Under the pieces are notes generated by a model. It did no database searches, was not told the origin of the DNA, and saw only the letters and a list, made by a program, of their open reading frames with translations. From Smithella sp. PtaU1.Bin162 (GTDB lineage: Bacteria > Desulfobacterota > Syntrophia > Syntrophales > Smithellaceae), in NCBI GenBank assembly GCA_002068015.1, contig MVRV01000029.1, positions 24,373 to 88,372 on the forward strand: a stretch of 64,000 bases of DNA. Direction: 5' to 3'. This document shows, one piece after another, positions 1-64,000 of this stretch (its first letter is position 1; every line of letters starts with the position of its first letter). A program made the position numbers and the translations under genes.

Positions 1-656
1 GCCAGATCGCCATCCGTTACCGTACGGTTGCGGATGGAATTGAGCAGCCGGACAAATTCGCCGTCTTTCTGACGATAGACTTTTTCGAGTTCAATAAACT
101 CCAGATTAAACTCACCGAAAACCTTGGCGCTGAAAAAGTAAGGGCTCGCATAATGCGACCGGAATATTTCCCGCTCCGCCGATGTGACCACCGGCGGCAA
201 TTGATAAAGATCGCCGATAAAGATCATCTGGACGCCGCCGAAAGGTTGTTTTTGTTCCGGACCGTTGAGCCGCAGAAACTTGTCTATACAGTCGAGCAGA
301 TCGGCACGCACCATGGAAATTTCGTCAATTACAATAGTAGTAAGCTTTTTGTAAATGGTTGGTTTATCCTGCTCCGTTTTCTTTTTTCTCTTGATTGAAG
401 CAGGCGTTACATTGGGCTTGAAATGAAAAAAAGAATGGATCGTCTGGCCGGAAATATTGACTGCCGCAACGCCCGTCGGCGCCAGAATCACTGTTTTCTT
501 TTTGGTATGATCGCGAAAATATGCGAGGAGCGTCGATTTCCCCGTACCTGCCCGGCCCGTAATCAGGATATTTTTTTGCGTATCTTCCATGAGATCGAGC
601 GCCCGCTGGAATTCGGGATTGAAATCTATTGCCACAGGTTTTGCTGTTTTTGTCAT
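1..656 (-). CDS. PIF1/RecD-like P-loop DNA helicase, N-terminal ~218 aa (gene continues beyond left edge)
   Basis: Own translation of the minus strand from the ATG at complement 654-656: MTKTAKPVAIDFNPEFQRALDLMEDTQKNILITGRAGTGKSTLL... It carries Walker A GRAGTGKST, APTGVAAVNI, Walker B-like TIVIDEISMV and FIGDLYQLPPV, all typical of Pif1-family helicases. It is absent from the ORF track because no stop lies in the window. Confidence 0.8.
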   Translation of the reverse strand, partial: MTKTAKPVAIDFNPEFQRALDLMEDTQKNILITGRAGTGKSTLLAYFRDHTKKKTVILAPTGVAAVNISGQTIHSFFHFKPNVTPASIKRKKKTEQDKPTIYKKLTTIVIDEISMVRADLLDCIDKFLRLNGPEQKQPFGGVQMIFIGDLYQLPPVVTSAEREIFRSHYASPYFFSAKVFGEFNLEFIELEKVYRQKDGEFVRLLNSIRNRTVTDGDL

Positions 657-730
657 GTTGGATTCCGAATAGCACCAGTAAAATTATTTTCCGATTCAAA
701 AGCAAACACCCAAGCAGAGCGCCTGGAGGT

Positions 731-970
731 CTACTTGCTTTTTTCCCGGGAGTAAGAAATTTTCTTTGTACCGCCGGCACAGGAACCGATTATCTTTTGA
801 TCTCTGACCTGATCTGCCGGGATAATTTCCAATGTATATCCCTTAACTCCCTTTTTCTGTAACTTTGCTTCTATTTCCGCCTTTAGCTCCTCACACTCTT
901 TGATTTGGGCAAAAACGGATGTGCAGCAAAACAAAGATACCGATACTAACATAATAACGATTTTTTTCAT
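731..970 (-). CDS. small secreted protein, DUF1161-like
   Basis: 79 aa with signal peptide MKKIVIMLVSVSLFCCTSVFA. The mature part CEELKAEIEAKLQKKGVKGYTLEIIP...GSCAGGTKKISY matches my recollection of the DUF1161 pattern. Confidence 0.55.
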   Translation of the reverse strand: MKKIVIMLVSVSLFCCTSVFAQIKECEELKAEIEAKLQKKGVKGYTLEIIPADQVRDQKIIGSCAGGTKKISYSREKSK

Positions 971-1007
971 GATTTATCTCCTTTTCTAAAAAAGATTGTC
1001 ACCGAAA

Positions 1008-1778
1008 TTATTTAAGACCTTGACGTTCCAAATAATTTTTCATTAATTGCAGAATCGTTTGCGCTTCTTCCTGATGCGGTCTATGGGCGCAATCAGCAAT
1101 TATTTCCTTTTGAGCGTTGAGAGTCTTTGAAGAGATTGATTCCACCTGGGCAGAGGTTGCATATTGATCCTCCGCGCCCTGTAAAACCAAAACAGGGCAG
1201 GAGATTGAAGGTAATAAATACTCAATATTCCAGTGCTTAAACCATTCACTGAGCCAGGTCTCGGACCAGGCGGAAAATATTATTTTTGTTTTCAATTCAT
1301 GATATTTGTAAAGATTATCCATCTTCCCGGCAAGAAATGCTTCCGTAGCTGATCGTACAGCGTTTACGGTTTCATCTTCCACAAAAACATGAGCCGCCTC
1401 GGTAATAACACCCCTCAGGCGAACCGGTTTCCCTGCGGCAAAAATCAAGGCAATACTACCTCCATCCGAGTGTCCGATCAAAAAATAGTCTCTGTGCGGA
1501 ATTAATTGCGCAAGAACTTCCGGCAACTCAATAAGCGCATATTCATGCATATAATGAATAGTCCAGGGAATCATCAAAGGAGACGATTGCCCGTAACCCA
1601 GACGATCGTAAATAATCCCGGGACAGCCTGTCTCCTTACACAATAGAAAGGGGAATGCTCCCCACATTTTAATGCATCCTAAACCTTCATGCAAAAAAAC
1701 CAGGTAGGGTTTATCTCCTTCTCCCTCAATCATTTCGTAACAGATTTGTTTGTCCTGACTCAGCTGTAGAATTGCCAC
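1008..1778 (-). CDS. alpha/beta-fold hydrolase
   Basis: 256 aa. Oxyanion region VFLHEGLG, nucleophile elbow GHSDGG (GxSxG) and C-terminal His (CAHRPH). GTG start preceded by AAGGAG 8 nt upstream. Confidence 0.8.
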   Translation of the reverse strand: MAILQLSQDKQICYEMIEGEGDKPYLVFLHEGLGCIKMWGAFPFLLCKETGCPGIIYDRLGYGQSSPLMIPWTIHYMHEYALIELPEVLAQLIPHRDYFLIGHSDGGSIALIFAAGKPVRLRGVITEAAHVFVEDETVNAVRSATEAFLAGKMDNLYKYHELKTKIIFSAWSETWLSEWFKHWNIEYLLPSISCPVLVLQGAEDQYATSAQVESISSKTLNAQKEIIADCAHRPHQEEAQTILQLMKNYLERQGLK

Positions 1779-2364
1779 TTGCGCAGTTCTCCTTGCTTCT
1801 CGTCTTGCTGATCGGTCGCGTGATTATTAAATATTTCTCATTCATCCTTTCTATATTTGCCATAGAATAAATATCTTAGAGAAAATGATATCCGGATTCC
1901 TGAAAATCATCACCAATAGAGATGCCTTATTAGAACCATAAGCGTTTTTTGATTAAAACATTTTTTCATAAAATTGTCACAGGTTATCTTACCATCCGGG
2001 GACATCCATCATAAAAGAAATAACGGCGACGGTTCTATTTATTTCAGAGCAGATAATCTTTTATTATTTATTTGTCTTTGCGAGGTGGATCGAAGTGTCG
2101 TAGCAACGAACCTTAACTCTGAAATATTATAGTGGTAAAATGGGCGAAAGTTAATAAGTTAACAGCGTCCCTCTATACAATCTGTACCATCCTGAGGCGA
2201 TGGTATCTTAAATAATAAGGCGCTGCTGTCCCTAATTATCCCAAAACATCTCCTTGACGATTTTCGCCTTTGGTACTAAATCTATGCCCGTCACAGGAGA
2301 TATAGCTGGTGGATGTAGTAGGGTGATCTTTTTTTAAAGAACCTGTTTTATCAAACGGCACAAT

Positions 2365-2856
2365 ATGGAATATACAATTACTCCGATAGCAAATGACGAC
2401 GGCGAAGCGATCATCGACATTTTTAATTATTACGTGGAAAACTCCTTTGCCGCCTATCCGGAAAGCAAACTTCCCTATCAGGCCTTTGATATGTTCCTGC
2501 AGATGTCGGGCGGTTTTCCGGCCGGTTCCATAAAAGATCAAAACGGCCGGGTTGTCGGTTTCGGCATGCTGCGGGCGCATAATCCGATGGCCGCCTTTGC
2601 CCAAACGGCCGAAGTAACATATTTTATTCACAAGGATTACACAGGAAAAGGATTGGGAAAAATCCTGCTGGATTTTCTGGAAAAGGGTGCGGCGGAAAAA
2701 GGCATCAAAACTATTCTGGCCAACATATCTTCCCTCAATCCCGGAAGCATCAACTTCCACCGGAAAAACGGGTTTGTGGAATGCGGCCGGTTTAAAAAAG
2801 TCGGAAAGAAGAGGGGCCGGAATTTCGATACCGTGTGGATGCAAAAGATGCTTTAA
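2365..2856 (+). CDS. GNAT family N-acetyltransferase (phosphinothricin-acetyltransferase-like)
   Basis: 163 aa. Acetyl-CoA binding block HKDYTGKGLGKILLDFLEKGAAEKGIKTILA and C-terminal FHRKNGFVECGRF. The overlapping 217-aa minus ORF is antisense noise. Confidence 0.8.
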   Translation: MEYTITPIANDDGEAIIDIFNYYVENSFAAYPESKLPYQAFDMFLQMSGGFPAGSIKDQNGRVVGFGMLRAHNPMAAFAQTAEVTYFIHKDYTGKGLGKILLDFLEKGAAEKGIKTILANISSLNPGSINFHRKNGFVECGRFKKVGKKRGRNFDTVWMQKML

Positions 2857-2900
2857 TAACTGAGAGTTTTGCACAACCACATGAAACAACCAATTTTGTC

Positions 2901-3055
2901 ATGCCGGCAGAGGAAACTGTGTCGCAATTATCAAATTTACATGTTTGTCATTCTGAACGAAGTGAAGAATCTAATAAAAACAAAACATTGGAACAAAGAG
3001 ATTCTTCGGCTAAAGCCTCAGAATGACATTGCGACATAGTCTCAGAGGCCGGCAT
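2901..3055. repeat. nested imperfect inverted repeats (REP-like palindromic element)
   Basis: Outer arms are 2901-2928 atgccggcagaggaaactgtgtcgcaat and 3028-3055 attgcgacatagtctcagaggccggcat, about 22 of 28 positions pairable. Inner arms are 2947-2972 gtcattctgaacgaagtgaagaatct and 2999-3027 agattcttcggctaaagcctcagaatgac, with 10 bp + 8 bp stems around an internal loop. Confidence 0.75.
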
Positions 3056-3080
3056 CCAGTATTATCAATTATTGCCTAGT

Positions 3081-3133
3081 TCCCGGCCTTCGCCGGGACG
3101 ACGCCTGGATTCCGGGTCAAGCCCGAAATGACG
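3081..3133. repeat. short GC-rich palindromic element
   Basis: tcccggccttcgccgggacgacgcctggattccgggtcaagcccgaaatgacg. It has a perfect 6-bp hairpin cccggc/gccggg at 3082-3097 and a second weaker hairpin at 3112-3125. The reverse strand reads ..VVPAKAGN.., as in a widespread family of short intergenic repeats. Confidence 0.55.
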
Positions 3134-3237
3134 AATAGAGAAATTATGCAAAGATATCTAACTGCCTTAACGCTGACGTCAATTTCGATACGCTTTATTG
3201 CCGTCTATCGCCGGTTAACAGGAGGTAACATTCTTCC

Positions 3238-3900
3238 GTGAGAGTACTTTTTATAGGTAATAGTTATACCTACAGCAACAATCTTCCGCAGATTCTGCAG
3301 GATTTAGCAAATGCGGCGGGAAAATCGCTCACCGCATCGATGGTCACAAGCGGAGACAAGACGCTGGAATGGCACTGGTACAACCCGCATACTCTGCAGG
3401 CCATAGACAACGGCCCCTGGGATTTTATCGCCCTGCAGGATCACAGTTTGCGGGCCGTGGAAGAACCCGACAAGCTGCACGGCGCAGTAAAGAAACTCGC
3501 CGCCAGAATCCATAAAGCCAATGCCACTCCTGTGCTCTTTATTACCTGGGCAAGAAGACACATTCCGGAAATGCAGGATGATGTAACTCAAACATATCTT
3601 CACGCCGCCCGGGAGATTGGCGCCAGGGTAGCCCCCGTAGGCCCGACATGGCAGCGGGCGCTCAGCTCTTTCCCGGAATTGTCGCTGCATATCGATGACC
3701 ACAGTCATCCGAACCTGCTGGGCAGTTACCTTACCGCCTGTGTATTCTATGCGACATTGTTTGAAGAATCGCCGGCCGTATTGTCCCATACGTTCAGGAT
3801 TTCGGACGGAGTTACCGCTGTTATCGACAACGACAAGGCCGCTTTTTTGCAGCAGACGGCCTGGGCAACATTCGAGGAATTCAAAAACAGCGGCAGATAA
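3238..3900 (+). CDS. SGNH/GDSL-like hydrolase family protein (no signal peptide)
   Basis: 220 aa. Block I is at the extreme N-terminus (VLFIGNSYTY) and the C-terminal DDHSHP resembles the catalytic DxxH. GTG start with AGGAGG about 11 nt upstream. Confidence 0.6.
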   Translation: MRVLFIGNSYTYSNNLPQILQDLANAAGKSLTASMVTSGDKTLEWHWYNPHTLQAIDNGPWDFIALQDHSLRAVEEPDKLHGAVKKLAARIHKANATPVLFITWARRHIPEMQDDVTQTYLHAAREIGARVAPVGPTWQRALSSFPELSLHIDDHSHPNLLGSYLTACVFYATLFEESPAVLSHTFRISDGVTAVIDNDKAAFLQQTAWATFEEFKNSGR

Positions 3901-4000
3901 CAGGCCGGCCGGTTGCCGTTGGACCGGCATAAACATTCCGGCTTTTGCAGAATCAGGAAGTCGAACCGTTTACTATTCCCTACCGGAGAAGGAAAACAAA

Positions 4001-4375
4001 ATGAGCAGATACCTTGCCGGAGTTTTAAGCTGTGCCATAATATTTTTATGCACGACCGGCTGCTCCACGCAGCAGAAAAAGCACCTGACCATTGACGGAG
4101 GCAACCCGATCGTTTACCGTTGTGAAAACAATGATCAGATCACTGCACGCTATTACAATATCTCCGACAAAAGTCTCCATTTTGTTAAGGTACTCCTTCC
4201 GGGAGACACAGAATATACCCTGCCTTGCGTTCTTTCCGCATCGGGTGCACGGTATACGGATGATAGAGAAATAGTATGGTGGACAAAAGGGAGCTTTGCC
4301 TTTCTGGAAGCACGAGACAAGAGCGGCAACTGGCGGATAAAGTACAATAACTGTAAGGAAATCGCTGATAAATAA
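4001..4375 (+). CDS. mliC: MliC-family lipoprotein (membrane-bound lysozyme inhibitor of C-type lysozyme)
   Basis: Internal ATG at 4001 within track ORF 3695-4375. Signal peptide plus lipobox-like LCTTGC. YRCENNDQITARYY...LSASGARYTDDREIVWWTKG matches the MliC signature (SASGARY..W.KG). Confidence 0.75.
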   Translation: MSRYLAGVLSCAIIFLCTTGCSTQQKKHLTIDGGNPIVYRCENNDQITARYYNISDKSLHFVKVLLPGDTEYTLPCVLSASGARYTDDREIVWWTKGSFAFLEARDKSGNWRIKYNNCKEIADK

Positions 4376-4455
4376 AACCGTCTGCTGAACCGTACCGGTA
4401 AATGTTTACAAAAATTATTTAATTGTGTTTTTCGAAACTTCGTCCGGGACACCAA

Positions 4456-5301
4456 ATGGGAAATACATATAAAACCGCGGGCATTCTGGCCATGGCGGCC
4501 ACAGCCTTCTTCTGGAGCATTGCCGGGCTGTTTATTAAATTAATCGACTGGAATCCGATTGCCATAGCGGGTATGCGCAGTATCATCGCTTCCATCGCCA
4601 TACTTATTTACCTTCGGCACCCCGTAATCCACTTTTCTTTCCCTCAGATTGCCGCGGCTGTCGCCAATGCCGCAACCATGTTTTTGTTTGTCTCGGCCAA
4701 TAAAACCACCACAGCGGCCAATGCAATCCTGCTCCAGTATATCGCCCCGGTACTGACCGCCTTTATCGGCTTTATGCTGATTAAAGAAAGGCCGCACAAG
4801 GAACATTTCATCGCCTTTCCTTTCGTGATCGCCGGAATAATCATTATGTTTTTTGATGAACTGGGCGGCGGAAGATTATTCGGCAACGTGCTTGCCGTTC
4901 TTTCCGGAATTACATTCAGTTTTTATTTCGTGTTCATGCGCATGCAAAAAGATGGCTCACCGCTGGAATCTATTCTTCTATCACACTGGCTGAACGCCGG
5001 CATCTGCATTGTCATATCGCTTTTTCTTCCTCTGCCCCAGATAACCGGTAAGGCGCTTTTGGCCATTGCGGCATTGGGTATTGTCCAGATGGGGCTTTCG
5101 GCAATTCTATTTTCGGTCGCCATTAAACGAATTTCCGCGGTTTCCGCAAACCTCATCGCCGTTATCGAACCGGTTTTCAATCCCGTCTGGGTATTTCTGG
5201 CCATTGGAGAAGCGCCGGGCGTGCAGGCGCTCGCGGGCGGAGCAATCATTGTGGTTGCGGTAACAGTAGCTTCCATCATCAGCGCAAGAAGGAAGGAGTA
5301 A
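4456..5301 (+). CDS. EamA/DMT-superfamily transporter
   Basis: About 281 aa from the ATG at 4456. About 10 hydrophobic helices in two homologous halves, typical of EamA domains. Confidence 0.8.
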   Translation: MGNTYKTAGILAMAATAFFWSIAGLFIKLIDWNPIAIAGMRSIIASIAILIYLRHPVIHFSFPQIAAAVANAATMFLFVSANKTTTAANAILLQYIAPVLTAFIGFMLIKERPHKEHFIAFPFVIAGIIIMFFDELGGGRLFGNVLAVLSGITFSFYFVFMRMQKDGSPLESILLSHWLNAGICIVISLFLPLPQITGKALLAIAALGIVQMGLSAILFSVAIKRISAVSANLIAVIEPVFNPVWVFLAIGEAPGVQALAGGAIIVVAVTVASIISARRKE

Positions 5302-5372
5302 CTTACAGGTTTTAATAATTGTCCATTAATGATAAAAAGACCTCGGTCATAAAAACTTACCGGAAGCAAATA

Positions 5373-6200
5373 ATGGATGACAATGGTTTCATCATAAAAG
5401 ATTTTTTTGTTGACGATGTACCGGTGATTACCTGTGTAAAAACCGGTGTGCAGCAGAAACCTCTTTTAATATTTTCCCATGAATTTCGCAGCAAAAAAGA
5501 ATTCTTCCTCGAAGAGATGAAATTCTTCGCCGGGCATGATTTCTTTACGATTGCCGTTGATAACAAGCATCACGGAATGAGAAAAGAACCGCCGTTTGCC
5601 GCAATGTGCATGGAAGACGGAAAATTCAATGTATTAAAAATAAGAAAAATCATCAATGATTCCGCTTACGATATTCCCAAAATAATTGATTATCTGATTA
5701 ATACGGAAAACTTGGATATTACCCGGATCGGCCTGTACGGCATCTCCATGGGTGGTTATATAGCCTTTAAAGTATTAACTATGGACGACCGGGTCAGTTT
5801 TGCCGCTCTCTTTATCAGTTCACCCTACTGGAATGATATTCCACCTTCCGATTTTTTTCTGAACAATGAGACTATAAGAAAAGATCTGGAAGAATATGCC
5901 GCCGCCGAAAGCCCGGCTAGCGCCGTGGAAAAAATAAAAACCTGTAAAATACTCCTGCAAAACGGCGCCGCCGATACTCATTTCAACATCAATAAAGTCA
6001 AAAATTTTGTTGCCTTACTGCAAAACGGGAAAAACACAAACTTGGATTTTTTTGAGTATGCGGGAGTGAAGCACGAAGTTACGGAAGAGATGAAATTAAA
6101 AGCACGCTCCTGGATTTTCCGAACAATTATCAAGACCGGAAAGCGGGAAGAAATCGTCCGACAACAGGATAATTTTAACTTAATTAAAGGAGGTAAATAA
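5373..6200 (+). CDS. alpha/beta hydrolase (dienelactone hydrolase / S9 peptidase-like)
   Basis: Nucleophile elbow GISMGGY, late acidic residue NGAADTH and C-terminal His (VKHEV). The track ORF begins at a TTG at 5319. The ATG at 5373 has GGAAG 8 nt upstream, so the start is uncertain. Confidence 0.7.
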   Translation: MDDNGFIIKDFFVDDVPVITCVKTGVQQKPLLIFSHEFRSKKEFFLEEMKFFAGHDFFTIAVDNKHHGMRKEPPFAAMCMEDGKFNVLKIRKIINDSAYDIPKIIDYLINTENLDITRIGLYGISMGGYIAFKVLTMDDRVSFAALFISSPYWNDIPPSDFFLNNETIRKDLEEYAAAESPASAVEKIKTCKILLQNGAADTHFNINKVKNFVALLQNGKNTNLDFFEYAGVKHEVTEEMKLKARSWIFRTIIKTGKREEIVRQQDNFNLIKGGK

Positions 6201-6202
6201 AC

Positions 6203-6508
6203 ATGCCGGAATTCAGCAATCCCTTTGCCGTTTTGAAAAATGACCGCAAATTAACCAAACCGGAGCTCGTGCGCGCAATTCGCTTCATGATTGCGGCGGA
6301 GTACGAAGCCATTCAGCTCTACCAGCAGACTGCCGAGAGTACGGATAATAAACTGGCCCGCGAAGTGCTTACCGACATTGCCAACGAGGAAAAAGAACAC
6401 GCCGGAGAATTTCTGCGCCTGCTGCACGAACTGGAACCCGAGGAAGAAAAATTTTATTCCGAGGGTTATATAGAAGTGGAAGAAATGATTGCCAAGCTCA
6501 AAAAATAA
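6203..6508 (+). CDS. EncFtn-type (encapsulated-ferritin-like) mini-ferritin, no recognisable targeting peptide
   Basis: 101 aa. AIRFMIAAEYEAIQLYQQTAESTDNKLAREVLTDIANEEKEHAGEFLRLLHE parallels Rhodospirillum rubrum EncFtn (..MEELEAVDWYDQ..HNRDEEKEHAAMTLEWLRR), including the Glu/Tyr and EEKEH ferroxidase positions. Strong RBS AAAGGAGG. The start lies 2 nt after the stop of the upstream hydrolase. Confidence 0.7.
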   Translation: MPEFSNPFAVLKNDRKLTKPELVRAIRFMIAAEYEAIQLYQQTAESTDNKLAREVLTDIANEEKEHAGEFLRLLHELEPEEEKFYSEGYIEVEEMIAKLKK

Positions 6509-6511
6509 GCA

Positions 6512-7801
6512 TCACTTCGTATTTCTTACATCAATCGAATTGGCGTGGGCATCCAAGCCTTCCATCCGGGCAAAATGAGCCGTTTTTGCGCCCAGTGCCT
6601 TCAGCGCTTCCGGTGAAAAATGAAGCACACTCATCCGTTTGATAAAGTCATATACACCGAGCGGTGACGAAAAACGCGCCGTACCTTCAGTGGGCAAAAT
6701 GTGGTTTGTCCCGGCCATATAGTCACCCAGAGCTTCCGGCGTGTAGGAACCAAGAAAAACGGCACCGGCACTGTGTATCCTGCCTAAAATATCCGGAGCA
6801 TTTTCCACCATCAATTCCAGATGCTCCGGCGCGAAAATATTGGCCAGCTCCACAGCTTCATCAAGATGGGATGTAATAATAATTGCACCGTATTTAGCGA
6901 GTGAACTTTCCATTATGGAGGTGCGCGACAAGGTTGCAATCTGTCTTTCCACTTCCCGGGAAACTTCGTGTGCCAGATTTTCATCGGGCGTGAGCAGAAT
7001 TGCGGCCGCCATTTCATCATGTTCCGCCTGTGCCAGCAAATCGGCGGCAGCAAAGGATGCCTGCGCCGTTTTATCGGCGACCACCACGACTTCACTGGGA
7101 CCGGCAATCATATCAATATCCACCTGGCCGAAAACAAGTTTTTTGGCTGCAGCGACATAAGCATTGCCGGGACCGACAATTTTATCCACCCGCGGAATTG
7201 TTTCGGTGCCGTAAGCAAGCGCCGCTATCGCCTGGGCGCCACCTACCTTAAAAATCCGTTTTACAAAGCCAACTTCCGCTGCCGCGGCAATTAACGGATT
7301 GATTCTGCCGTCTTTCGCCGGATTCACCACAATTATTTCCTCGACTCCGGCGATATGCGCCGGAATAGCGGCCATAAGCAGTGTCGAAGGATAAAAAGCC
7401 TTGCCGCCGGGGGCATAAATACCGACCCGCTGCAGGGGCAAAATCCGCTGACCCAGTTCCATGCCTTCTTCATCATCGGCAAGCCAGCTTCGGACCACCT
7501 GGTGATTATGGTAATTTTCAATCCGCCGGGCCGCGAGTTTAATAACGTCAAAATCTTCCGGCCGAACCTGCGCAAGCGCCGACTTTCTTTCCGCGGCAGT
7601 AACTTCCACCGTCGCCGCATTGAGTTCATATTTGTCGAATTTTGCCGTATAATGAAACAGGGCTTCATCGCCTTTGACGGCAACATCGCGCACTATTTCC
7701 ACAACTGATGCCAGCAGTTCGGGAGTCAGAGAACCTCCCCGCTGGCGCAGCTTACGAAAAAAATCGCGAAATTCGGGAGCGCTGGATTTAATAATTCTCA
7801 T
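6512..7801 (-). CDS. hisD: histidinol dehydrogenase
   Basis: 429 aa, full length. Signature blocks IDMIAGPSEVVVVAD, AQAEHDEMA and GPGNAYVAAAKK. Confidence 0.95.
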   Translation of the reverse strand: MRIIKSSAPEFRDFFRKLRQRGGSLTPELLASVVEIVRDVAVKGDEALFHYTAKFDKYELNAATVEVTAAERKSALAQVRPEDFDVIKLAARRIENYHNHQVVRSWLADDEEGMELGQRILPLQRVGIYAPGGKAFYPSTLLMAAIPAHIAGVEEIIVVNPAKDGRINPLIAAAAEVGFVKRIFKVGGAQAIAALAYGTETIPRVDKIVGPGNAYVAAAKKLVFGQVDIDMIAGPSEVVVVADKTAQASFAAADLLAQAEHDEMAAAILLTPDENLAHEVSREVERQIATLSRTSIMESSLAKYGAIIITSHLDEAVELANIFAPEHLELMVENAPDILGRIHSAGAVFLGSYTPEALGDYMAGTNHILPTEGTARFSSPLGVYDFIKRMSVLHFSPEALKALGAKTAHFARMEGLDAHANSIDVRNTK

Positions 7802-7803
7802 AA

Positions 7804-9051
7804 TTATTTTATCCTTTTAATATCCGCACCAAGGGCGGAAAATTTCTTTTCTATCGCCTGATAACCCCGGTCAATATGATAAACCCGGGAAATTTCCGTT
7901 GTTCCCCGGGCAACCAGTGCCGCCAGAAGCAACGAAGCCGAAGCCCGCAAATCGGTAGCCATAGTCTGGGCACCGTGCAGTGCAGGCACACCGCGGACAA
8001 TAGCGCTGCCTCCCTGAATAACAATGTCCGCACCCATCCGCATCAATTCACTCACATGCATAAAACGGTTTTCAAAAACCGTTTCCGTAACCACACTCAA
8101 GCCATCGCCTACGGACATATAGGCCATTATCTGGGCTTGCAGATCCGTCGCAAACCCAGGATAGGGAAGAGTTTTAACATCAACGCTCCTTATCTTCGTG
8201 CCGCCGGATGCTTTCAAGCCGCCAGGAACAGGTGTGATTTTCATCCCGGTATCGCGCAGTTTGTTGACCAATGCCTCCAAATGAGAAGGATTGCAGCCCA
8301 AAATATTTATTTCACCGGAAGTCATACCGGCCGCAATCATGAAGGTACCGGCTTCAATCCGATCGGGAATAATTGATGCTTCCGCAGGTACGAGCGAGGT
8401 TACACCTTCAATTGTTATTACATCACTGCCGGCTCCGCTGATTTTCGCCCCCATGCTTTTAAGAACATCCGCCAGATTGACAATTTCCGGCTCACAGGCG
8501 GAATTGTTGAGCACGGTGGTCCCTTCCGCCAGAACCGCCGCCATCATAATGTTTTCAGTACCGGTCACCGTGGGAATATCAAAATAAATATCGGCACCTT
8601 TTAATTTTTTCGCCCGTGCCTCAATATAACCGTTATTTAATTCAACCTGGGCACCAAGATCCTGCAGCGCTTTAATATGAAGATTGACCGGCCGGGCGCC
8701 AATGGCGCATCCGCCGGGCAAAGATACCCTTGCCAAACCCAGGCGCGCAACAAGCGGCCCCAGAACCAGCACGGAAGCCCGCATGGTTTTCACAAGCTCA
8801 TAGGGAGCTTCGGATTTTGTAATTTTCTCGGCATTGATACGTACGGTTTCACCGCCTTCGATTTCCACACCCAGATTTTTCAGAAGCTTTTTGATCGTCT
8901 TAATATCCACAAGATCCGGTATGTTATGAAATGTACTCGTTCCGGGAGCAAGCAGAGCGGAGGCAAGAACAGGCAGTGCGGCGTTTTTCGCTCCGCTTAC
9001 ATGCACATCTCCGCAAAGAGGCTTTCCTCCCTGAATAACAAATTTATCCAC
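7804..9051 (-). CDS. murA: UDP-N-acetylglucosamine 1-carboxyvinyltransferase
   Basis: 415 aa. N-terminal [27 protein letters not shown] and active-site Cys loop [18 protein letters not shown] start abuts the prmC stop. Confidence 0.95.
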
Positions 9052-9903
9052 TTATTTTCTCCTTGCTTTAATTACCCGCGGCAACCCGGCATAATCATTG
9101 CGGACACTCATATCGTCAAATTGCCCGGAAGCTTCGGCAATGCTGATAACTTTTACGCTCTGAGCAGCTCCCGTTTCCAGAAGAAGCCAGCCGTCATGTT
9201 TAAGATGAGCAGGCGCTTCATTAACTATTTTCCGGTAAAAATCCAGCCCCCCTAAACCGGCCTGCAGCGCTTCCCGCGGTTCATAATTTTTAACCCCACC
9301 GGGCAGTTTATCGTATTCTTCATCCGCTATGTAGGGCGGATTGGAAACGATTATATCAAAAAAATCGCCAACCGGCTGAAATAAATTGCCCTGCAGGAAT
9401 TTTATTTGCGAATCCAAACGTAAATTGCGTGCATTTTTTTCGGCTACCGCCAGAGCAGCGGCCGAAATATCAGTTGCCGTCACCCTGATCCGGGGCAGTT
9501 CGCAAGCCAGAGCAAGAGCAATAGCGCCACTTCCCGTACCGATATCCAGAATCTTAATTTCCGGGATGGTAATACCTTTACAAATACCCAGGGCTTCTTC
9601 TACCAGAACTTCCGTATCCGGCCTTGGAATCAACACTGATTTATTGACTTCCAGCACGAATGACCAGAATTCCTTGCGGGAGGTTATATAGGCTACCGGT
9701 TCTTCCTTCAGTCGGCGGGTGACAAGTTTTTGGAACAAAGCAAGCACTTTTTCATCGACCGGCCGCAATGGATTTTTGAAAAATTCCAGGCGGTCGCAAT
9801 CCAGGCAAAAAGCAAGCAATACCTCGGCATCCAACCGCGGGGAAGGAATTCCAGCCTCTGCAAAGCACAGGGTCGCCTCATTTAAAATGTCGTGAACAAT
9901 CAT
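9052..9903 (-). CDS. prmC: release-factor glutamine N5-methyltransferase
   Basis: 283 aa. SAM motif LDIGTGSGAIALA and catalytic NPPY (IVSNPPYI). Sits upstream of murA as in the conserved prfA-prmC-murA layout. Confidence 0.9.
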   Translation of the reverse strand: MIVHDILNEATLCFAEAGIPSPRLDAEVLLAFCLDCDRLEFFKNPLRPVDEKVLALFQKLVTRRLKEEPVAYITSRKEFWSFVLEVNKSVLIPRPDTEVLVEEALGICKGITIPEIKILDIGTGSGAIALALACELPRIRVTATDISAAALAVAEKNARNLRLDSQIKFLQGNLFQPVGDFFDIIVSNPPYIADEEYDKLPGGVKNYEPREALQAGLGGLDFYRKIVNEAPAHLKHDGWLLLETGAAQSVKVISIAEASGQFDDMSVRNDYAGLPRVIKARRK

Positions 9904-9966
9904 TGTGCTGTTTCCTGTGTGTTAAGCCCCCGAATTACTAAAAATGACATGATATACGGATGCCTG

Positions 9967-9995
9967 AAAATAAAGTGTTGCAAAAAAAATGTCAA
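9967..9995 (-). promoter_or_regulatory. candidate sigma70-type promoter for prmC-murA-hisD
   Basis: The minus strand reads TTGACA (9995-9990), a 17-nt spacer, then TATTTT (9972-9967), about 65 nt upstream of the prmC ATG. Prediction by eye only. Confidence 0.3.
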
Positions 9996-10162
9996 GTGTT
10001 TATAAATCCAAACTATTAATATTTTAACAGATTATCATAAATCCATTGATAGTGACCTACGGTTCACAAGTTAGCTCCTCATGGGGTAGTTAACGGTCAT
10101 CAAAGCAGTTCAATAAAATAGAATTTGATCTTACAAAGCACGGCGAAAGAAAACAGTAATTA

Positions 10163-11641
10163 ATGCAAACAAAAGAACTCGAAGCCTATCTCTGGGGCGC
10201 AGCCAACATTTTGCGCGGATTGATTGACGCCGCGGATTTCAAACAGTACATTTTCCCTTTGTTGTTTTTCAAACGCATAAGCGATTTGTGGGAGGAAGAA
10301 TATCAGGAGGCATTGGCAATCAGCGGTGGTGATCTTACCTATGCCAAGTTCAGAGAGCAACACCGCTTTCAGATTCCCGAAGGCTGCCATTGGGATGATG
10401 TAAGAAAGAAAACCGTGAACGTAGGTGCAGCACTGCAAAAAGCATTACGAGGAATTGAGAAAGAGAATTTTGAGATTTTTCGTGATGTTTTCGGCGACGC
10501 CCAATGGACAAACAAACGCCGTATGTGCGATGAGAAAATGCTTGACTTAATTGAGCATTTTTCCAAAATTAAATTAACCGTTGCCGAAGTACCGCACGAT
10601 GTCATGGGCGAAGGTTATGAATATCTCATCAAGAAATTTGCCGATGACAGCGGACACACCGCCGCCGAGTTTTACACCAACCGCACGGTTGTGAAGTTGA
10701 TGACGATGATTACCGATCCACAACCAGGCGAAAGTGTCTATGATCCCGCTTGCGGTAGCGGCGGCATCCTGCTCAACAGCGCGTTGCATGTCAAAGAGCA
10801 GGGCAAGGACTATCGCACGCTCAAACTATATGGGCAGGAATTGAATCTCATCACCTCGGCGATTGCCCGTATCAATATGTTCATGCACAACGTAGATGAA
10901 TTCTTGATTGTGCAAGGCGATACGCTGGATAACCCGCAAATTCTGGAAAATGACGAACTGAAAAAGTTTGACGTAATCATGGCCAACCCGCCTTACAGTG
11001 TCAAGCGTTGGAATCAAGCCAAATGGGTGAAAGACCCCTTCGGTAGAAACATCTGGGGCACACCGCCGCAAGGGTGTGCAGACTATGCTTTTCAACAGCA
11101 CATCATGGCCAGTCTGAAACCAGATACAGGGCGGAGTGTAACTTTGTGGCCGCATGGCGTGCTATTTCGCGATGCCGAGAGTGACATTCGTAAAAAGATG
11201 ATCGAAGGCGATTATGTGGACGCAGTGATTGGCTTGGGCAAAAACCTATTTTACAACAGCAGTATGGAAAGTTGCTTGCTGGTCTGCCGGATGACGAAGC
11301 CAAAGGGGCGCAAAGGGAAAATTATTTTTATCAATGCTGTAAATGAATTACGTATCGACCGAACCAATGCCTGGCTAGAACCACCGCACATCAAAAAAAT
11401 TAGCGATACTTATTGGAAGTTCAAAGATGTGGCTGGTTTTGCCAAAGTAATGAGCAATAAAGATGTGCTTTCCGCGAACAACGGAAACCTAAGTGTGCAA
11501 CTACATGTCAAACAATCTAACAATGGACAAAAGCATGAGATAGAAAATTTATTGTCGTTGATAAAATCGAATAAGACAGAACTCAATGAGAATTTAAAAT
11601 CTTTGTTTATTCAACTAAAAGATTTGGGGATTGAAAAATGA
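10163..11641 (+). CDS. hsdM: type I restriction-modification system, DNA methyltransferase subunit M
   Basis: 492 aa. HsdM N-terminal domain (LWGAANILRG), SAM motif DPACGSGGILL and catalytic NPPY (IMANPPYSVKRW). Confidence 0.9.
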   Translation: MQTKELEAYLWGAANILRGLIDAADFKQYIFPLLFFKRISDLWEEEYQEALAISGGDLTYAKFREQHRFQIPEGCHWDDVRKKTVNVGAALQKALRGIEKENFEIFRDVFGDAQWTNKRRMCDEKMLDLIEHFSKIKLTVAEVPHDVMGEGYEYLIKKFADDSGHTAAEFYTNRTVVKLMTMITDPQPGESVYDPACGSGGILLNSALHVKEQGKDYRTLKLYGQELNLITSAIARINMFMHNVDEFLIVQGDTLDNPQILENDELKKFDVIMANPPYSVKRWNQAKWVKDPFGRNIWGTPPQGCADYAFQQHIMASLKPDTGRSVTLWPHGVLFRDAESDIRKKMIEGDYVDAVIGLGKNLFYNSSMESCLLVCRMTKPKGRKGKIIFINAVNELRIDRTNAWLEPPHIKKISDTYWKFKDVAGFAKVMSNKDVLSANNGNLSVQLHVKQSNNGQKHEIENLLSLIKSNKTELNENLKSLFIQLKDLGIEK

Positions 11642-12789
11642 TGTTGAATAAACAACTGTGGAGTGAAGTACAATATGGTGATTATGTTGACCATATTGAA
11701 AGAACTGAAACCAACCCTCTGGTGAGAAAAAGTGCACGTTATGTAAGTGTCGAACATCTTAAAACTGGAAATCTCAAAATCAATTCATGGATTGATGAAG
11801 AAATGCCTACGTTTTTCAGAACTTTCAGAAAAGGACAAATACTCTTTGGTAAACGCAGGGCATATCAAAGAAAAGTTGCTTTTGCGGATTTCGATGGAAT
11901 TTGCTCGCCTCACATTTGGGCGTTAGAAGCGCGAAACGGATTAATGCAACAATTCTTACCGTATGTGATGCTTACTGAACAGTTTTATGAGTATGTGAAT
12001 GCTAATTCTGCCGGCACGATGTCACCATATTTAAAATGGCCGCAACTTTCAAAATACACCTTCCTCCTTCCGCCGCTTGATGAACAGGTGCGCCTTGTGG
12101 ATCTATTCCAGGGTATTGAACAGAGCATAATCCGTATGCAAGAACAAGAAACGAATTTAAAAGCCTTACAAAAGGCATTAAGCAATGGTTTGGCAAATAA
12201 AAAACCTGTTTTCGGTAATTTGCTTTCAGAAAAGCACTGCCAATCTTATTCATTTGGCGATATCTGCGATTGCATTGAGAAACACGATAAAACTCCATTG
12301 GAAAATGACTTGACCTGTTTTATTGGTTTGGAAAATATTGAATCTGAAAATTTCACATTACAAGGTTTTGGAAATATCGAAGATGGTACAACTTTTACTA
12401 AACGTTTTTCAAAAGGCGATGTGCTATTTGGCAAACGTCGAGCCTACCTAAAAAAAGTCGCTGTTGCTGATTTAGACGGAATCTGTTCGAGTGACATTTT
12501 GGTCTTTCGGGCAAAAACAAAAACGATGTTGCCTGAGTTGTTACCTTATTATGCAAGCAGTGATGCCTTTGTGAATCATGCGGTTAGCACTTCGGCAGGT
12601 TCACTTTCACCGCGCACCAAGTGGCGAGATTTGGCAGGTTTTGAACTGTCCGTACCTGATTTGAAAATTCAGGAAAAGATAGTGGATGTTTTCCATCAAC
12701 TCAGTGAATCATTGACCTTAATCAAAAATCAAAAACAAACCCTGAAAACCCTCAAACAAAAACTGCTGAATGAGATATTGGGAGGTTAG
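11638..12789 (+). CDS. hsdS: type I restriction-modification system, specificity subunit S
   Basis: 383 aa. Two-TRD architecture with duplicated conserved regions: FRKGQILFGKRRAYQRKVAFADFDGICSPHIWAL versus FSKGDVLFGKRRAYLKKVAVADLDGICSSDILVF. ATGA overlap with hsdM. Confidence 0.85.
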   Translation: MMLNKQLWSEVQYGDYVDHIERTETNPLVRKSARYVSVEHLKTGNLKINSWIDEEMPTFFRTFRKGQILFGKRRAYQRKVAFADFDGICSPHIWALEARNGLMQQFLPYVMLTEQFYEYVNANSAGTMSPYLKWPQLSKYTFLLPPLDEQVRLVDLFQGIEQSIIRMQEQETNLKALQKALSNGLANKKPVFGNLLSEKHCQSYSFGDICDCIEKHDKTPLENDLTCFIGLENIESENFTLQGFGNIEDGTTFTKRFSKGDVLFGKRRAYLKKVAVADLDGICSSDILVFRAKTKTMLPELLPYYASSDAFVNHAVSTSAGSLSPRTKWRDLAGFELSVPDLKIQEKIVDVFHQLSESLTLIKNQKQTLKTLKQKLLNEILGG

Positions 12790-12791
12790 GA

Positions 12792-13634
12792 ATGAAGCAA
12801 GAACTGATCGCCGAGCTATTCCAAAAATTTGAAGAAGCCTGCTATCTCTACAATAAAATAGAATGTTGGAGCGCGCGGGAATTGCAGGAGATATTAGGCT
12901 ATGCAGAGTGGCGAAACTTTCTGAACGTAATCGAGAAGGCGAAAATATCCTGTGATAATGCAGGTATTCCTATACCTGACCATTTTGTTGATGTCAACAA
13001 AATGGTTTCTGTGGGTAGTGGGGCAGAACGCGCCATAGAAGATATTGCGCTTACCCGCTATGCCTGCTATTTGATTGCGCAAAACGGCGATCCAACCAAA
13101 AGCGAAATCGCCTTTGCCCAAACCTATTTTGCTGTCCAAACCCGCAAACAGGAAATTATTGAACAGCGTCTTTTGGATGTGGATAGAGTCTCAGCGCGTG
13201 ATAAACTGTCCAAATCAGAGAAGAAATTATCGGGCATTATCTACGAGCGTGGCGTGGATGACACAGGCTTTGCCGTCATTCGCTCCAAAGGCGACCAGGC
13301 TTTGTTCGGCGGGTATTCCACGCAGGAGATGAAAAAGAAACTGGCTATTCCCGATGGCAGACCGCTTGCTGATTTTCTGCCCACGCTGACGATTAAAGCC
13401 AAAGACTTTGCCACCGAACTAACCAGTCATAACGTCATTGAAAAGGATTTATCAGGCGTAGACCAAATTTCCAGCGAGCACATTGAAAACAATCGAGCTG
13501 TCCGCAAAATATTGATCGAACGCGGCGTCAAACCCGAAACTTTGCCTGCTTCTGAGGATGTTAAGAAAATACAACGGAAACTGGATGGCGATGAAAAGAA
13601 ACTACTCAAAGATGTGAAAAAGAAAAAGGGATAA
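12792..13634 (+). CDS. dinD: DinD-like protein (DNA-damage-inducible protein D family, Bro-N-like N-terminus)
   Basis: 280 aa. WSARELQEILGYAEWRNF...DHFVDVNKMVSVGSGAERAIEDIALTRYACYLIAQNGDPTKSEIAFAQTYFAVQTRKQE is closely parallel to E. coli DinD (WSARQLGKLLGYSEYRHF..LSRYACYLVVQNGDP..GQTYFAIQTRRQE). Confidence 0.85.
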   Translation: MKQELIAELFQKFEEACYLYNKIECWSARELQEILGYAEWRNFLNVIEKAKISCDNAGIPIPDHFVDVNKMVSVGSGAERAIEDIALTRYACYLIAQNGDPTKSEIAFAQTYFAVQTRKQEIIEQRLLDVDRVSARDKLSKSEKKLSGIIYERGVDDTGFAVIRSKGDQALFGGYSTQEMKKKLAIPDGRPLADFLPTLTIKAKDFATELTSHNVIEKDLSGVDQISSEHIENNRAVRKILIERGVKPETLPASEDVKKIQRKLDGDEKKLLKDVKKKKG

Positions 13635-13636
13635 AC

Positions 13637-16612
13637 ATGACCTTCAACGAACTCAACAGTGTCGAACACTTTATCATTAGCAACCTGACAGGGGTGAACT
13701 TAAACAACGTTCGTTCAGGTATGGTGAGAGAAGCACCTGTTGAGTACGGGGCTACGAAGTGGAAATATGTCCAAAGTGAATTACTCCAACGCGAAATCAC
13801 GGATGTATTCGTTGAAAAAGAATTGATAGATGCCCTGTGCCGCCTGAATCCTGAAATTGCAGCGCAACCTGAATTCGCCGATGAAGTTATCCGCAAACTT
13901 AGGGCAATCATTCTTTCCGTAGGCAATGTGGGTCTGGTACGCGCCAACGAAGAGTTTGCCAGATGGTTGAGAGGTGAAGTCACCTTGCCGTTTGGCAAAA
14001 ACGAGAATCATGTTCCTGTACGCTTGATTGATTTTGAGAACATGAACAACAATTCTTTCATTCTCACCAATCAATTTAAAATTCACGCCAGAGAAACCAA
14101 AATCCCCGATATTGTCATGCTGGTCAATGGCATCCCATTGGTTATTGGTGAAACCAAAACACCTGTACGTCCTGCGGTTAGTTGGCTCGATGGCGCGCAT
14201 GACATTAATGTGGTTTATGAAAACGCCGTCCCGCAATTGTTTGTACCCAATGTCTTTTCATTTGCCACCGAAGGCAAAGAAGTGTTTATTGGCGGCGTCA
14301 GAACACCGCTGGAATTATGGTCGCCGTGGAGGATTGAAGAAGAACGCGACGAACTCAGTCACTTCGCAGGCTTGCAGGATGTTGCCAAACAGTTAACGCA
14401 CTTGCTCAAGCCGTCAACTTTGCTTGACATTTTGCAACACTTCACTATCTACGCTACCAATAATAAAAAGAAGAAAATAAAAGTCGTTTGCCGTTATCAG
14501 CAATACGAAGGTGCAAACGCCATTGTTGAGCGTGTGTTGGCAGGCGAAATCAAAAAGGGGTTGATCTGGCATTTTCAAGGTTCGGGCAAATCCCTGCTCA
14601 TGCTGTTCGCTGCGCAAAAACTCCGCAAGCATGAAGAGCTGGACAATCCAACCGTTTTGATCGTGGTGGACAGAATTGATTTGGATTCGCAAATTACTGC
14701 CACCTTCAATTCCGCCGAAGTACCAAATATGGTCACGACGGATAACATCAAGGAATTGCATGACTTGCTGGAGCAAGACAGCCGCAAAATCATCATCACC
14801 ATGATTTACAAATTCAAAGAAGCATATCCCGACATGAACAAAAGGGATAACATCATCGTGATGGTGGACGAAGCGCACCGAACGCAGGAGGGTGATTTGG
14901 GGCGAAAGATGAGAGCCGCTTTGCCCAATGCTTTCCTATTCGGTTTGACAGGCACGCCAATCAACAAAGCAGATAAAAATACTTTCTGGGCTTTCGGCTC
15001 GCAGGAAGATGCAAACGGCTACATGAGTCGTTACACATTTCAGGAAAGCATTCGCGATAACGCCACCCTGCCCTTGCATTTTGAGCCACGATTACCCGAT
15101 TATCATATTGACAAAGAGAGTTTAGATATCGCCTTCAAAGAAATGGCGAATGATCTGAGCGAAGAAGATAGAAATAAACTGAGCCAAAAAGCGGCAAAGA
15201 TGGCGGTATTCCTAAAGTCGCCTGAACGTGTCAATCAAATCGTTCGGGATATTGTTGAACATTTCAAGAAACACGTTGAACCAGAAGGCTTCAAAGCAAT
15301 GATCGTCACACCTGATCGCTTCGCTTGTATTCAATACAAAGATGAGTTGGATAAATTCCTGCCTACCTCAGCCAGCAAGGTTGTCATGAGTACTGCCGCA
15401 AATGATGAACTGGAATTCAAACAAAAATGGGGCATGGATAAAGACCAACAGGAAAAAGTAGTGGAGGAATTCAACGATTCCGATTCACCACTAGACTTTT
15501 TGATTGTCACCGCCAAATTATTAACTGGCTTCGACGCGCCGATTCTGCAAACCATGTATTTGGATAAATCACTGAAGGACCACACCCTGCTACAAGCCAT
15601 TTGCAGAACCAATCGATTGTTCCCCAATAAAACTTTTGGAAGAATTGTGGATTACTTCGGCGTATTCGATGATACGGCTCAGGCTCTCGCATTTGATGAA
15701 GAAACCGTCAAACTGGTTATAACCAATCTGCAAGAGTTGAAAAATAAATTACCGCAAGTGCTTGCCGATTGCCTGTCTCACTTTGCTGGCATTGATAGAA
15801 CTGTTGAAGGCTTTGAAGGATTACAGGCCGCTCAAGATTGCATAAAGACCGATGAAAAACGGGATGCTTTTGCCAAAGACTTTGGCGCATTATCCAAGTT
15901 ATGGGAAGCGCTTTCACCCGATGATCTTCTGAACAAATATCAGAAAGACTATAAATGGCTTTCTCACGTCTATCTTTCCGTTAAACCAACGTCTGACGAT
16001 AACGGAAGATTGCTCTGGCACGCTCTGGGCGCACAAACGACAAAACTAATTCACGAGCATGTGCATGTGGATGGCATCAGTCACGAAATGGAAGAAATGG
16101 TGCTGGATGCCAAAGTGATTGACGACTTGATGAATAAAAAAGACCCCAGAGAAGCCCAACGAATTTTGAAAATATTAATCAGCCGCTTGGCTCGACATGG
16201 TAAAAACACTATTTTTATAAAGTTAAGCGCACGTCTCGAAGCCTTGCGGGCTAAAGCCGAGCAAGGGCTTATCAACAGCATCGAATTTATCAAGCAGTTG
16301 TGCGAAATCGCCCGCGACACCGTTCAAGCCGAAAAACAAACTGACACTGCTGACGAGCGTAAATCCGCCAAAGCCGCCCTCACTGAATTATTCCTGGAAA
16401 TGAAAACAGACCAAACTCCTGCTGTCGTGGAAAGAATTGTCAACGATATTGACAATATCGTGAAATACGTCCGCTTTGATGGCTGGCAAAACTCAACTTT
16501 GGGCGAACGAGAAGTAAAAAGAGAGTTACGAAAAATTATTTGGGTGAAATATCAAATCAAGGATGAAGATTTATTCAACAGGGCTTATGATTACATTAGA
16601 GAATATTATTAG
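13637..16612 (+). CDS. hsdR: type I restriction endonuclease subunit R
   Basis: 991 aa. N-terminal nuclease region (PDIVMLVNGIPLVIGETK), SF2 motor with Walker A-like QGSGKS and DEAH box (VMVDEAHRTQ), helicase C (TAKLLTGFDAP, QAICRTNR). Confidence 0.9.
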   Translation: MTFNELNSVEHFIISNLTGVNLNNVRSGMVREAPVEYGATKWKYVQSELLQREITDVFVEKELIDALCRLNPEIAAQPEFADEVIRKLRAIILSVGNVGLVRANEEFARWLRGEVTLPFGKNENHVPVRLIDFENMNNNSFILTNQFKIHARETKIPDIVMLVNGIPLVIGETKTPVRPAVSWLDGAHDINVVYENAVPQLFVPNVFSFATEGKEVFIGGVRTPLELWSPWRIEEERDELSHFAGLQDVAKQLTHLLKPSTLLDILQHFTIYATNNKKKKIKVVCRYQQYEGANAIVERVLAGEIKKGLIWHFQGSGKSLLMLFAAQKLRKHEELDNPTVLIVVDRIDLDSQITATFNSAEVPNMVTTDNIKELHDLLEQDSRKIIITMIYKFKEAYPDMNKRDNIIVMVDEAHRTQEGDLGRKMRAALPNAFLFGLTGTPINKADKNTFWAFGSQEDANGYMSRYTFQESIRDNATLPLHFEPRLPDYHIDKESLDIAFKEMANDLSEEDRNKLSQKAAKMAVFLKSPERVNQIVRDIVEHFKKHVEPEGFKAMIVTPDRFACIQYKDELDKFLPTSASKVVMSTAANDELEFKQKWGMDKDQQEKVVEEFNDSDSPLDFLIVTAKLLTGFDAPILQTMYLDKSLKDHTLLQAICRTNRLFPNKTFGRIVDYFGVFDDTAQALAFDEETVKLVITNLQELKNKLPQVLADCLSHFAGIDRTVEGFEGLQAAQDCIKTDEKRDAFAKDFGALSKLWEALSPDDLLNKYQKDYKWLSHVYLSVKPTSDDNGRLLWHALGAQTTKLIHEHVHVDGISHEMEEMVLDAKVIDDLMNKKDPREAQRILKILISRLARHGKNTIFIKLSARLEALRAKAEQGLINSIEFIKQLCEIARDTVQAEKQTDTADERKSAKAALTELFLEMKTDQTPAVVERIVNDIDNIVKYVRFDGWQNSTLGEREVKRELRKIIWVKYQIKDEDLFNRAYDYIREYY

Positions 16613-16668
16613 CCATATTTTTTTAAGCATGGATCAGAAATTATTTGGTATATTTTCCAAAGTTGATT

Positions 16669-17748
16669 TTAATTATTTGTTTTGTTCAACAACTCCGCCT
16701 GATAATGCGCAGCGAGCGCATCGATCATGGAACCGATATTGCCGTTTAAGAAACTATCCAGATCATAACGGGTGAGCCCGATGCGATGATCGGTGATGCG
16801 TCCCTGAGGGAAATTATAAGTGCGGATACGTTCAGACCGGTCACCTGACCCCACCTGATTTTTACGCGATTCCGAAATTTCCGCATTTTGTTTTTGGATC
16901 ATGGCATCGAGCAGGCGTGCCCGCAAAACTTTCATGGCCTTGTTTTTATTTTTCAGCTGTGATTTTTCATCCTGGCAGGTAACAACCAGTCCCGAAGGCA
17001 AATGGGTGATGCGCACCGCTGAGTCGGTTGTATTGACGCTCTGGCCGCCGTGCCCGGTGGAACGGTAAACATCGATCCGCAGATCGTTGGGATCAATATT
17101 GATCTCCACTTCTTCCGCTTCCGGCATAATAGCCACCGTTACGGCCGAAGTATGAATGCGCCCCTGCGCTTCTGTGACCGGCACACGCTGCACCCGATGA
17201 GTGCCGCTTTCATACTTCATCCGACTGAAAGCACCGCGGCCTTCAATCTGAGCGATTATTTCCTTGAAACCGCCCATTCCCCCGGCCGGTGAACTGCTGA
17301 CTATTTCCACACGCCAGCCCTGGGATTCGGCATAACGGGCATACATCCGGAATAAATCACCGGCAAAAAGCCCGGCTTCATCACCACCGGTGCCGGCCCT
17401 TATTTCCAGAAAGACGTTTTTATCGTCGTTGGGATCCTTCGGCACCAGTAATCTCTTTATCTTCTCTTCCCAGTCGGCCTTCTCCTGCTGCAACGCGGGT
17501 ATTTCTTCCTTAACGATGGCTTTTAATTCATCGTCATCACCTTTGAGAAGTTCCTGATATTCTTCGATATGCGTTCTGATTGTCTCATACTTGCGGATAA
17601 CCTCCACAAGTTCGGTTAAGTCGGCGTGTTCTTTGGCATATTTCTGATACAGGCCCTGTTTGGAAACGACCTGAGGATCGCTTAACTGGCCTTCCAGTTC
17701 CCTATAGCGGAGTTCAATCTCTCGAAGTTTATCTAATATAATATCCAT
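16669..17748 (-). CDS. prfA: peptide chain release factor 1
   Basis: 359 aa. GGQ motif ([20 protein letters not shown]) and RF1-type tripeptide region [14 protein letters not shown]. Confidence 0.95.
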
Positions 17749-17910
17749 GTCGTTTCTTTAAACGCATTTGGGGGTGTCGGGGTTAGTTGAAAAAAGATAT
17801 ACTTGCAGGTTCCCTTTCCGCTGGAAAGGACGTACCTACAAAAAATGGGACCGATGAGTAAGTTTCATCATAAGGATGAGAATCCGGTTCTTGTGGTTTC
17901 CGTTAAAAAA

Positions 17911-18159
17911 TTAAGCTGTTGCCTTTTTTGTCGCCTTCTTTTTGGTTTGCGGCGCCGCTTCTTTTACTGCGTACTTTTTCTTGAATCTCTCGACACGTCC
18001 GGCCGTATCCATAATTTTTTGCTTGCCTGTCATAAAGGGATGGCAATTGGAACAAATTTCAACCTTGATGTCTTTTTTGGTTGATTTGGTTTCAATGACA
18101 TTACCGCAAACGCAGGTTATGGTTGTTTCTTTATATTCGGGATGAATGCCTTCTTTCAT
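17911..18159 (-). CDS. rpmE: 50S ribosomal protein L31 (Cys-containing type)
   Basis: 82 aa. [20 protein letters not shown]...[13 protein letters not shown] with a Lys-rich tail. Confidence 0.95.
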
Positions 18160-18305
18160 TTCTTTTTGCTTCTCCTCCTTAAATCTTTCTCTTCAGGAAC
18201 AATTCTTTTTCCCATGTAATTTTAAAGCAGTTGGGCTGCCTTATAATATCTGCAATAAAAATTCAAGAGAATAATACTTACCGCAATTAAATTGTTTTAT
18301 TCCTA

Positions 18306-19553
18306 TTATGAATTCATCGAATCCAGAAATTCCTGGTTTGTTTCCGTTTTTCTGATTTTACCGATGATAAATTCCATGGCGTCCACCGGATTCATTTCCT
18401 GGAGAAGTCTGCGTAAAATCCAGACACGGTTCAGATTATTTTTAGCAATCAGCAATTCTTCTTTTCTGGTTCCGGAACGGATCAAATCAAAAGCGGGGAA
18501 AACCCGGCGATCAGCAATGCGGCGATCCAGGTGCAGTTCCATATTACCGGTTCCTTTGAATTCTTCGAAGATGACTTCGTCCATACGGCTCCCGGTATCA
18601 ATCAATGCCGTGGAAATAATCGTCAAACTGCCGCCGTTTTCGATGTTGCGGGCTGCACCGAAGAAACGCTTGGGTTTGTGCAAGGCGTTCGAATCCACTC
18701 CTCCGGAGAGAACTTTACCGCTGGGCGGCACAACCGTATTATAAGCCCGCGCAAGCCTTGTGATGCTGTCGAGCAAAATAACCACGTCTTTTTTGTGTTC
18801 GACGAGACGTTTGGCCTTTTCAATTACCATTTCAGCAACCTGGACGTGACGGGAGGCCGGTTCATCAAACGTGGAAGACACTACTTCGCCGGCAACGCTG
18901 CGTTGCATATCGGTGACTTCTTCCGGCCGTTCGTCGATTAAAAGCACCATCAAAACCACTTCCTTATGATTGGCCGTTATGCTGTGGGCAATGTCCTGCA
19001 GAAGAACTGTCTTACCGGCCCGGGGCGGAGAAACAATCAATCCGCGCTGCCCTTTGCCGATCGGTGTAAACAAATCCATGACTCTGGTGGAATAGTTTTC
19101 CGGATTGAATTCAAGATTCAATTTCTCCTGCGGATAGAGAGGTGTTAAGTTATCAAAGAGAATTTTATCGCGGGCTGATTCGGGACTTTCAAAGTTTACA
19201 GTGTCGACTTTCAGCAGAGCAAAATATTTTTCTCCTTCTTTGGGCGGCCGGACTTCACCGGAGATCGTATCGCCGGTTCTTAAATTAAATCGCCTGATCT
19301 GGGATGGTGAAATGTAGATATCATCCGGACTGGGCAGATAATTATAGTCAACGGCCCGCAAAAAGCCGAAACCGTCCGGCAGGATTTCCAATACGCCGGA
19401 ACCGGAAATCATACCGTTTTTTTCCGCCTGTGCCTGCAGAATCGCAAAGATTAAATCCTGGCGCCGCATGCCGCTGGCCCCGGGAACATTTAAATCCTTG
19501 GCCAGAGTGTTGAGATCACTGATCGGCAATCTTTTAATGTCTTCGATGTGCAT
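18306..19553 (-). CDS. rho: transcription termination factor Rho
   Basis: 415 aa. N-terminal [21 protein letters not shown]-like GFGFLR and P-loop [15 protein letters not shown]. Confidence 0.95.
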
Positions 19554-19945
19554 AAATACTTCCTTGTTTAGGTTAAAATCAGATAACGCAAGATGTTATC
19601 CCGACAATATAGATATTTAATTTTTTACTGCATTATTATTCAAGAGATACACTTGGATACACTAAATCACGATTTTTTTAGCAGTCAAAGATTAATATCG
19701 GCTTGTTTACTTGAATACTTGAAACGCTCCAAAAGACAGAGCCTATAAAGGCCTCCCAATGAGTTAGTGCCAACTTATAATATAACAAACCGCCTGTCAA
19801 GATATTTTACAAAATTTTCTATAAATTATAAGGGGTAAGACGGCTATTAACACCAAAACGAATATTTCCCTTGATTCCTGAGCCGCACTAAACTAAATGA
19901 TTCTCAATAATTAATTTATCTTCGCAAAAAAGGATCTGGATTTAT

Positions 19946-21406
19946 ATGGAAGAAACCAAAAAAAATGAAGAAAATAGCGTGGAACCGTCAAATGCTCTTG
20001 CTGAGATTGCCATGGAAGACTTATCGCCGGAACTGCATATGGCCTGCGCTAATGCCGGTTGGAAAACCCTAACTCCGGTACAGGCCAAATCCATCCCGTA
20101 TATTTTAGCCAATCGTGACATGATGGTCCAGTCACGGACCGGCAGTGGTAAAACCGGCGCTTATATACTGCCGATCATGCAAAAAATCGACCTGCACCGG
20201 AATGCCGCACAAGCTCTTGTCCTCGTACCCACCCGTGAGCTGGCATTTCAAGTCTCCCGCGATGCCCAGATGCTGGCACAAGGTTCAAATTTACGAGTTG
20301 CGGTAGTATATGGGGGAGTTGGTTACAACGCCCAGCTTGAAGCTTTTCGCAGTGGTGCTCAACTGGTCGTAGGTACGCCGGGACGCATCCTTGACCATCT
20401 TTTAAAGAACACTCTGTCGTTCGATAACCTGAAAATATTAATCTTTGACGAAGCCGACCGGATGTTATCAATGGGTTTTTATCCCGATATGATAAAAATC
20501 CGCAAATACATACCGTCGCAGAAAATCGTAAGCAGCATGTTTTCGGCAACTTTCCCTCCCCAGGTCATCCGGCTGGCCGATCAGTTTCTCCGGAAACCGG
20601 AGCTTTTAAGCTTAAGCGGCAATCAGGTGCATATTGCCGAAATCGAACATATCTATTACGTTGTTCCCGGCATGCGCAAAGAAAGATCGCTCGTACGCAT
20701 CATTGAAATTGAGAATCCTTCTTCGGCTATCATTTTTTGCAATACAAAAGACACGGTTCATTATCTTTCCGTAGTGCTCAAGCGGTTTGGTTACGACGCC
20801 GATGAACTGAGCTCCGATCTCGCTCAAAGCGCCCGGGAAAAAGTAATGGCCCGGGTAAGGCGCGGCGCGCTGCGTTTTTTGGTAGCTACGGATGTCGCCG
20901 CCCGCGGCATTGACATTCCCGATTTGTCCCATGTCATTCAATATGAACCACCGGAGGACCCCGAGGCATATATCCATCGTGCCGGCCGTACCGGGCGGAT
21001 GGGATCAAGCGGAGTGGCCATTTCACTGGTTGCAGAAATGGAAAAATTCAAGTTGCAGAACATTGCCCGCTTTTATAGTATTAATATGGAAGAACGCTCT
21101 CTGCCTGACGACGAAGAGTTGGAAAGAGTAGTATCGGAGAGGATAACCGCGCTTCTCGAAGCACGTCTGCGCTCTCGTGACAATCTGGAAGTGGAACGCA
21201 TGCAGCGTTTTGTACCACTGGCTAGAAATCTGACTCAGGCCGAAGATGAACTGGCTTTAATCGCTATGCTTCTCGATGATTATTACCAGCAATCCTTGCA
21301 TGCGCTGCCGGTACAACCGGTAACACCTGCCGAGCATAAACCGTTGGATGAGCAAAAAAACAAAAAAAGGCGGCCGCGGTCACGCAGCAAAAAAGAAAGG
21401 CCGTGA
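19946..21406 (+). CDS. DEAD-box ATP-dependent RNA helicase
   Basis: 486 aa. Q-motif region, motif I SRTGSGKT, DEAD (FDEADRML), SAT (FSAT), HRAGRTGR and a basic C-terminal tail. Confidence 0.9.
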   Translation: MEETKKNEENSVEPSNALAEIAMEDLSPELHMACANAGWKTLTPVQAKSIPYILANRDMMVQSRTGSGKTGAYILPIMQKIDLHRNAAQALVLVPTRELAFQVSRDAQMLAQGSNLRVAVVYGGVGYNAQLEAFRSGAQLVVGTPGRILDHLLKNTLSFDNLKILIFDEADRMLSMGFYPDMIKIRKYIPSQKIVSSMFSATFPPQVIRLADQFLRKPELLSLSGNQVHIAEIEHIYYVVPGMRKERSLVRIIEIENPSSAIIFCNTKDTVHYLSVVLKRFGYDADELSSDLAQSAREKVMARVRRGALRFLVATDVAARGIDIPDLSHVIQYEPPEDPEAYIHRAGRTGRMGSSGVAISLVAEMEKFKLQNIARFYSINMEERSLPDDEELERVVSERITALLEARLRSRDNLEVERMQRFVPLARNLTQAEDELALIAMLLDDYYQQSLHALPVQPVTPAEHKPLDEQKNKKRRPRSRSKKERP

Positions 21407-21465
21407 AATAGCCCGCTGCTTTAAAATAATCAGCTTTTGCACAGTCAAATTGTCACCAAACTGCG

Positions 21466-21497
21466 TCAGGAAGGAAAATCGCCGTAAACCTTCCTGA
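21466..21497. terminator. hairpin between convergent genes (weak, no T-tract)
   Basis: tcaggaagg(21466-21474)...ccttcctga(21489-21497) forms a 9-bp stem with a 14-nt loop. No U-run follows. Confidence 0.3.
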
Positions 21498-21498
21498 T

Positions 21499-21849
21499 CT
21501 ATCCCATTATATCCAGAAGTGTTTTTTGTATTTCCCGTGCGGTTTTGATAATCAGAGCGTTGGCTTCATACGAATATTGAGCAACCATTTGATCGGCAAT
21601 TTCTTCTTCCATATTCACGTTTGACGATTGTTGGGCTGCTCCGGTGTTTTCGTCGGGATCAAACTCCATTCCCGGCGTTTCAATCTTACTTATGGTCACT
21701 TCAACTCCGCCGGAGTAATCTTCCTGCAATTCCACACGGCTCTTCTTGAAATCATTAGTATTTATATTGGCGATATTGTTGGCATTTACATCGAGCTTAC
21801 CCGTAAAAGCTTTGAGCGCGGTAAGCGCGGTACCAAAAGCGGACGGCAT
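21499..21849 (-). CDS. small flagellar basal-body rod-like protein (FlgB/FlgC-type N- and C-terminal motifs)
   Basis: About 116 aa from the ATG at 21849, with AGGAG 9 nt upstream. N-terminal ANNIANINT resembles the flg_bb_rod signature. The C-terminal VNMEEEIADQMVAQYSYEANALIIKTAREIQKTLLDI resembles the rod C-terminal heptad domain. Confidence 0.55.
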   Translation of the reverse strand: MPSAFGTALTALKAFTGKLDVNANNIANINTNDFKKSRVELQEDYSGGVEVTISKIETPGMEFDPDENTGAAQQSSNVNMEEEIADQMVAQYSYEANALIIKTAREIQKTLLDIMG

Positions 21850-21977
21850 GAATTTGTTCTCCTGTAATGTCTTATCGGCAGGAAACAACTGAACTTGAAT
21901 GTGCAGAATAAAAAGAGAATTACGATATAGTACAATTTTTAAATCAGGACGGGCATATATCCATTATCAACAGTCTG

Positions 21978-22535
21978 TTAAGCATTGCCGTCGGTCTTTT
22001 CGCCCCGGATGATTTTCTTTAAGAGTTCCCAGTCGATATCATTGTTCAGACAATTATAACGGGCAGCCGGAATGTACAGGGGGATCACTTTACCGCGGTT
22101 GAGATAAACCCCTCGGGTATTAACCGTAGTCGACCGAATGCCTTTTTCGATTTCGAAATCACAGGCCGCTCCTACAGCCGCTTTGATTTTTTTTCTCTGC
22201 ACCAATCTCTTGGTAAATCCCGTGCTGGGTGTAATATAAAATTGCCAGCCCTGCTCTTCACTTAAGGCACGAATCTCTCCACAGCGGCAATTTTTACATT
22301 TGATGCAAATAACCCCGTCCTCTTTGGAAAAATGTGCCCGGCATTTATCGCCGATCAGGCAATGGGGAAGAATCACCGCCTTTTGGGCGGAAGAAACTTC
22401 ATCAAACTTCTCCCGGTAATAGGCATTGGTGACAGCGGAAAGATCATAGCGAATGCCCAGCTTCTCAAGATATGAGCGCACGGGGAAGAAGAAAAGGGCG
22501 GAAATGAGTTTAAGTCTGCTGCAACCCTGTGTCAT
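21978..22535 (-). CDS. DUF116 family protein (Cys-rich)
   Basis: About 185 aa from the ATG at 22535; the track ORF starts at a TTG at 22556. AVILPHCLIGDKCRA...CIKCKNCRCGEI matches the DUF116 Cys pattern as I recall it. Confidence 0.6.
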   Translation of the reverse strand: MTQGCSRLKLISALFFFPVRSYLEKLGIRYDLSAVTNAYYREKFDEVSSAQKAVILPHCLIGDKCRAHFSKEDGVICIKCKNCRCGEIRALSEEQGWQFYITPSTGFTKRLVQRKKIKAAVGAACDFEIEKGIRSTTVNTRGVYLNRGKVIPLYIPAARYNCLNNDIDWELLKKIIRGEKTDGNA

Positions 22536-22610
22536 AGAAAAAATAGAGCCTTGCAATATAAATGATTTTCTACATTACAGAAAAAAAATAATAATTCAAG
22601 ATCAATAGTG

Positions 22611-23228
22611 TTATGAATTGAGCTGCAATAACTCTTCCGGTCTTGTAAACAGGTAATCCGGCCCGGCTTGTTTCATTTTTTCTTTACTGTGCCACCCCCA
22701 GGTTATACCGACTGTTTTCACCCCGGCCGCACGGCCTTCCTTGATATCGCCTGTAGTGTCACCAATGTAATAAATATCCTCCGGCATGATCTGATATTTT
22801 TTTGCAGCATAAAGTATTTTATCTTTTTTACTGAGCAGAAAATCGGACCCCAACACTTCCTGAAAATAACCATTAAATTGAAATTGTTTTAAGGCCCCGT
22901 AAATTGTCGGAGAATCGTTGGAGGAGATAACAAGTAGAATATTGTTCTTCTGCAATTTGTCCACTACAGCGAGCATGGAAGTAATCGGCTGCATATCCCG
23001 GTAAGTCACGGCAGCAATCAAACTCCCGGACGCTTCCATAAATTGTTTTACATCCACTTTCCGCTCGGCCAGTGATTCGTAAAAATTGCCTTCGAATAAT
23101 TCCAGAAATTCTTCCCTTCCTCTGGTGAGAGGCATGTTCATTCTGGCGAGCGTATTGCCGACTACTTTTTCGTAGACAGCGAGCGACTCCACCAGCACAC
23201 CATCAAAATCAAAAAGAAACAATCTCAT
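22611..23228 (-). CDS. HAD-superfamily hydrolase (phosphoglycolate phosphatase-like)
   Basis: 205 aa. Motif I FDFDGVLVES, motif II VISSN and motif IV YIGDTTGDI. Confidence 0.8.
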   Translation of the reverse strand: MRLFLFDFDGVLVESLAVYEKVVGNTLARMNMPLTRGREEFLELFEGNFYESLAERKVDVKQFMEASGSLIAAVTYRDMQPITSMLAVVDKLQKNNILLVISSNDSPTIYGALKQFQFNGYFQEVLGSDFLLSKKDKILYAAKKYQIMPEDIYYIGDTTGDIKEGRAAGVKTVGITWGWHSKEKMKQAGPDYLFTRPEELLQLNS

Positions 23229-23234
23229 TAAAAA

Positions 23235-24272
23235 TCAGCCCTTTAACAGATTAGAGATGGATTGGCGGTAGGGCTTTCGAATAATCCCTTTTTCCGTAAT
23301 AATTGCGGAGATATAACGGGCAGGAGTAACATCAAAAGCCGGATTATAAACTCTCATACCGGCAGGTGCCGTCTGAACTTTTCGCCAAAAAGTAATTTCC
23401 GTATCCGGTCGCTCCTCTATTGGAATGGTTGAACCGTCTTTGAGCGAAACATCTATTGTGGAAAGCGGTGCGGCAACGTAAAAAGGGATGCCATGTACAT
23501 CCGCCAGGACTGCTAAAGAATAAGTACCGATTTTGTTGGCTGTATCACCGTTGGCGGCAATCCGATCGGCGCCGACAATAATTTTATCAATCTTTCTCTG
23601 TTGCATAAGAAATCCCGCCATACTGTCAGTAATTAATGTGGCAGCAATCCTCTCCTTCTTGAGTTCCCAGGCGGTAAGCCTGGCCCCCTGCAGAACGGGT
23701 CTTGTTTCGTCCACATAAACATGCAGTTTCTTCCCCGCCGCTTTGGCGGCACGGATCACACCCAGCGCTGTTCCGTAACCTGCCGTCGCCAGAGCGCCGG
23801 CATTGCAGTGAGTCAGAACCTTGTCTCCATCGGCAAGAAGAATACTGCCGTATTTTCCCATCCGGCGGTTGCTTTCTATGTCTTCGGCACAAATACATTT
23901 TGCCTCGGCAACGAGCTCGCCAACCGGATCGGGTTTGCCGGACCGCAGAGCCTCCTCCAGGCATTTTTTCATCCGCTCTAACGCCCAGAAGAGATTGCGG
24001 GCTGTTGGTCTGGCTTTGGAAATCTCATCACAAACAAGATAAAAATTCCGCCGGAACCTGGCTTGCGGAAAACGGGCAAGTTCGGCAGCTCCCAGAGCTG
24101 CTGCCATAGCCGCGGCAACACCAATCGCCGGTGCACCCCGGACGGTTAAATTTTTTATGGCGGCAATCACTTCCCGATACCGGTGACAGGTAACATAACA
24201 CTCCACCTGGGGCAGAGTATTCTGATCAATCAGGACAACCGCATTATTTTTCCAGGTAATAGTCTTAATCAT
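23235..24272 (-). CDS. mtnA: S-methyl-5-thioribose-1-phosphate isomerase
   Basis: 345 aa in the eIF-2B alpha/beta/delta-like family. LIDQNTLPQ...[12 protein letters not shown]...HCNAGALAT...[18 protein letters not shown]...[19 protein letters not shown]. Confidence 0.85.
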
Positions 24273-25699
24273 CCGACGAGCATTTTCTTGAGAAGTTCGT
24301 TGACCTTTTGCGGATTGGCTTTCCCTTGTGTTGCTTTCATCACCTGACCGACAAAAAATCCGAAAAGTTTTTCTTTGCCGCTGCGGTAATCTTTAAGCTG
24401 GTTGGGATTGGCATCCATTATTGTTTGAATCGTTTTGGCCAGAGCGCTTTCATCCGTAATCTGAACCATACCCTTTTCAGCAATGATTACCCGGGGAGAT
24501 TTACCCGTCTTATACATTTCATCGATGATATCTTTGGCCATCTTGCCGCTGATAGTACCGTCTTCAATCAGACTGATCATTTCCGCCAGCGCCTGAGCAG
24601 TTATCGGGCAATTGCGAATGTCACGCTTTTCTTCGTTTAAAAACCTCAGCACATCGCCCATCACCCAGTTGCTGGCGGCTTTCGGCTTGGAACAAAGTTT
24701 AACAACTTCCTCAAAATAATCGGCCAGGGCTTTATCTGCGGTAAGTACCGAGGCATCATAAGCCGGTATCTGATAATCACTGACAAATCTTTGTCTCCGG
24801 GCAAGCGGCAGTTCCGGAAGTTCTTTTCTGATCTTTTCAATCCAGGCGTCATCTACAATAACCGGCACCAAATCGGGATCGGGGAAATAACGATAATCGT
24901 GCGCTTCTTCCTTGCTGCGCATGGAATTGGTCACGCCCTGTGCATCATCCCACAGACGTGTCTCCTGCACGACTGTTCCGCCGTTTTCCACGAGATATTG
25001 CTGGCGCTTGACTTCATATTCCAGCGCCCGCTGCACATTGCGGAAAGAGTTCATGTTTTTCAGCTCGGTGCGGGTGCCGAACTCTTTTTGCCCCAAAGGC
25101 CTAATGGAAACATTGGCGTCACAGCGGAATGATCCTTCCTCCATATTGCCGTCGCAGATTTCCAGATAAACCAGAATTTCATGCAGCCTTTTTAAATAAT
25201 CGGCGGCCTCCGCAGGCGAGCGCATATCCGGTTCGCTCACAATTTCGATCAGCGGAACTCCGGCACGGTTCAAATCAACATAGCTGGAAGGATTGTGCTC
25301 ATCATGCACCAGTTTTCCGGCATCTTCTTCCATGTGAATACGGGTAATACCGATTTTTTTCTGCTCTCCCTCTACGTCGAGGAGAATATAACCATGTTCC
25401 GAAAGAGGATAGGCATATTGTGAGATCTGATAGCCTTTAGGCAGATCGGGATAAAAATAATTCTTCCGGGCAAAACTGCAGGATTTATTAATGTTGCTGT
25501 TTGTCGCCAGAGACATTTTCATGGCATATTCCACAACCTTCTTGTTTAATACCGGGAGCACTCCGGGCATCCCCAAACATAACGGACAGGTATGGCTGTT
25601 GGGAGATCCGCCGAATTTAGTTGAGCAGTTACAAAATATTTTCGTATCCGTTAAAAGTTGGGCATGTACTTCCAAACCGATTATTGTTTCAAACTCCAT
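24269..25699 (-). CDS. gatB: Asp-tRNA(Asn)/Glu-tRNA(Gln) amidotransferase subunit B
   Basis: 476 aa. [15 protein letters not shown]..., with a GatB/YqeY C-terminal domain. 1-nt overlap with gatA and ATGA overlap with mtnA. Confidence 0.95.
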
Positions 25700-27156
25700 T
25701 ATAACCTGGGCCTCCTTTTTTCTATTTGTGCATTTTTCTCATAAACAGAGGCTATTTGAATAAGCTTCCCCTCTTCAAAGTGCCCGGCCAGAAACTGCAT
25801 GCCGATCGGCAGGCCGGCAGCCGTAAAACCGCAGGGCACCGACATGCCGGGAATTCCCGCCAGATTTGTCGAGATGGTAAAAATATCGGAAAGATACATC
25901 TGCAAAGGATTATCCGTTTTCTCGCCGATTTTGAATGCCGGGGTCGGGGTGGTCGGTGTAAGAATTATATCGCATTTTTTAAAAGCCTCTTCAAAATCAT
26001 GCTTGATTAACGCACGCACCTGTGAAGCTTTTTTATAGTAGGCGTCGTAATATCCGGAAGACAAAGCATAAGTACCGATCACGATCCTTCTTTTAACTTC
26101 GGCGCCGAATCCCTCTCTCCGTGTTTTTTTATACATCTCCAGAAGATCCCGAGCTTCAGATGTTCTAAGCCCGTATTTAACACCATCATAGCGGGCCAGA
26201 TTGGAACTGGCCTCAGCCGGTGCAATGATATAGTAAACAGCCAGACAATATTCCGTGTGAGGCAGAGAAATGTCCACACACTGACCGCCGTTTTTTTCGA
26301 TTACGGCGATAGCATCTTTTACCGCCGCGCTTACTTCCGGATCAATACCCTCGATAAAATATTCTTTGGGAATACCGATCTTCCACCCTTGGACATCACG
26401 CCCGACATACTGCCGGTAATCAGGGACTTCCGCCTTTACAGACGTGGATTCAAGTGGATCGTAACCGGCCAGGACATTCATCATAATGGCACAGTCTTCA
26501 ACATCTTTGGTAAAAGGACCGATTTGATCCAACGAGGAAGCAAAAGCAATCAAACCGAAGCGCGATACACGGCCGTATGTCGGCTTTAAACCGACAACGC
26601 CGCACAGTGCCGCCGGCTGACGGATGGAACCGCCGGTATCCGAACCAATGGAAGCAATACATTCATCGGCGGCAACCGCTGCTGCCGAACCGCCGCTGGA
26701 ACCGCCGGGTATTCTTGTAAGATCCCAGGGATTTCTGGTCGGGCCGAAATAAGATGTTTCCGTGGAAGATCCCATGGCAAATTCGTCCATATTGGCCTTA
26801 CCCACGAAAACCGCACCGGCCGACGCGAGTTTCTCCACAACGGTGGCATCATATGGCGGAATAAAATTATGCAAAATATGCGAGCCGCAGGTAGTGGTAA
26901 TGCCTTTCGTACATACAATATCTTTCAGAGCAACGGGAATGCCGCTCAAAGGCCCGGCTTTACCGCTTTGTAAATCTTTATCGGACTGTTCGGCCGCAGA
27001 CATTGCTTCTTCTTTCATCAATCTTATATAGGAATGAACCCGTTCCTCTACAGCATTGATCCTGTTGAAAACAGACTCGGCAACTTTTACCGCCGACGTC
27101 TCGCCGTTTTTCAATTTTTCCTGCAGTTCATGAATGGTTAGCTGATTTAACTCCAT
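25699..27156 (-). CDS. gatA: Asp-tRNA(Asn)/Glu-tRNA(Gln) amidotransferase subunit A
   Basis: 485 aa. Amidase signature [25 protein letters not shown]. Confidence 0.95.
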
Positions 27157-27194
27157 AGACTCCTCATTAATAAATTCCCGGGAATAATTATCTG

Positions 27195-27482
27195 TTAATC
27201 GATGACTTTCGGCACGCGGAAAAATTCGCCGCGGGCATCGGGGGCGTTAGCCAGTGACTTTTCCGTTCCGATGGAGTCTGCAACTCTGTCTTCCCGAAAA
27301 GCATTGGTCACGGCAATTGCATGACTCATCGGCTCTACTCCCTGAGTATTGAGCTCATTGAGCTTACCGATGTAGAGTAGAATATCATTGAGCTGAAATG
27401 TAAATTTTTCTTTTTCTTGCTCGGATATTTCCAGACGCGCCAGATGCGCCACATATTCCACTTCGCTGCTGCTGATTTTCAA
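27195..27482 (-). CDS. gatC: Asp-tRNA(Asn)/Glu-tRNA(Gln) amidotransferase subunit C
   Basis: 95 aa. [27 protein letters not shown]... in the position upstream of gatA. Confidence 0.9.
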
Positions 27483-27497
27483 CGTAATCCTCCTTGC

Positions 27498-28550
27498 CTA
27501 TAATCCCCAGTAGGGATTAATCTTGCGGACAACCTTTTTTATGACATTGCTCGCATCTTCATTTTTTACCTGTTCCAGAGCCGAAAGTTCCTCTTCGGCA
27601 AAGCAGGTTTCATCCGACATCTCCTGTAAAACGGTTTTTGCCGACCCGGTTAGCCCCCGCACATTATAGCCGCCTTCCAGTACGGCTACCAGCCGTCCGC
27701 AGCAGCAATGATCAGCAATAGTAAGCAAAATGCGCGTGAGCGCTGCAAAACCTTCCGGCGTTACCCGCATGCTCCCCAGCGGATCCTGAAAATAAATATC
27801 AAATCCGGCAGATACAAGTACCAGTTCCGGTTTAAATTCCTCGGCCACCGGGACTAAAATCCGGCGGAATATTTTCACAAAGGCATCATCTCCGGCGCCA
27901 CCCTGTAGCGGAACATTTATCGTATAACCTTTTCCTTTACCACGGCCAATTTCATCCAGAGCCCCCGTACCCGGATAATACGGATACTGATGAGTCGAAA
28001 AATACAAAATTCGCGGATCATCATAAAAACTGTGCTGGGTACCGTTACCATGATGCAAATCCCAGTCCACAATCAGCACTTTTTTCATACCGTACTTTAA
28101 AACGGCATGCATGGCCCCTATGGCGACATTATTAAAAATGCAAAAACCGGCAGCAGAACCGCGTTCCGCATGATGCCCGGGTGGCCGGACAAAAGCAAAA
28201 GCATTATCCACGCTACCGGACATAACAGCGTCAATCGAATTACACACCCCGCCTGCAGCCAGCTTCGCTATCGCATATGTTTCCGGACCGGTTGCCGTAT
28301 CCGGATCAAGCATAACGCAGTCCTGGCCTGCGGTACCGGCAACAAAATCAATATAGGCAGTAGAATGAATCGTCGCTATTTCCGCATGTGTGGCTTCGCG
28401 CGGTTCAATTCCCATAAACTTCCGATTCATGGCGGAATTATCCAGCATTGCATAAATTGCCATGAGCCGTTCAGGGCTTTCCGGATGGGCAAAACCGGAT
28501 GAATGACGTAAATACCTATTATCTCTAACAATACCTGTTTTCCCGGACAT
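27498..28550 (-). CDS. histone-deacetylase-family (class II HDAC / acetoin-utilisation AcuC-like) deacetylase
   Basis: 350 aa. RPPGHHAERGSAAGFCIFNNVA, VDWDLHHGNGTQ and VSAGFD (Zn and catalytic residues). Confidence 0.85.
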   Translation of the reverse strand: MSGKTGIVRDNRYLRHSSGFAHPESPERLMAIYAMLDNSAMNRKFMGIEPREATHAEIATIHSTAYIDFVAGTAGQDCVMLDPDTATGPETYAIAKLAAGGVCNSIDAVMSGSVDNAFAFVRPPGHHAERGSAAGFCIFNNVAIGAMHAVLKYGMKKVLIVDWDLHHGNGTQHSFYDDPRILYFSTHQYPYYPGTGALDEIGRGKGKGYTINVPLQGGAGDDAFVKIFRRILVPVAEEFKPELVLVSAGFDIYFQDPLGSMRVTPEGFAALTRILLTIADHCCCGRLVAVLEGGYNVRGLTGSAKTVLQEMSDETCFAEEELSALEQVKNEDASNVIKKVVRKINPYWGL

Positions 28551-28863
28551 AGGCTGTTTTTGAATACGCCCCCATAAAAAACTGTGGCTCGTTTACCATA
28601 AACGACCGGAAAGAGCAAAATATTTCCCCCTGAGCAGGAATAACCGTCACTTTCAGCAATATTCCGTCTTCCGGAAGTACATTTTTGGAACTGCCACCAA
28701 TGCTGTGAACAAAAAATATACAGAAATGTCTTTTTGTGATTGGCGGCAGATTATAATTGACAACTATCGATTCCCTTTTTACGACCGGTAAGGTATTAAC
28801 AATGTAGCTCTTCAGAAAACCGTGGTCATAGGTATCGCAAAAGATGTTGACAAAAACATCCAT
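28525..28863 (-). CDS. hypothetical protein (weak ORF)
   Basis: 112-aa ORF with no recognisable motif. It overlaps the HDAC start by 26 nt and is the only ORF of 60 aa or more in this 310-nt gap. It may be non-coding. Confidence 0.3.
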   Translation of the reverse strand: MDVFVNIFCDTYDHGFLKSYIVNTLPVVKRESIVVNYNLPPITKRHFCIFFVHSIGGSSKNVLPEDGILLKVTVIPAQGEIFCSFRSFMVNEPQFFMGAYSKTAYVRENRYC

Positions 28864-28907
28864 CGAAATATATGGTAATCACTCAAATTTTCAGGAGCCG
28901 GTATTTT

Positions 28908-29183
28908 ATGTTTGGTATTGGAGTACAAGAATTAATTATCATTGCCGTTATTGCTCTCCTTATTGTCGGTCCTAAAAAATTGCCCGACTTGGCAAAAACT
29001 TTAGGAAAAGGCTTGCGTGACTTCCAGAAAGCTACCGAAGGAATCACCGAAGACATTAAACAGACTGTGCAAAGCGATGAAACGCCGAAAAACAATGCGT
29101 CGCAAGAGAAACCCTTAATAACACATGATCAGAAAGAAACTAAAGCAGATCAGCCGGATGAAACATCTAACAATAAATCTTAA
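28908..29183 (+). CDS. tatA: twin-arginine translocase subunit TatA/E
   Basis: The ATG at 28908 has AGGAG 11 nt upstream. MFGIGVQELIIIAVIALLIVGPKKLPDLAKTLGKGLRDFQKA is the canonical TatA TM plus amphipathic helix. Confidence 0.85.
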   Translation: MFGIGVQELIIIAVIALLIVGPKKLPDLAKTLGKGLRDFQKATEGITEDIKQTVQSDETPKNNASQEKPLITHDQKETKADQPDETSNNKS

Positions 29184-29240
29184 ATATTCAAAAACATCTG
29201 TCCGCTATTCTAAAAAAGAGATAACTAAAAACAGGTAATT

Positions 29241-29996
29241 ATGGAAAACGATGAAGTTGAAAAGATGTCGCTGGCTGACCATTTAACAGATTTGCGCAAA
29301 AGACTTGTCCGGGCGTGCATTGCCATAGGCATTGGTTTTTTTGCCTGTTATTATTATAAGGATTGGCTCTTTGATATTATCACCCGGCCGCTGACCGCCG
29401 TATTGCCCAAAAACAGCTACCTGATTTACACCGGGCTTACCGAAGCATTCTTTGTTTACATGAAACTGGCTATTTTTTCTTCTCTTATCATTACCAGCCC
29501 ATTTGTTCTTTATCAAATATGGAAATTCATTGCACCCGGTTTGCTGCCTGATGAAAAAAAATATGTCGTTCCGTTTGTGATCTCTTCTTCGCTCCTTTTT
29601 ATTGGCGGTGTTCTTTTCGGATATTTCGTCGCACTGCCGCCGGCATTTGAATTTTTTGTCAGCTTTAACAGCAAGTACCTGCAGGCAATGATTGCCTTCA
29701 GCGATTATCTTTCGCTGTTTGTAACATTTTTACTTGGCTTTGGTTTGTCGTTTGAATTACCGGTTTTCATGTTTTTTCTGGCCAAACTGGGGATAGTAAA
29801 TGCAAAAATGCTTTCCAAGCAAAGGCGCTACGCCATTCTGGTTATTTTCGTCGTCGCCGCGATCCTGACACCGTCTCCCGATGCCTTAAGCCAGGCGTTG
29901 ATGGCGATACCTTTAATGTTTTTATATGAAGTAAGTATATTTGTAACAAAATTTGTAGAGAAGAATAAAGCTGCCAGGGCAAATAAAGAAGAATAG
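29241..29996 (+). CDS. tatC: twin-arginine translocase subunit TatC
   Basis: 251 aa with six predicted TM helices. N-terminal MSLADHLTDLRKRLV and TEAFFVYMKLA are typical of TatC. Confidence 0.9.
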   Translation: MENDEVEKMSLADHLTDLRKRLVRACIAIGIGFFACYYYKDWLFDIITRPLTAVLPKNSYLIYTGLTEAFFVYMKLAIFSSLIITSPFVLYQIWKFIAPGLLPDEKKYVVPFVISSSLLFIGGVLFGYFVALPPAFEFFVSFNSKYLQAMIAFSDYLSLFVTFLLGFGLSFELPVFMFFLAKLGIVNAKMLSKQRRYAILVIFVVAAILTPSPDALSQALMAIPLMFLYEVSIFVTKFVEKNKAARANKEE

Positions 29997-30008
29997 CTTA
30001 ATAACATC

Positions 30009-32039
30009 ATGCCGCTTATCCGAAAAAAAACACCTGCAAAAAGGAAAAAAAGAAAATCATCCAAGCTTGTTATGTTTGCTCTGGCTTTATTTGTAGTGAT
30101 CTTGCTGGTTTTTGCGGCCGGGGCTGTCGGCTATTATATTTTGGCTATTGATTTGCCCGGTATCGCAGCACTGAAGGATTACCGACCCAGCATTGCTTCG
30201 TGTGTTTATGATGATAATAATGAATTAATCGACGAATTTTTTCTGGAAGACCGGAAAATCATAAAAATCGACGAAGTACCCAAAATCGTTCACCATGCAT
30301 TTATTGCCGCTGAAGATTCCCGTTTCTACCAGCATCAGGGTTTCGATATGCAAAGTATTTCCCGTGCTTTATTCAAAAATTTCGAAGCAGGTCATATCGT
30401 ACAAGGCGCCAGCACCATTACGCAGCAAGTCGCTAAAATGATGTATCTTTCCCCTGAAAAAAAATATATGCGTAAGGTACGGGAAGCCATTCTCGCTTAC
30501 AAAATCGACAAATATCTGACCAAAGACGAAATCCTGAACTTGTATCTGAATCAGATTTATCTGGGACACGGCACCTACGGGATTGAATCAGCATCGCTCG
30601 GCTATTTCGGCAAAAGCGCCAAAAGCCTGACATTACCGGAGGCGGCAATGCTGGCGGGACTTCCCAAAGCCCCGAGCACTTATTCTCCTTTTCTCCATTA
30701 TGATAAAGCAAAACAACGGCAGATCTATGTACTGACCCGCATGGTGGAAGATGCCTATATTTCACCCTCCGAAATGAAACGGGCGGCGGAAACACCTATG
30801 AAACTGCGGCCGGTAAAACCGAAGGATAAAGTCGCCGCTTATTTTATTGAATCTGTCCGCCGTTACGTCCAGGAAAAATATGGCGCAGATGTTTTATATA
30901 AGGAAGGTCTATCCATTTATACAACGCTGAATTTATCCGCACAAAAATATGCCCGCGAAGCAATTGAACAAGGGCTCACGGAATTGGAAGACCGCGAAAA
31001 GTACGAGCACGGTCTTGTCCAGGGCGCACTTTACTGCATGGACGTAAAAACCGGCGCCATTCGGGCCATGGTGGGCGGACGTGATTTTAATAAAAGTGAA
31101 TTCAATCGTGCAACGCAATCGCGCAGACAGCCGGGATCCGCTTTCAAACCTTTGATCTACACAGCTGCCTTTGACAAGGGAATGAATCCTTCAACACGCT
31201 TTGTCGATTCTCCCGTTGTTTTTGAAGATGTATCCAAAGAAGACGGCCTTTGGAAACCGAAAAATTTTGATGAAAAATTCCTGGGGCCAATTACTATGAG
31301 AACTGCCCTGGTACAATCACGCAATGTTGTAACCATCAAAATTCTGCAGGAAATCGGCATTGATTACGCCGCCTCTTATGCCATGAATATGGGAATCACC
31401 TCTCCCATCTCCCGTAACCTGTCTCTGGCTTTGGGAACGTCCGGTATAACCCTGCAGGAGATGGTACGTGCCTACGGAGTACTCGCCAATGAAGGTAAAA
31501 AAGTTACACCTTACTTTATCAAAAAAATCGTGGATCGCACCGGTAATGTTTTCGAAGAAACCAAAGTACAATCGGAACAGGTTATTGATCCCCGGATTGC
31601 GTTTATGACAACTTATATAATGCAGGATGTAGTGGAAAGCGGTACCGGAAGAAGGGTAAAAAGCATCGGCCGCCCGGTTGCCGGAAAAACCGGAACAACA
31701 AACGATGTCCGTGACGCCTGGTTTATCGGGTTTACACCTTCGACTATTACCGGCATCTGGGTTGGCTTTGATCAGGAAATATCTTTGGGGAAAAAGGAAG
31801 TGGGCGGTAGAGCGGCGGCACCCATGTGGCTCTATTTCATGGAAAAGTATTTAAGCAATACGCCGGTGGAGGCTTTCCCGATACCGGAGGGCATTGTTTT
31901 TGTTAAGGTTGATTCCAAAACCGGTGTACCGGTTAAAGAAGCGGGAAAAGGAACTATCTATGAGTGTTTCCTGGAAAGTGCGCAGCCGGGCGAGAAAACC
32001 GACGACATCGCCGATGATAAAGAAGAACTGTTCCGATGA
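30009..32039 (+). CDS. mrcA: class A penicillin-binding protein (glycosyltransferase + transpeptidase, PBP1A-like)
   Basis: 676 aa with an N-terminal TM anchor. GT51 motifs EDSRFYQHQGFD, GASTITQQ and RKVRE. Transpeptidase motifs SAFKP (SxxK), SRN and KTGTT. Confidence 0.85.
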   Translation: MPLIRKKTPAKRKKRKSSKLVMFALALFVVILLVFAAGAVGYYILAIDLPGIAALKDYRPSIASCVYDDNNELIDEFFLEDRKIIKIDEVPKIVHHAFIAAEDSRFYQHQGFDMQSISRALFKNFEAGHIVQGASTITQQVAKMMYLSPEKKYMRKVREAILAYKIDKYLTKDEILNLYLNQIYLGHGTYGIESASLGYFGKSAKSLTLPEAAMLAGLPKAPSTYSPFLHYDKAKQRQIYVLTRMVEDAYISPSEMKRAAETPMKLRPVKPKDKVAAYFIESVRRYVQEKYGADVLYKEGLSIYTTLNLSAQKYAREAIEQGLTELEDREKYEHGLVQGALYCMDVKTGAIRAMVGGRDFNKSEFNRATQSRRQPGSAFKPLIYTAAFDKGMNPSTRFVDSPVVFEDVSKEDGLWKPKNFDEKFLGPITMRTALVQSRNVVTIKILQEIGIDYAASYAMNMGITSPISRNLSLALGTSGITLQEMVRAYGVLANEGKKVTPYFIKKIVDRTGNVFEETKVQSEQVIDPRIAFMTTYIMQDVVESGTGRRVKSIGRPVAGKTGTTNDVRDAWFIGFTPSTITGIWVGFDQEISLGKKEVGGRAAAPMWLYFMEKYLSNTPVEAFPIPEGIVFVKVDSKTGVPVKEAGKGTIYECFLESAQPGEKTDDIADDKEELFR

Positions 32040-32075
32040 AAATTATGTTCATAAATAAAAAAATTATAAATTGCC

Positions 32076-32104
32076 TTGACAAATATTTTTATTTTCGCTA
32101 GTAG
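32076..32104 (+). promoter_or_regulatory. candidate promoter for the ilv leader/operon
   Basis: TTGACA (32076-32081), a 17-nt spacer, then TAGTAG (32099-32104, a poor -10). By eye only. Confidence 0.25.
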
Positions 32105-32136
32105 GTCAGAAAACTTTTAAGGAAATTTGAAGATAA

Positions 32137-32241
32137 ATGTATCTTAAAGATTTAGCCAGCGGCATGAACCTTATTATTAGCAACATATTGGTACTCGTAG
32201 TAGTACTTAGGGGTCTGCCGCTCTGTGTCTTTAAGAAATAA
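32137..32241 (+). CDS. ilv operon leader peptide (34 aa, branched-chain-rich)
   Basis: Own translation: MYLKDLASGMNLIISNILVLVVVLRGLPLCVFKK. 16 of 34 residues are Ile/Leu/Val, and the core LIISNILVLVVVL is 11 of 13. It lies directly upstream of two terminators and ilvB. Confidence 0.6.
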   Translation: MYLKDLASGMNLIISNILVLVVVLRGLPLCVFKK

Positions 32242-32250
32242 AAGATACAA

Positions 32251-32282
32251 GCCGCGGGCCCCTAAGACCCGCGGCTTTTTTG
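32251..32282 (+). terminator. intrinsic terminator 1 of the ilv leader
   Basis: gccgcggg(32251-58) / cccgcggc(32268-75) forms an 8-bp GC stem with a 9-nt loop, followed by ttttttg. Confidence 0.7.
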
Positions 32283-32292
32283 TTTTAGGGGC

Positions 32293-32334
32293 AAAGCCGC
32301 TTTTTCGAAAGAAAAAAAGCGGCTTTTTTATTTT
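32293..32334 (+). terminator. intrinsic terminator 2 of the ilv leader
   Basis: aaagccgcttttt(32293-32305) / aaaaagcggcttt(32314-32326), followed by a T-run (ttttttatttt). Confidence 0.65.
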
Positions 32335-32432
32335 AACAAAACCCGGCCGGATTGCTTTCGAAAAAATAAAAACGATTCGACGGCTCGTATTTCAGAAACA
32401 TTTATAAAGAAATTTAGGGGAGAGAAAGTTTA

Positions 32433-34136
32433 ATGAAGTTAAAAGGCACGCAAATCCTGCTTAAAATACTGGAAGAGGAAAAAGTGGAAATTATTTTCGG
32501 ATATCCGGGCGGCACTGTGCTGGATATTTACGATCGGCTATATAAAAGCAAAATCAAACATATTTTAGTTCGCCATGAACAGGGCGCTGTCCATGCGGCT
32601 GACGGTTATGCCCGCGCAACCGGAAAAGTCGGTGTCTGTCTCGTAACTTCAGGCCCCGGTGCCACCAATACGGTAACCGGCATTGCCACTGCCAATATGG
32701 ATTCCATACCACTTGTCGTTTTTACCGGACAGGTTCCCACATTCCTAATCGGTAACGACGCCTTTCAGGAATGCGACATAACCGGAATCACGCGTCCCTG
32801 CACCAAGCACAATTTTCTTGTACGCAACATCGAAGAACTGGCTTCAACTATTAAAGAAGCTTTCCACATTGCCCGTTCAGGCAGGCCCGGTCCTGTTTTG
32901 GTCGATTTACCCAAGAATGTTATGGCGGCGGAAATAAATTATGATCCGGCAAAAATCAAATTCCGCAACTACGATACTTTCCATAAGCCGGCCCCGAAAA
33001 AAATGGCTCATGTTTACGAAATGCTCGCCCATGCGCAAAAACCGTTAATTGTAACCGGTGGTGGTGTAATTCTGGGAAAGGCATCGGCCGAACTCACTGC
33101 CCTCGCCCGCAGATATCAGATTCCGGTAACGGGAACCCTCATGGGTATAGGATCGTTTCCGGGAATGGATCCCCTGTGGCTCGGCATGCTGGGTATGCAC
33201 GGAACGTATTACGCCAATATGGCCGTAAGCCACTGCGATTTGTTGATTGCCGTGGGAGTGCGTTTTGACGACCGCGTTACCGGCACAATAGACACTTTCG
33301 CCACCAATGCTGAAATAGTACAGATTGATATCGATCCTTCATCAATTAACCGAAATGTGGTCGTGGATTTGCCGATTATCGGCGATACTAAAGCTACGCT
33401 GAAAGATATGATTAAATTTCTGACGGAGCATAATTATGCACCGCAGGCTTCATACCGCAAGGAATGGCTGGACCAGATCGCCATATGGAAGGAGAAAGTA
33501 CCGCTTTCCTATTGCCGGGATGGCCGGTTTATCAAACCGCAACATGTCATCGAAACGCTACATAAAATCGCGCAGGGAAACATCATCGTCACTACTGAAG
33601 TCGGACAGAATCAGATGTGGACGGCGCAATTTTTCCCCTTTGATGAGCCTAATACTCTTGTTACTTCCGGCGGGCTGGGCACAATGGGTTATGGTCTGCC
33701 GGCCGCTATCGGAGTGAAGTGCGCCTTCCCCGACAAACATGTCGTGGATATCGCCGGTGACGGCAGCATTCAGATGAATATTCAGGAATTGGCGACGGCC
33801 GCGCAATATAAAATCAATGTAAAGATAGTGCTCTTAAACAACGGCTATCTGGGCATGGTCCGGCAATGGCAGGAATTGTTCTATGAAAAACGTTATTCCC
33901 ATACCGATATGACTTATGCACCTGATTTTGTAAAACTGGCCGAAGCTTACGGCGTCGTCGGGTTACGCGCCACAAAACCGGCAGAAGTGGAGAAAACTCT
34001 GCGGGAGGGACTGGCCATCGAGAAGCCCGTACTTATGGACTTCCAAGTCTCCCGCGAGGAATGTGTTTATCCCATGGTCGGTCCGGGTTCCTCAATCAGT
34101 GACATGAAACTGGGCACGCGGGAAATGATTAACTAA
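32433..34136 (+). CDS. ilvB: acetolactate synthase, large (catalytic) subunit
   Basis: 567 aa. ThDP-binding GGLGTMGYGLPAAIG...GDGSIQMNIQEL..NNGYLGMVRQWQ. Confidence 0.95.
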   Translation: MKLKGTQILLKILEEEKVEIIFGYPGGTVLDIYDRLYKSKIKHILVRHEQGAVHAADGYARATGKVGVCLVTSGPGATNTVTGIATANMDSIPLVVFTGQVPTFLIGNDAFQECDITGITRPCTKHNFLVRNIEELASTIKEAFHIARSGRPGPVLVDLPKNVMAAEINYDPAKIKFRNYDTFHKPAPKKMAHVYEMLAHAQKPLIVTGGGVILGKASAELTALARRYQIPVTGTLMGIGSFPGMDPLWLGMLGMHGTYYANMAVSHCDLLIAVGVRFDDRVTGTIDTFATNAEIVQIDIDPSSINRNVVVDLPIIGDTKATLKDMIKFLTEHNYAPQASYRKEWLDQIAIWKEKVPLSYCRDGRFIKPQHVIETLHKIAQGNIIVTTEVGQNQMWTAQFFPFDEPNTLVTSGGLGTMGYGLPAAIGVKCAFPDKHVVDIAGDGSIQMNIQELATAAQYKINVKIVLLNNGYLGMVRQWQELFYEKRYSHTDMTYAPDFVKLAEAYGVVGLRATKPAEVEKTLREGLAIEKPVLMDFQVSREECVYPMVGPGSSISDMKLGTREMIN

Positions 34137-34169
34137 AGAGAATCCATATCAAAGAAAGGTTCAAGAGTA

Positions 34170-34655
34170 ATGGAAAAGAAAGAACACATAATTTCAATCC
34201 TTGTGCACAATAAGCCGGACGTACTGGCAAGAATCGCAGGGATACTGGGCGGTAAGGGATACAACATCGAAAGTTTGTGTGTCAACACCACCACTTCTTA
34301 CGAAATATCAAAAATAGTTATGACAACCATCGGCAATCAGGCCACCATCACCAGGATCGAAAATCAGTTGCGCAAATTCGTCGATGTCATTGCGGTCAAC
34401 AATTTAACCAATGTGGAATCGATCCACCGAGAGATGATTCTGGTCAGGCTGAACCTGTCCGCAGATTCCCGGGAGCAGGTGACAAAAACCATCGAGACGT
34501 ATCAATGGAAGGTAATCGTATCCGCTGATGCTTATGTAATTTTAGAAATTACCGGCGATAAACCGCAAATTGATTTTGCACTGGCCCGCCTGGAGCCGCT
34601 GGGCATCGCGGATATAACCAGAACGGGCATTATCGCCCTGGAATTGGAAAATTGA
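34170..34655 (+). CDS. ilvN: acetolactate synthase, small (regulatory) subunit
   Basis: 161 aa. ACT domain HIISILVHNKPDVLARIAGILGGKGYNIESL. Confidence 0.9.
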   Translation: MEKKEHIISILVHNKPDVLARIAGILGGKGYNIESLCVNTTTSYEISKIVMTTIGNQATITRIENQLRKFVDVIAVNNLTNVESIHREMILVRLNLSADSREQVTKTIETYQWKVIVSADAYVILEITGDKPQIDFALARLEPLGIADITRTGIIALELEN

Positions 34656-34703
34656 AATTAACTAATTATTTAATCAACTAAAATTTAAATTAAAGGAGAT
34701 TGT

Positions 34704-35762
34704 ATGGCAAAAATTAATTTTGGTGGTACTTTAGAAGATGTTATTACGGCAGATGAGTTTCCCCTCAAAAAAGCTCAGGAAGTTTTAAAAAACGAAGTGG
34801 TTGCGGTAATTGGTTATGGTGTTCAAGGCCCGGCTCAAGCCTTCAATATGAAAGACAATGGCATTAACGTTATTATCGGACAACGTGAAGACAATAAAAA
34901 AACATGGGATAAAGCAGTGGCCGACGGCTGGGTTCCCGGAAAAACCCTTTTCCCGATAGAAGAAGCAGTGAAACGCGGTACGATTATTCAATATCTGTTA
35001 TCCGATGCCGCCCAAATGATGGTCTGGCCCAAGGTCAAGGCAAATCTGAAAAAAGGCGATGCTCTTTATTTTTCACATGGATTCTCCATTGCCTATAAAG
35101 ACCAGACCGGCATAATTCCACCTGATTTCGTGGACGTCATTCTGGTTGCGCCCAAAGGCTCGGGTACAAGCGTACGGCGGAACTTTTTAAACGGCAGCGG
35201 CATTAACAGCAGCTTCGCCGTACATCAGGATGCTACCGGCCGCGCCATGGAAAGGACAATTGCACTGGGAATCGCCATCGGTTCCGGATTCCTTTTCCCG
35301 ACTACTTTCCAGATGGAAGTTTACAGCGATCTGACCGGTGAACGAGGCGTTTTAATGGGAGCTCTGGAGGGTATGATGGAGGCACAATACAATGAACTGC
35401 GCAAACACGGGCATACTCCCAGTGAAGCCTTCAACGAAACGGTGGAAGAATTCACCCAGAGTCTCATCCGTCTGGTGGATGAAAACGGCATGGATTGGAT
35501 GTACGCCAATTGCTCTGCAACCGCGCAAAGAGGAGCACTGGATTGGCGGCACAAATTCCGCAAGGCGGTGGAGCCGGTATTTGCCGAACTTTACAACTCC
35601 GTAGCCACGGGTAAAGAAACAGCCATCGTTCTCAAAGCCAACAGCGCTGCCGATTATCGGGTAAAGCTGGAAGCGGAACTCAAAGAAATGCGCGAGACCG
35701 AAATGTGGCGGGCCGGCTCTGCTGTGCGCGCTTTACGTCCGGAAAAGCGAAAGAAAAAATAG
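34704..35762 (+). CDS. ilvC: ketol-acid reductoisomerase
   Basis: 352 aa. NADP site VIGYGVQGPAQAFNMKDNG and FSHGFSI. Confidence 0.95.
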   Translation: MAKINFGGTLEDVITADEFPLKKAQEVLKNEVVAVIGYGVQGPAQAFNMKDNGINVIIGQREDNKKTWDKAVADGWVPGKTLFPIEEAVKRGTIIQYLLSDAAQMMVWPKVKANLKKGDALYFSHGFSIAYKDQTGIIPPDFVDVILVAPKGSGTSVRRNFLNGSGINSSFAVHQDATGRAMERTIALGIAIGSGFLFPTTFQMEVYSDLTGERGVLMGALEGMMEAQYNELRKHGHTPSEAFNETVEEFTQSLIRLVDENGMDWMYANCSATAQRGALDWRHKFRKAVEPVFAELYNSVATGKETAIVLKANSAADYRVKLEAELKEMRETEMWRAGSAVRALRPEKRKKK

Positions 35763-35884
35763 TTTGTAGCACATTTGCAGGCGGGCTTTTGCCGTAATTT
35801 CCGGTAAGAGCCCGCCTTAACCACTCAACAGAATTTAAAATATGCAAGAATTAATCTAAAATTCCTAGTAAGGGAGAATAAATT

Positions 35885-37546
35885 ATGCGCAGTGATCTCA
35901 TGAAAAAAGGACTGGAAAGGGCGCCTCACCGTTCGCTCTTCAAGGCCATGGGTTACATCGATGAAGAAATTGCCCGGCCGTTAATCGGCGTCGTAAATTC
36001 CGCAAACGAAATAATTCCCGGACATATTCATCTGGATTTAATTACACAGGATGTAAAAGCCGGAATTCGCATGTCCGGCGGCACTCCTGTGGAGTTTCCG
36101 GTAATAGGCGTTTGCGACGGCGTGGCGATGGGACATGCCGGCATGAAGTATTCACTGGCCAGCCGCGAATTGATCGCCGATTCCATAGAAATTATGGCAA
36201 TGGCCCATCCCTTCGATGCTCTGGTTTTCATTCCCAACTGTGACAAAATAATCCCCGGAATGCTTATGGCGGCATTAAGGTTGAATATCCCTTCCATCTT
36301 CATCAGCGGCGGTCCCATGCTGGCAGGCAAAATGAACGGCAAGGCCGTTGACCTGATCAGCGTATTTGAAGGAGTCGGTGCCGTAAAGTCCAAAAGAATG
36401 ACACCGGCGAACCTGAAACAACTGGAAGACTGCGCCTGCCCGGGCTGTGGCTCGTGTTCCGGCATGTACACAGCCAATTCCATGAATTGCGTAACGGAAG
36501 CATTAGGCTTGGGCCTGCCCGGCAACGGGACGATTCCGGCAGTTTGGGCAGCACGTCGCCGGCTGGCTAAATATGCCGGTATGCAGATCATGGATCTTTT
36601 CAAAAAGAACATCAAACCACGGGATATTGCCACTCTTGCCGCATTCAAAAATGCAATTGCAGTGGATATGGCGCTGGGTTGTTCCACCAACACCGTTTTA
36701 CATATTCCGGCAATCGCCCACGAAGCCGGCATCAAGCTGGATTTGAATCTTTTCAACAAAATCAGCGAAAAAACACCGAATCTCTGCAAGTTAAGTCCGG
36801 CCGGACCGCATCACATCGAAGATTTGGATACCGCAGGCGGCATTCAGGCTGTAATGAAGGTCATTGCCGCCATCGGCTCCATTGATAAAAAAGCACTGAC
36901 GGTAACCGGAAAAACAGTAGATACCAATTTAAAAAACGCCCGTGTTTTGGACGATAAAGTTATCCGCCCGCTCCATAATCCTTATTCTCCGCAGGGAGGC
37001 ATTGCCGTCTTACGCGGCAACCTGGCTCCGGACGGCGCGGTTGTCAAACAATCGGCCGTAGCTCCGGCCATGCAGATAAACGAAGGAAAAGCGCGCGTCT
37101 TCGATTCCGAAGATCTGGCCATCGCCGCCATTTTAGGCGGTAGAATCAAAGACGGGGATATTGTCATCATTCGCTATGAAGGGCCCAAAGGCGGTCCGGG
37201 CATGCGGGAAATGCTGGGACCGACATCAGCCATCGTCGGCATGGGGCTTGACAAAACCGTGGCGCTGCTGACGGACGGCCGCTTCAGCGGCGGTACACAG
37301 GGAGCGGCCATCGGCCATGTTTCACCGGAAGCGGCGGAAGGAGGGACTATCGCCTTAGTAAAGGAAGGCGACACCATAGCCATCAACATACCGGCAAAAA
37401 CACTGGAATTGAAAGTCAGCGACAAGGAACTGGCAAAGCGCAGAAAAGCATTAAAGCCTTTCCAGCCTGCGATTACGAGCGGTTATCTCGTGCGTTACGC
37501 CAAACTGGTCACTTCCGCTTCTACGGGTGCCGTTTTTAAGGATTGA
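35885..37546 (+). CDS. ilvD: dihydroxy-acid dehydratase
   Basis: 553 aa. [11 protein letters not shown], the Fe-S ligand region [16 protein letters not shown] and [11 protein letters not shown]. Confidence 0.95.
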
Positions 37547-37605
37547 CGGGCAGGCAGCATTGTGCAAATAATAATTATCTTTAAATTTAAGGAGATAAAA
37601 TATAA

Positions 37606-38400
37606 ATGCTGGAAATCAAGGATGCAGTAGCTGTAATTACGGGAGGTGGAGGCGGTATCGGTCTGGAGATTGCCAAATATTGGGTAAACAACGGCGGTAA
37701 AGTAGTGATTGTCGACGTGGCCGCCAAATTTCTGGAAGGTGCCGAGAAGGAACTTCAGGGCATGGGCGGCGAAGTTCTCTCCGTGGTTTGCAATGTTACG
37801 AATGAAGATGATTGCGCCAAGATGGCTGATGCGGCTATTGCCCGATTCGGCAAAATTAATTTGGTCGCTCCCTTTGCCGGAATCATTAAAGACGGCATGA
37901 TGCTTTCTCCCGATAAGGCAACAGGGAAAGTCACCAGGAAAATGTCGCTGGATCAGTTCAAAGCAGTCATTGATATCAACTTAACCGGCGTTTTTCTTAC
38001 AGTCCGTGAATGCGCCGAGCGGATGATCAATAACAGTTGCAAAGGACTTATTTGCCTTGTTTCTTCTACAGGTTCACTGGGAACCGCAGGACAGATCAAT
38101 TATTCGTCATCCAAGGCGGCAATGTCCGTCATGCCCAAAGTTATTACTGCAGAATTTTTCCGCCGCGGCATAGCGGACAAAATCCGCTGCGTAGCGGTGG
38201 CACCGGGTTATGTAGGAACGGCAATGGTTAAAGGAATGGATCAAAAAGCTCTGGACAAAATTCTTTTTGATGTCCCCATCAGCAGACTCATCGAACCTGC
38301 GGAAGTTGCCTCCCTAGTCGGTGAATTATACAGAAACGAAGCATTGGCCGGAGACGTCTATTTCATTCATGGCGGCCTACGTCTTGGTTCACGCGGTTAG
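37606..38400 (+). CDS. SDR-family NAD(P)-dependent oxidoreductase
   Basis: 264 aa. TGGGGGIG cofactor motif and catalytic YSSSKAA (YxxxK). Confidence 0.85.
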   Translation: MLEIKDAVAVITGGGGGIGLEIAKYWVNNGGKVVIVDVAAKFLEGAEKELQGMGGEVLSVVCNVTNEDDCAKMADAAIARFGKINLVAPFAGIIKDGMMLSPDKATGKVTRKMSLDQFKAVIDINLTGVFLTVRECAERMINNSCKGLICLVSSTGSLGTAGQINYSSSKAAMSVMPKVITAEFFRRGIADKIRCVAVAPGYVGTAMVKGMDQKALDKILFDVPISRLIEPAEVASLVGELYRNEALAGDVYFIHGGLRLGSRG

Positions 38401-38426
38401 TATGGTATATCAATCATCTTTTTCAT

Positions 38427-38458
38427 AAAAGGGATGGCCCGCACAGGCCATCCCTTTT
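38427..38458. terminator. bidirectional intrinsic terminator between the convergent SDR gene and pldA
   Basis: aaaagggatggcc(38427-39) cgcaca ggccatccctttt(38446-58) forms a 13-bp stem flanked by A-run and T-run on both sides. Confidence 0.8.
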
Positions 38459-38463
38459 ATGAA

Positions 38464-39540
38464 CTATTGCCAGTCGGAAAGCACAATACCGACGCTTATC
38501 CGGTTGATACTCTGATTATAATCCAGCAGGCTTTCTCCATAGCCGTTGAAATACTGAATATAGCCTTTAAACCAATCTTTTTTCACAAAAGGCAGGGGAA
38601 AATTCCATTCCAACTGCACCGCACCGAGGTTATTTCCCGAACGCAGATTGTTTCTCACCATCACGGCAAATTTATGCCGATTCCATAAGTATGTTCCCCA
38701 CACCTCGCCGTAACCCATATACTTGCATATATCCGGATTATCACTGGCCTCTTCGTTCTCCGGTATCTGCCACCAGGTTTTTAAAAGAAATCCGAAGTTG
38801 TCTTTTTCCAAACCTGCATTTACCACAAACCGGTTCCAGCTTCGTGACAGCGGCCGGGAACGGCCGTTGGACTGATGATTCAAACCCACATTAATAAAAC
38901 GTCCCTTTAAGCCGAATAATTCGTAATCCGTCCGGAAATTAACCAAAAATTCCGGTTCGTAGTTCGTGTCCCGAAACGGTGAGGAAAAAGCAGAGTTGTA
39001 GAGTTGCCAGAAGGAAAGCTGGGTATAGGCAATCCACAGATCAATATCCTGATCAAACAAATCTTCCCAGGCTTTCAGTTTAAAGCTCAACTGAAACTTT
39101 GCTTCGTTGTGTTGTGCCCGGCCGTTCGGATCAACATCCAGCTGTTCATTTTGATTGGGTGATGAATTATAGGCAACAGGCAGAAAATAATTGGGCCGGT
39201 AGGGACGTATTATCAGGTTATGCTTTCTGTTGTTCCGATCCAAATCCCAGTGCTGAGTCATCATGGAAAGATTGGCAGCGGCAGATTCTGCCGGAAGGAC
39301 AGGTTTTTTTTCGGTTGTTATAAGCGATGCTTTCGGAGCAGGATTTTTCCGCCCGGAAAACTTATCATAACATTGCAGTCGAGCGGCATCGTCGACAATA
39401 TTTGCACAACCAGCCAGCTGATCAACATTATCTGCAGCCCAGACCGGGGAAGTCAAGAGCAAGGCAATAAGAAATCCGGCCAAAACCTTCTTTAAGAAGA
39501 CAGCTTTTTTGTCTAGTAATACTTGTTTTGAAATTATCAT
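38464..39540 (-). CDS. pldA: outer-membrane phospholipase A (OMPLA)
   Basis: 358 aa with signal peptide ...LLLTSPVWA. Catalytic block GLNHQSNGRSRPLSRSWNR (His-x-Ser-Asn-Gly) and PFRDTNYEPE. Confidence 0.85.
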   Translation of the reverse strand: MIISKQVLLDKKAVFLKKVLAGFLIALLLTSPVWAADNVDQLAGCANIVDDAARLQCYDKFSGRKNPAPKASLITTEKKPVLPAESAAANLSMMTQHWDLDRNNRKHNLIIRPYRPNYFLPVAYNSSPNQNEQLDVDPNGRAQHNEAKFQLSFKLKAWEDLFDQDIDLWIAYTQLSFWQLYNSAFSSPFRDTNYEPEFLVNFRTDYELFGLKGRFINVGLNHQSNGRSRPLSRSWNRFVVNAGLEKDNFGFLLKTWWQIPENEEASDNPDICKYMGYGEVWGTYLWNRHKFAVMVRNNLRSGNNLGAVQLEWNFPLPFVKKDWFKGYIQYFNGYGESLLDYNQSINRISVGIVLSDWQ

Positions 39541-39577
39541 TCCCCAGTCCTCTCTCTGTTCTCAAGCCAAAACAATG

Positions 39578-40342
39578 TTAACCGCTTTCCGGATCTTTGG
39601 TCCGGGCATAACGCCATCCCAACCAGATTGTAACAGCGGCAAATATCGTACGCAGGATACTATCCGGCAGTAAATGCGCAAAATTGCCGCCTAAAAATGT
39701 CCCCAGAAAGATTCCGGGAATAAGGCCGATGAGAATTTCCCGGGTAACATTACCCAGTCGCCAGTGAGTCGCAGCACCTGTTGCACCGGCCGGAACCATA
39801 ACCAAAAGGGAAGTACCCTGAGCTACGTGCTGGCTGAAACCGGTCAAAAGAACCATTACCGGAACCATGATGATCCCGCCGCCTGCCCCCAGAATTCCGG
39901 AAATAAAACCGCTACCCAGTCCTGTTATTAAAAATATCAAAACTTTAGCATATCCGGAAACGCTGCCGCTCCCGACCGTCAGATAAGGTTTGAACAAAAG
40001 CATTAAAGAACAAATCAGCAGAAGAATGCCAAAGTATTTTCTCAATTTCCAGGCCGGTAAAACATGGGCGTAGCGTGCCCCGGCGCGCGCGGTGAATACT
40101 GCTGTTGCCGCGAGTAAAACAGCTGCTGTAAAATCAACAGCTCCTTTTAAGGCATAGGTTATTGCTCCGGATAGTCCCGTAAAAACAATCGCGACGAGAC
40201 TGGTACCATGAGCCCGGTGTTGGCTCAGTTTCAAAATATGAGTCAGCAAAGGAACCATCAGTATGCCGCCGCCCAGGCCAGCAAGTCCGGCGAAGCATCC
40301 GGCAGCAAGACCGATAAGAAAACTCTTAATATTAGTCTTCAT
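39578..40342 (-). CDS. TauE/SafE-family sulfite/anion exporter
   Basis: 254 aa, polytopic, with the repeated GxGGGxxxVP motif (GLGGGILMVPLL and GAGGGIIMVPVM). ATGA overlap with the upstream MFS gene. Confidence 0.8.
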   Translation of the reverse strand: MKTNIKSFLIGLAAGCFAGLAGLGGGILMVPLLTHILKLSQHRAHGTSLVAIVFTGLSGAITYALKGAVDFTAAVLLAATAVFTARAGARYAHVLPAWKLRKYFGILLLICSLMLLFKPYLTVGSGSVSGYAKVLIFLITGLGSGFISGILGAGGGIIMVPVMVLLTGFSQHVAQGTSLLVMVPAGATGAATHWRLGNVTREILIGLIPGIFLGTFLGGNFAHLLPDSILRTIFAAVTIWLGWRYARTKDPESG

Positions 40343-41712
40343 TTATGAACTTTCCCCCGGGCCAGGGAAGCCAAAATCCCGGCACAGCAAGTAACCGTCA
40401 GGATGAAAAAAATGATCTGTGTGCTTTTCAGCAGAAGAGGATTGCTTGCTTCCGTAAGCGAACGGTTCCCGAGCACAATGGCAAAGATAAGCATGGTGAT
40501 GCCCATACTGAACATCTGGCCGGTCAAACGCATTGTAGCAATGGTCGCGGATGCAACACCATAAAATTTATTTTCGACGGCACTCATAATAGCATTGACA
40601 TTAGGTGAAGAAAAAAGCGCAAACCCTACGCCAAATACAATCAGGCACATCAATATATAATGAATACCGGTATCTCTATCGATAAATATCAGCGGGGCGA
40701 GACCAATGACAGTTAAAGCCATACCGAGAGAAGCGATAATGCGCGGTTCAAAATGATCGGAAAGCTTGCCGGCCAGAGGTGAAAATAGCGCCTGCGCCGC
40801 CGGCTCGACAATCAAGACCATCCCTGTCTGGGAAGGAGTCAATCCTTTGATATGCTGTAAATACAGGCTCAAAAGAAGAGTAACGGCAAATGTAGCGCTG
40901 TAATTAATGAGTGCAGCCAGATTGGAAAAGGCAAAAATCCGGTTATCTAGAAAAAGACGAATATCCAGAAGAGGATAAGGATTTTGCAACTGCTGCCGGA
41001 TAAAGAACACCAGACAGAAAATCCCGAATCCGAGCAATATGCCCGCAACGCCGGCAGGCAGAAGAGAAAAACCATACATAATCGCAAAAAGAGCAAAAGC
41101 ATAAAGGATTGATCCGGTAATATCAAATTTTTCATCCCGGGCCGCCGCCTTTTCCCCCTTCTCCATCAGGACGATAAGAAAAATCAACACCATTCCCAAC
41201 ACAGTGGCAAAAAGAAAAAGATAGCGCCAATTCAAATGTTCCGTAAACAGTCCACCGATAAAAGGGCCGATCGTCAAGCCGATATAAACTGCGGCAATGT
41301 TGATACCCAGTATTTTTCCTCTCTCGCCGGGAGAGTAAGCGGAAATCAGCAGCGCGGTACCGGTGCTGAAAATCATCGCACCGCCGATGCCCTGAACCGC
41401 CCGGACAAAAATAAGAAAATACTGGCTGGGCGACCAGGTACATAAAAATGAAGCCGCTGTAAAAATTACGGCGCCGTAGAGAAAAATTTTCCGCCGACCG
41501 TAAATATCGGCCAGTCGTCCTACCGGCACAAGTGTGATTGCCGCCGCCAGAATAAAGGAAGAAGCGACCCAACCCAATGCCAGTGCGCTCATGAAAAGGT
41601 CCCGGGCCATAACAGGCAGGGCAACATTTACGGCCGAACCCAGAAGGGGTGTCAAGAAAGAACTTAAAGTAGTTGCTGAAAGCAACACATAAAGATATTT
41701 TTTATCGGTCAT
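40339..41712 (-). CDS. MFS transporter (14-TM DHA2/EmrB-like)
   Basis: About 457 aa from the ATG at 41712 (MTDKKYLYVLL...). MFS motif A-like GRLADIYGRRKIF and about 14 hydrophobic segments. Confidence 0.8.
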   Translation of the reverse strand: MTDKKYLYVLLSATTLSSFLTPLLGSAVNVALPVMARDLFMSALALGWVASSFILAAAITLVPVGRLADIYGRRKIFLYGAVIFTAASFLCTWSPSQYFLIFVRAVQGIGGAMIFSTGTALLISAYSPGERGKILGINIAAVYIGLTIGPFIGGLFTEHLNWRYLFLFATVLGMVLIFLIVLMEKGEKAAARDEKFDITGSILYAFALFAIMYGFSLLPAGVAGILLGFGIFCLVFFIRQQLQNPYPLLDIRLFLDNRIFAFSNLAALINYSATFAVTLLLSLYLQHIKGLTPSQTGMVLIVEPAAQALFSPLAGKLSDHFEPRIIASLGMALTVIGLAPLIFIDRDTGIHYILMCLIVFGVGFALFSSPNVNAIMSAVENKFYGVASATIATMRLTGQMFSMGITMLIFAIVLGNRSLTEASNPLLLKSTQIIFFILTVTCCAGILASLARGKVHK

Positions 41713-41716
41713 GCCG

Positions 41717-43204
41717 TCACGTTTGCTCAATATCCCGAATTCTTGGAAAGGTTTTTTTATGCAGGGCGGCAAAACCGTCTTTCCCGCAGGCCAGCATAAG
41801 GGTAAGAGGCATGGCTTTTCTTGCTTTTTTCAGCATTTCCTCCGAAAGCTTCCGGATATCCCATTGGGCATGAACATCCGAGCGCAGGCGTACCAGATGA
41901 TACAGCTCGCGGGCATTGAGTTTCATCAGTACTCTCTTGCGGTGGGCATTGGTCAGAACATAGAAAGCGGCAGCCGGCGCTTTTTTCCTGATTTGTTCAA
42001 AAGCATCCTGTGTCCGGTGCATGATTTCCAGAAAACGCCTGCGTTCGCCTATCTCCATAATGGCGGGGGGAACAGTCACACCCAGTTCAGGATCATAGTC
42101 CTGAGATATTATTGTCGCCGGCCGGTGTCTTTTCAACTGGGCGAATGCGCTTGCGGAAAGCGTAAGCTCGAATTGCAGATCGATGTTTTCAAGCTCCCGT
42201 AAAGCGGCATCATGCGCCTTCATATGTTGAAATGCGGTGTAGAACAACTTTTTCTTTTCCGTCGGTCCGAGTTTTCCGGCTTCGCTCAGACATTGCCGGT
42301 AAGGCAATCCGGTTGCGGAAAAAATAAGAGCCGCGGCCACCTGGATATCGGCATCCGCCGTAGCAAAAACAAGCTCGACAGCGGGAGTTTTTTTTGCGGC
42401 CGCAATCCACCCGTACTTTTGAGCAAACGCCGCCGCCTGTTCCTGCAACTCAATCTTCGTCAAACGGTCATAAGCGGTGGCTTCCGTATAACGAATAAGC
42501 GACGGAGCAACATCTTTGACGGCGGCATATAATTTCCGGCCATATTCCCGGGCTTCGTCAAGTGCAATTGCGGCAATTCGCCGCAGCATCAATTCCAGAT
42601 TACGGGCGTTCACGGTCATGCCCAGTTGGGTTTCGGTAGCTAAGGCAATGACATAACGGGCATCCTCTTTAGCCCAGCCTTCGAGCAGTGAGCGATTTGC
42701 CGGATTTTCCGCAAGGGTCTTATTTTGAGCAAAGACATACGGCCGCAGCTTTGCATAAAGCTCCCGATAATAATCATTCTGCATGGCGACGGTGGCGGTA
42801 AAGAGATCAACCTTTCCTGACTGCTTTATTTCTTCGGGAATGACGAAATCCTTGTCAAAAAGTACATACCGTTGTGATTTTTCCATGTAGGAACACAAAC
42901 GGAATTTTTCAATTTCTTCGACGAGCAGCCGGGATACGCCGATTATATCAATATTAAAAACAGCGTGTTCGGCAACCGAACTGTGTCCCATTTCAAAAAC
43001 AATGTTGCGGTTGGATTTACGCGCCTTATCCACTTCCCGGCGGGCGATTTGGCGTAATTCATCAACCGGTTTGGGGATGCGGCTGATGCGGGCGTAAGCG
43101 GCCGAAATGGTTTCCGGCGTAATATCCTGCGAGGCCGCGCATTTGTCTTTGAGTTCTTTGATCAGATCGTAATCTAAATTATAACCGGCAAGAAGAATTT
43201 TCAT
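41717..43204 (-). CDS. thyX: FAD-dependent thymidylate synthase, tandem two-domain form
   Basis: About 495 aa from the ATG at 43204. The first Thy1 domain has GHSSVAEHAVFNIDIIGVSRLLVEEIEKFRLCSYMEKSQRY, where RHR is degenerated to KFR. The second domain has LKRHRPATIISQDY...LNARELYHLVRLRSDVHAQWDIR, where RHR is intact and the Ser/Arg-Tyr part is degenerated. Confidence 0.8.
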   Translation of the reverse strand: MKILLAGYNLDYDLIKELKDKCAASQDITPETISAAYARISRIPKPVDELRQIARREVDKARKSNRNIVFEMGHSSVAEHAVFNIDIIGVSRLLVEEIEKFRLCSYMEKSQRYVLFDKDFVIPEEIKQSGKVDLFTATVAMQNDYYRELYAKLRPYVFAQNKTLAENPANRSLLEGWAKEDARYVIALATETQLGMTVNARNLELMLRRIAAIALDEAREYGRKLYAAVKDVAPSLIRYTEATAYDRLTKIELQEQAAAFAQKYGWIAAAKKTPAVELVFATADADIQVAAALIFSATGLPYRQCLSEAGKLGPTEKKKLFYTAFQHMKAHDAALRELENIDLQFELTLSASAFAQLKRHRPATIISQDYDPELGVTVPPAIMEIGERRRFLEIMHRTQDAFEQIRKKAPAAAFYVLTNAHRKRVLMKLNARELYHLVRLRSDVHAQWDIRKLSEEMLKKARKAMPLTLMLACGKDGFAALHKKTFPRIRDIEQT

Positions 43205-43613
43205 ATTTAATTGCACACCTTACTTTCACCAAGTCTTAGAAAAAAATGTCCCGTAAACTTCTTCGCTTCAAATGTGTCTGAAGCTCCCATCATATGCGCG
43301 AAGGCAGCTGCTCACAGAAACAGCAGTTGTTGTTCCACACGCCGCGGAGTAATCGGCTTTCGACAAAATTATCACAATATGAAAAACTTACAAGCTAATT
43401 TCATCAACCGCATAACAACCTGTGTATTTCAAAAGCGATGAGTATTTCCAGGCATTTTTCTCCAAACTGATAGGCAATACGATATTTCGGAATCGAAAGC
43501 CCCTGATGACGCAATTAACCGAATAGATCATTGACTTCAATCAATTATTGTCGTAAAGAACACCCAGGACTGGCAACATCAGGAAAAAACTTGTTTTAAG
43601 GTAAAATCAATCC

Positions 43614-44066
43614 ATGGAAAACCTGAAAGATCCCTTAATACATCTGGTTGCGGAAATTCCGTTTTTTGATTGTTTTAAAAAGGAGGAAATCAATTTACTT
43701 TTGGATGCGGGAACATGGATGAAGTTCATTCCCGAAACCCGGATAGTTACCCAAGGAGAAATTGATCTGCGCATGTTTGTCCTGATTCAAGGGCATGCCG
43801 AAGTTGTTCTACACGACAAAACCTTGGCCGTACTGAATGTCGGAGACATCTTCGGTGAATTTGGCTTGATGGGTGCTCCCCGCATGGCTCATGTCGAAAC
43901 GCAAACGGATTGCCTGCTTCTGTCTTTCGACGCTGATCAACTTAACAGCCTTCCTCTAGAACTCCAGATAAAATTTCTGAGACAAATTCTTTTCGCTACC
44001 TTTGCCCGTCTCCAAAAAATCAACCATTGGGATTGGCTGCGCCGTCATCCTCGAAAAGATTCATAG
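43614..44066 (+). CDS. stand-alone cyclic-nucleotide-binding-domain protein
   Basis: 150 aa. cNMP-binding fold pattern FFDCFKKEEINLL...GEIDLRMFVLIQGHAEV...GDIFGEFGLMGAPRMAHVETQTD. Confidence 0.75.
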   Translation: MENLKDPLIHLVAEIPFFDCFKKEEINLLLDAGTWMKFIPETRIVTQGEIDLRMFVLIQGHAEVVLHDKTLAVLNVGDIFGEFGLMGAPRMAHVETQTDCLLLSFDADQLNSLPLELQIKFLRQILFATFARLQKINHWDWLRRHPRKDS

Positions 44067-44203
44067 AAACAGATAGCAGGGCATGAGATTTAACCGACGT
44101 CACTGAGTCTCTCCAAACCATTCTCTTCTCCAGAGACAACAGCCTATTCACAGGTAGATTCCTCTGTCTCAACGGCACATATCAGCAAGCGGAAACTATA
44201 TTT

Positions 44204-45010
44204 TTACAGCCGCACCAGTTCCACCTGACCTAAAGTTCGGCCCAAAAAGCGTTCCCCAATCGTTTGAAAACGGTAGGGAAGATCGCTGACGCAAAACAAA
44301 TATTTTGGTGGCCGCCGATCGGCATTCCCTAAATTAAGTTGATTGAGCAAATCAGCCGTTGCTGCAGCCATCGCCTCAGCCGAGTCGATCAGTTTTATTT
44401 TCTTTCCTGCTATCTCCTTTAGTAAAGATTTTAAAAGCGGATAATGAGTGCATCCCAAAACCAAAGAATCAATATGCTCAGCCAATACCGGTTTTAAATA
44501 TTCCTGAGCAATCAGTCGGGTTGCGGGGTGATCAAACCAACCTTCTTCCACCAGCGGCACAAAAAGCGGACAGGCCTGAGAATAAACTTTTGCATCCCGA
44601 TCCAAAAGATGAATCGCCCGGGCATAGGCATTGCTGTTAATTGTGGCCGGAGTACCGATAACGCCGATAGACTTAGTTGTGGTTTCCGAAACGGCATTAC
44701 GGGCACTGGCTTCAATTACTTCCATTACCGGCACCGGAGATAAGTCTTTGATTGCCTGATAAGCTACCGCAGCCATCGTATTGCAGGCTACCACAAGCAT
44801 TTTTACTTCTTTTCTTAAGAGAAATTCGGTAATTTGCAGAGCATAATGATTGATGGTTTCCACCGACTTGATGCCATAGGGCACCCGGGCGGTATCTCCA
44901 AAATAGATGATGTTTTCAAAAGGCAATCGCTCCATGAGGGAACGCACAACCGTGAGTCCGCCAATGCCCGAGTCAAAGACCCCTATTGCCTGATTTGATT
45001 TGATATTCAC
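44204..45010 (-). CDS. murI: glutamate racemase
   Basis: 268 aa. IGVFDSGIGGLTV, catalytic Cys motifs VVACNTMAA and LGCTHYP. GTG start. Confidence 0.95.
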   Translation of the reverse strand: MNIKSNQAIGVFDSGIGGLTVVRSLMERLPFENIIYFGDTARVPYGIKSVETINHYALQITEFLLRKEVKMLVVACNTMAAVAYQAIKDLSPVPVMEVIEASARNAVSETTTKSIGVIGTPATINSNAYARAIHLLDRDAKVYSQACPLFVPLVEEGWFDHPATRLIAQEYLKPVLAEHIDSLVLGCTHYPLLKSLLKEIAGKKIKLIDSAEAMAAATADLLNQLNLGNADRRPPKYLFCVSDLPYRFQTIGERFLGRTLGQVELVRL

Positions 45011-45215
45011 AATTGTTAAACTCGTAAAATATTTAAAACCAATTATTTTAAACGAACTTGTATAATATCCTCCAGGGCATGTGAGTACAGAAGGTGCGCA
45101 AAGGACTTGCCTCTCTTGGTCTGTACCGGAAATGATGAAGCATATTGCACAACGTCACTTGATAAATCAAAGGGCGCTCAAGGTAATGAGCAGCACATGG
45201 AATTTTACAAGATCG

Positions 45216-45917
45216 TCACTCTTTGACGTAAAATTGCAATTTAAGGTTGCCGACCTCTACAATATCACCATCTTTCAGATCATAGCGACGGTCTATTATG
45301 TTACCGTTAATCTTTAATTCCTTGCCGCCAGACGGAGTAATAAAATAACCTTCCTTGCGACGATTAACGAGAGCTGCCATTTTGGGGGCAAAAAAACCTT
45401 TGAGCTTGATGGCGGAACCATCTTCTTTACCAATTGAGGAAACTCTTTCTTTAAGTTCATATTCTTTCTGATCCGTCGATCCGTCAATCACCAGAAAGCC
45501 GCCCAGGGGTTCCGGAATACTCTTATCAGCAGCAGTGATTATCTTTTTCTGATCATCCGGCGATATAACCATTGTTTCATCCATGGAACGGCCACGCACG
45601 GTAAAGCTCTTTTTATCGGCTTCCCTGTTCTTGTCGGAAGTAACATTCAATGTATGCACGCCGATTAATATTATGTCGCCGTTGAAAAGCTCGGCCTTGG
45701 TTATTTTCTGGCTGTTCAAAAAGGTACCGTTAAGGCTGCCCGAATCTTCAAGCATCAACACATTACCTTCCATTTTAATTACAGCATGATGGCCGGATAC
45801 GGCTTGATTATCAATTACAATATCGTTGTCCGGCTTGCGGCCGATAGTTGTTACTTCTTTCTCCAGTACAATCTCTTTGACGGCAGCTTCTTTGTATTTA
45901 AGTAAGACCCTCGCCAT
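45216..45917 (-). CDS. protein with two FHA domains
   Basis: 233 aa. The N-terminal FHA is TTIGRKPDNDIVIDNQAVSGHHAVI...SLNGTFLN. A second, divergent FHA-like domain lies at the C-terminus (VSSIGKEDGSAIKL...LKINGN). Confidence 0.8.
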   Translation of the reverse strand: MARVLLKYKEAAVKEIVLEKEVTTIGRKPDNDIVIDNQAVSGHHAVIKMEGNVLMLEDSGSLNGTFLNSQKITKAELFNGDIILIGVHTLNVTSDKNREADKKSFTVRGRSMDETMVISPDDQKKIITAADKSIPEPLGGFLVIDGSTDQKEYELKERVSSIGKEDGSAIKLKGFFAPKMAALVNRRKEGYFITPSGGKELKINGNIIDRRYDLKDGDIVEVGNLKLQFYVKE

Positions 45918-45921
45918 GTTG

Positions 45922-46716
45922 TCACCTCCGGAAAAATTCCATAAATTTAAACAAAGCAGAATACCATTTTTGCTTCTTGATATAACCTAAAATCACCGTA
46001 ATGTTATCCTTACCACCGTTTTCATTGGCCGTATTAATCAGAGAATCACAGGCGGCGGCAGAGTTCGCGGCAAAAGCGATTATTTCCAAGGCAGCCTCAT
46101 CTGTTACCATATTACTAAGTCCGTCCGTACACAAGAGCAAAATATCATTATCGAACACGGTGAGCTCATCCAAATCGGCTTCCGTTTCCGCGCTGATACC
46201 CAGTGCTTTTGTCAGAATATTCTTTATTTCCGATTTAGCAGCTTCTTCTTTGGTAATCATATCTCGTTTTACCTGTTCACTTACCACGGAATGATCATCG
46301 GTTAACTGGTCGATATTACCGGCGCGAATCAGGTACACGCGGCTATCACCGATATGAGCTATGCTTAATTTGTTACCCGTAAGGAGAACCGCTGCAATGG
46401 TAGTACCCATACCGGTTAATTGCGGAGAACTTTGTGCGGCTTCATAAACAGCCATATTGGCCAGACGTATGGCACAGTTAAGTTTATTCGTGGCTTCGGA
46501 ATAAGCATGGTCATAATCACCGATTATGTTCTGCTGCCCCTGAAAATAATCACGAATGACATTTACCGCCAGGCGACTGGCCGTTTCACCGGAAGCATGA
46601 CCACCCATACCGTCGGCCACAACAAGAAGACCCTGTTTTTCGTCCAGATATAAATTGTCTTCATTATTGGCGCGAACCAAGCCTTGATCGGTTTTACCGC
46701 TGGCAGTTAAATTCAA
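45922..46716 (-). CDS. PP2C-family Ser/Thr protein phosphatase (Stp1-like)
   Basis: 264 aa. RANNEDN, VADGMGGHASGETAS, CTDGLSN and GGKDNITV. TTG start with AAGGAGG upstream. Confidence 0.9.
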   Translation of the reverse strand: MNLTASGKTDQGLVRANNEDNLYLDEKQGLLVVADGMGGHASGETASRLAVNVIRDYFQGQQNIIGDYDHAYSEATNKLNCAIRLANMAVYEAAQSSPQLTGMGTTIAAVLLTGNKLSIAHIGDSRVYLIRAGNIDQLTDDHSVVSEQVKRDMITKEEAAKSEIKNILTKALGISAETEADLDELTVFDNDILLLCTDGLSNMVTDEAALEIIAFAANSAAACDSLINTANENGGKDNITVILGYIKKQKWYSALFKFMEFFRR

Positions 46717-46726
46717 TTAAACCTCC

Positions 46727-49192
46727 TTATTTTAACGAAGCAAGCAAATCATCCGCCAAGGATTTACCATTCTGGTAACGTGCTTCTACATCCTTGGACA
46801 GTAGTTTTTCCACAATTGGTACCAGCTTTTCCGGAATATTGGAAGAAAGTTCCCGAAGGGACGGCGGTGGTGACGATGTTATGTTATACATGAGTGTGGC
46901 AATGCTGTCTCCGTTAAATGGTTTATCGCCGGAAAGAAGTTCATACAAGACAACACCGAGCGAAAACAAATCAGACCGGCCATCTACTTTTTTACCGGCT
47001 ATCTGCTCCGGCGACATGTAACTGGGGGTACCCAGCACTACTCCGGTTTGTGTTTTGGAGGTAGCCATAACACGGGCAATACCGAAATCCGCCACCTTGA
47101 CCTCTCCGCTGTTTAAAACCATAATGTTGGCCGGTTTGATGTCACGATGCACGATACCGTTGGCATGAGCATAATCAAGAGCCCCCGCAACACTGGAGAC
47201 AACCCGAACTACCTCTTCCACAGGAAGGAGGCTTTCTTTTTTACAGTACTTGGCCAAATCAGAACCGTCGAGCAATTCCATGGCCATGTAAGCGATATCA
47301 TAATCCTCGCCGACGTCATAAATGGTAACAATATTCGGATGCGATAATTTTCCGGCCGCTTCCGCTTCCCGGAAAAATCTTTTCTTTACTTCTGCCAGTT
47401 GCTCCGCGTCAATCTCTTCATATCTCAGGGTTTTAATGGCCACTTCGCGGTTAATGCGTGGATCCTTACCAAGGAAAACCGTACCCATAGCGCCGCGTCC
47501 CAGTTCTTTCACAATTTCATAACGCCCCAGTGTCGGTTTTATTCCGGCGTTGTCCATAATCACGGTGGCTTCTTTTTTGGCTCCCGAAAGCCCGAAAATC
47601 ATCGTTTCCCCTGCCGCCGTAAGCTTTTTGATGCGATCTGCTATATCTTTAAAATTTCCCGCCTGATTTATATGTTGATAAACTGCCACCGCTTTGTTGA
47701 ACATCCGTTTTCTTTCAAAATCAAGCCCCAGGTTGTAGAGTAACTCTTTCACGGATTCATCTTCGACAGGACATTTACGGAATTTGTCAAAAGCCATGTC
47801 CAAAAGTCCCTGTCCCTGGAAGGATAATCCGAGCATTTTGTTTGTTTCCACACTGTCCGCCTCAATGCGATCCTTGGTTTTTTCCGTAAGCAGGTACCTT
47901 TTGGAGACTATTATAATATACCCGATAATCAAGATAAGCGCCGGATAAAGCGCTTTGACCCAATAACCGTAAGCGGCAAAAAGATAAATGGTGGTGCCCA
48001 TCCACACAACGAGCAGAACCAAGGATACAATGGCACTGATACCCGCTTTGATCTGCGGAATGACAAGCGCGATGTAAAGACCGAAAACAATAATCATAAT
48101 CAGTTCGAGCGTAACCGCCCAGTCCGGACGTACAAGGTGATCGTCATTGATAATATTTTCGATAACATTGGCAATGATTGTCCCCGGTGCAACATTAACC
48201 GCCGTCGGCGTGACCTGCATTGTACCCAACCCGGCCGCGCTCTGGGCGATAATAACTATTTTATCTTTAAAAACATCCGGGGAAACTTTTTTGTTGATAA
48301 CATCAAAATATGAATAATAAGGAATTCCGGAAGTAAAACTAATCAGCATTTTGTTGTTTTCATATACCGGGATCGTTTTACGGCCGAATTTTATTTCACG
48401 GCCCAGTTGCAGCTTCTGCAAATCCAGATTAAGATATTTCAATGTCAATTGCAGGGCAAAAGAAGGAAAGAGTTTTTCTTCAAAATTAATAAAGAGAGGC
48501 TCGCTGCGCACGGTACCATCGCGATCGGCAATAATGTTAATATGCCCCAATCCCAGGGCTCCTGTTGCAAATTCGGATATGGGAGGAACAATTTCGCGTG
48601 CCGTTATGCTCTCCATACCCGTGGCAGGAAGTGAATTATTCTTCAGATAATCCGGTAGATTCGAGGTGGTTCTGCCGGTAGGATTGCCCGGAACAAAGAA
48701 TAAGGGGAGCACAATATTTTTACCGGCGGTAATGGAATTAGCCAAGATCGTATCATTATCGAGTCGTTTTTCGGATTCTTTCAATGCCGCCAAAACGGTA
48801 TCGAAACCTTTTTGGGCATAATTGGGATTTGTTTCAATATCCTTGATCAGGTTGCGTACTTCGAGGAGACCCTGGTTGAAATCTTTTTCGGAATAAATTA
48901 TATCCAGGCCGATTACTTTTACATTATACGATTGCAGCAGATCGACCATGGAAGCTATGTATCCGCGGGGCCACGGCCAGCGACCTATATTGGCAATGCT
49001 CTGTTCATCAATGGCAATGACAGCAACGGGTGCTTTGGATTGTTGCACCCGCAGATTAGTGCTTAAATCATAAATACCGTTTTCCAGTGTTTCGAGTGGT
49101 CCCCAGGAAATAAAAAAGGCGAACAGCGCAAGTAACGTTAGAACAATGCCGAGAATAAAGTCAGAAATTGTCGACTTTTTAATTTTCTTCAT
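46727..49192 (-). CDS. CHASE2 sensor domain - 3 TM - TPR-like linker - Ser/Thr protein kinase
   Basis: About 821 aa from the ATG at 49192, with AAGGAG upstream. CHASE2 block VAVIAIDEQSIANIGRWPWPRG. Kinase motifs GRGAMGTV, VAIK, HRDIKPANIM, DFGIA and GTPSYMSPE. Confidence 0.85.
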   Translation of the reverse strand: MKKIKKSTISDFILGIVLTLLALFAFFISWGPLETLENGIYDLSTNLRVQQSKAPVAVIAIDEQSIANIGRWPWPRGYIASMVDLLQSYNVKVIGLDIIYSEKDFNQGLLEVRNLIKDIETNPNYAQKGFDTVLAALKESEKRLDNDTILANSITAGKNIVLPLFFVPGNPTGRTTSNLPDYLKNNSLPATGMESITAREIVPPISEFATGALGLGHINIIADRDGTVRSEPLFINFEEKLFPSFALQLTLKYLNLDLQKLQLGREIKFGRKTIPVYENNKMLISFTSGIPYYSYFDVINKKVSPDVFKDKIVIIAQSAAGLGTMQVTPTAVNVAPGTIIANVIENIINDDHLVRPDWAVTLELIMIIVFGLYIALVIPQIKAGISAIVSLVLLVVWMGTTIYLFAAYGYWVKALYPALILIIGYIIIVSKRYLLTEKTKDRIEADSVETNKMLGLSFQGQGLLDMAFDKFRKCPVEDESVKELLYNLGLDFERKRMFNKAVAVYQHINQAGNFKDIADRIKKLTAAGETMIFGLSGAKKEATVIMDNAGIKPTLGRYEIVKELGRGAMGTVFLGKDPRINREVAIKTLRYEEIDAEQLAEVKKRFFREAEAAGKLSHPNIVTIYDVGEDYDIAYMAMELLDGSDLAKYCKKESLLPVEEVVRVVSSVAGALDYAHANGIVHRDIKPANIMVLNSGEVKVADFGIARVMATSKTQTGVVLGTPSYMSPEQIAGKKVDGRSDLFSLGVVLYELLSGDKPFNGDSIATLMYNITSSPPPSLRELSSNIPEKLVPIVEKLLSKDVEARYQNGKSLADDLLASLK

Positions 49193-49315
49193 GTAGACTC
49201 CTTTGCAGGAAAACACATCCAGAGAATATTTGAAAGTAAATATTAATCGTTTTTTTATCATAAGTTATGGGAATATAGCAAGTTTTCTTGTGAAATATTT
49301 TATCGGCGGATAAAA

Positions 49316-49777
49316 ATGCGCAAACCGGAAAAAGAAATTACCGACAACAAAGAAATCGCTGCCATCATGGAAAAGGCCGACATTTGCCGGATTGCGTTTA
49401 TTGATGACGACTACCCTTATATAATTCCCGTTAATTTCGTCGTCCGCGGAGAACAGCTTTATTTTCACACCGGTCGTAAAGGAAAAAAAATCGATATCCT
49501 CCGGCAGAACAATCGTGTTTGTTTTGAAATTGATACTGATACGGACATAATTGCGGGCGACACACCGTGCTCATGGAGCGCCCGATACCGGAGCGTGATC
49601 GGATTCGGCAAGGCTTTTTTTCTGGAGGAAGCAACCAAAAAAAAACGGGCGCTCGATTATCTGATGGAAAAATATACCGGCAAACAAACATTTACCTATA
49701 ACGCAGAATCATTCGAAAAAGTTGCCGTCATCAGCATAAGAATTGAAAGGATCACCGGTAAAAAATCCGGCTGCTAA
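49316..49777 (+). CDS. pyridoxamine 5'-phosphate oxidase-family (flavin-binding split-barrel) protein
   Basis: 153 aa. CRIAFIDDDYPYIIPVNFVVRGEQLYFHTGRKGKKIDIL is typical of the Pyridox_ox_2/NimA-like family. Confidence 0.75.
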   Translation: MRKPEKEITDNKEIAAIMEKADICRIAFIDDDYPYIIPVNFVVRGEQLYFHTGRKGKKIDILRQNNRVCFEIDTDTDIIAGDTPCSWSARYRSVIGFGKAFFLEEATKKKRALDYLMEKYTGKQTFTYNAESFEKVAVISIRIERITGKKSGC

Positions 49778-49876
49778 CATCAATCACTTTTCTCATACAT
49801 AAATGCGTATTGCAAAGTTACAACCGAATTATGAAAGATTAAATATTGTTCTCGATTTTGTTATTAGGATATTGCA

Positions 49877-50815
49877 ATGAAACAAAATAATCAGGGAATG
49901 ATGCTCGCCGTCCGGGTGAGTCTTGTATGCAACGCTATCTTATTTATTATTAAGGCTGTTACTCTGGTCATTGTCGATTCGCTGGCTGTCGCTGCCGATC
50001 TGGGTATATCCGTAATCGCCCTCGGTGTTTCCGCCTTTCTCTATTACGCAATAAAAATGTCCAATAAACCGGCAGATACCTTCCATAATTATGGGTACGG
50101 TAAAATTGAGAATGTCACGGAAGCCATAGAAGGAGTTATTCTGATCGGTCTGGCCGTAGCCATGTCCTTTCAAGCATTTATGCACATTATTAGAGTCGGA
50201 GAAATTAATTCTCCACTGGTCGGCTTTATTGCCAGTATAGCCGGAGTTGCAATAAATTTCTGGGGCGCCGGTTATATTTTGAAACTGGGAGAAAAACACG
50301 CATCACCGGCGCTGCGGGCCGAAGGCTTGCATTTTCGCCTCGAAGGATTTATCTCTCTTTCGATAACTTTGTCTTTTGCTTTAGTCATCTTGTTCAATTA
50401 CCTGGGACTGTTAACCACAGCCAAATATGTAGATCCTGTTGCAACATTGATAGTCAGTATCATTATCACTGTTCCTTCTGTTAATCTTCTGCGCAAGGCA
50501 TTTATGAAACTCCTTGACGCCTCTATCGAGGAAACCGGACAAATGGATATTGTCAAGGTGTTGGTTTCTCATTTCGATAAATACTGCAATTTCAACAATA
50601 TTAAAACCAGATCGGCCGGAAGAAAGCGGTTTGTTGACATCAACCTTATCATGCCCGATCATCTTTCCGTCAAAAACGCCCACCGGATTGCCTCAGCTAT
50701 CAAAGATGATCTTAAGTCATCCATGGCGGAAAGCGAAGTAATCGTCCACATAGAACCATGCGTCAAAGATTGCGCCTTCACCAAAGACAACCGGAAATGT
50801 CCTTACGCCGAGTAG
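49877..50815 (+). CDS. cation diffusion facilitator (CDF) family metal transporter
   Basis: 312 aa. Six TM helices with DSLAVAAD and HxxxD-like sites, plus a C-terminal cytoplasmic domain ending ..VIVHIEP. Confidence 0.8.
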   Translation: MKQNNQGMMLAVRVSLVCNAILFIIKAVTLVIVDSLAVAADLGISVIALGVSAFLYYAIKMSNKPADTFHNYGYGKIENVTEAIEGVILIGLAVAMSFQAFMHIIRVGEINSPLVGFIASIAGVAINFWGAGYILKLGEKHASPALRAEGLHFRLEGFISLSITLSFALVILFNYLGLLTTAKYVDPVATLIVSIIITVPSVNLLRKAFMKLLDASIEETGQMDIVKVLVSHFDKYCNFNNIKTRSAGRKRFVDINLIMPDHLSVKNAHRIASAIKDDLKSSMAESEVIVHIEPCVKDCAFTKDNRKCPYAE

Positions 50816-50937
50816 AAATTTCCATTTTGCCTATAATCCTTCACAGAAGGAAGGCAGGAAGCCGGCAGTACGAAACACCGTTAAATAATCTTCAAAAAAT
50901 ATTGAATTAATGAGCTTGCACCGCAGTATTCTGCTGA

Positions 50938-52203
50938 TCAGGTCCGGAAGGAAGACAGCCCGGCAAAATCCAGAGTGGCAAAATAATCGTCAACCGTTTC
51001 CGCCCGGCGGATCGGAACTACTTTGCCGTCTTCCCTTAACAACAGCTCTGCCGAACGGAGCTTGCCGTTATAATTAAAACCCATGGCATAACCGTGCGCT
51101 CCCGCATCGTGAATGACTATGATATCGCCTCTCTCCAGGAGGGGCAATTTGCGGTCGATCGCAAATTTGTCATTGTTTTCGCAAAGGGAACCGGTCACAT
51201 CGTAGACAACTTCGGCAATTTGATTTTCTTTGCCGGCAACCGTAATGTGGTGGTAAGCACCGTATAATGCCGGGCGCATCAAATTGGCCATACAGGCATC
51301 GAGGCCCGCAAATTTTTTATAGGTATTCTTGATATGGAGAACTCTGGTCACAAGATAGCCGTAAGGCCCTGTGATGTAACGGCCGCATTCCGTATAAAGT
51401 TTGATGGGACCGAGGCCGTTCGCTACGATAATTTTTTCATATTTTTCCTTAATGCCCCGGCTCACGGCATTAATGTCGATACGTTCCTCACCGGGACGGT
51501 AGGGGATTCCTACACCGCCACCGATATTGACAAATTCAAAAGAAATTTTCAGTTTATGAGTCAGTTCGACAATAAGTTTAAACAGAATTTCCGCCGTCTC
51601 TACAAAATAACCGGCGGAAAGTTCGTTGGACGCTACCATGGTATGGATGCCGAACCGTTTGATACCTTTGTCGCGGCAGATTTTATAACCTTCGACCAAC
51701 TGATCATGGGTAAAACCGTATTTGGCTTCTTCCGGATGCCCGATGATCAAGTTGCCTTTTTTTAGTTTTCCGGGATTATAGCGGAAACAAATGAGCTGCG
51801 GCAGGCCCGCATATTCTTCGAGATAAAAAATATGGCTCAAATCATCCAGGTTGATAACCGCCTTTAATTCTTTTGCTTTTAAAAATTCGGCGGCAGGCGT
51901 ATCGTTGGATGTAAACATGATTTCAGCCCCGCTGATACCTGTTTTTTGAACCATGATCAATTCGGCAAGTGAACTGCAATCCGCCCCGAAACCTTCCTTG
52001 TGCAGTATTTTCATTAGATAGGGGTTGGGGGCGGCTTTAACGGCGAAAAATTCTTTAAACCCTTCGTTCCAGGAAAAGGCGTTCTTAAACTCGCGGGCAT
52101 TTTCGCGCATGGCCTTTTCATCATAAAGGTGAAACGGAGTCGGATATTTTTCGATTATTTTTTCCAATTGATCTTTTGTAAAGGGCAGTTTTTTATCTAA
52201 CAC
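50938..52203 (-). CDS. PLP-dependent decarboxylase, Orn/DAP/Arg (group IV) family; diaminopimelate-decarboxylase-like
   Basis: 421 aa. PTPFHLYDE, PLP-Lys in FFAVKAAPNP, NIGGGVGIPY and a late CENND block. GTG start. Assignment as lysA itself is not certain. Confidence 0.7.
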   Translation of the reverse strand: MLDKKLPFTKDQLEKIIEKYPTPFHLYDEKAMRENAREFKNAFSWNEGFKEFFAVKAAPNPYLMKILHKEGFGADCSSLAELIMVQKTGISGAEIMFTSNDTPAAEFLKAKELKAVINLDDLSHIFYLEEYAGLPQLICFRYNPGKLKKGNLIIGHPEEAKYGFTHDQLVEGYKICRDKGIKRFGIHTMVASNELSAGYFVETAEILFKLIVELTHKLKISFEFVNIGGGVGIPYRPGEERIDINAVSRGIKEKYEKIIVANGLGPIKLYTECGRYITGPYGYLVTRVLHIKNTYKKFAGLDACMANLMRPALYGAYHHITVAGKENQIAEVVYDVTGSLCENNDKFAIDRKLPLLERGDIIVIHDAGAHGYAMGFNYNGKLRSAELLLREDGKVVPIRRAETVDDYFATLDFAGLSSFRT

Positions 52204-52252
52204 GGCAAAGAGCTCCTTGATTTAATGACTGACAGGTTTTTGCAGCACCTTG

Positions 52253-53740
52253 CTATAATTTTTTGGCCATTTTACGGAAATGGTAACCATAAATCATCAA
52301 TGTCATTGCTTCAGAAAAAGATTCCCGGTAAAAAATCAACGATTTCAGCATTAATTTCCAATAATACCACTGAGTAGCGCCATTGCCTAAAATACCAATA
52401 TAAAAAACGGATTTGACGAATGCCCGCATCCGTCGCACCGAATATCTGTTCTTCCGTTTTATCGGTATCGGTTTATATGATTTGAGAAATTCATTGATGC
52501 GCTGATAATAATAACGCGGGCTGTAAATTGTTTTGACGATTTTCTGATAACCTGCAATGAGTTTTGTTTTATCCATTCGTGGAATGAAGTTGATACTACC
52601 GTCTGTATTGTTTCCGGAAGAGTTATCATCCAGACGATTTTCATCTTTCAGGCGATGCCATAATTTTGTATTGGGTAAGGCATTCAAAAGCCCGACCATC
52701 GCTGTTACAACACCGGTTTCCTGAATGAACTTAATCTGTCGGGCAAAAATATTTTCATCATCATTGTCAAAGCCGACAATATATCCTCCGAATACCTGCA
52801 ATCCCCCCGCTTGTAATTTTTTTATCGCAGCAATCATATCGCGTTTGCAGTTCTGATTTTTGGAGCATTCTTTCAAACTTTCCTCGTTGGGTGTTTCGAG
52901 ACCGATAAATATACTGTTAAATCCGGCCTGGGTCATAAGACGAATAAGTTCATCGTCATCGGCGATATTGATGGATGTCTCCGTAAGCAATTCAAAGGGA
53001 TATTGGTGTTTTTTCATCCATGCAACAACCCCGGGCAACATCGTCTTGATAGCCTTTTTGTTGCCGATAAAATTGTCATCTACTATAAATACCGTACCCC
53101 GCCATCCGGTATCATAAATACTTTGCAGCTCGCGCAAAAACTGATCTTCAGTTTTGATGCGCGGATTATGGCCGAAAAGCGACGTAACATCACAAAATTC
53201 ACAGTTGAAGGGGCAGCCCCGGGAAAACTGGATCATTAAATTAGCATAGCATTTGATCCTGGCCAGATCCCAGCGCGGCAACGGAGTGCTGTGCAACGAA
53301 GGAAACTCGCCGGAGCGGTAAACCTTTTGGGCGGCACCCCGGGCCAAATCAGACAAAAACGGCGGCAAGGTACATTCGGCTTCATTTAAAATCAGATGAT
53401 CCACTGAATCATAATAATCCTCGGGCTTTGCAGAAAATAATGGGCCACCCGCAATAACTTTTTTCTTTAATCTCACACATTCCCGAAGAATTTCGTCTAC
53501 GGAATCCTTTTGAATCAACATGGCGCTGATCATTACATAATCAGCCCAGAGCATGTCTTTCTCTCTGAGTTTCTCAATATTCAGGTCCGTAAGGCGGATA
53601 TTCCATTCAGCAGGCAGCATGGCGGCAACTGTGAGCAGGCCGAGCGGCGGAAATGCCGCTTTTTTAGCAATGTACTTCATAACATGCTTGAAGCTCCAGA
53701 AAGTTACCGGATAACGGGGATATATCATTAAAATATTCAT
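52253..53740 (-). CDS. B12-binding-domain radical SAM protein (DUF4070-type C-terminus)
   Basis: 495 aa. N-terminal cobalamin-binding-like region (PPLGLLTVAAML), radical SAM cluster motif CPFNCEFC and a long C-terminal extension. Confidence 0.8.
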   Translation of the reverse strand: MNILMIYPRYPVTFWSFKHVMKYIAKKAAFPPLGLLTVAAMLPAEWNIRLTDLNIEKLREKDMLWADYVMISAMLIQKDSVDEILRECVRLKKKVIAGGPLFSAKPEDYYDSVDHLILNEAECTLPPFLSDLARGAAQKVYRSGEFPSLHSTPLPRWDLARIKCYANLMIQFSRGCPFNCEFCDVTSLFGHNPRIKTEDQFLRELQSIYDTGWRGTVFIVDDNFIGNKKAIKTMLPGVVAWMKKHQYPFELLTETSINIADDDELIRLMTQAGFNSIFIGLETPNEESLKECSKNQNCKRDMIAAIKKLQAGGLQVFGGYIVGFDNDDENIFARQIKFIQETGVVTAMVGLLNALPNTKLWHRLKDENRLDDNSSGNNTDGSINFIPRMDKTKLIAGYQKIVKTIYSPRYYYQRINEFLKSYKPIPIKRKNRYSVRRMRAFVKSVFYIGILGNGATQWYYWKLMLKSLIFYRESFSEAMTLMIYGYHFRKMAKKL

Positions 53741-53770
53741 AGCAGTATAACCTTAAAAACCAGTTATTAA

Positions 53771-54772
53771 TTAACAGGTAAAATAGTTTAATACAAGGTA
53801 AATAATGGCAGAAATAAGCGCAGTAATTGGCAGCGTCAATATCCAGGCCCAGACAATACTACCGGCTACACCCCAGCGCACAGCGTTTAATCTTTTGGTA
53901 GCACCAACACCGACAATTGCTCCTGCTATTGTGTGAGTAGTGCTGACGGGAATTCCGGCTACGGAAGATCCGATAATTGCGCAGGCAGCTGCGGCTTCTG
54001 CGCTGAACCCTCCGATAGGGCGCAGTTTAGTAATCTTTGTTCCCATTGTTTTTACAATGCGCCAACCGCCGAACATTGTACCCAAAGCAATAACCGTGTA
54101 GCACATAATAATTATCCAATAAGGAATGTTGAAGCTCGAATCTATCAGACCTTTACTGTATAGAATAATAGCGATAATACCTATTGTCTTTTGCGCATCA
54201 TTCATACCATGTCCCAGTGAATAAACGGCTGAAGAAATCAGTTGTAATTTACGGTACAGTTTTTCCGAGCGCGCCATATTGGAGTTACGATTCAGATTCA
54301 TAGAAATTACCATAAAAACATAACCCAGCACCAATCCGATCGTCGGTGAAAGGATAATAAAGGCCATGGTTTTGGTAATACCGGTCCAAACCAGCGTACT
54401 GATTCCACCCTTGGCAATACCGGCACCTATTAATCCGCCGATCAGAGCGTGAGAAGAGCTGCTGGGTAAGCCAAAGTACCAGGTAATAATATTCCAGATT
54501 ATAGCCCCTCCCAAAGCGGCCAGAATTAATCCGTTATCAATAATTTTGATATTTACAATGCCCTGACCAATAGTATGGGCAACTTGTGTTCCAATAAGAA
54601 ATGCCGCTACAAAATTGAAAAATGCCGCCCAGAAGACGGCATATTTTGGTGACAGAACGCGTGTGGAAACAATTGTAGAAATGGAATTGGAGGAATCATG
54701 AAAACCATTAAGAAAATCAAAAACCAGGGCGACAACAACCAGAAAAATTACAAACCCCAAGGAATCAAGCAT
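53771..54772 (-). CDS. inorganic phosphate transporter, PiT family
   Basis: 333 aa. Duplicated PiT signature GFHDSSNSI / GMNDAQKTIG plus polytopic hydrophobicity. Confidence 0.9.
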   Translation of the reverse strand: MLDSLGFVIFLVVVALVFDFLNGFHDSSNSISTIVSTRVLSPKYAVFWAAFFNFVAAFLIGTQVAHTIGQGIVNIKIIDNGLILAALGGAIIWNIITWYFGLPSSSSHALIGGLIGAGIAKGGISTLVWTGITKTMAFIILSPTIGLVLGYVFMVISMNLNRNSNMARSEKLYRKLQLISSAVYSLGHGMNDAQKTIGIIAIILYSKGLIDSSFNIPYWIIIMCYTVIALGTMFGGWRIVKTMGTKITKLRPIGGFSAEAAAACAIIGSSVAGIPVSTTHTIAGAIVGVGATKRLNAVRWGVAGSIVWAWILTLPITALISAIIYLVLNYFTC

Positions 54773-55385
54773 GCTTTAAGACGATCCCTTCCACAATATT
54801 GGATACATCCTCGCATACATCAATAGCTTCCTCGATCCGTTCAAAGATTTCTTTCCATTTTAAAAGTTCAATGGCATCTTTTTCCTTCACAAAGAGATCG
54901 GCAATGATGGTTCGTAAAACAACATCACCGGCATTTTCCAATGTGTTAATTTCCACGCAGGCATCCATAATCATTTTAGCGTTTTTCATATCGCGCAGGG
55001 CGTGAATTATGATTTTTATTTTGGCCACAGCTTCCGTTAAAATTCTGGCTTGCTTGATGATTTCATCATCGGGCTTTTTAACCTTATAAAGATAAATACG
55101 GACAGCCGTGGCTTCAATCATATCCATGATGCTGTCCATCTTATTGACTAAAGCGTAAATATCTTCACGATCCAGCGGGGTAAGAAAGGTTTTGTGCATT
55201 TTTTCATAGGTACGGTGGGTAATGACATCCGCTTCGTGTTCTACTTCTTTGAGTTTGGAAATTTTGGCTTCCGAGTAATCGTGTTTTTCCGTCATCGCGA
55301 GGAAAATACGGCAGCCCTCCTCTATTTTATTGGCTAATTCTTCAAAATAATCGAAAAATTTTTCTTCTTTGGGAAAAAAACGCAT
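54765..55385 (-). CDS. DUF47 (PhoU-like) protein paired with PiT
   Basis: About 206 aa from the ATG at 55385 (MRFFPKEEKFFDYFEE...), with AAGGAGG upstream. 8-nt overlap with the PiT gene, which is the conserved DUF47-PiT pairing. Confidence 0.85.
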   Translation of the reverse strand: MRFFPKEEKFFDYFEELANKIEEGCRIFLAMTEKHDYSEAKISKLKEVEHEADVITHRTYEKMHKTFLTPLDREDIYALVNKMDSIMDMIEATAVRIYLYKVKKPDDEIIKQARILTEAVAKIKIIIHALRDMKNAKMIMDACVEINTLENAGDVVLRTIIADLFVKEKDAIELLKWKEIFERIEEAIDVCEDVSNIVEGIVLKHA

Positions 55386-55528
55386 GAAAAAACCCTCCTT
55401 AAGGGTCAAAATAAATTACCATAATTATTTTCACGCAGTGCTCTAACGGATTATCAAAAAAATTGCAAGGCTTTAAACCGGAACAAACACTATCTTTCTT
55501 GGGACAAATCATGACAGAAATGTAATTA

Positions 55529-56014
55529 TTATAATGTCTTGGAGTATATAATCTTGCCATCACCGACAGCATAAAAATCTTTCAAAAAAGCTTCCCGAAT
55601 GTAGCCGCAGTGTTCATAAAATTTGTGCGTCACAGAATATTGAAGCCGGGAAGATGTCTCCGCATAAACCCGTCTGCCGCCGCTGTTTTGTATAATAGAT
55701 TCTGTTTCTTGCAACAATTGCTTCCCCCATCCTTGAGCACGCAAACTATTATCCACGGCAATCCAATAAAGGTCATAACTTGCATCCGTAGCGGGAATTA
55801 AACCGAAACACGTATACCCCAACACCAGATCCTTATCTTCTGCAAAAAGGAACTGATAGGAGCTGGTGTGGTCGGTAAGCTTTTCATCGGCAAGTTCTCC
55901 TGCCAAATCAATTTCCGCGGCAGAAAAAAATCCGCTTGATTTGACGATTCTGTCAATGGCATCCAGATCCGATGATTTAATTTGCCTGCGGTATGTTATC
56001 CGGTTAATATTCAT
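55529..56014 (-). CDS. small single-domain GNAT N-acyltransferase
   Basis: 161 aa. Acetyl-CoA binding block IAVDNSLRAQGWGKQLLQETESI and C-terminal FYEHCGY. Confidence 0.8.
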   Translation of the reverse strand: MNINRITYRRQIKSSDLDAIDRIVKSSGFFSAAEIDLAGELADEKLTDHTSSYQFLFAEDKDLVLGYTCFGLIPATDASYDLYWIAVDNSLRAQGWGKQLLQETESIIQNSGGRRVYAETSSRLQYSVTHKFYEHCGYIREAFLKDFYAVGDGKIIYSKTL

Positions 56015-56069
56015 AAATTATTACACCTGAGGCAGTTTATTGTACAAATGAAATCAGCGGAAATACCGA

Positions 56070-57071
56070 TTATCTGAAAGACTTATATCTTTTTAATGCA
56101 TCGTCGACAATCAGTTCTATAGCTTCACAAAATTTCAGGGATGCTTTTTCAACAGCAAACGCAAATCCCGCTTCTAAAGACAGGCATGGGTTGGCATTTA
56201 TCTCCAGAACCCATGGATTGCCGTTTTTATCCACACGGAAATCAACCCGGGCATATCCGTGTAACCCAAAAAGATCCCAACATCGTTTTGCAATATCCTG
56301 TAAACCGGCAATTAATCGATCATCCTGCGAAGAAAAATCCATTGTCCGAGTGGTATTTTCATATTCAAAAGTGCCTTCCACCCACTTGGCACGATAGTCC
56401 AGCAGTTTTAATTTGTCCGGTCCGAATCCGATAAACTGCATTTCAGCGGGGTGAAGTACCTGCACACCGGCCTTGCCGGCAATCAATGCGATATTAAATT
56501 CACGGCCGTCAATGTAAGCTTCGGCAAAACAGGGTCCTCCTATTTGCTTTCTCCGTTTATTCATGAGGGCTACAATGTCAATTTTATCATCAAGATTAAC
56601 AATGGAATTTTCATCGAGACCAACAGATGCATGCTCCCATGAAGCTTTCAATAAATATGTGCTGGAAGGCGCTTCCCCGGTACAAATACCACTTGATGAA
56701 ATCCAGGCAGGAGTGGGAATGCCTGCTTGCGCCATTATTTCTTTAGCCACCGGTTTATTGGAAGTGAGAAAAATTGCATCCGTCCCGCAACCGGTATAAG
56801 GAATATCAAGATGGTCCAAAAGCGCAGGGGCAAAATGGATAAGACTGCCTTTGCCGTTAACTGTTTCCACAAGATTAAAAACGACCTCCGGCCGCAAAGA
56901 GTTAATGGCTTTGATTGTCTGATTCAAGTCAAGAACAAAGGGCAGAAAAACAGGATCGTAACCGAACAGGCGCAATGCTTCGGCAACAGTATCGGCCTGT
57001 CTTAAGCAATCCAACTCATCCTCGCCGGCATCGGGCATAATGTCGCTGTGAAGTATTACAACGTTTTTCAT
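56070..57071 (-). CDS. ATP-grasp ligase, D-alanine--D-alanine ligase family (paralog 2)
   Basis: 333 aa. Pre-ATP-grasp region, central LLKASWEHASVGL and C-terminal GYARVDFRVDKNGNPWVLEINANP (Mg-ATP ligand block E-x-N). Confidence 0.75.
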   Translation of the reverse strand: MKNVVILHSDIMPDAGEDELDCLRQADTVAEALRLFGYDPVFLPFVLDLNQTIKAINSLRPEVVFNLVETVNGKGSLIHFAPALLDHLDIPYTGCGTDAIFLTSNKPVAKEIMAQAGIPTPAWISSSGICTGEAPSSTYLLKASWEHASVGLDENSIVNLDDKIDIVALMNKRRKQIGGPCFAEAYIDGREFNIALIAGKAGVQVLHPAEMQFIGFGPDKLKLLDYRAKWVEGTFEYENTTRTMDFSSQDDRLIAGLQDIAKRCWDLFGLHGYARVDFRVDKNGNPWVLEINANPCLSLEAGFAFAVEKASLKFCEAIELIVDDALKRYKSFR

Positions 57072-57089
57072 TCGAATTCTTCTACAGAT

Positions 57090-58118
57090 TTATTTTTCGG
57101 CTTTCGCTGCTTGTTGCGAATTTGCTTCTATGCGACGGAATGCCGACTTTAACACGGCAGAGATCAATTCATGGTAGGTCATCCCCAGAAGGTTGCACAA
57201 AATAGGCAAATCCGACCGTACGGGGTTTAATCCAGCCAGCGAATTAACTTCCATAAAATTCGGCACACCGTGAGCATCAGAACGCAAATCCACACGACCA
57301 GCATCTTTTAAATCCAAACCACGCCAAGCTGCAAGCGATATTTCCATGGCCTGTCTGGCTTCATCATCATTAACCAGGACATATTGTACCAGCTTGTCAT
57401 AGTTTTCTTTATTTTCATAGGAATAAGCGTTTTTTTCGGCTGTGGGCTTTAATATGACTTCTATTGCACCCAGTGCTTTGGCTTCTTTGCCCGTGCCGAT
57501 AATACCAACGGTAAATTCACGGCCGGGCAGATAAGTTTCAAGCAGTACGGGTTGCCGGAAAGTTTTTAAGAGGTTTGCACAAATCGGCTGTAATTCTTCC
57601 CAGGTGTTTATTTTCGACTGCGCCGTTATTCCCTTTCCCGTTCCTTCGGCAACAGGCTTGGCAAACAAAGGGAAAGGTAATTTAACAGCGGTAATATCTT
57701 CTTCGCTTTTGATGACGGTAAAGGAGGGTGTAGGAATACCTTGATCACGAACAACATGCTTGGTCATGCCCTTGTGCAGAGTAAGGGCGTGACCAAGCGG
57801 GTCAGAAAACGTGTAGGGGATATTATAAGCATCCAGTAGTGCAGGTACTTGCGCTTCGCGGCCGAAACCCGATATACCTTCGGCAATATTAAAAACCATG
57901 TCCCAGCGTTCGCCTGCGGCAAGTTTTCGGGTTAGCGCCCGAATATTGCCAATCCGATCGACCTCGTAACCGTTATCGCGGATAACTTTTTCAATTGCCT
58001 CAATGGTCTCCGGAAGATCCAACTCCGCCGTTTCTTCGTGGGTAAAACCTTCTCTCAAATAGTCATCACGCAAATCATAAGTCATTCCTATTTTAAACTT
58101 GTAAACGGCGGCATTCAA
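57090..58118 (-). CDS. ATP-grasp ligase, D-alanine--D-alanine ligase family (paralog 1)
   Basis: 342 aa. IGMTYDLRDDY N-terminus, FAKPVAEGTGKGI and GRVDLRSDAHGVPNFMEVNSLAGL. TTG start at 58118; an alternative ATG lies at 58085. Confidence 0.75.
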   Translation of the reverse strand: MNAAVYKFKIGMTYDLRDDYLREGFTHEETAELDLPETIEAIEKVIRDNGYEVDRIGNIRALTRKLAAGERWDMVFNIAEGISGFGREAQVPALLDAYNIPYTFSDPLGHALTLHKGMTKHVVRDQGIPTPSFTVIKSEEDITAVKLPFPLFAKPVAEGTGKGITAQSKINTWEELQPICANLLKTFRQPVLLETYLPGREFTVGIIGTGKEAKALGAIEVILKPTAEKNAYSYENKENYDKLVQYVLVNDDEARQAMEISLAAWRGLDLKDAGRVDLRSDAHGVPNFMEVNSLAGLNPVRSDLPILCNLLGMTYHELISAVLKSAFRRIEANSQQAAKAEK

Positions 58119-58143
58119 AATAAAACTCTCTCCTCTTTCTTTA

Positions 58144-59457
58144 CTAATGAATATCTTTTATTTCCGCATGATTATCCGGATAGCGGTAAACATTGCCTTC
58201 ATAATTGCGCATGAGTAAATCACCTTTGTCCCACCCTATAGCATATTCGGGCAGCAAAGGAATTTTGCCTCCTCCACCGGGAGCATCAACGACATAGGTA
58301 GGTACGGCATAACCGGTGGTATGGCCGCGCAAGCCCTGGATAATTTCCAGTCCTTTACTGATTGGGGTGCGGAAATGCGAGGAGCCAGGAATCGGATCGC
58401 ACTGATATAAGTAATAAGGACGCACCCTGATCTGGAGCAAACCGTGAACCAGGCGCGCCATCGTGGAAACTTCATCATTAATCCCGGATAAAAGAACCGT
58501 CTGGCTGCCGAGCGGTATACCGGCATCGGCAAGCCGGATGCAGGCACCGCTCATCTCCGGGGTTAATTCATCCGGATGGGTTACATGAAGGCTCATCCAA
58601 AGGGGATGATATTTTTTCAACATCGCGGTTAGTGCCGGAGTTATCCGTTGCGGTAAAACAACAGGAACTTTGGTGCCGATACGTATCAATTCAACATGAG
58701 GAATTCTGTGCAACCGGGAAAGCAGCCATTCCAGTTTTTCATCCGACAAGGTCAAAGGATCTCCACCGGAAAGAAGCACGTCCCGGACATTGGGGTTATT
58801 AGCAATATATTCGATGGCTTTTTCCCATTTGCCAAGATCAATAAAATGCTGGTTTTTGCGCTCGATAATGCGTGACCGCGTGCAATACCGGCAATAGGTT
58901 GAACAGATATCGGTAACCAGAAACAATACCCGGTCAGGATAACGATGCACTATGCCGGGAACGGGTGAATCATTGTCTTCACCAAGAGGATCTTCTTCCT
59001 CGCCGGCAGTATGTAAACACTCATCCACAACAGGCACAACACATCGGCGCAAAGGCGCGGAAGGATCATGAGCATTAATCAAGCTGGCATAATATGGTGT
59101 TATCGAAACAGGCAATGATCCCGAATGATGCATCATCGCCTGACGTTCATTTTCGGAAAGATTGATCATGCAAGCCAGAGTGTCTACATCTCGAATCGCG
59201 TGGCTGAGCTGCCAATGCCAATCGAACCATTCGAAGCGGGTTACGTCGGGATAAAATCTTTTACGGAAAATTCGCGATCGAGGTGAGTCTTTAAAAGGAA
59301 ATAAAAATCTCTCTGGCTTTTGTTTAGCCGGATATGGCTGGTGGGTTTTTATGTTTAATGAAAAAAAGTCTAAAACTTCATTTTCAATCTTAACAAGACC
59401 GGTGGTCGTATGACCAGGAGGTTCCGCCTCCTCATTAAACAGGGTCTCGTTTTCCAT
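58144..59457 (-). CDS. kamA: lysine 2,3-aminomutase-type radical SAM / PLP enzyme (KamA family)
   Basis: Radical SAM motif CSTYCRYCTRS, then YQCDPIPGSSHFRTPISKGLEIIQGLRGHTTGYAVPTYVVDAPGGGGK, nearly collinear with Clostridium LAM. The ATG at 59457 has AAGGAGGA 5 nt upstream. The track ORF starts 8 codons earlier at 59481. Confidence 0.85.
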   Translation of the reverse strand: MENETLFNEEAEPPGHTTTGLVKIENEVLDFFSLNIKTHQPYPAKQKPERFLFPFKDSPRSRIFRKRFYPDVTRFEWFDWHWQLSHAIRDVDTLACMINLSENERQAMMHHSGSLPVSITPYYASLINAHDPSAPLRRCVVPVVDECLHTAGEEEDPLGEDNDSPVPGIVHRYPDRVLFLVTDICSTYCRYCTRSRIIERKNQHFIDLGKWEKAIEYIANNPNVRDVLLSGGDPLTLSDEKLEWLLSRLHRIPHVELIRIGTKVPVVLPQRITPALTAMLKKYHPLWMSLHVTHPDELTPEMSGACIRLADAGIPLGSQTVLLSGINDEVSTMARLVHGLLQIRVRPYYLYQCDPIPGSSHFRTPISKGLEIIQGLRGHTTGYAVPTYVVDAPGGGGKIPLLPEYAIGWDKGDLLMRNYEGNVYRYPDNHAEIKDIH

Positions 59458-59526
59458 CTTTTCCTCCTTCTGGAAGGCCATACCTTCCCATAAAAATTAT
59501 TTTAAAGAGTAAATCTCTTCAAAGTG

Positions 59527-59554
59527 AATTTACGCGAGCTATAAAATTTGTCAA
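59527..59554 (-). promoter_or_regulatory. candidate sigma70-type promoter for the kamA block
   Basis: The minus strand reads TTGACA (59554-59549), a 16-nt spacer, then TAAATT (59532-59527). By eye only. Confidence 0.3.
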
Positions 59555-59917
59555 CATTTTTTTTCGTTTTTACCTAGAAAACAAAAAAAATTTTGCTTTC
59601 TGTTTTTTTACCTCCCGACACAGCCGATCATATTTTTCCGGTCAGCCGGTATTCATATGTTTTGCTTTGCTGCAGCGATTGAATAATGAACAAACATGCC
59701 CGTCGCTGCAAAAAGCAGCGGAAACATTCTGCTACAACATAAAGGTTTTTTGCTATGCCGGAACTTAAACTCCCAAGGAACTTCTCCTGCCTGCATTGCT
59801 GTCGATCTTAATCACAAAAAGATATTATGTTGCCGCAAAAAATTATGGGCAAAGAGAAGAAAATTTAGTAACACTACTTAACTGAATAGCCTGTATACAG
59901 GCAGCAAGAGGTGGACA

Positions 59918-60691
59918 ATGCCGGAATTACCTGAAGTGGAAACATTGTGTCGTCAGTTGCAGAAAAAGATCGCCGGTAAAAAGATATCGGTGACCGATAT
60001 ATATGATTCTAAACTTGCTCCGCTCCCGAATATTTCGGGCAGAACAATATCTGCAGTAAGACGCAATGGCAAAACGATCGAAATGCTGCTCGACAATGAC
60101 AACTCTTTATTAATCCATTTACGGATGACGGGCAGATTGCTTTGGCAGAAGGAATCTGATCAGCCGAAGCACAGCCGCTGGCATTTATCTTTTGGTAGCG
60201 GAAATTTGTACCTGGTGGATCCGCGCCGCTTTGCCACAGTAAAAATATTGCCGACACAAGATCACCCGACCGGCCATGACATTCTGCGGCATTTCGCGAA
60301 GCAAAAATTTCTTACAAATTATGGCTGGCGTAAAACAAAAATAAAAAATCTACTGATGGATCAACGCGCCGTGACCGGCATCGGCAATATTTACGCTTGT
60401 GAGATTTTACACGGTGCCGGCATTCATCCGGAAAGAATAGTGGCAACCTTAACTCCTGATGAATGGCAAAAAATATTCGAGAAAGCTAAAAGCATTCTGC
60501 AAAAAGCAATTGTCAAAAGAGGCACATCAATCTCGGATTGGCGCGACTTAAACGGCCAACCGGGCGAAAACCAATACATTTTGAAAGCCTATGGACAAGA
60601 AGGAAAGAAATGTAAACGCTGCAGCGGCATCATTACTCGTATAAAACAAGGAGGTCGAAGTACTTTTTATTGCCCCGAATGCCAGAAATAA
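59918..60691 (+). CDS. mutM: formamidopyrimidine-DNA glycosylase
   Basis: 257 aa. N-terminal MPELPEVE and a C-terminal zinc finger CKRCSGIITRIKQGGRSTFYCPECQ. Confidence 0.9.
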   Translation: MPELPEVETLCRQLQKKIAGKKISVTDIYDSKLAPLPNISGRTISAVRRNGKTIEMLLDNDNSLLIHLRMTGRLLWQKESDQPKHSRWHLSFGSGNLYLVDPRRFATVKILPTQDHPTGHDILRHFAKQKFLTNYGWRKTKIKNLLMDQRAVTGIGNIYACEILHGAGIHPERIVATLTPDEWQKIFEKAKSILQKAIVKRGTSISDWRDLNGQPGENQYILKAYGQEGKKCKRCSGIITRIKQGGRSTFYCPECQK

Positions 60692-60719
60692 GCGGGTGAT
60701 GCATCAAGGAAACGCCTTG

Positions 60720-61172
60720 TCAGCGGGTAAAAAAATAACTCCAACCACGGTCAAAAAACAAAGCAAACACTGATATGGCCATTAGCGCTACATCGCGCAC
60801 CAGATAGAACCAACTGATGCTGCCGGTCAATCCGCCAAAACAGCCGCAGGAAATATCCAACCCCCGCACTAAATTTATCGTAAGGGCAATGGCAAAGACC
60901 AGAAACAGCAGAGCGGCAATAAAGGAAGCTCCTCTCACATAAATACTTACAAGAAGACAAACAGCCAGCAACACTTCCAGATATGGTAAGGTCACGGCAA
61001 GCACGTTAATCGCCCAGTCGGGCAGTAAACGATAATTGTAAATGGCGGTGGCAAATTCCTGAGGAGCAATAATTTTTTCGCATCCGGCATATAGGAAAAC
61101 AGCCGCTACAGTAAGACGGCAAACAAGAGCTACTGCCGGCGTAACAGGACCAGGAAAATTTCTGAGTTTCAT
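60720..61172 (-). CDS. MauE/DoxX-family redox-associated membrane protein
   Basis: About 150 aa from the ATG at 61172, with an ATGA overlap onto the rhodanese stop. Four TM helices and a CGCFGG motif typical of MauE-like proteins. Confidence 0.75.
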   Translation of the reverse strand: MKLRNFPGPVTPAVALVCRLTVAAVFLYAGCEKIIAPQEFATAIYNYRLLPDWAINVLAVTLPYLEVLLAVCLLVSIYVRGASFIAALLFLVFAIALTINLVRGLDISCGCFGGLTGSISWFYLVRDVALMAISVFALFFDRGWSYFFTR

Positions 61173-61690
61173 ATTTGCCCTTTCGTTACCGGATAACCGG
61201 CATTGATCCATAGGTTCCAGCCATCAGCCAAAACTTTTACGACCGGCACCCCATGAGACTGCAACGCCTGCGCTGTTTCCTGGCTTAGAGGGCATTGCAG
61301 TCCATCGCAGTAGGTTACAACTATCGATTCAGCTGAAAGCATCGCTTTTAATTGGGCAAGTCGAAAAGCCACTTCATCCGGGTACATGTTTATTGCGCCT
61401 TTAATATGCCCTTCTTCAAAGCTGAAAGGGTCGCGGGCATCAACAAAAACTACTTTATGTTGCCGATAAAGATTATAAGCTTCCGTAAGCGTTATCTTGG
61501 GAATGTTTGTCCGAATAATTCCGGCTATCTTTGTTGAATCAAAACCAAAAAGAGGAAGACTGGCCTGGCGCAGCTCATTTATGGCAACAGCAATGGTAAC
61601 AGCCATAACTAAAATAACTAAAGACTCCTTTACGATCACATTCAGATTAATCTTATGAGGTTTATCTTTGATTTTGATTATATGCTTCAT
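61169..61690 (-). CDS. membrane-anchored rhodanese-like domain protein
   Basis: 173 aa with an N-terminal TM helix. Rhodanese fold VVFVDARDPFSFEEGHIKGAIN and active-site loop VTYCDGLQCPLS, which has two Cys and no Arg. Confidence 0.75.
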   Translation of the reverse strand: MKHIIKIKDKPHKINLNVIVKESLVILVMAVTIAVAINELRQASLPLFGFDSTKIAGIIRTNIPKITLTEAYNLYRQHKVVFVDARDPFSFEEGHIKGAINMYPDEVAFRLAQLKAMLSAESIVVTYCDGLQCPLSQETAQALQSHGVPVVKVLADGWNLWINAGYPVTKGQI

Positions 61691-61703
61691 ACCGGCAGAA
61701 TAA

Positions 61704-62219
61704 TTATTTTTTCATATCCGGTGGAGGATATGCTTCTATAATCCATTTACGGATGTCACTTTTGGGAGGCACATAACCTGCTGCAACAATTTTGCCATTG
61801 ATAACAAGAGCCGGCAAGCCCATTACCCCATAGCGTGCTATTTCCTGAACCTCGGAGACATGGCGAAGATCAGCCGCTATTCCCATTTCCGATAAGATAT
61901 CCCGAAGATCTGATTCCATCTGTAAACAACGTACACATCCTGTACCCAAAACAGCTATAATTAATCCGGAAGCGGCTGCGGGCTCTACAGGCAAGCCCTG
62001 CACTAATTTAAACTCGCGCAGTAATGCTTTCCCATAAGCATTATAAGCTGCGGCCGGTATATAATTATCAGCGGCTATCGTCTCCAGAAGAAGTGTCTGG
62101 ATTGCAATGTCATCATGACTAGACTGAGATTGCACAGCTTTTTTAATGGCGGCATCGAGACCGACGATTCCTACCAGATGTCCATTAATCATGATTCGTT
62201 TTAGTTCACTCTCCGACAT
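61704..62219 (-). CDS. thioredoxin-fold protein (Thioredoxin_3 / redox-active disulfide protein 2-like C-terminus) with an unassigned N-terminal domain
   Basis: About 171 aa from the ATG at 62219; the track ORF starts at a TTG at 62291. The C-terminal IIAVLGTGCVRCLQM...GVMGLPALVINGKIV has a CxxC in a glutaredoxin-like fold. Confidence 0.65.
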   Translation of the reverse strand: MSESELKRIMINGHLVGIVGLDAAIKKAVQSQSSHDDIAIQTLLLETIAADNYIPAAAYNAYGKALLREFKLVQGLPVEPAAASGLIIAVLGTGCVRCLQMESDLRDILSEMGIAADLRHVSEVQEIARYGVMGLPALVINGKIVAAGYVPPKSDIRKWIIEAYPPPDMKK

Positions 62220-62558
62220 GGCACTCCGAAAAGATGAAAAATCAATAATTGTTGTTTTAGTCAATGTATTGAGTAACTTTATCTTCGTCAAGCAAAAATC
62301 ACTTTTTTACAGGTAATGTTTTTGTGAGCGGTCCGGAAATTGTTTTGCGGCCGGATATACCGGCCAAAGACATGAATTTTATTTCCTTATATACTGGAAA
62401 GCACAATGTTTTCAGCATCATAACTGAAGAAGCCGTTTGCAATCTCCCGCTATCTGTGCTAATGACTTGTAGTCAGTAATTTTATCGTTATTGTCTGGAC
62501 ATACAAAAAGCATCATCATAACAATAAAGTAAAATCTTTCAGGAAAGGTAAAACGAAA

Positions 62559-64000
62559 TTGGACATTATCGAACAAGCAACAATGAAGGGACGAGGTAAT
62601 TTAACAGAAGCGGAAGCAAAGCAAATCTTGAAGAAATACGATATTCCCGTCGTGGAAGAGAAAGTTGTTATGACCATTGCCGAAGCGGAAACTGCTGCAG
62701 AAATAATGGGTTATCCATTGGTACTAAAAGGATTAGGCGCTCGCCTGACCCATAAGACAGAACGCGGCTTAGTAAAATTAAATTTGAAAAGCGGAAAAGA
62801 TGTAAAAAATGCAGCACTATATATAAAGGATACTGCCGGAAACGATCTGGAAGGATTCCTTCTTCAACCGATGCTGGAAGGCAGAAAAGAATTTGTCGCC
62901 GGACTTTTTTATGATGATCTTTTTGGACCGGTGGTAATGTTCGGTTTGGGCGGCATATTTACCGAAGCATTGGAAGACGTTGTGTTTCGTATCGCTCCTC
63001 TTGACGAAAAAGAAGCAGGCAGAATGATCGATGATTTGCATGCACAAAAGCTGCTTGGAGCGTTCCGTGGCGAGCGAGCTCCGGACAGACAGTCTCTGAT
63101 TAAAACACTCGTGGGTTTATCGAAGATCAGCTCAGAAATCAAAGAGATAAGGGAAATAGATATTAATCCGTTGCTTGTAGCGCCCGATGGACAAGTCACA
63201 GCAGTAGATGCTTTAATAGTTTTAGGGAAAACACAAGAACAGCAATCAGAGCGCATACCCGTTAAACCGGAAATATTCAGTAAATTATTTTATCCTAAAT
63301 CTATAGCATTTATCGGTATTTCTGCTGAATTCGGCAAGTGGGGACATATTCTTTTCACTAACGTTATCAGTGGTAATTATCAGGGAGATATTTATCTGGT
63401 AAATCCCAAAGGTGGTGAAATTGCCGGAAGAAAAGTTTACAAATCCGTAACAGAAATACCAGGCAGAGTCGACCTTGTTGTAGTAACCGTTCCTGCCGAC
63501 AAAGTGCTGGCACTTATTCCGGAATTAAAGCAAAAAAATGTTACCAATATGTTGCTGATTACGTCCGGGTTCAGTGAAATAGGGCCCGTAGGCCGTGCTC
63601 TGGAAGACGAACTCGTCGCAGAGGCGCGCAAGGCCGGAATTTTTATTATGGGTCCCAACACTATGGGCATGTGCAATCCGCATATATCATTGTATTGTAC
63701 AGCTGCTCACGCCCATCCACAACCGGGAGGAACAGCGCTTATTGCCCAGTCAGGCACTTTCGGCACGCAACTCTTGGCCTTTGCCGAAAAGGAAGGTATC
63801 GGCATGCGGGCATTCGGTGGTTCGGGAAATGAAGCAATGATTTCAATTGAGGACTATATGGACGGATTTGAAATTGACGACGTCTCTAAAACTGTCGTGC
63901 TTTATGTAGAAAGCGTGAAAAATGGCCGGCGTTTTTTCGAATCCGCAAAACGAGTGGGAAGAAAAAAACCGGTCATTATTCTGAAAGGCGGACGTACAAA
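62559..64000 (+). CDS. ADP-forming acyl-/acetyl-CoA synthetase (NDP-forming family), fused beta-alpha order, partial (runs off right edge)
   Basis: Own translation, starting at TTG 62559 or ATG 62583. The ATP-grasp_5 part is first (NLTEAEAKQILKKYDIPVVEE..GYPLVLKG..EIDINPLLV). The CoA-binding part follows (PKSIAFIGIS..VNPKGGEIAGRKVYKSV..DLVVVTVPA), then the ligase-CoA domain (GPNTMGM..IAQSGTFG). No stop lies before 64000, so it is missing from the ORF track. Confidence 0.8.
   Translation, partial: MDIIEQATMKGRGNLTEAEAKQILKKYDIPVVEEKVVMTIAEAETAAEIMGYPLVLKGLGARLTHKTERGLVKLNLKSGKDVKNAALYIKDTAGNDLEGFLLQPMLEGRKEFVAGLFYDDLFGPVVMFGLGGIFTEALEDVVFRIAPLDEKEAGRMIDDLHAQKLLGAFRGERAPDRQSLIKTLVGLSKISSEIKEIREIDINPLLVAPDGQVTAVDALIVLGKTQEQQSERIPVKPEIFSKLFYPKSIAFIGISAEFGKWGHILFTNVISGNYQGDIYLVNPKGGEIAGRKVYKSVTEIPGRVDLVVVTVPADKVLALIPELKQKNVTNMLLITSGFSEIGPVGRALEDELVAEARKAGIFIMGPNTMGMCNPHISLYCTAAHAHPQPGGTALIAQSGTFGTQLLAFAEKEGIGMRAFGGSGNEAMISIEDYMDGFEIDDVSKTVVLYVESVKNGRRFFESAKRVGRKKPVIILKGGRT

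Follow-up and report, generated by a model that had tools for sequence, protein, structure and literature searches.

A four-gene operon from Smithella sp. PtaU1.Bin162 probably directs the formation of an undescribed acetylated β-lysine compound, as deduced from the identities of the encoded aminomutase, ligases and acetyltransferase. Biosynthesis of a cytoplasmic small molecule built on β-lysine is the reading favoured here, with a confidence slightly better than even. The initial annotation of the locus had proposed that β-lysine is made, ligated at the expense of ATP and N-acylated, and this account of the chemistry is still the best supported one. The window, namely the whole stretch of 64,000 nucleotides that was analysed, contains the following features of the operon:

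58144..59481, minus strand: KamA, lysine 2,3-aminomutase, open reading frame of 445 aa (Pfam Radical_SAM and LAM_C)
57090..58118, minus strand: AG1, Ddl-like ATP-grasp amide ligase, 342 aa (Pfam Dala_Dala_lig_C only)
56070..57071, minus strand: AG2, second, divergent Ddl-like ATP-grasp amide ligase, 333 aa (Pfam Dala_Dala_lig_C only)
55529..56014, minus strand: small GNAT acetyltransferase, 161 aa (Pfam Acetyltransf_7/_1/_10)
59527..59554, minus strand: candidate sigma-70-type promoter (TTGACA, 16 nt, TAAATT), 5′ of KamA

The coordinates of the four co-directional minus-strand genes, separated by 25, 18 and 55 nt from KamA through AG1 and AG2 to GNAT, were reproduced by the open reading frame list. 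The promoter proposed in the initial annotation fared less evenly: the site, read from 59554 to 59527, agrees with 10 of 12 consensus positions and is the top match between 53.5 and 60 kb, but the 15 promoter-like matches found in that interval versus 14.2 expected are at chance level, so that it is retained as a candidate. Unlike in the Desulfovibrio loci described below, neither a sigma-54 promoter nor a GGAAC-N5-GTTCC site was seen in the window, where the sigma-70-like sequence is the sole promoter candidate for the operon. The likelier start of KamA is Met9 at 59457, which is preceded by a perfect AAGGAGG ribosome-binding site and would give a protein of 437 aa, matching the 435-438 aa of its homologs; for AG1, the majority of homologs begin about 8 residues after the TTG at 58118. 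The absence of mur and fts genes noticed earlier at the locus extends to the whole 64-kb window, and efp, epmA and a canonical ddl were likewise not seen in it.

As judged from its sequence, the first enzyme of the operon is a lysine-type KamA. It matches the Clostridium lysine 2,3-aminomutase 2A5H with 456 bits (E 1.8e-135), and its motifs CSTYCRYC, YQCDPIPG and VVDAPGGGGK align to Cys125/129/132, Asp293, Asp330 and Lys337 of that enzyme; Arg134 is kept as well. The alignment thus confirmed the radical-SAM and aminomutase motifs and the retention of both lysine-binding Asp residues (Asp293 and Asp330) that had been read from the translation, and C125/C129/C132, R134, D293, D330 and K337 are conserved in all 58 module-linked KamA orthologs examined. 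Among the NCBIfam models, AblA/lysine 2,3-aminomutase gave 499 bits (cut-off 525), the KamA subfamily 364 (cut-off 199), and glutamate and arginine 2,3-aminomutase 421 and 394, both under the AblA score. An EpmB identity, one of the outcomes that the initial annotation had set against its own reading, was rejected: EpmB gave 261 bits (cut-off 369), and the gene is flanked by the ligases and fpg rather than by epmA or efp.

The two ligases are indeed only distantly related, with an identity of about 25% in tblastn cross-hits. For both, the nearest solved structures and curated families are those of Ddl/VanA, with which they share the ATP-grasp fold; their scores against the NCBIfam Ddl model (153 for AG1 and 103 for AG2) nevertheless lie far below the cut-off of 243, and the Ddl N-terminal domain was undetected by Pfam in either protein. 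In the alignment to E. coli DdlB, every ATP, Mg, acyl-phosphate and catalytic residue is kept in AG1, where these positions are 100% conserved, and in AG2, whereas the substrate triad Glu15/Ser150/Tyr216 is lost from both. AG1 carries S150 to T and Y216 to E, together with an invariant Asp303 in place of L282 next to Ser302, the kept equivalent of Ddl Ser281; AG2 carries S150 to A, Y216 to an invariant Trp230, G276 to an invariant Cys296 and L282 to Gly. The L282 replacements alter the D-Ala2 pocket in both. Both proteins therefore appear to be catalytically intact yet not Ddl. The housekeeping ddl role, which had been raised as counter-evidence, was rejected on the lost triad, the undetected N-terminal domain and the low scores, and a close relative (L004) encodes a separate full-length Ddl with Dala_Dala_lig_N. 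Over the first 60 residues, the DdlB alignment is ambiguous, and the AlphaFold models of the ligases (pLDDT 54.7 and 64.5) are too poor for pocket analysis, so the pocket arguments rest on one DdlB sequence alignment. AG2 occurs in two sequence variants, which track the GNAT variants, while AG1, with 55-66% identity across phyla, is the better conserved of the two ligases. An identity of about 60% across phyla is unusually high for a small-molecule ligase; a substrate that is a macromolecule, or horizontal spread in the recent past, could explain it instead.

The last gene, already recognized as a minimal 161-aa GNAT and assigned as such by Pfam, encodes a direct ortholog of the uncharacterised PDB 2R7H of Desulfovibrio alaskensis G20 (E 6.2e-38, residues 5-158, about 45% identity), which lies in the same four-gene operon. 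That structure is entitled "putative D-alanine N-acetyltransferase of GNAT family", a name that seems to derive from gene neighbourhood alone; 2R7H is a structural-genomics entry, and we know of no test of its putative function. The motif RAQGWG in the translation fits the acetyl-CoA-binding Q/RxxGxG/A pattern. In NCBIfam, the protein matched only RimI, weakly (38.8 bits, cut-off 86), and PRK03624, and no β-lysine acetyltransferase family. In ten genome-scan loci and in L087, a GNAT-HDAC (GNAT-deacetylase) fusion was found; it accompanies either module variant and sits at one of two positions. The nearest relatives of the deacetylase domain are the acetylpolyamine amidohydrolases 9GKZ, 6PHR and 3Q9B (E 4e-66 to 1e-63), and the occurrence of such a deacetylase in ten related loci points to a small N-acetylated aminoalkyl molecule as the product of the operon.

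As a unit, the module KamA-AG1-AG2-GNAT is conserved in several bacterial phyla. More than 591 tblastn-confirmed matches of AG1 were obtained in genomes representing 185,579 species, and the gene order recurs in Desulfobacterota, Bacteroidota, Planctomycetota, Acidobacteriota and Alphaproteobacteria. Outside the Smithellaceae, the full set was present in 39 of 47 loci with sufficient flank; KamA was adjacent in 58 of 62 loci and not adjacent in 4, AG2 was adjacent in 57 of 59, and GNAT followed AG2 in 45 of 50, the other 5 being without it. The flanking genes vary by lineage (fpg, PhoU_div/PHO4 and lysA are common only within Syntrophales), and no other partner gene, whether for a target protein, a precursor peptide, a transporter or a Mur/Fem enzyme, recurs across phyla. 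The co-occurrence of the four genes, suggested as a check in the initial annotation, is therefore that of a block, which is fused in places: AG1-AG2 fusions occur in 16 clusters, KamA-AG1 fusions in 2 clusters (e.g., P0135) and an AG2-GNAT fusion once (L049), and in Desulfovibrio loci the module genes overlap. Co-evolution links KamA to AG1 and AG2 to GNAT: the mirror-tree correlations are 0.79 for KamA-AG1 and 0.76 for AG2-GNAT, and the partial correlations are 0.61-0.67 for these pairs against 0.18-0.34 for the cross pairs.

In contigs resembling Desulfovibrio (Oleidesulfovibrio) alaskensis G20, the four-gene operon of 2R7H stands behind a sigma-54 promoter. More generally, the loci of Desulfovibrionales and of some other Desulfobacterota possess an upstream enhancer-binding-protein gene and/or a sigma-54 promoter with GGAAC-N5-GTTCC elements, which point to control of the operon by a dedicated activator there. 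The record titles place the carriers in fens, peat, lakes and groundwater and also at marine sites, a distribution that fits poorly with a purely salt-driven osmolyte.

Assembly of the product would begin with the conversion of L-lysine to β-lysine (3,6-diaminohexanoate) by the radical-SAM/PLP enzyme KamA, the step for which enzyme identity and substrate residues are established from sequence. AG1, which is tied to KamA by co-evolution and occasional fusion and is competent at the level of its catalytic residues, would then form the first ATP-dependent amide bond involving β-lysine, via an acyl-phosphate as in Ddl. Its Ser302 and the invariant Asp303 at the position of Ddl Leu282 hint, weakly, that the nucleophile is an amino acid whose side chain is cationic, for instance β-lysine itself. 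A second amide bond would be made by AG2, whose pocket is unlike that of AG1 and exists in two variants, so that lineages probably differ in the third building block. Finally, GNAT would N-acetylate a free amine. The terminal N6 of the β-lysine moiety, at its aminopropyl end, is the most likely site, given that the accessory deacetylase found in some loci belongs to the acetylpolyamine-amidohydrolase type. An N-acetylated β-lysine di- or tri-pseudopeptide is predicted as the product.

In agreement with the earlier statement that no characterised pathway couples KamA to two ATP-grasp ligases, no curated family describes or assigns the four-gene pathway, and no paper assigning the block was found in the searchable literature. 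Close in outline is the AblA/AblB route to N-ε-acetyl-β-lysine, which also begins with a same-clade lysine 2,3-aminomutase (AblA is the top NCBIfam match), ends with an acetyl-CoA-dependent GNAT and yields a cytoplasmic β-lysine derivative; here, in contrast, two obligatorily linked ligases are inserted between both enzymes, and KamA falls slightly below the AblA equivalog cut-off. NAGGN (N-acetylglutaminylglutamine amide) is likewise an N-acetylated dipeptide solute, assembled independently of ribosomes and NRPS through the joint action of a GNAT and an ATP-grasp ligase, but involves no aminomutase or β-amino acid and an amidotransferase instead of a second ligase. In pyrrolysine biosynthesis (PylB/PylC/PylD), a radical-SAM enzyme also rearranges lysine to an unusual diamino acid, whose carboxylate is joined by the Ddl-related ATP-grasp enzyme PylC to an amine of a second lysine; PylB, however, makes 3-methyl-D-ornithine and is not a KamA-family aminomutase, and the route has one ligase, the dehydrogenase PylD and no GNAT. 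A PDB comparison with the AG1 sequence alone gave 35 matches at E<=0.001, of which PylC was not one; nor did it appear in the top 60 obtained with the AG1 profile. For NAGGN, formation by the bifunctional GNAT plus ATP-grasp protein Ngg together with AsnO was reportedly described by Sagot et al. in 2010. The Ngg pairing is mirrored here by the AG2-GNAT fusion and co-evolution. To our knowledge, the ATP-grasp domain of Ngg is not Ddl-like.

It is unlikely that AG1 and AG2 polymerise β-lysine, alone or alternating with another unit, into a short template-free cationic oligo- or poly-amide, as a non-NRPS counterpart to cyanophycin or to streptothricin's β-lysine chains, with acetylation and deacetylation tuning charge or toxicity. 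Two ligases that differ in their pockets and are fused in 16 clusters, the invariant Asp303 in the nucleophile site of AG1 and the pairing of GNAT with a polyamine-type deacetylase at some loci would suit such a polymer, as would the acetylation of β-lysine residues by small GNATs in streptothricin resistance; the only non-Ddl matches of AG1 include the ATP-grasp domain of cyanophycin synthetase (E about 1e-9), but this likeness extends over only about 100 residues of the shared ATP-grasp core. Primer-binding, granule-associated, hydrolase and export genes are not conserved with the module, and the sequence offers nothing that separates one-shot from iterative ligation. Post-translational modification of a protein, in which EF-P, a ribosomal protein or some other target would receive a β-lysyl or peptide tag and no free metabolite would be made, is judged improbable. 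The very strong conservation of AG1, RimI as the best, if weak, NCBIfam match of GNAT, the use of β-lysine for EF-P modification in gamma-proteobacteria and the acceptance of proteins as possible substrates by HDAC-family enzymes speak for it; yet no candidate target gene is conserved beside the module across phyla, the deacetylase is nearest to small-molecule enzymes, and the ligases resemble Ddl, which joins free amino acids, rather than RimK, TTL or EpmA. The EpmB/EpmA system shares the supply of β-lysine by a KamA-family aminomutase for amide attachment, but differs in its EpmB-type aminomutase and in its lysyl-tRNA-synthetase paralog in place of ATP-grasp ligases. Dedicated sigma-54 control in Desulfovibrio, moreover, suggests conditional rather than housekeeping use.

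Just as improbable is the view that KamA and GNAT alone give N-ε-acetyl-β-lysine while the ATP-grasp pair serves something unrelated, e.g., a D-amino-acid dipeptide. The AblA score and the presence of a GNAT agree with it, and syntroph kamA genes of this type are routinely annotated as ablA in metagenome papers, but the ligases keep their position between KamA and GNAT across phyla, fusions join every neighbouring pair, the 161-aa GNAT lacks a match to a β-lysine acetyltransferase family, and it co-evolves with AG2 (partial correlation 0.61-0.64), not with KamA (0.18-0.25). A cell-envelope precursor, such as a β-lysine side branch of peptidoglycan or of another surface polymer, for which the ATP-grasp D-aspartate ligase of enterococci would be the analogue, is given a still smaller chance: the Ddl family membership of the ligases and the plausibility of a cationic substituent, considered in the initial annotation as well, are opposed by the loss of the Ddl D-Ala-binding residues, by the apparent solubility of all four proteins and by the lack of Mur, Fem, flippase, transferase or membrane proteins conserved with the module. 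Very improbable is a RiPP/graspetide-type cluster or a part of lysine fermentation. The microviridin cluster, with two ATP-grasp ligases and a GNAT, bears a superficial likeness in gene content, and KamA is the first enzyme of lysine fermentation; but no conserved small ORF accompanies the module, the ligases are of the Ddl and not the RimK/graspetide type, the free-lysine-binding residues are kept in KamA, and β-lysine 5,6-aminomutase and other fermentation genes are absent from all loci.

With a cytoplasmic small molecule built on β-lysine as the preferred reading, the physiological role, which is the least certain part of the proposal, is most likely that of a stress-protective solute or a polyamine-like metabolite, and the predicted product would stand functionally between N-ε-acetyl-β-lysine and the dipeptide osmolyte NAGGN.

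The four-gene module is classified here as a probable beta-lysine-derived small-molecule pathway, in which known enzyme families are brought together in an undescribed combination. Its genes are co-directional on the minus strand, and the six-frame ORF list agrees with the arrangement reported in the initial annotation, including the gaps of 25, 18 and 55 nt between neighbouring genes.

Genes of the module
58144-59481, minus strand: KamA, the aminomutase, 445 aa, Radical_SAM and LAM_C (Pfam)
57090-58118, minus strand: AG1, the first Ddl-like ATP-grasp protein, 342 aa, Dala_Dala_lig_C without the Ddl N-terminal domain (Pfam)
56070-57071, minus strand: AG2, the second Ddl-like ATP-grasp protein, 333 aa, Dala_Dala_lig_C without the Ddl N-terminal domain (Pfam)
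55529-56014, minus strand: GNAT, the acetyltransferase, 161 aa, GNAT (Pfam)

No terminator-like site was found in any of the three intergenic gaps. The promoter proposed at 59554-59527 (TTGACA, 16 nt, TAAATT) is the best consensus match of the region, but the region holds 15 promoter-type matches where 14.2 are expected, and since this count is at chance level the site is retained as a candidate only. A perfect AAGGAGG precedes Met9 of KamA (59457), which appears more likely to be the start codon; translation from there gives 437 aa, and the homologs measure 435-438 aa. Most AG1 homologs likewise have a later start, some 8 residues downstream of the TTG at 58118. Rfam returned no riboswitch or other RNA family anywhere in the window, and the module operon is therefore without a lysine riboswitch, while the PADLOC defence-system models gave zero matches at E<=0.01 for all four module proteins.

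The remainder of the window is ordinary chromosome, harboring hisD, prfA, prmC, rho, gatA/gatB, ilv genes, a class A PBP and a type I restriction-modification system. Best hits place the organism in Smithellaceae (Syntrophales, Desulfobacterota). According to tblastn searches with the window proteins, fpg, PhoU_div/PHO4, lysA and a B12-radical-SAM gene adjoin the module solely in Syntrophales, so that they are regarded as synteny outside the module; the last three, which lie downstream, had been considered as module members and were rejected as neighbours within this order only. Further features of the window are as follows.

Other features of the window
10163-16612, plus strand: complete type I restriction-modification system (HsdM, HsdS, Bro-N domain protein, HsdR) between prmC and prfA
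44204-49261, minus strand: signalling cluster of a CHASE2-domain Ser/Thr protein kinase (844 aa), a PP2C phosphatase and an FHA-domain protein, then an Asp/Glu racemase-family gene
50938-52203, minus strand: diaminopimelate decarboxylase homolog, narrowly over the lysA equivalog cut-off (300.4 vs 297.9), lying downstream of the module solely in Syntrophales
52253-53740, minus strand: B12-binding radical-SAM protein that has DUF4070 but falls in no specific family, between the lysA homolog and the phosphate transporter; found in the window and in the related locus L004, absent from Smithella loci
60720-62291, minus strand: Thioredoxin_3-domain protein (Pfam), then two small ORFs whose L004 counterparts are annotated as a rhodanese and a MauE/DoxX-like membrane protein; the trio lies beyond fpg and keeps its synteny in Smithellaceae

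The first enzyme of the module matches the lysine 2,3-aminomutase of Clostridium subterminale (2A5H) with an E-value of 1.8e-135 over residues 74-435. When 2A5H and the window KamA were aligned with 57 orthologs taken from module loci of other genomes, it was seen that the cysteines C125/C129/C132 of the CxxxCxxC motif and the PLP lysine Lys337 (2A5H numbering) are kept in all 58 module KamAs, and the same holds for Asp293 and Asp330, the ligands of the epsilon-ammonium group of lysine, and for Arg134, which binds the carboxylate. The retention of both lysine-binding Asp residues, which had been proposed from the single sequence, is thus confirmed over the whole set; these positions are reportedly replaced in glutamate 2,3-aminomutases, according to Ruzicka and Frey. 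The NCBIfam subfamily model for KamA (TIGR00238) is passed with 363.7 against a cut-off of 199.2, while the score against the AblA/lysine 2,3-aminomutase equivalog (TIGR03820) falls just under its cut-off (499.2 vs 525.4). Assignment as a glutamate or arginine 2,3-aminomutase was rejected, for both equivalog cut-offs were missed (421 vs 650 and 394 vs 600, respectively) and the lysine-type Asp293 and Asp330 are kept. Membership in the EpmB clade, with epmA or efp in the vicinity, had been named as one outcome that would refute the proposal; the enzyme is not EpmB, for it reaches 261 of the 369.3 bits of the EpmB equivalog cut-off, its adjoining genes are fpg and the ATP-grasp genes, and neither efp nor epmA was seen in the 64-kb window. 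On account of the lysine-type residues and the NCBIfam scores, beta-lysine is predicted with good confidence to be the product of KamA.

The nearest solved and curated relatives of AG1 and AG2 are Ddl enzymes, and the two ligases, with about 25% identity to each other, are as distantly related as first described. Their scores against the NCBIfam Ddl model PRK01372 amount to 152.8 and 103, respectively, against a cut-off of 243, and neither has a Pfam match to the N-terminal Ddl domain PF01820. The sequence of Escherichia coli DdlB, checked against 1IOV, was aligned with 63 AG1 and 51 AG2 proteins, those of the window among them. The residues for ATP, Mg and acyl-phosphate (K97, K144, E180, E187, K215, R255, D257, E270 and N272 of DdlB) are conserved at 100% or nearly so in both ligases, but the substrate triad of Ddl (Glu15/Ser150/Tyr216) is not conserved, nor is its D-Ala2 site (Ser281/Leu282) in full. 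In AG1, Ser150 is replaced by Thr, Tyr216 by Glu or a variable residue and Leu282 by an invariant Asp303, with Ser281 kept; in AG2, Ser150 is replaced by Ala, Tyr216 by an invariant Trp230, Gly276 by an invariant Cys296, Ser281 mostly by Ala and Leu282 by Gly. The equivalent of Glu15 is uncertain, since the N-terminal 60 residues of both ligases align ambiguously to DdlB; in AG1 this region contains an insertion rich in conserved acidic residues. As regards a housekeeping enzyme, DdlB tblastn matches in the 64 kb of genome were limited to AG1 and AG2, and the relative L004, whose proteins are 79-86% identical, encodes a separate Ddl with PF01820 about 6 kb from the module. The idea that the pair are simply the ddl orthologs of the genome with intact D-Ala-binding residues does not hold in view of the lost triad and the low model scores, and AG1 and AG2 are, as far as residue conservation can tell, ligases but not D-Ala-D-Ala ligases. 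The kept Ser281 equivalent together with the invariant Asp in place of Leu282 hints, in one alignment, that AG1 may use as its nucleophile an amino acid whose side chain is cationic. The AlphaFold2 models were poor (mean pLDDT 54.7 for AG1 and 64.5 for AG2, from input homologs that were all at least 59% identical), and because of this low pLDDT they were left out of the pocket analysis and fold search.

A family of tandem double ATP-grasp proteins of 560-725 aa was also encountered among the homolog cluster representatives (P0156, P0159, P0177, P0183 and about 13 others). Each half resembles Ddl, and the C-terminal one shares 35-38% identity with AG1; the family passes the generic NCBIfam Ddl subfamily cut-off and is clearly not an ordinary Ddl.

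A HMMER search with AG1 gave 679 clusters (50% identity) at E<=1e-30, and a scan over 185,579 species, each represented by a single genome and queried with a 10-sequence AG1 alignment, gave at least 591 confirmed AG1 loci, of which the best 80 were examined. Under the labels of the depositors, these carriers include the following, the L-handles denoting related loci in other genomes.

Carriers among the best 80 loci
Desulfobacterota: many loci, from Syntrophales, Desulfobacterales, Desulfobulbales, Desulfatiglans and Desulfacinum
Bacteroidota: L033, L058, L059, L069
Planctomycetota: L074, L075
Acidobacteriota and Aminicenantes: L080 and L068
Alphaproteobacteria: L062, L070, L078 (isolate Virgifigura deserti)
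Neomarinimicrobiota: L025, a MAG

The order and strand of the module are alike in other genomes, as judged by tblastn with the window proteins. Among loci outside Smithellaceae having enough flank, KamA lies immediately 5' of AG1 in 58 of 62, AG2 immediately 3' of AG1 in 57 of 59, and GNAT at most 4.5 kb downstream in 45 of 50; the complete four-gene set is present in 39 of 47, from several phyla, which bears out the expectation that the block co-occurs as a unit.

Some loci depart from this pattern. Two from Bacteroidota (L033, L058) and one from Alphaproteobacteria (L070) carry AG1-AG2-GNAT without an adjacent KamA, AG1 being located at 8001 in each; in L033 the upstream place is taken by sugar-nucleotide genes (DegT aminotransferase, GDP-mannose dehydratase, an epimerase). 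In L056, a Desulfonema limicola MAG, AG1 stands alone. Moreover, small beta-rich proteins of about 85-130 aa adjoin the module in Desulfobacterota (L032:5889-6587, L040:6282-6590, L043:6315-6617, L044:2595-2951, L081:11785-12491 and others). They fall into two families, each seen in some seven loci and neither found across phyla; one family appears cytoplasmic, and the other combines a hydrophobic segment at the N-terminus with a weak match to DUF5818.

That the four proteins work together is further indicated by gene fusions. Of the top 150 representatives, 16 join AG1 to AG2 and 2 join KamA to AG1, as exemplified by P0135 (746 aa; Radical_SAM, LAM_C and Dala_Dala_lig_C), while an AG2-GNAT fusion is encoded in L049; in Desulfovibrio loci the module genes overlap by a few bases. 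When pairwise distance matrices were compared over 48 loci, the strongest partner of KamA was AG1 (r 0.79, partial 0.67) and that of AG2 was GNAT (r 0.76, partial 0.61-0.64), with cross-pair partial correlations of 0.18-0.34. AG2 and GNAT each occur in two variants, congruent in 46 of the 48 loci, and KamA and AG1 are unsplit. We read this pattern as two putative sub-modules, one for beta-lysine synthesis and an invariant first ligation, the other for a second ligation and acetylation with a lineage-dependent substrate.

The window GNAT did not match any AblB-type or other beta-lysine acetyltransferase family in NCBIfam at E<=0.001, its sole matches at this threshold being RimI (38.8 vs 86.4) and PRK03624 (21.4 vs 124). 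It matches the structure 2R7H, deposited as a 'putative D-alanine N-acetyltransferase of GNAT family', with an E-value of 6e-38, and is by sequence an ortholog of it. The cluster representative P0398 is 99% identical to the 2R7H protein, and the nearest named relatives of its contigs are Oleidesulfovibrio/Desulfovibrio; the source strain of 2R7H we take to be D. desulfuricans/alaskensis G20. The presumed G20 locus tags of the module find no mention in the searchable open-access literature. The gene order on 2R7H-type contigs is sigma-54 activator, KamA, AG1, AG2 and GNAT, and 5' of KamA such a contig presents a sigma-54 promoter, TGGCATGGCAGTTGCT, together with two GGAAC-N5-GTTCC palindromes. 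One or the other element also occurs 5' of KamA in seven further Desulfobacterota loci, and the D. mangrovi genome (L087) has a sigma-54 promoter in this position.

Sigma-54/palindrome regions upstream of KamA
L085: 5300-5500
L087: 5293-5569
also L021, L023, L029, L036, L039, L055, L081

An enhancer-binding protein gene, palindromes and a -24/-12 promoter stand ahead of the module in Desulfovibrionales and other Desulfobacterota. The enhancer-binding protein and the palindromes look like a dedicated regulator-operator pair; this applies outside the window, in which neither the sigma-54 promoter nor the palindrome was found.

An accessory gene encodes a protein of about 590 aa with a GNAT-like N-terminal domain and an HDAC-family domain, an architecture for which we know of no characterised enzyme. 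It was found in ten scan loci and the complete D. mangrovi genome, and lies between AG2 and GNAT in one module variant and after GNAT in the other.

GNAT-HDAC fusion genes and the window HDAC
L087: 9629-11386, plus strand: GNAT-HDAC fusion
also L026, L030, L034, L041 (9768-11774), L046, L051, L052, L064, L071, L072: GNAT-HDAC fusion
window: 27498-28550, minus strand: stand-alone deacetylase homolog of class IIb (HDAC6-like), 350 aa, matching the catalytic domains of HDAC6 at E 1e-72

The HDAC domain of the fusion is nearest the bacterial acetylpolyamine amidohydrolases 9GKZ, 6PHR and 3Q9B (E 4e-66 to 1e-63), well ahead of the single-domain protein deacetylases at about 1e-33, and this proximity speaks for a substrate that is small and carries an N-acetylated aminoalkyl group, as would be presented by the N6-acetyl-aminopropyl end of a beta-lysine moiety after acetylation. 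The window deacetylase, which is HDAC6-like and shares no more than 28% identity with this fusion, was rejected as that of the module and is hence probably unrelated to it.

Set beside the observed enzyme families, the intact catalytic and lysine-type residues, the conservation as a unit, the fusions, the co-evolution and the occasional polyamine-type deacetylase partner, the following route may be proposed. KamA would convert lysine to beta-lysine, AG1 would catalyse the first amide linkage in which it takes part, AG2 would add a second building block that varies by lineage, and GNAT would acetylate a remaining amine, probably at N6, resulting in a cytoplasmic N-acetylated beta-lysine di- or tri-pseudopeptide. 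With the fewest assumptions, this compound would serve as a protective solute or as a polyamine-like metabolite. The carriers of the genome scan come from fresh water, peat, groundwater and marine habitats, and this mixture, together with the dedicated sigma-54 control in Desulfovibrionales, suggests that the function is conditional and not a matter of salt alone.

Several other explanations were weighed against this pseudopeptide route. The two fused-or-adjacent Ddl-like ligases might instead constitute an iterative oligo(beta-lysine) polymerase, which would deliver a template-independent cationic polyamide whose charge is switched by the acetyltransferase and the polyamine-type deacetylase; we consider this unlikely. 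Rather improbable is a protein-modification system, and a similarly low probability is given to a plain AblA/AblB-like osmolyte pair beside which the ligases are unrelated. The supply of an envelope precursor would be more doubtful again, and a RiPP or fermentation cluster is hardly credible; among ORFs of at least 70 aa clustered over 67 loci, no small ORF conserved across phyla emerged as a graspetide/microviridin precursor gene. As a group, these explanations have to contend with ligases of the Ddl type, fusions that tie the ligases to KamA and to GNAT, and an accessory deacetylase of the small-molecule type, and no target, precursor, transporter or Mur/Fem gene is conserved with the module.

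To our knowledge, beta-lysine occurs in few contexts, namely as an archaeal and bacterial osmolyte, in EF-P modification, in lysine fermentation and in NRPS antibiotics. The AblA/AblB osmolyte pathway shares the first-enzyme clade and the terminal GNAT with the module but does without ligases. Comparisons with the NAGGN, pyrrolysine and Ddl systems are by description. NAGGN synthesis uses a GNAT and an ATP-grasp enzyme to give an acetylated dipeptide solute, yet involves no beta-amino acid, and its possible resemblance to the module resides in the enzyme families and the AG2-GNAT fusion of L049 only. In pyrrolysine biosynthesis a radical-SAM lysine mutase is followed by a Ddl-related ligase, as in the module, but the mutase belongs to another family and a GNAT is absent. 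With Ddl itself, AG1 and AG2 have the fold and chemistry in common, whereas the substrate site differs. No description of the module was found in the searchable open-access literature, outside which subscription journals largely lie, and the June 2026 release of NCBIfam holds no specific family for AG1, AG2, or the AG1-AG2, KamA-AG1 and GNAT-HDAC fusions; the supposition that the block belongs to no characterised pathway accordingly stands for these sources.

Curated naming of AG1 and AG2 in NCBIfam stops at the generic Ddl subfamily, and the source annotations of the module proteins read 'D-alanine-D-alanine ligase' or 'RimI-like'. Thousands of 'D-alanine--D-alanine ligase' entries and the PDB title 'putative D-alanine N-acetyltransferase' are misleading, and kamA in syntroph MAGs should not be read automatically as an ablA osmolyte gene. 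Mapped transposon mutants exist for D. alaskensis G20, and the pathway is directly testable because the G20-attributed contigs carry the operon, the strain has these mutants and one component has been crystallised. The module extends over hundreds of species-level anaerobe genomes, among them syntrophs and sulfate reducers that matter in digesters, sediments and peat, and if the proposal is true it would provide a further non-ribosomal, non-NRPS route attaching beta-lysine via stand-alone ATP-grasp ligases. It is a robust, widespread orphan pathway, which would embody a new principle only if one of the rarer readings were true; under the iterative one it would represent a third route to such polymers beside NRPS-like synthetases and cyanophycin synthetase.
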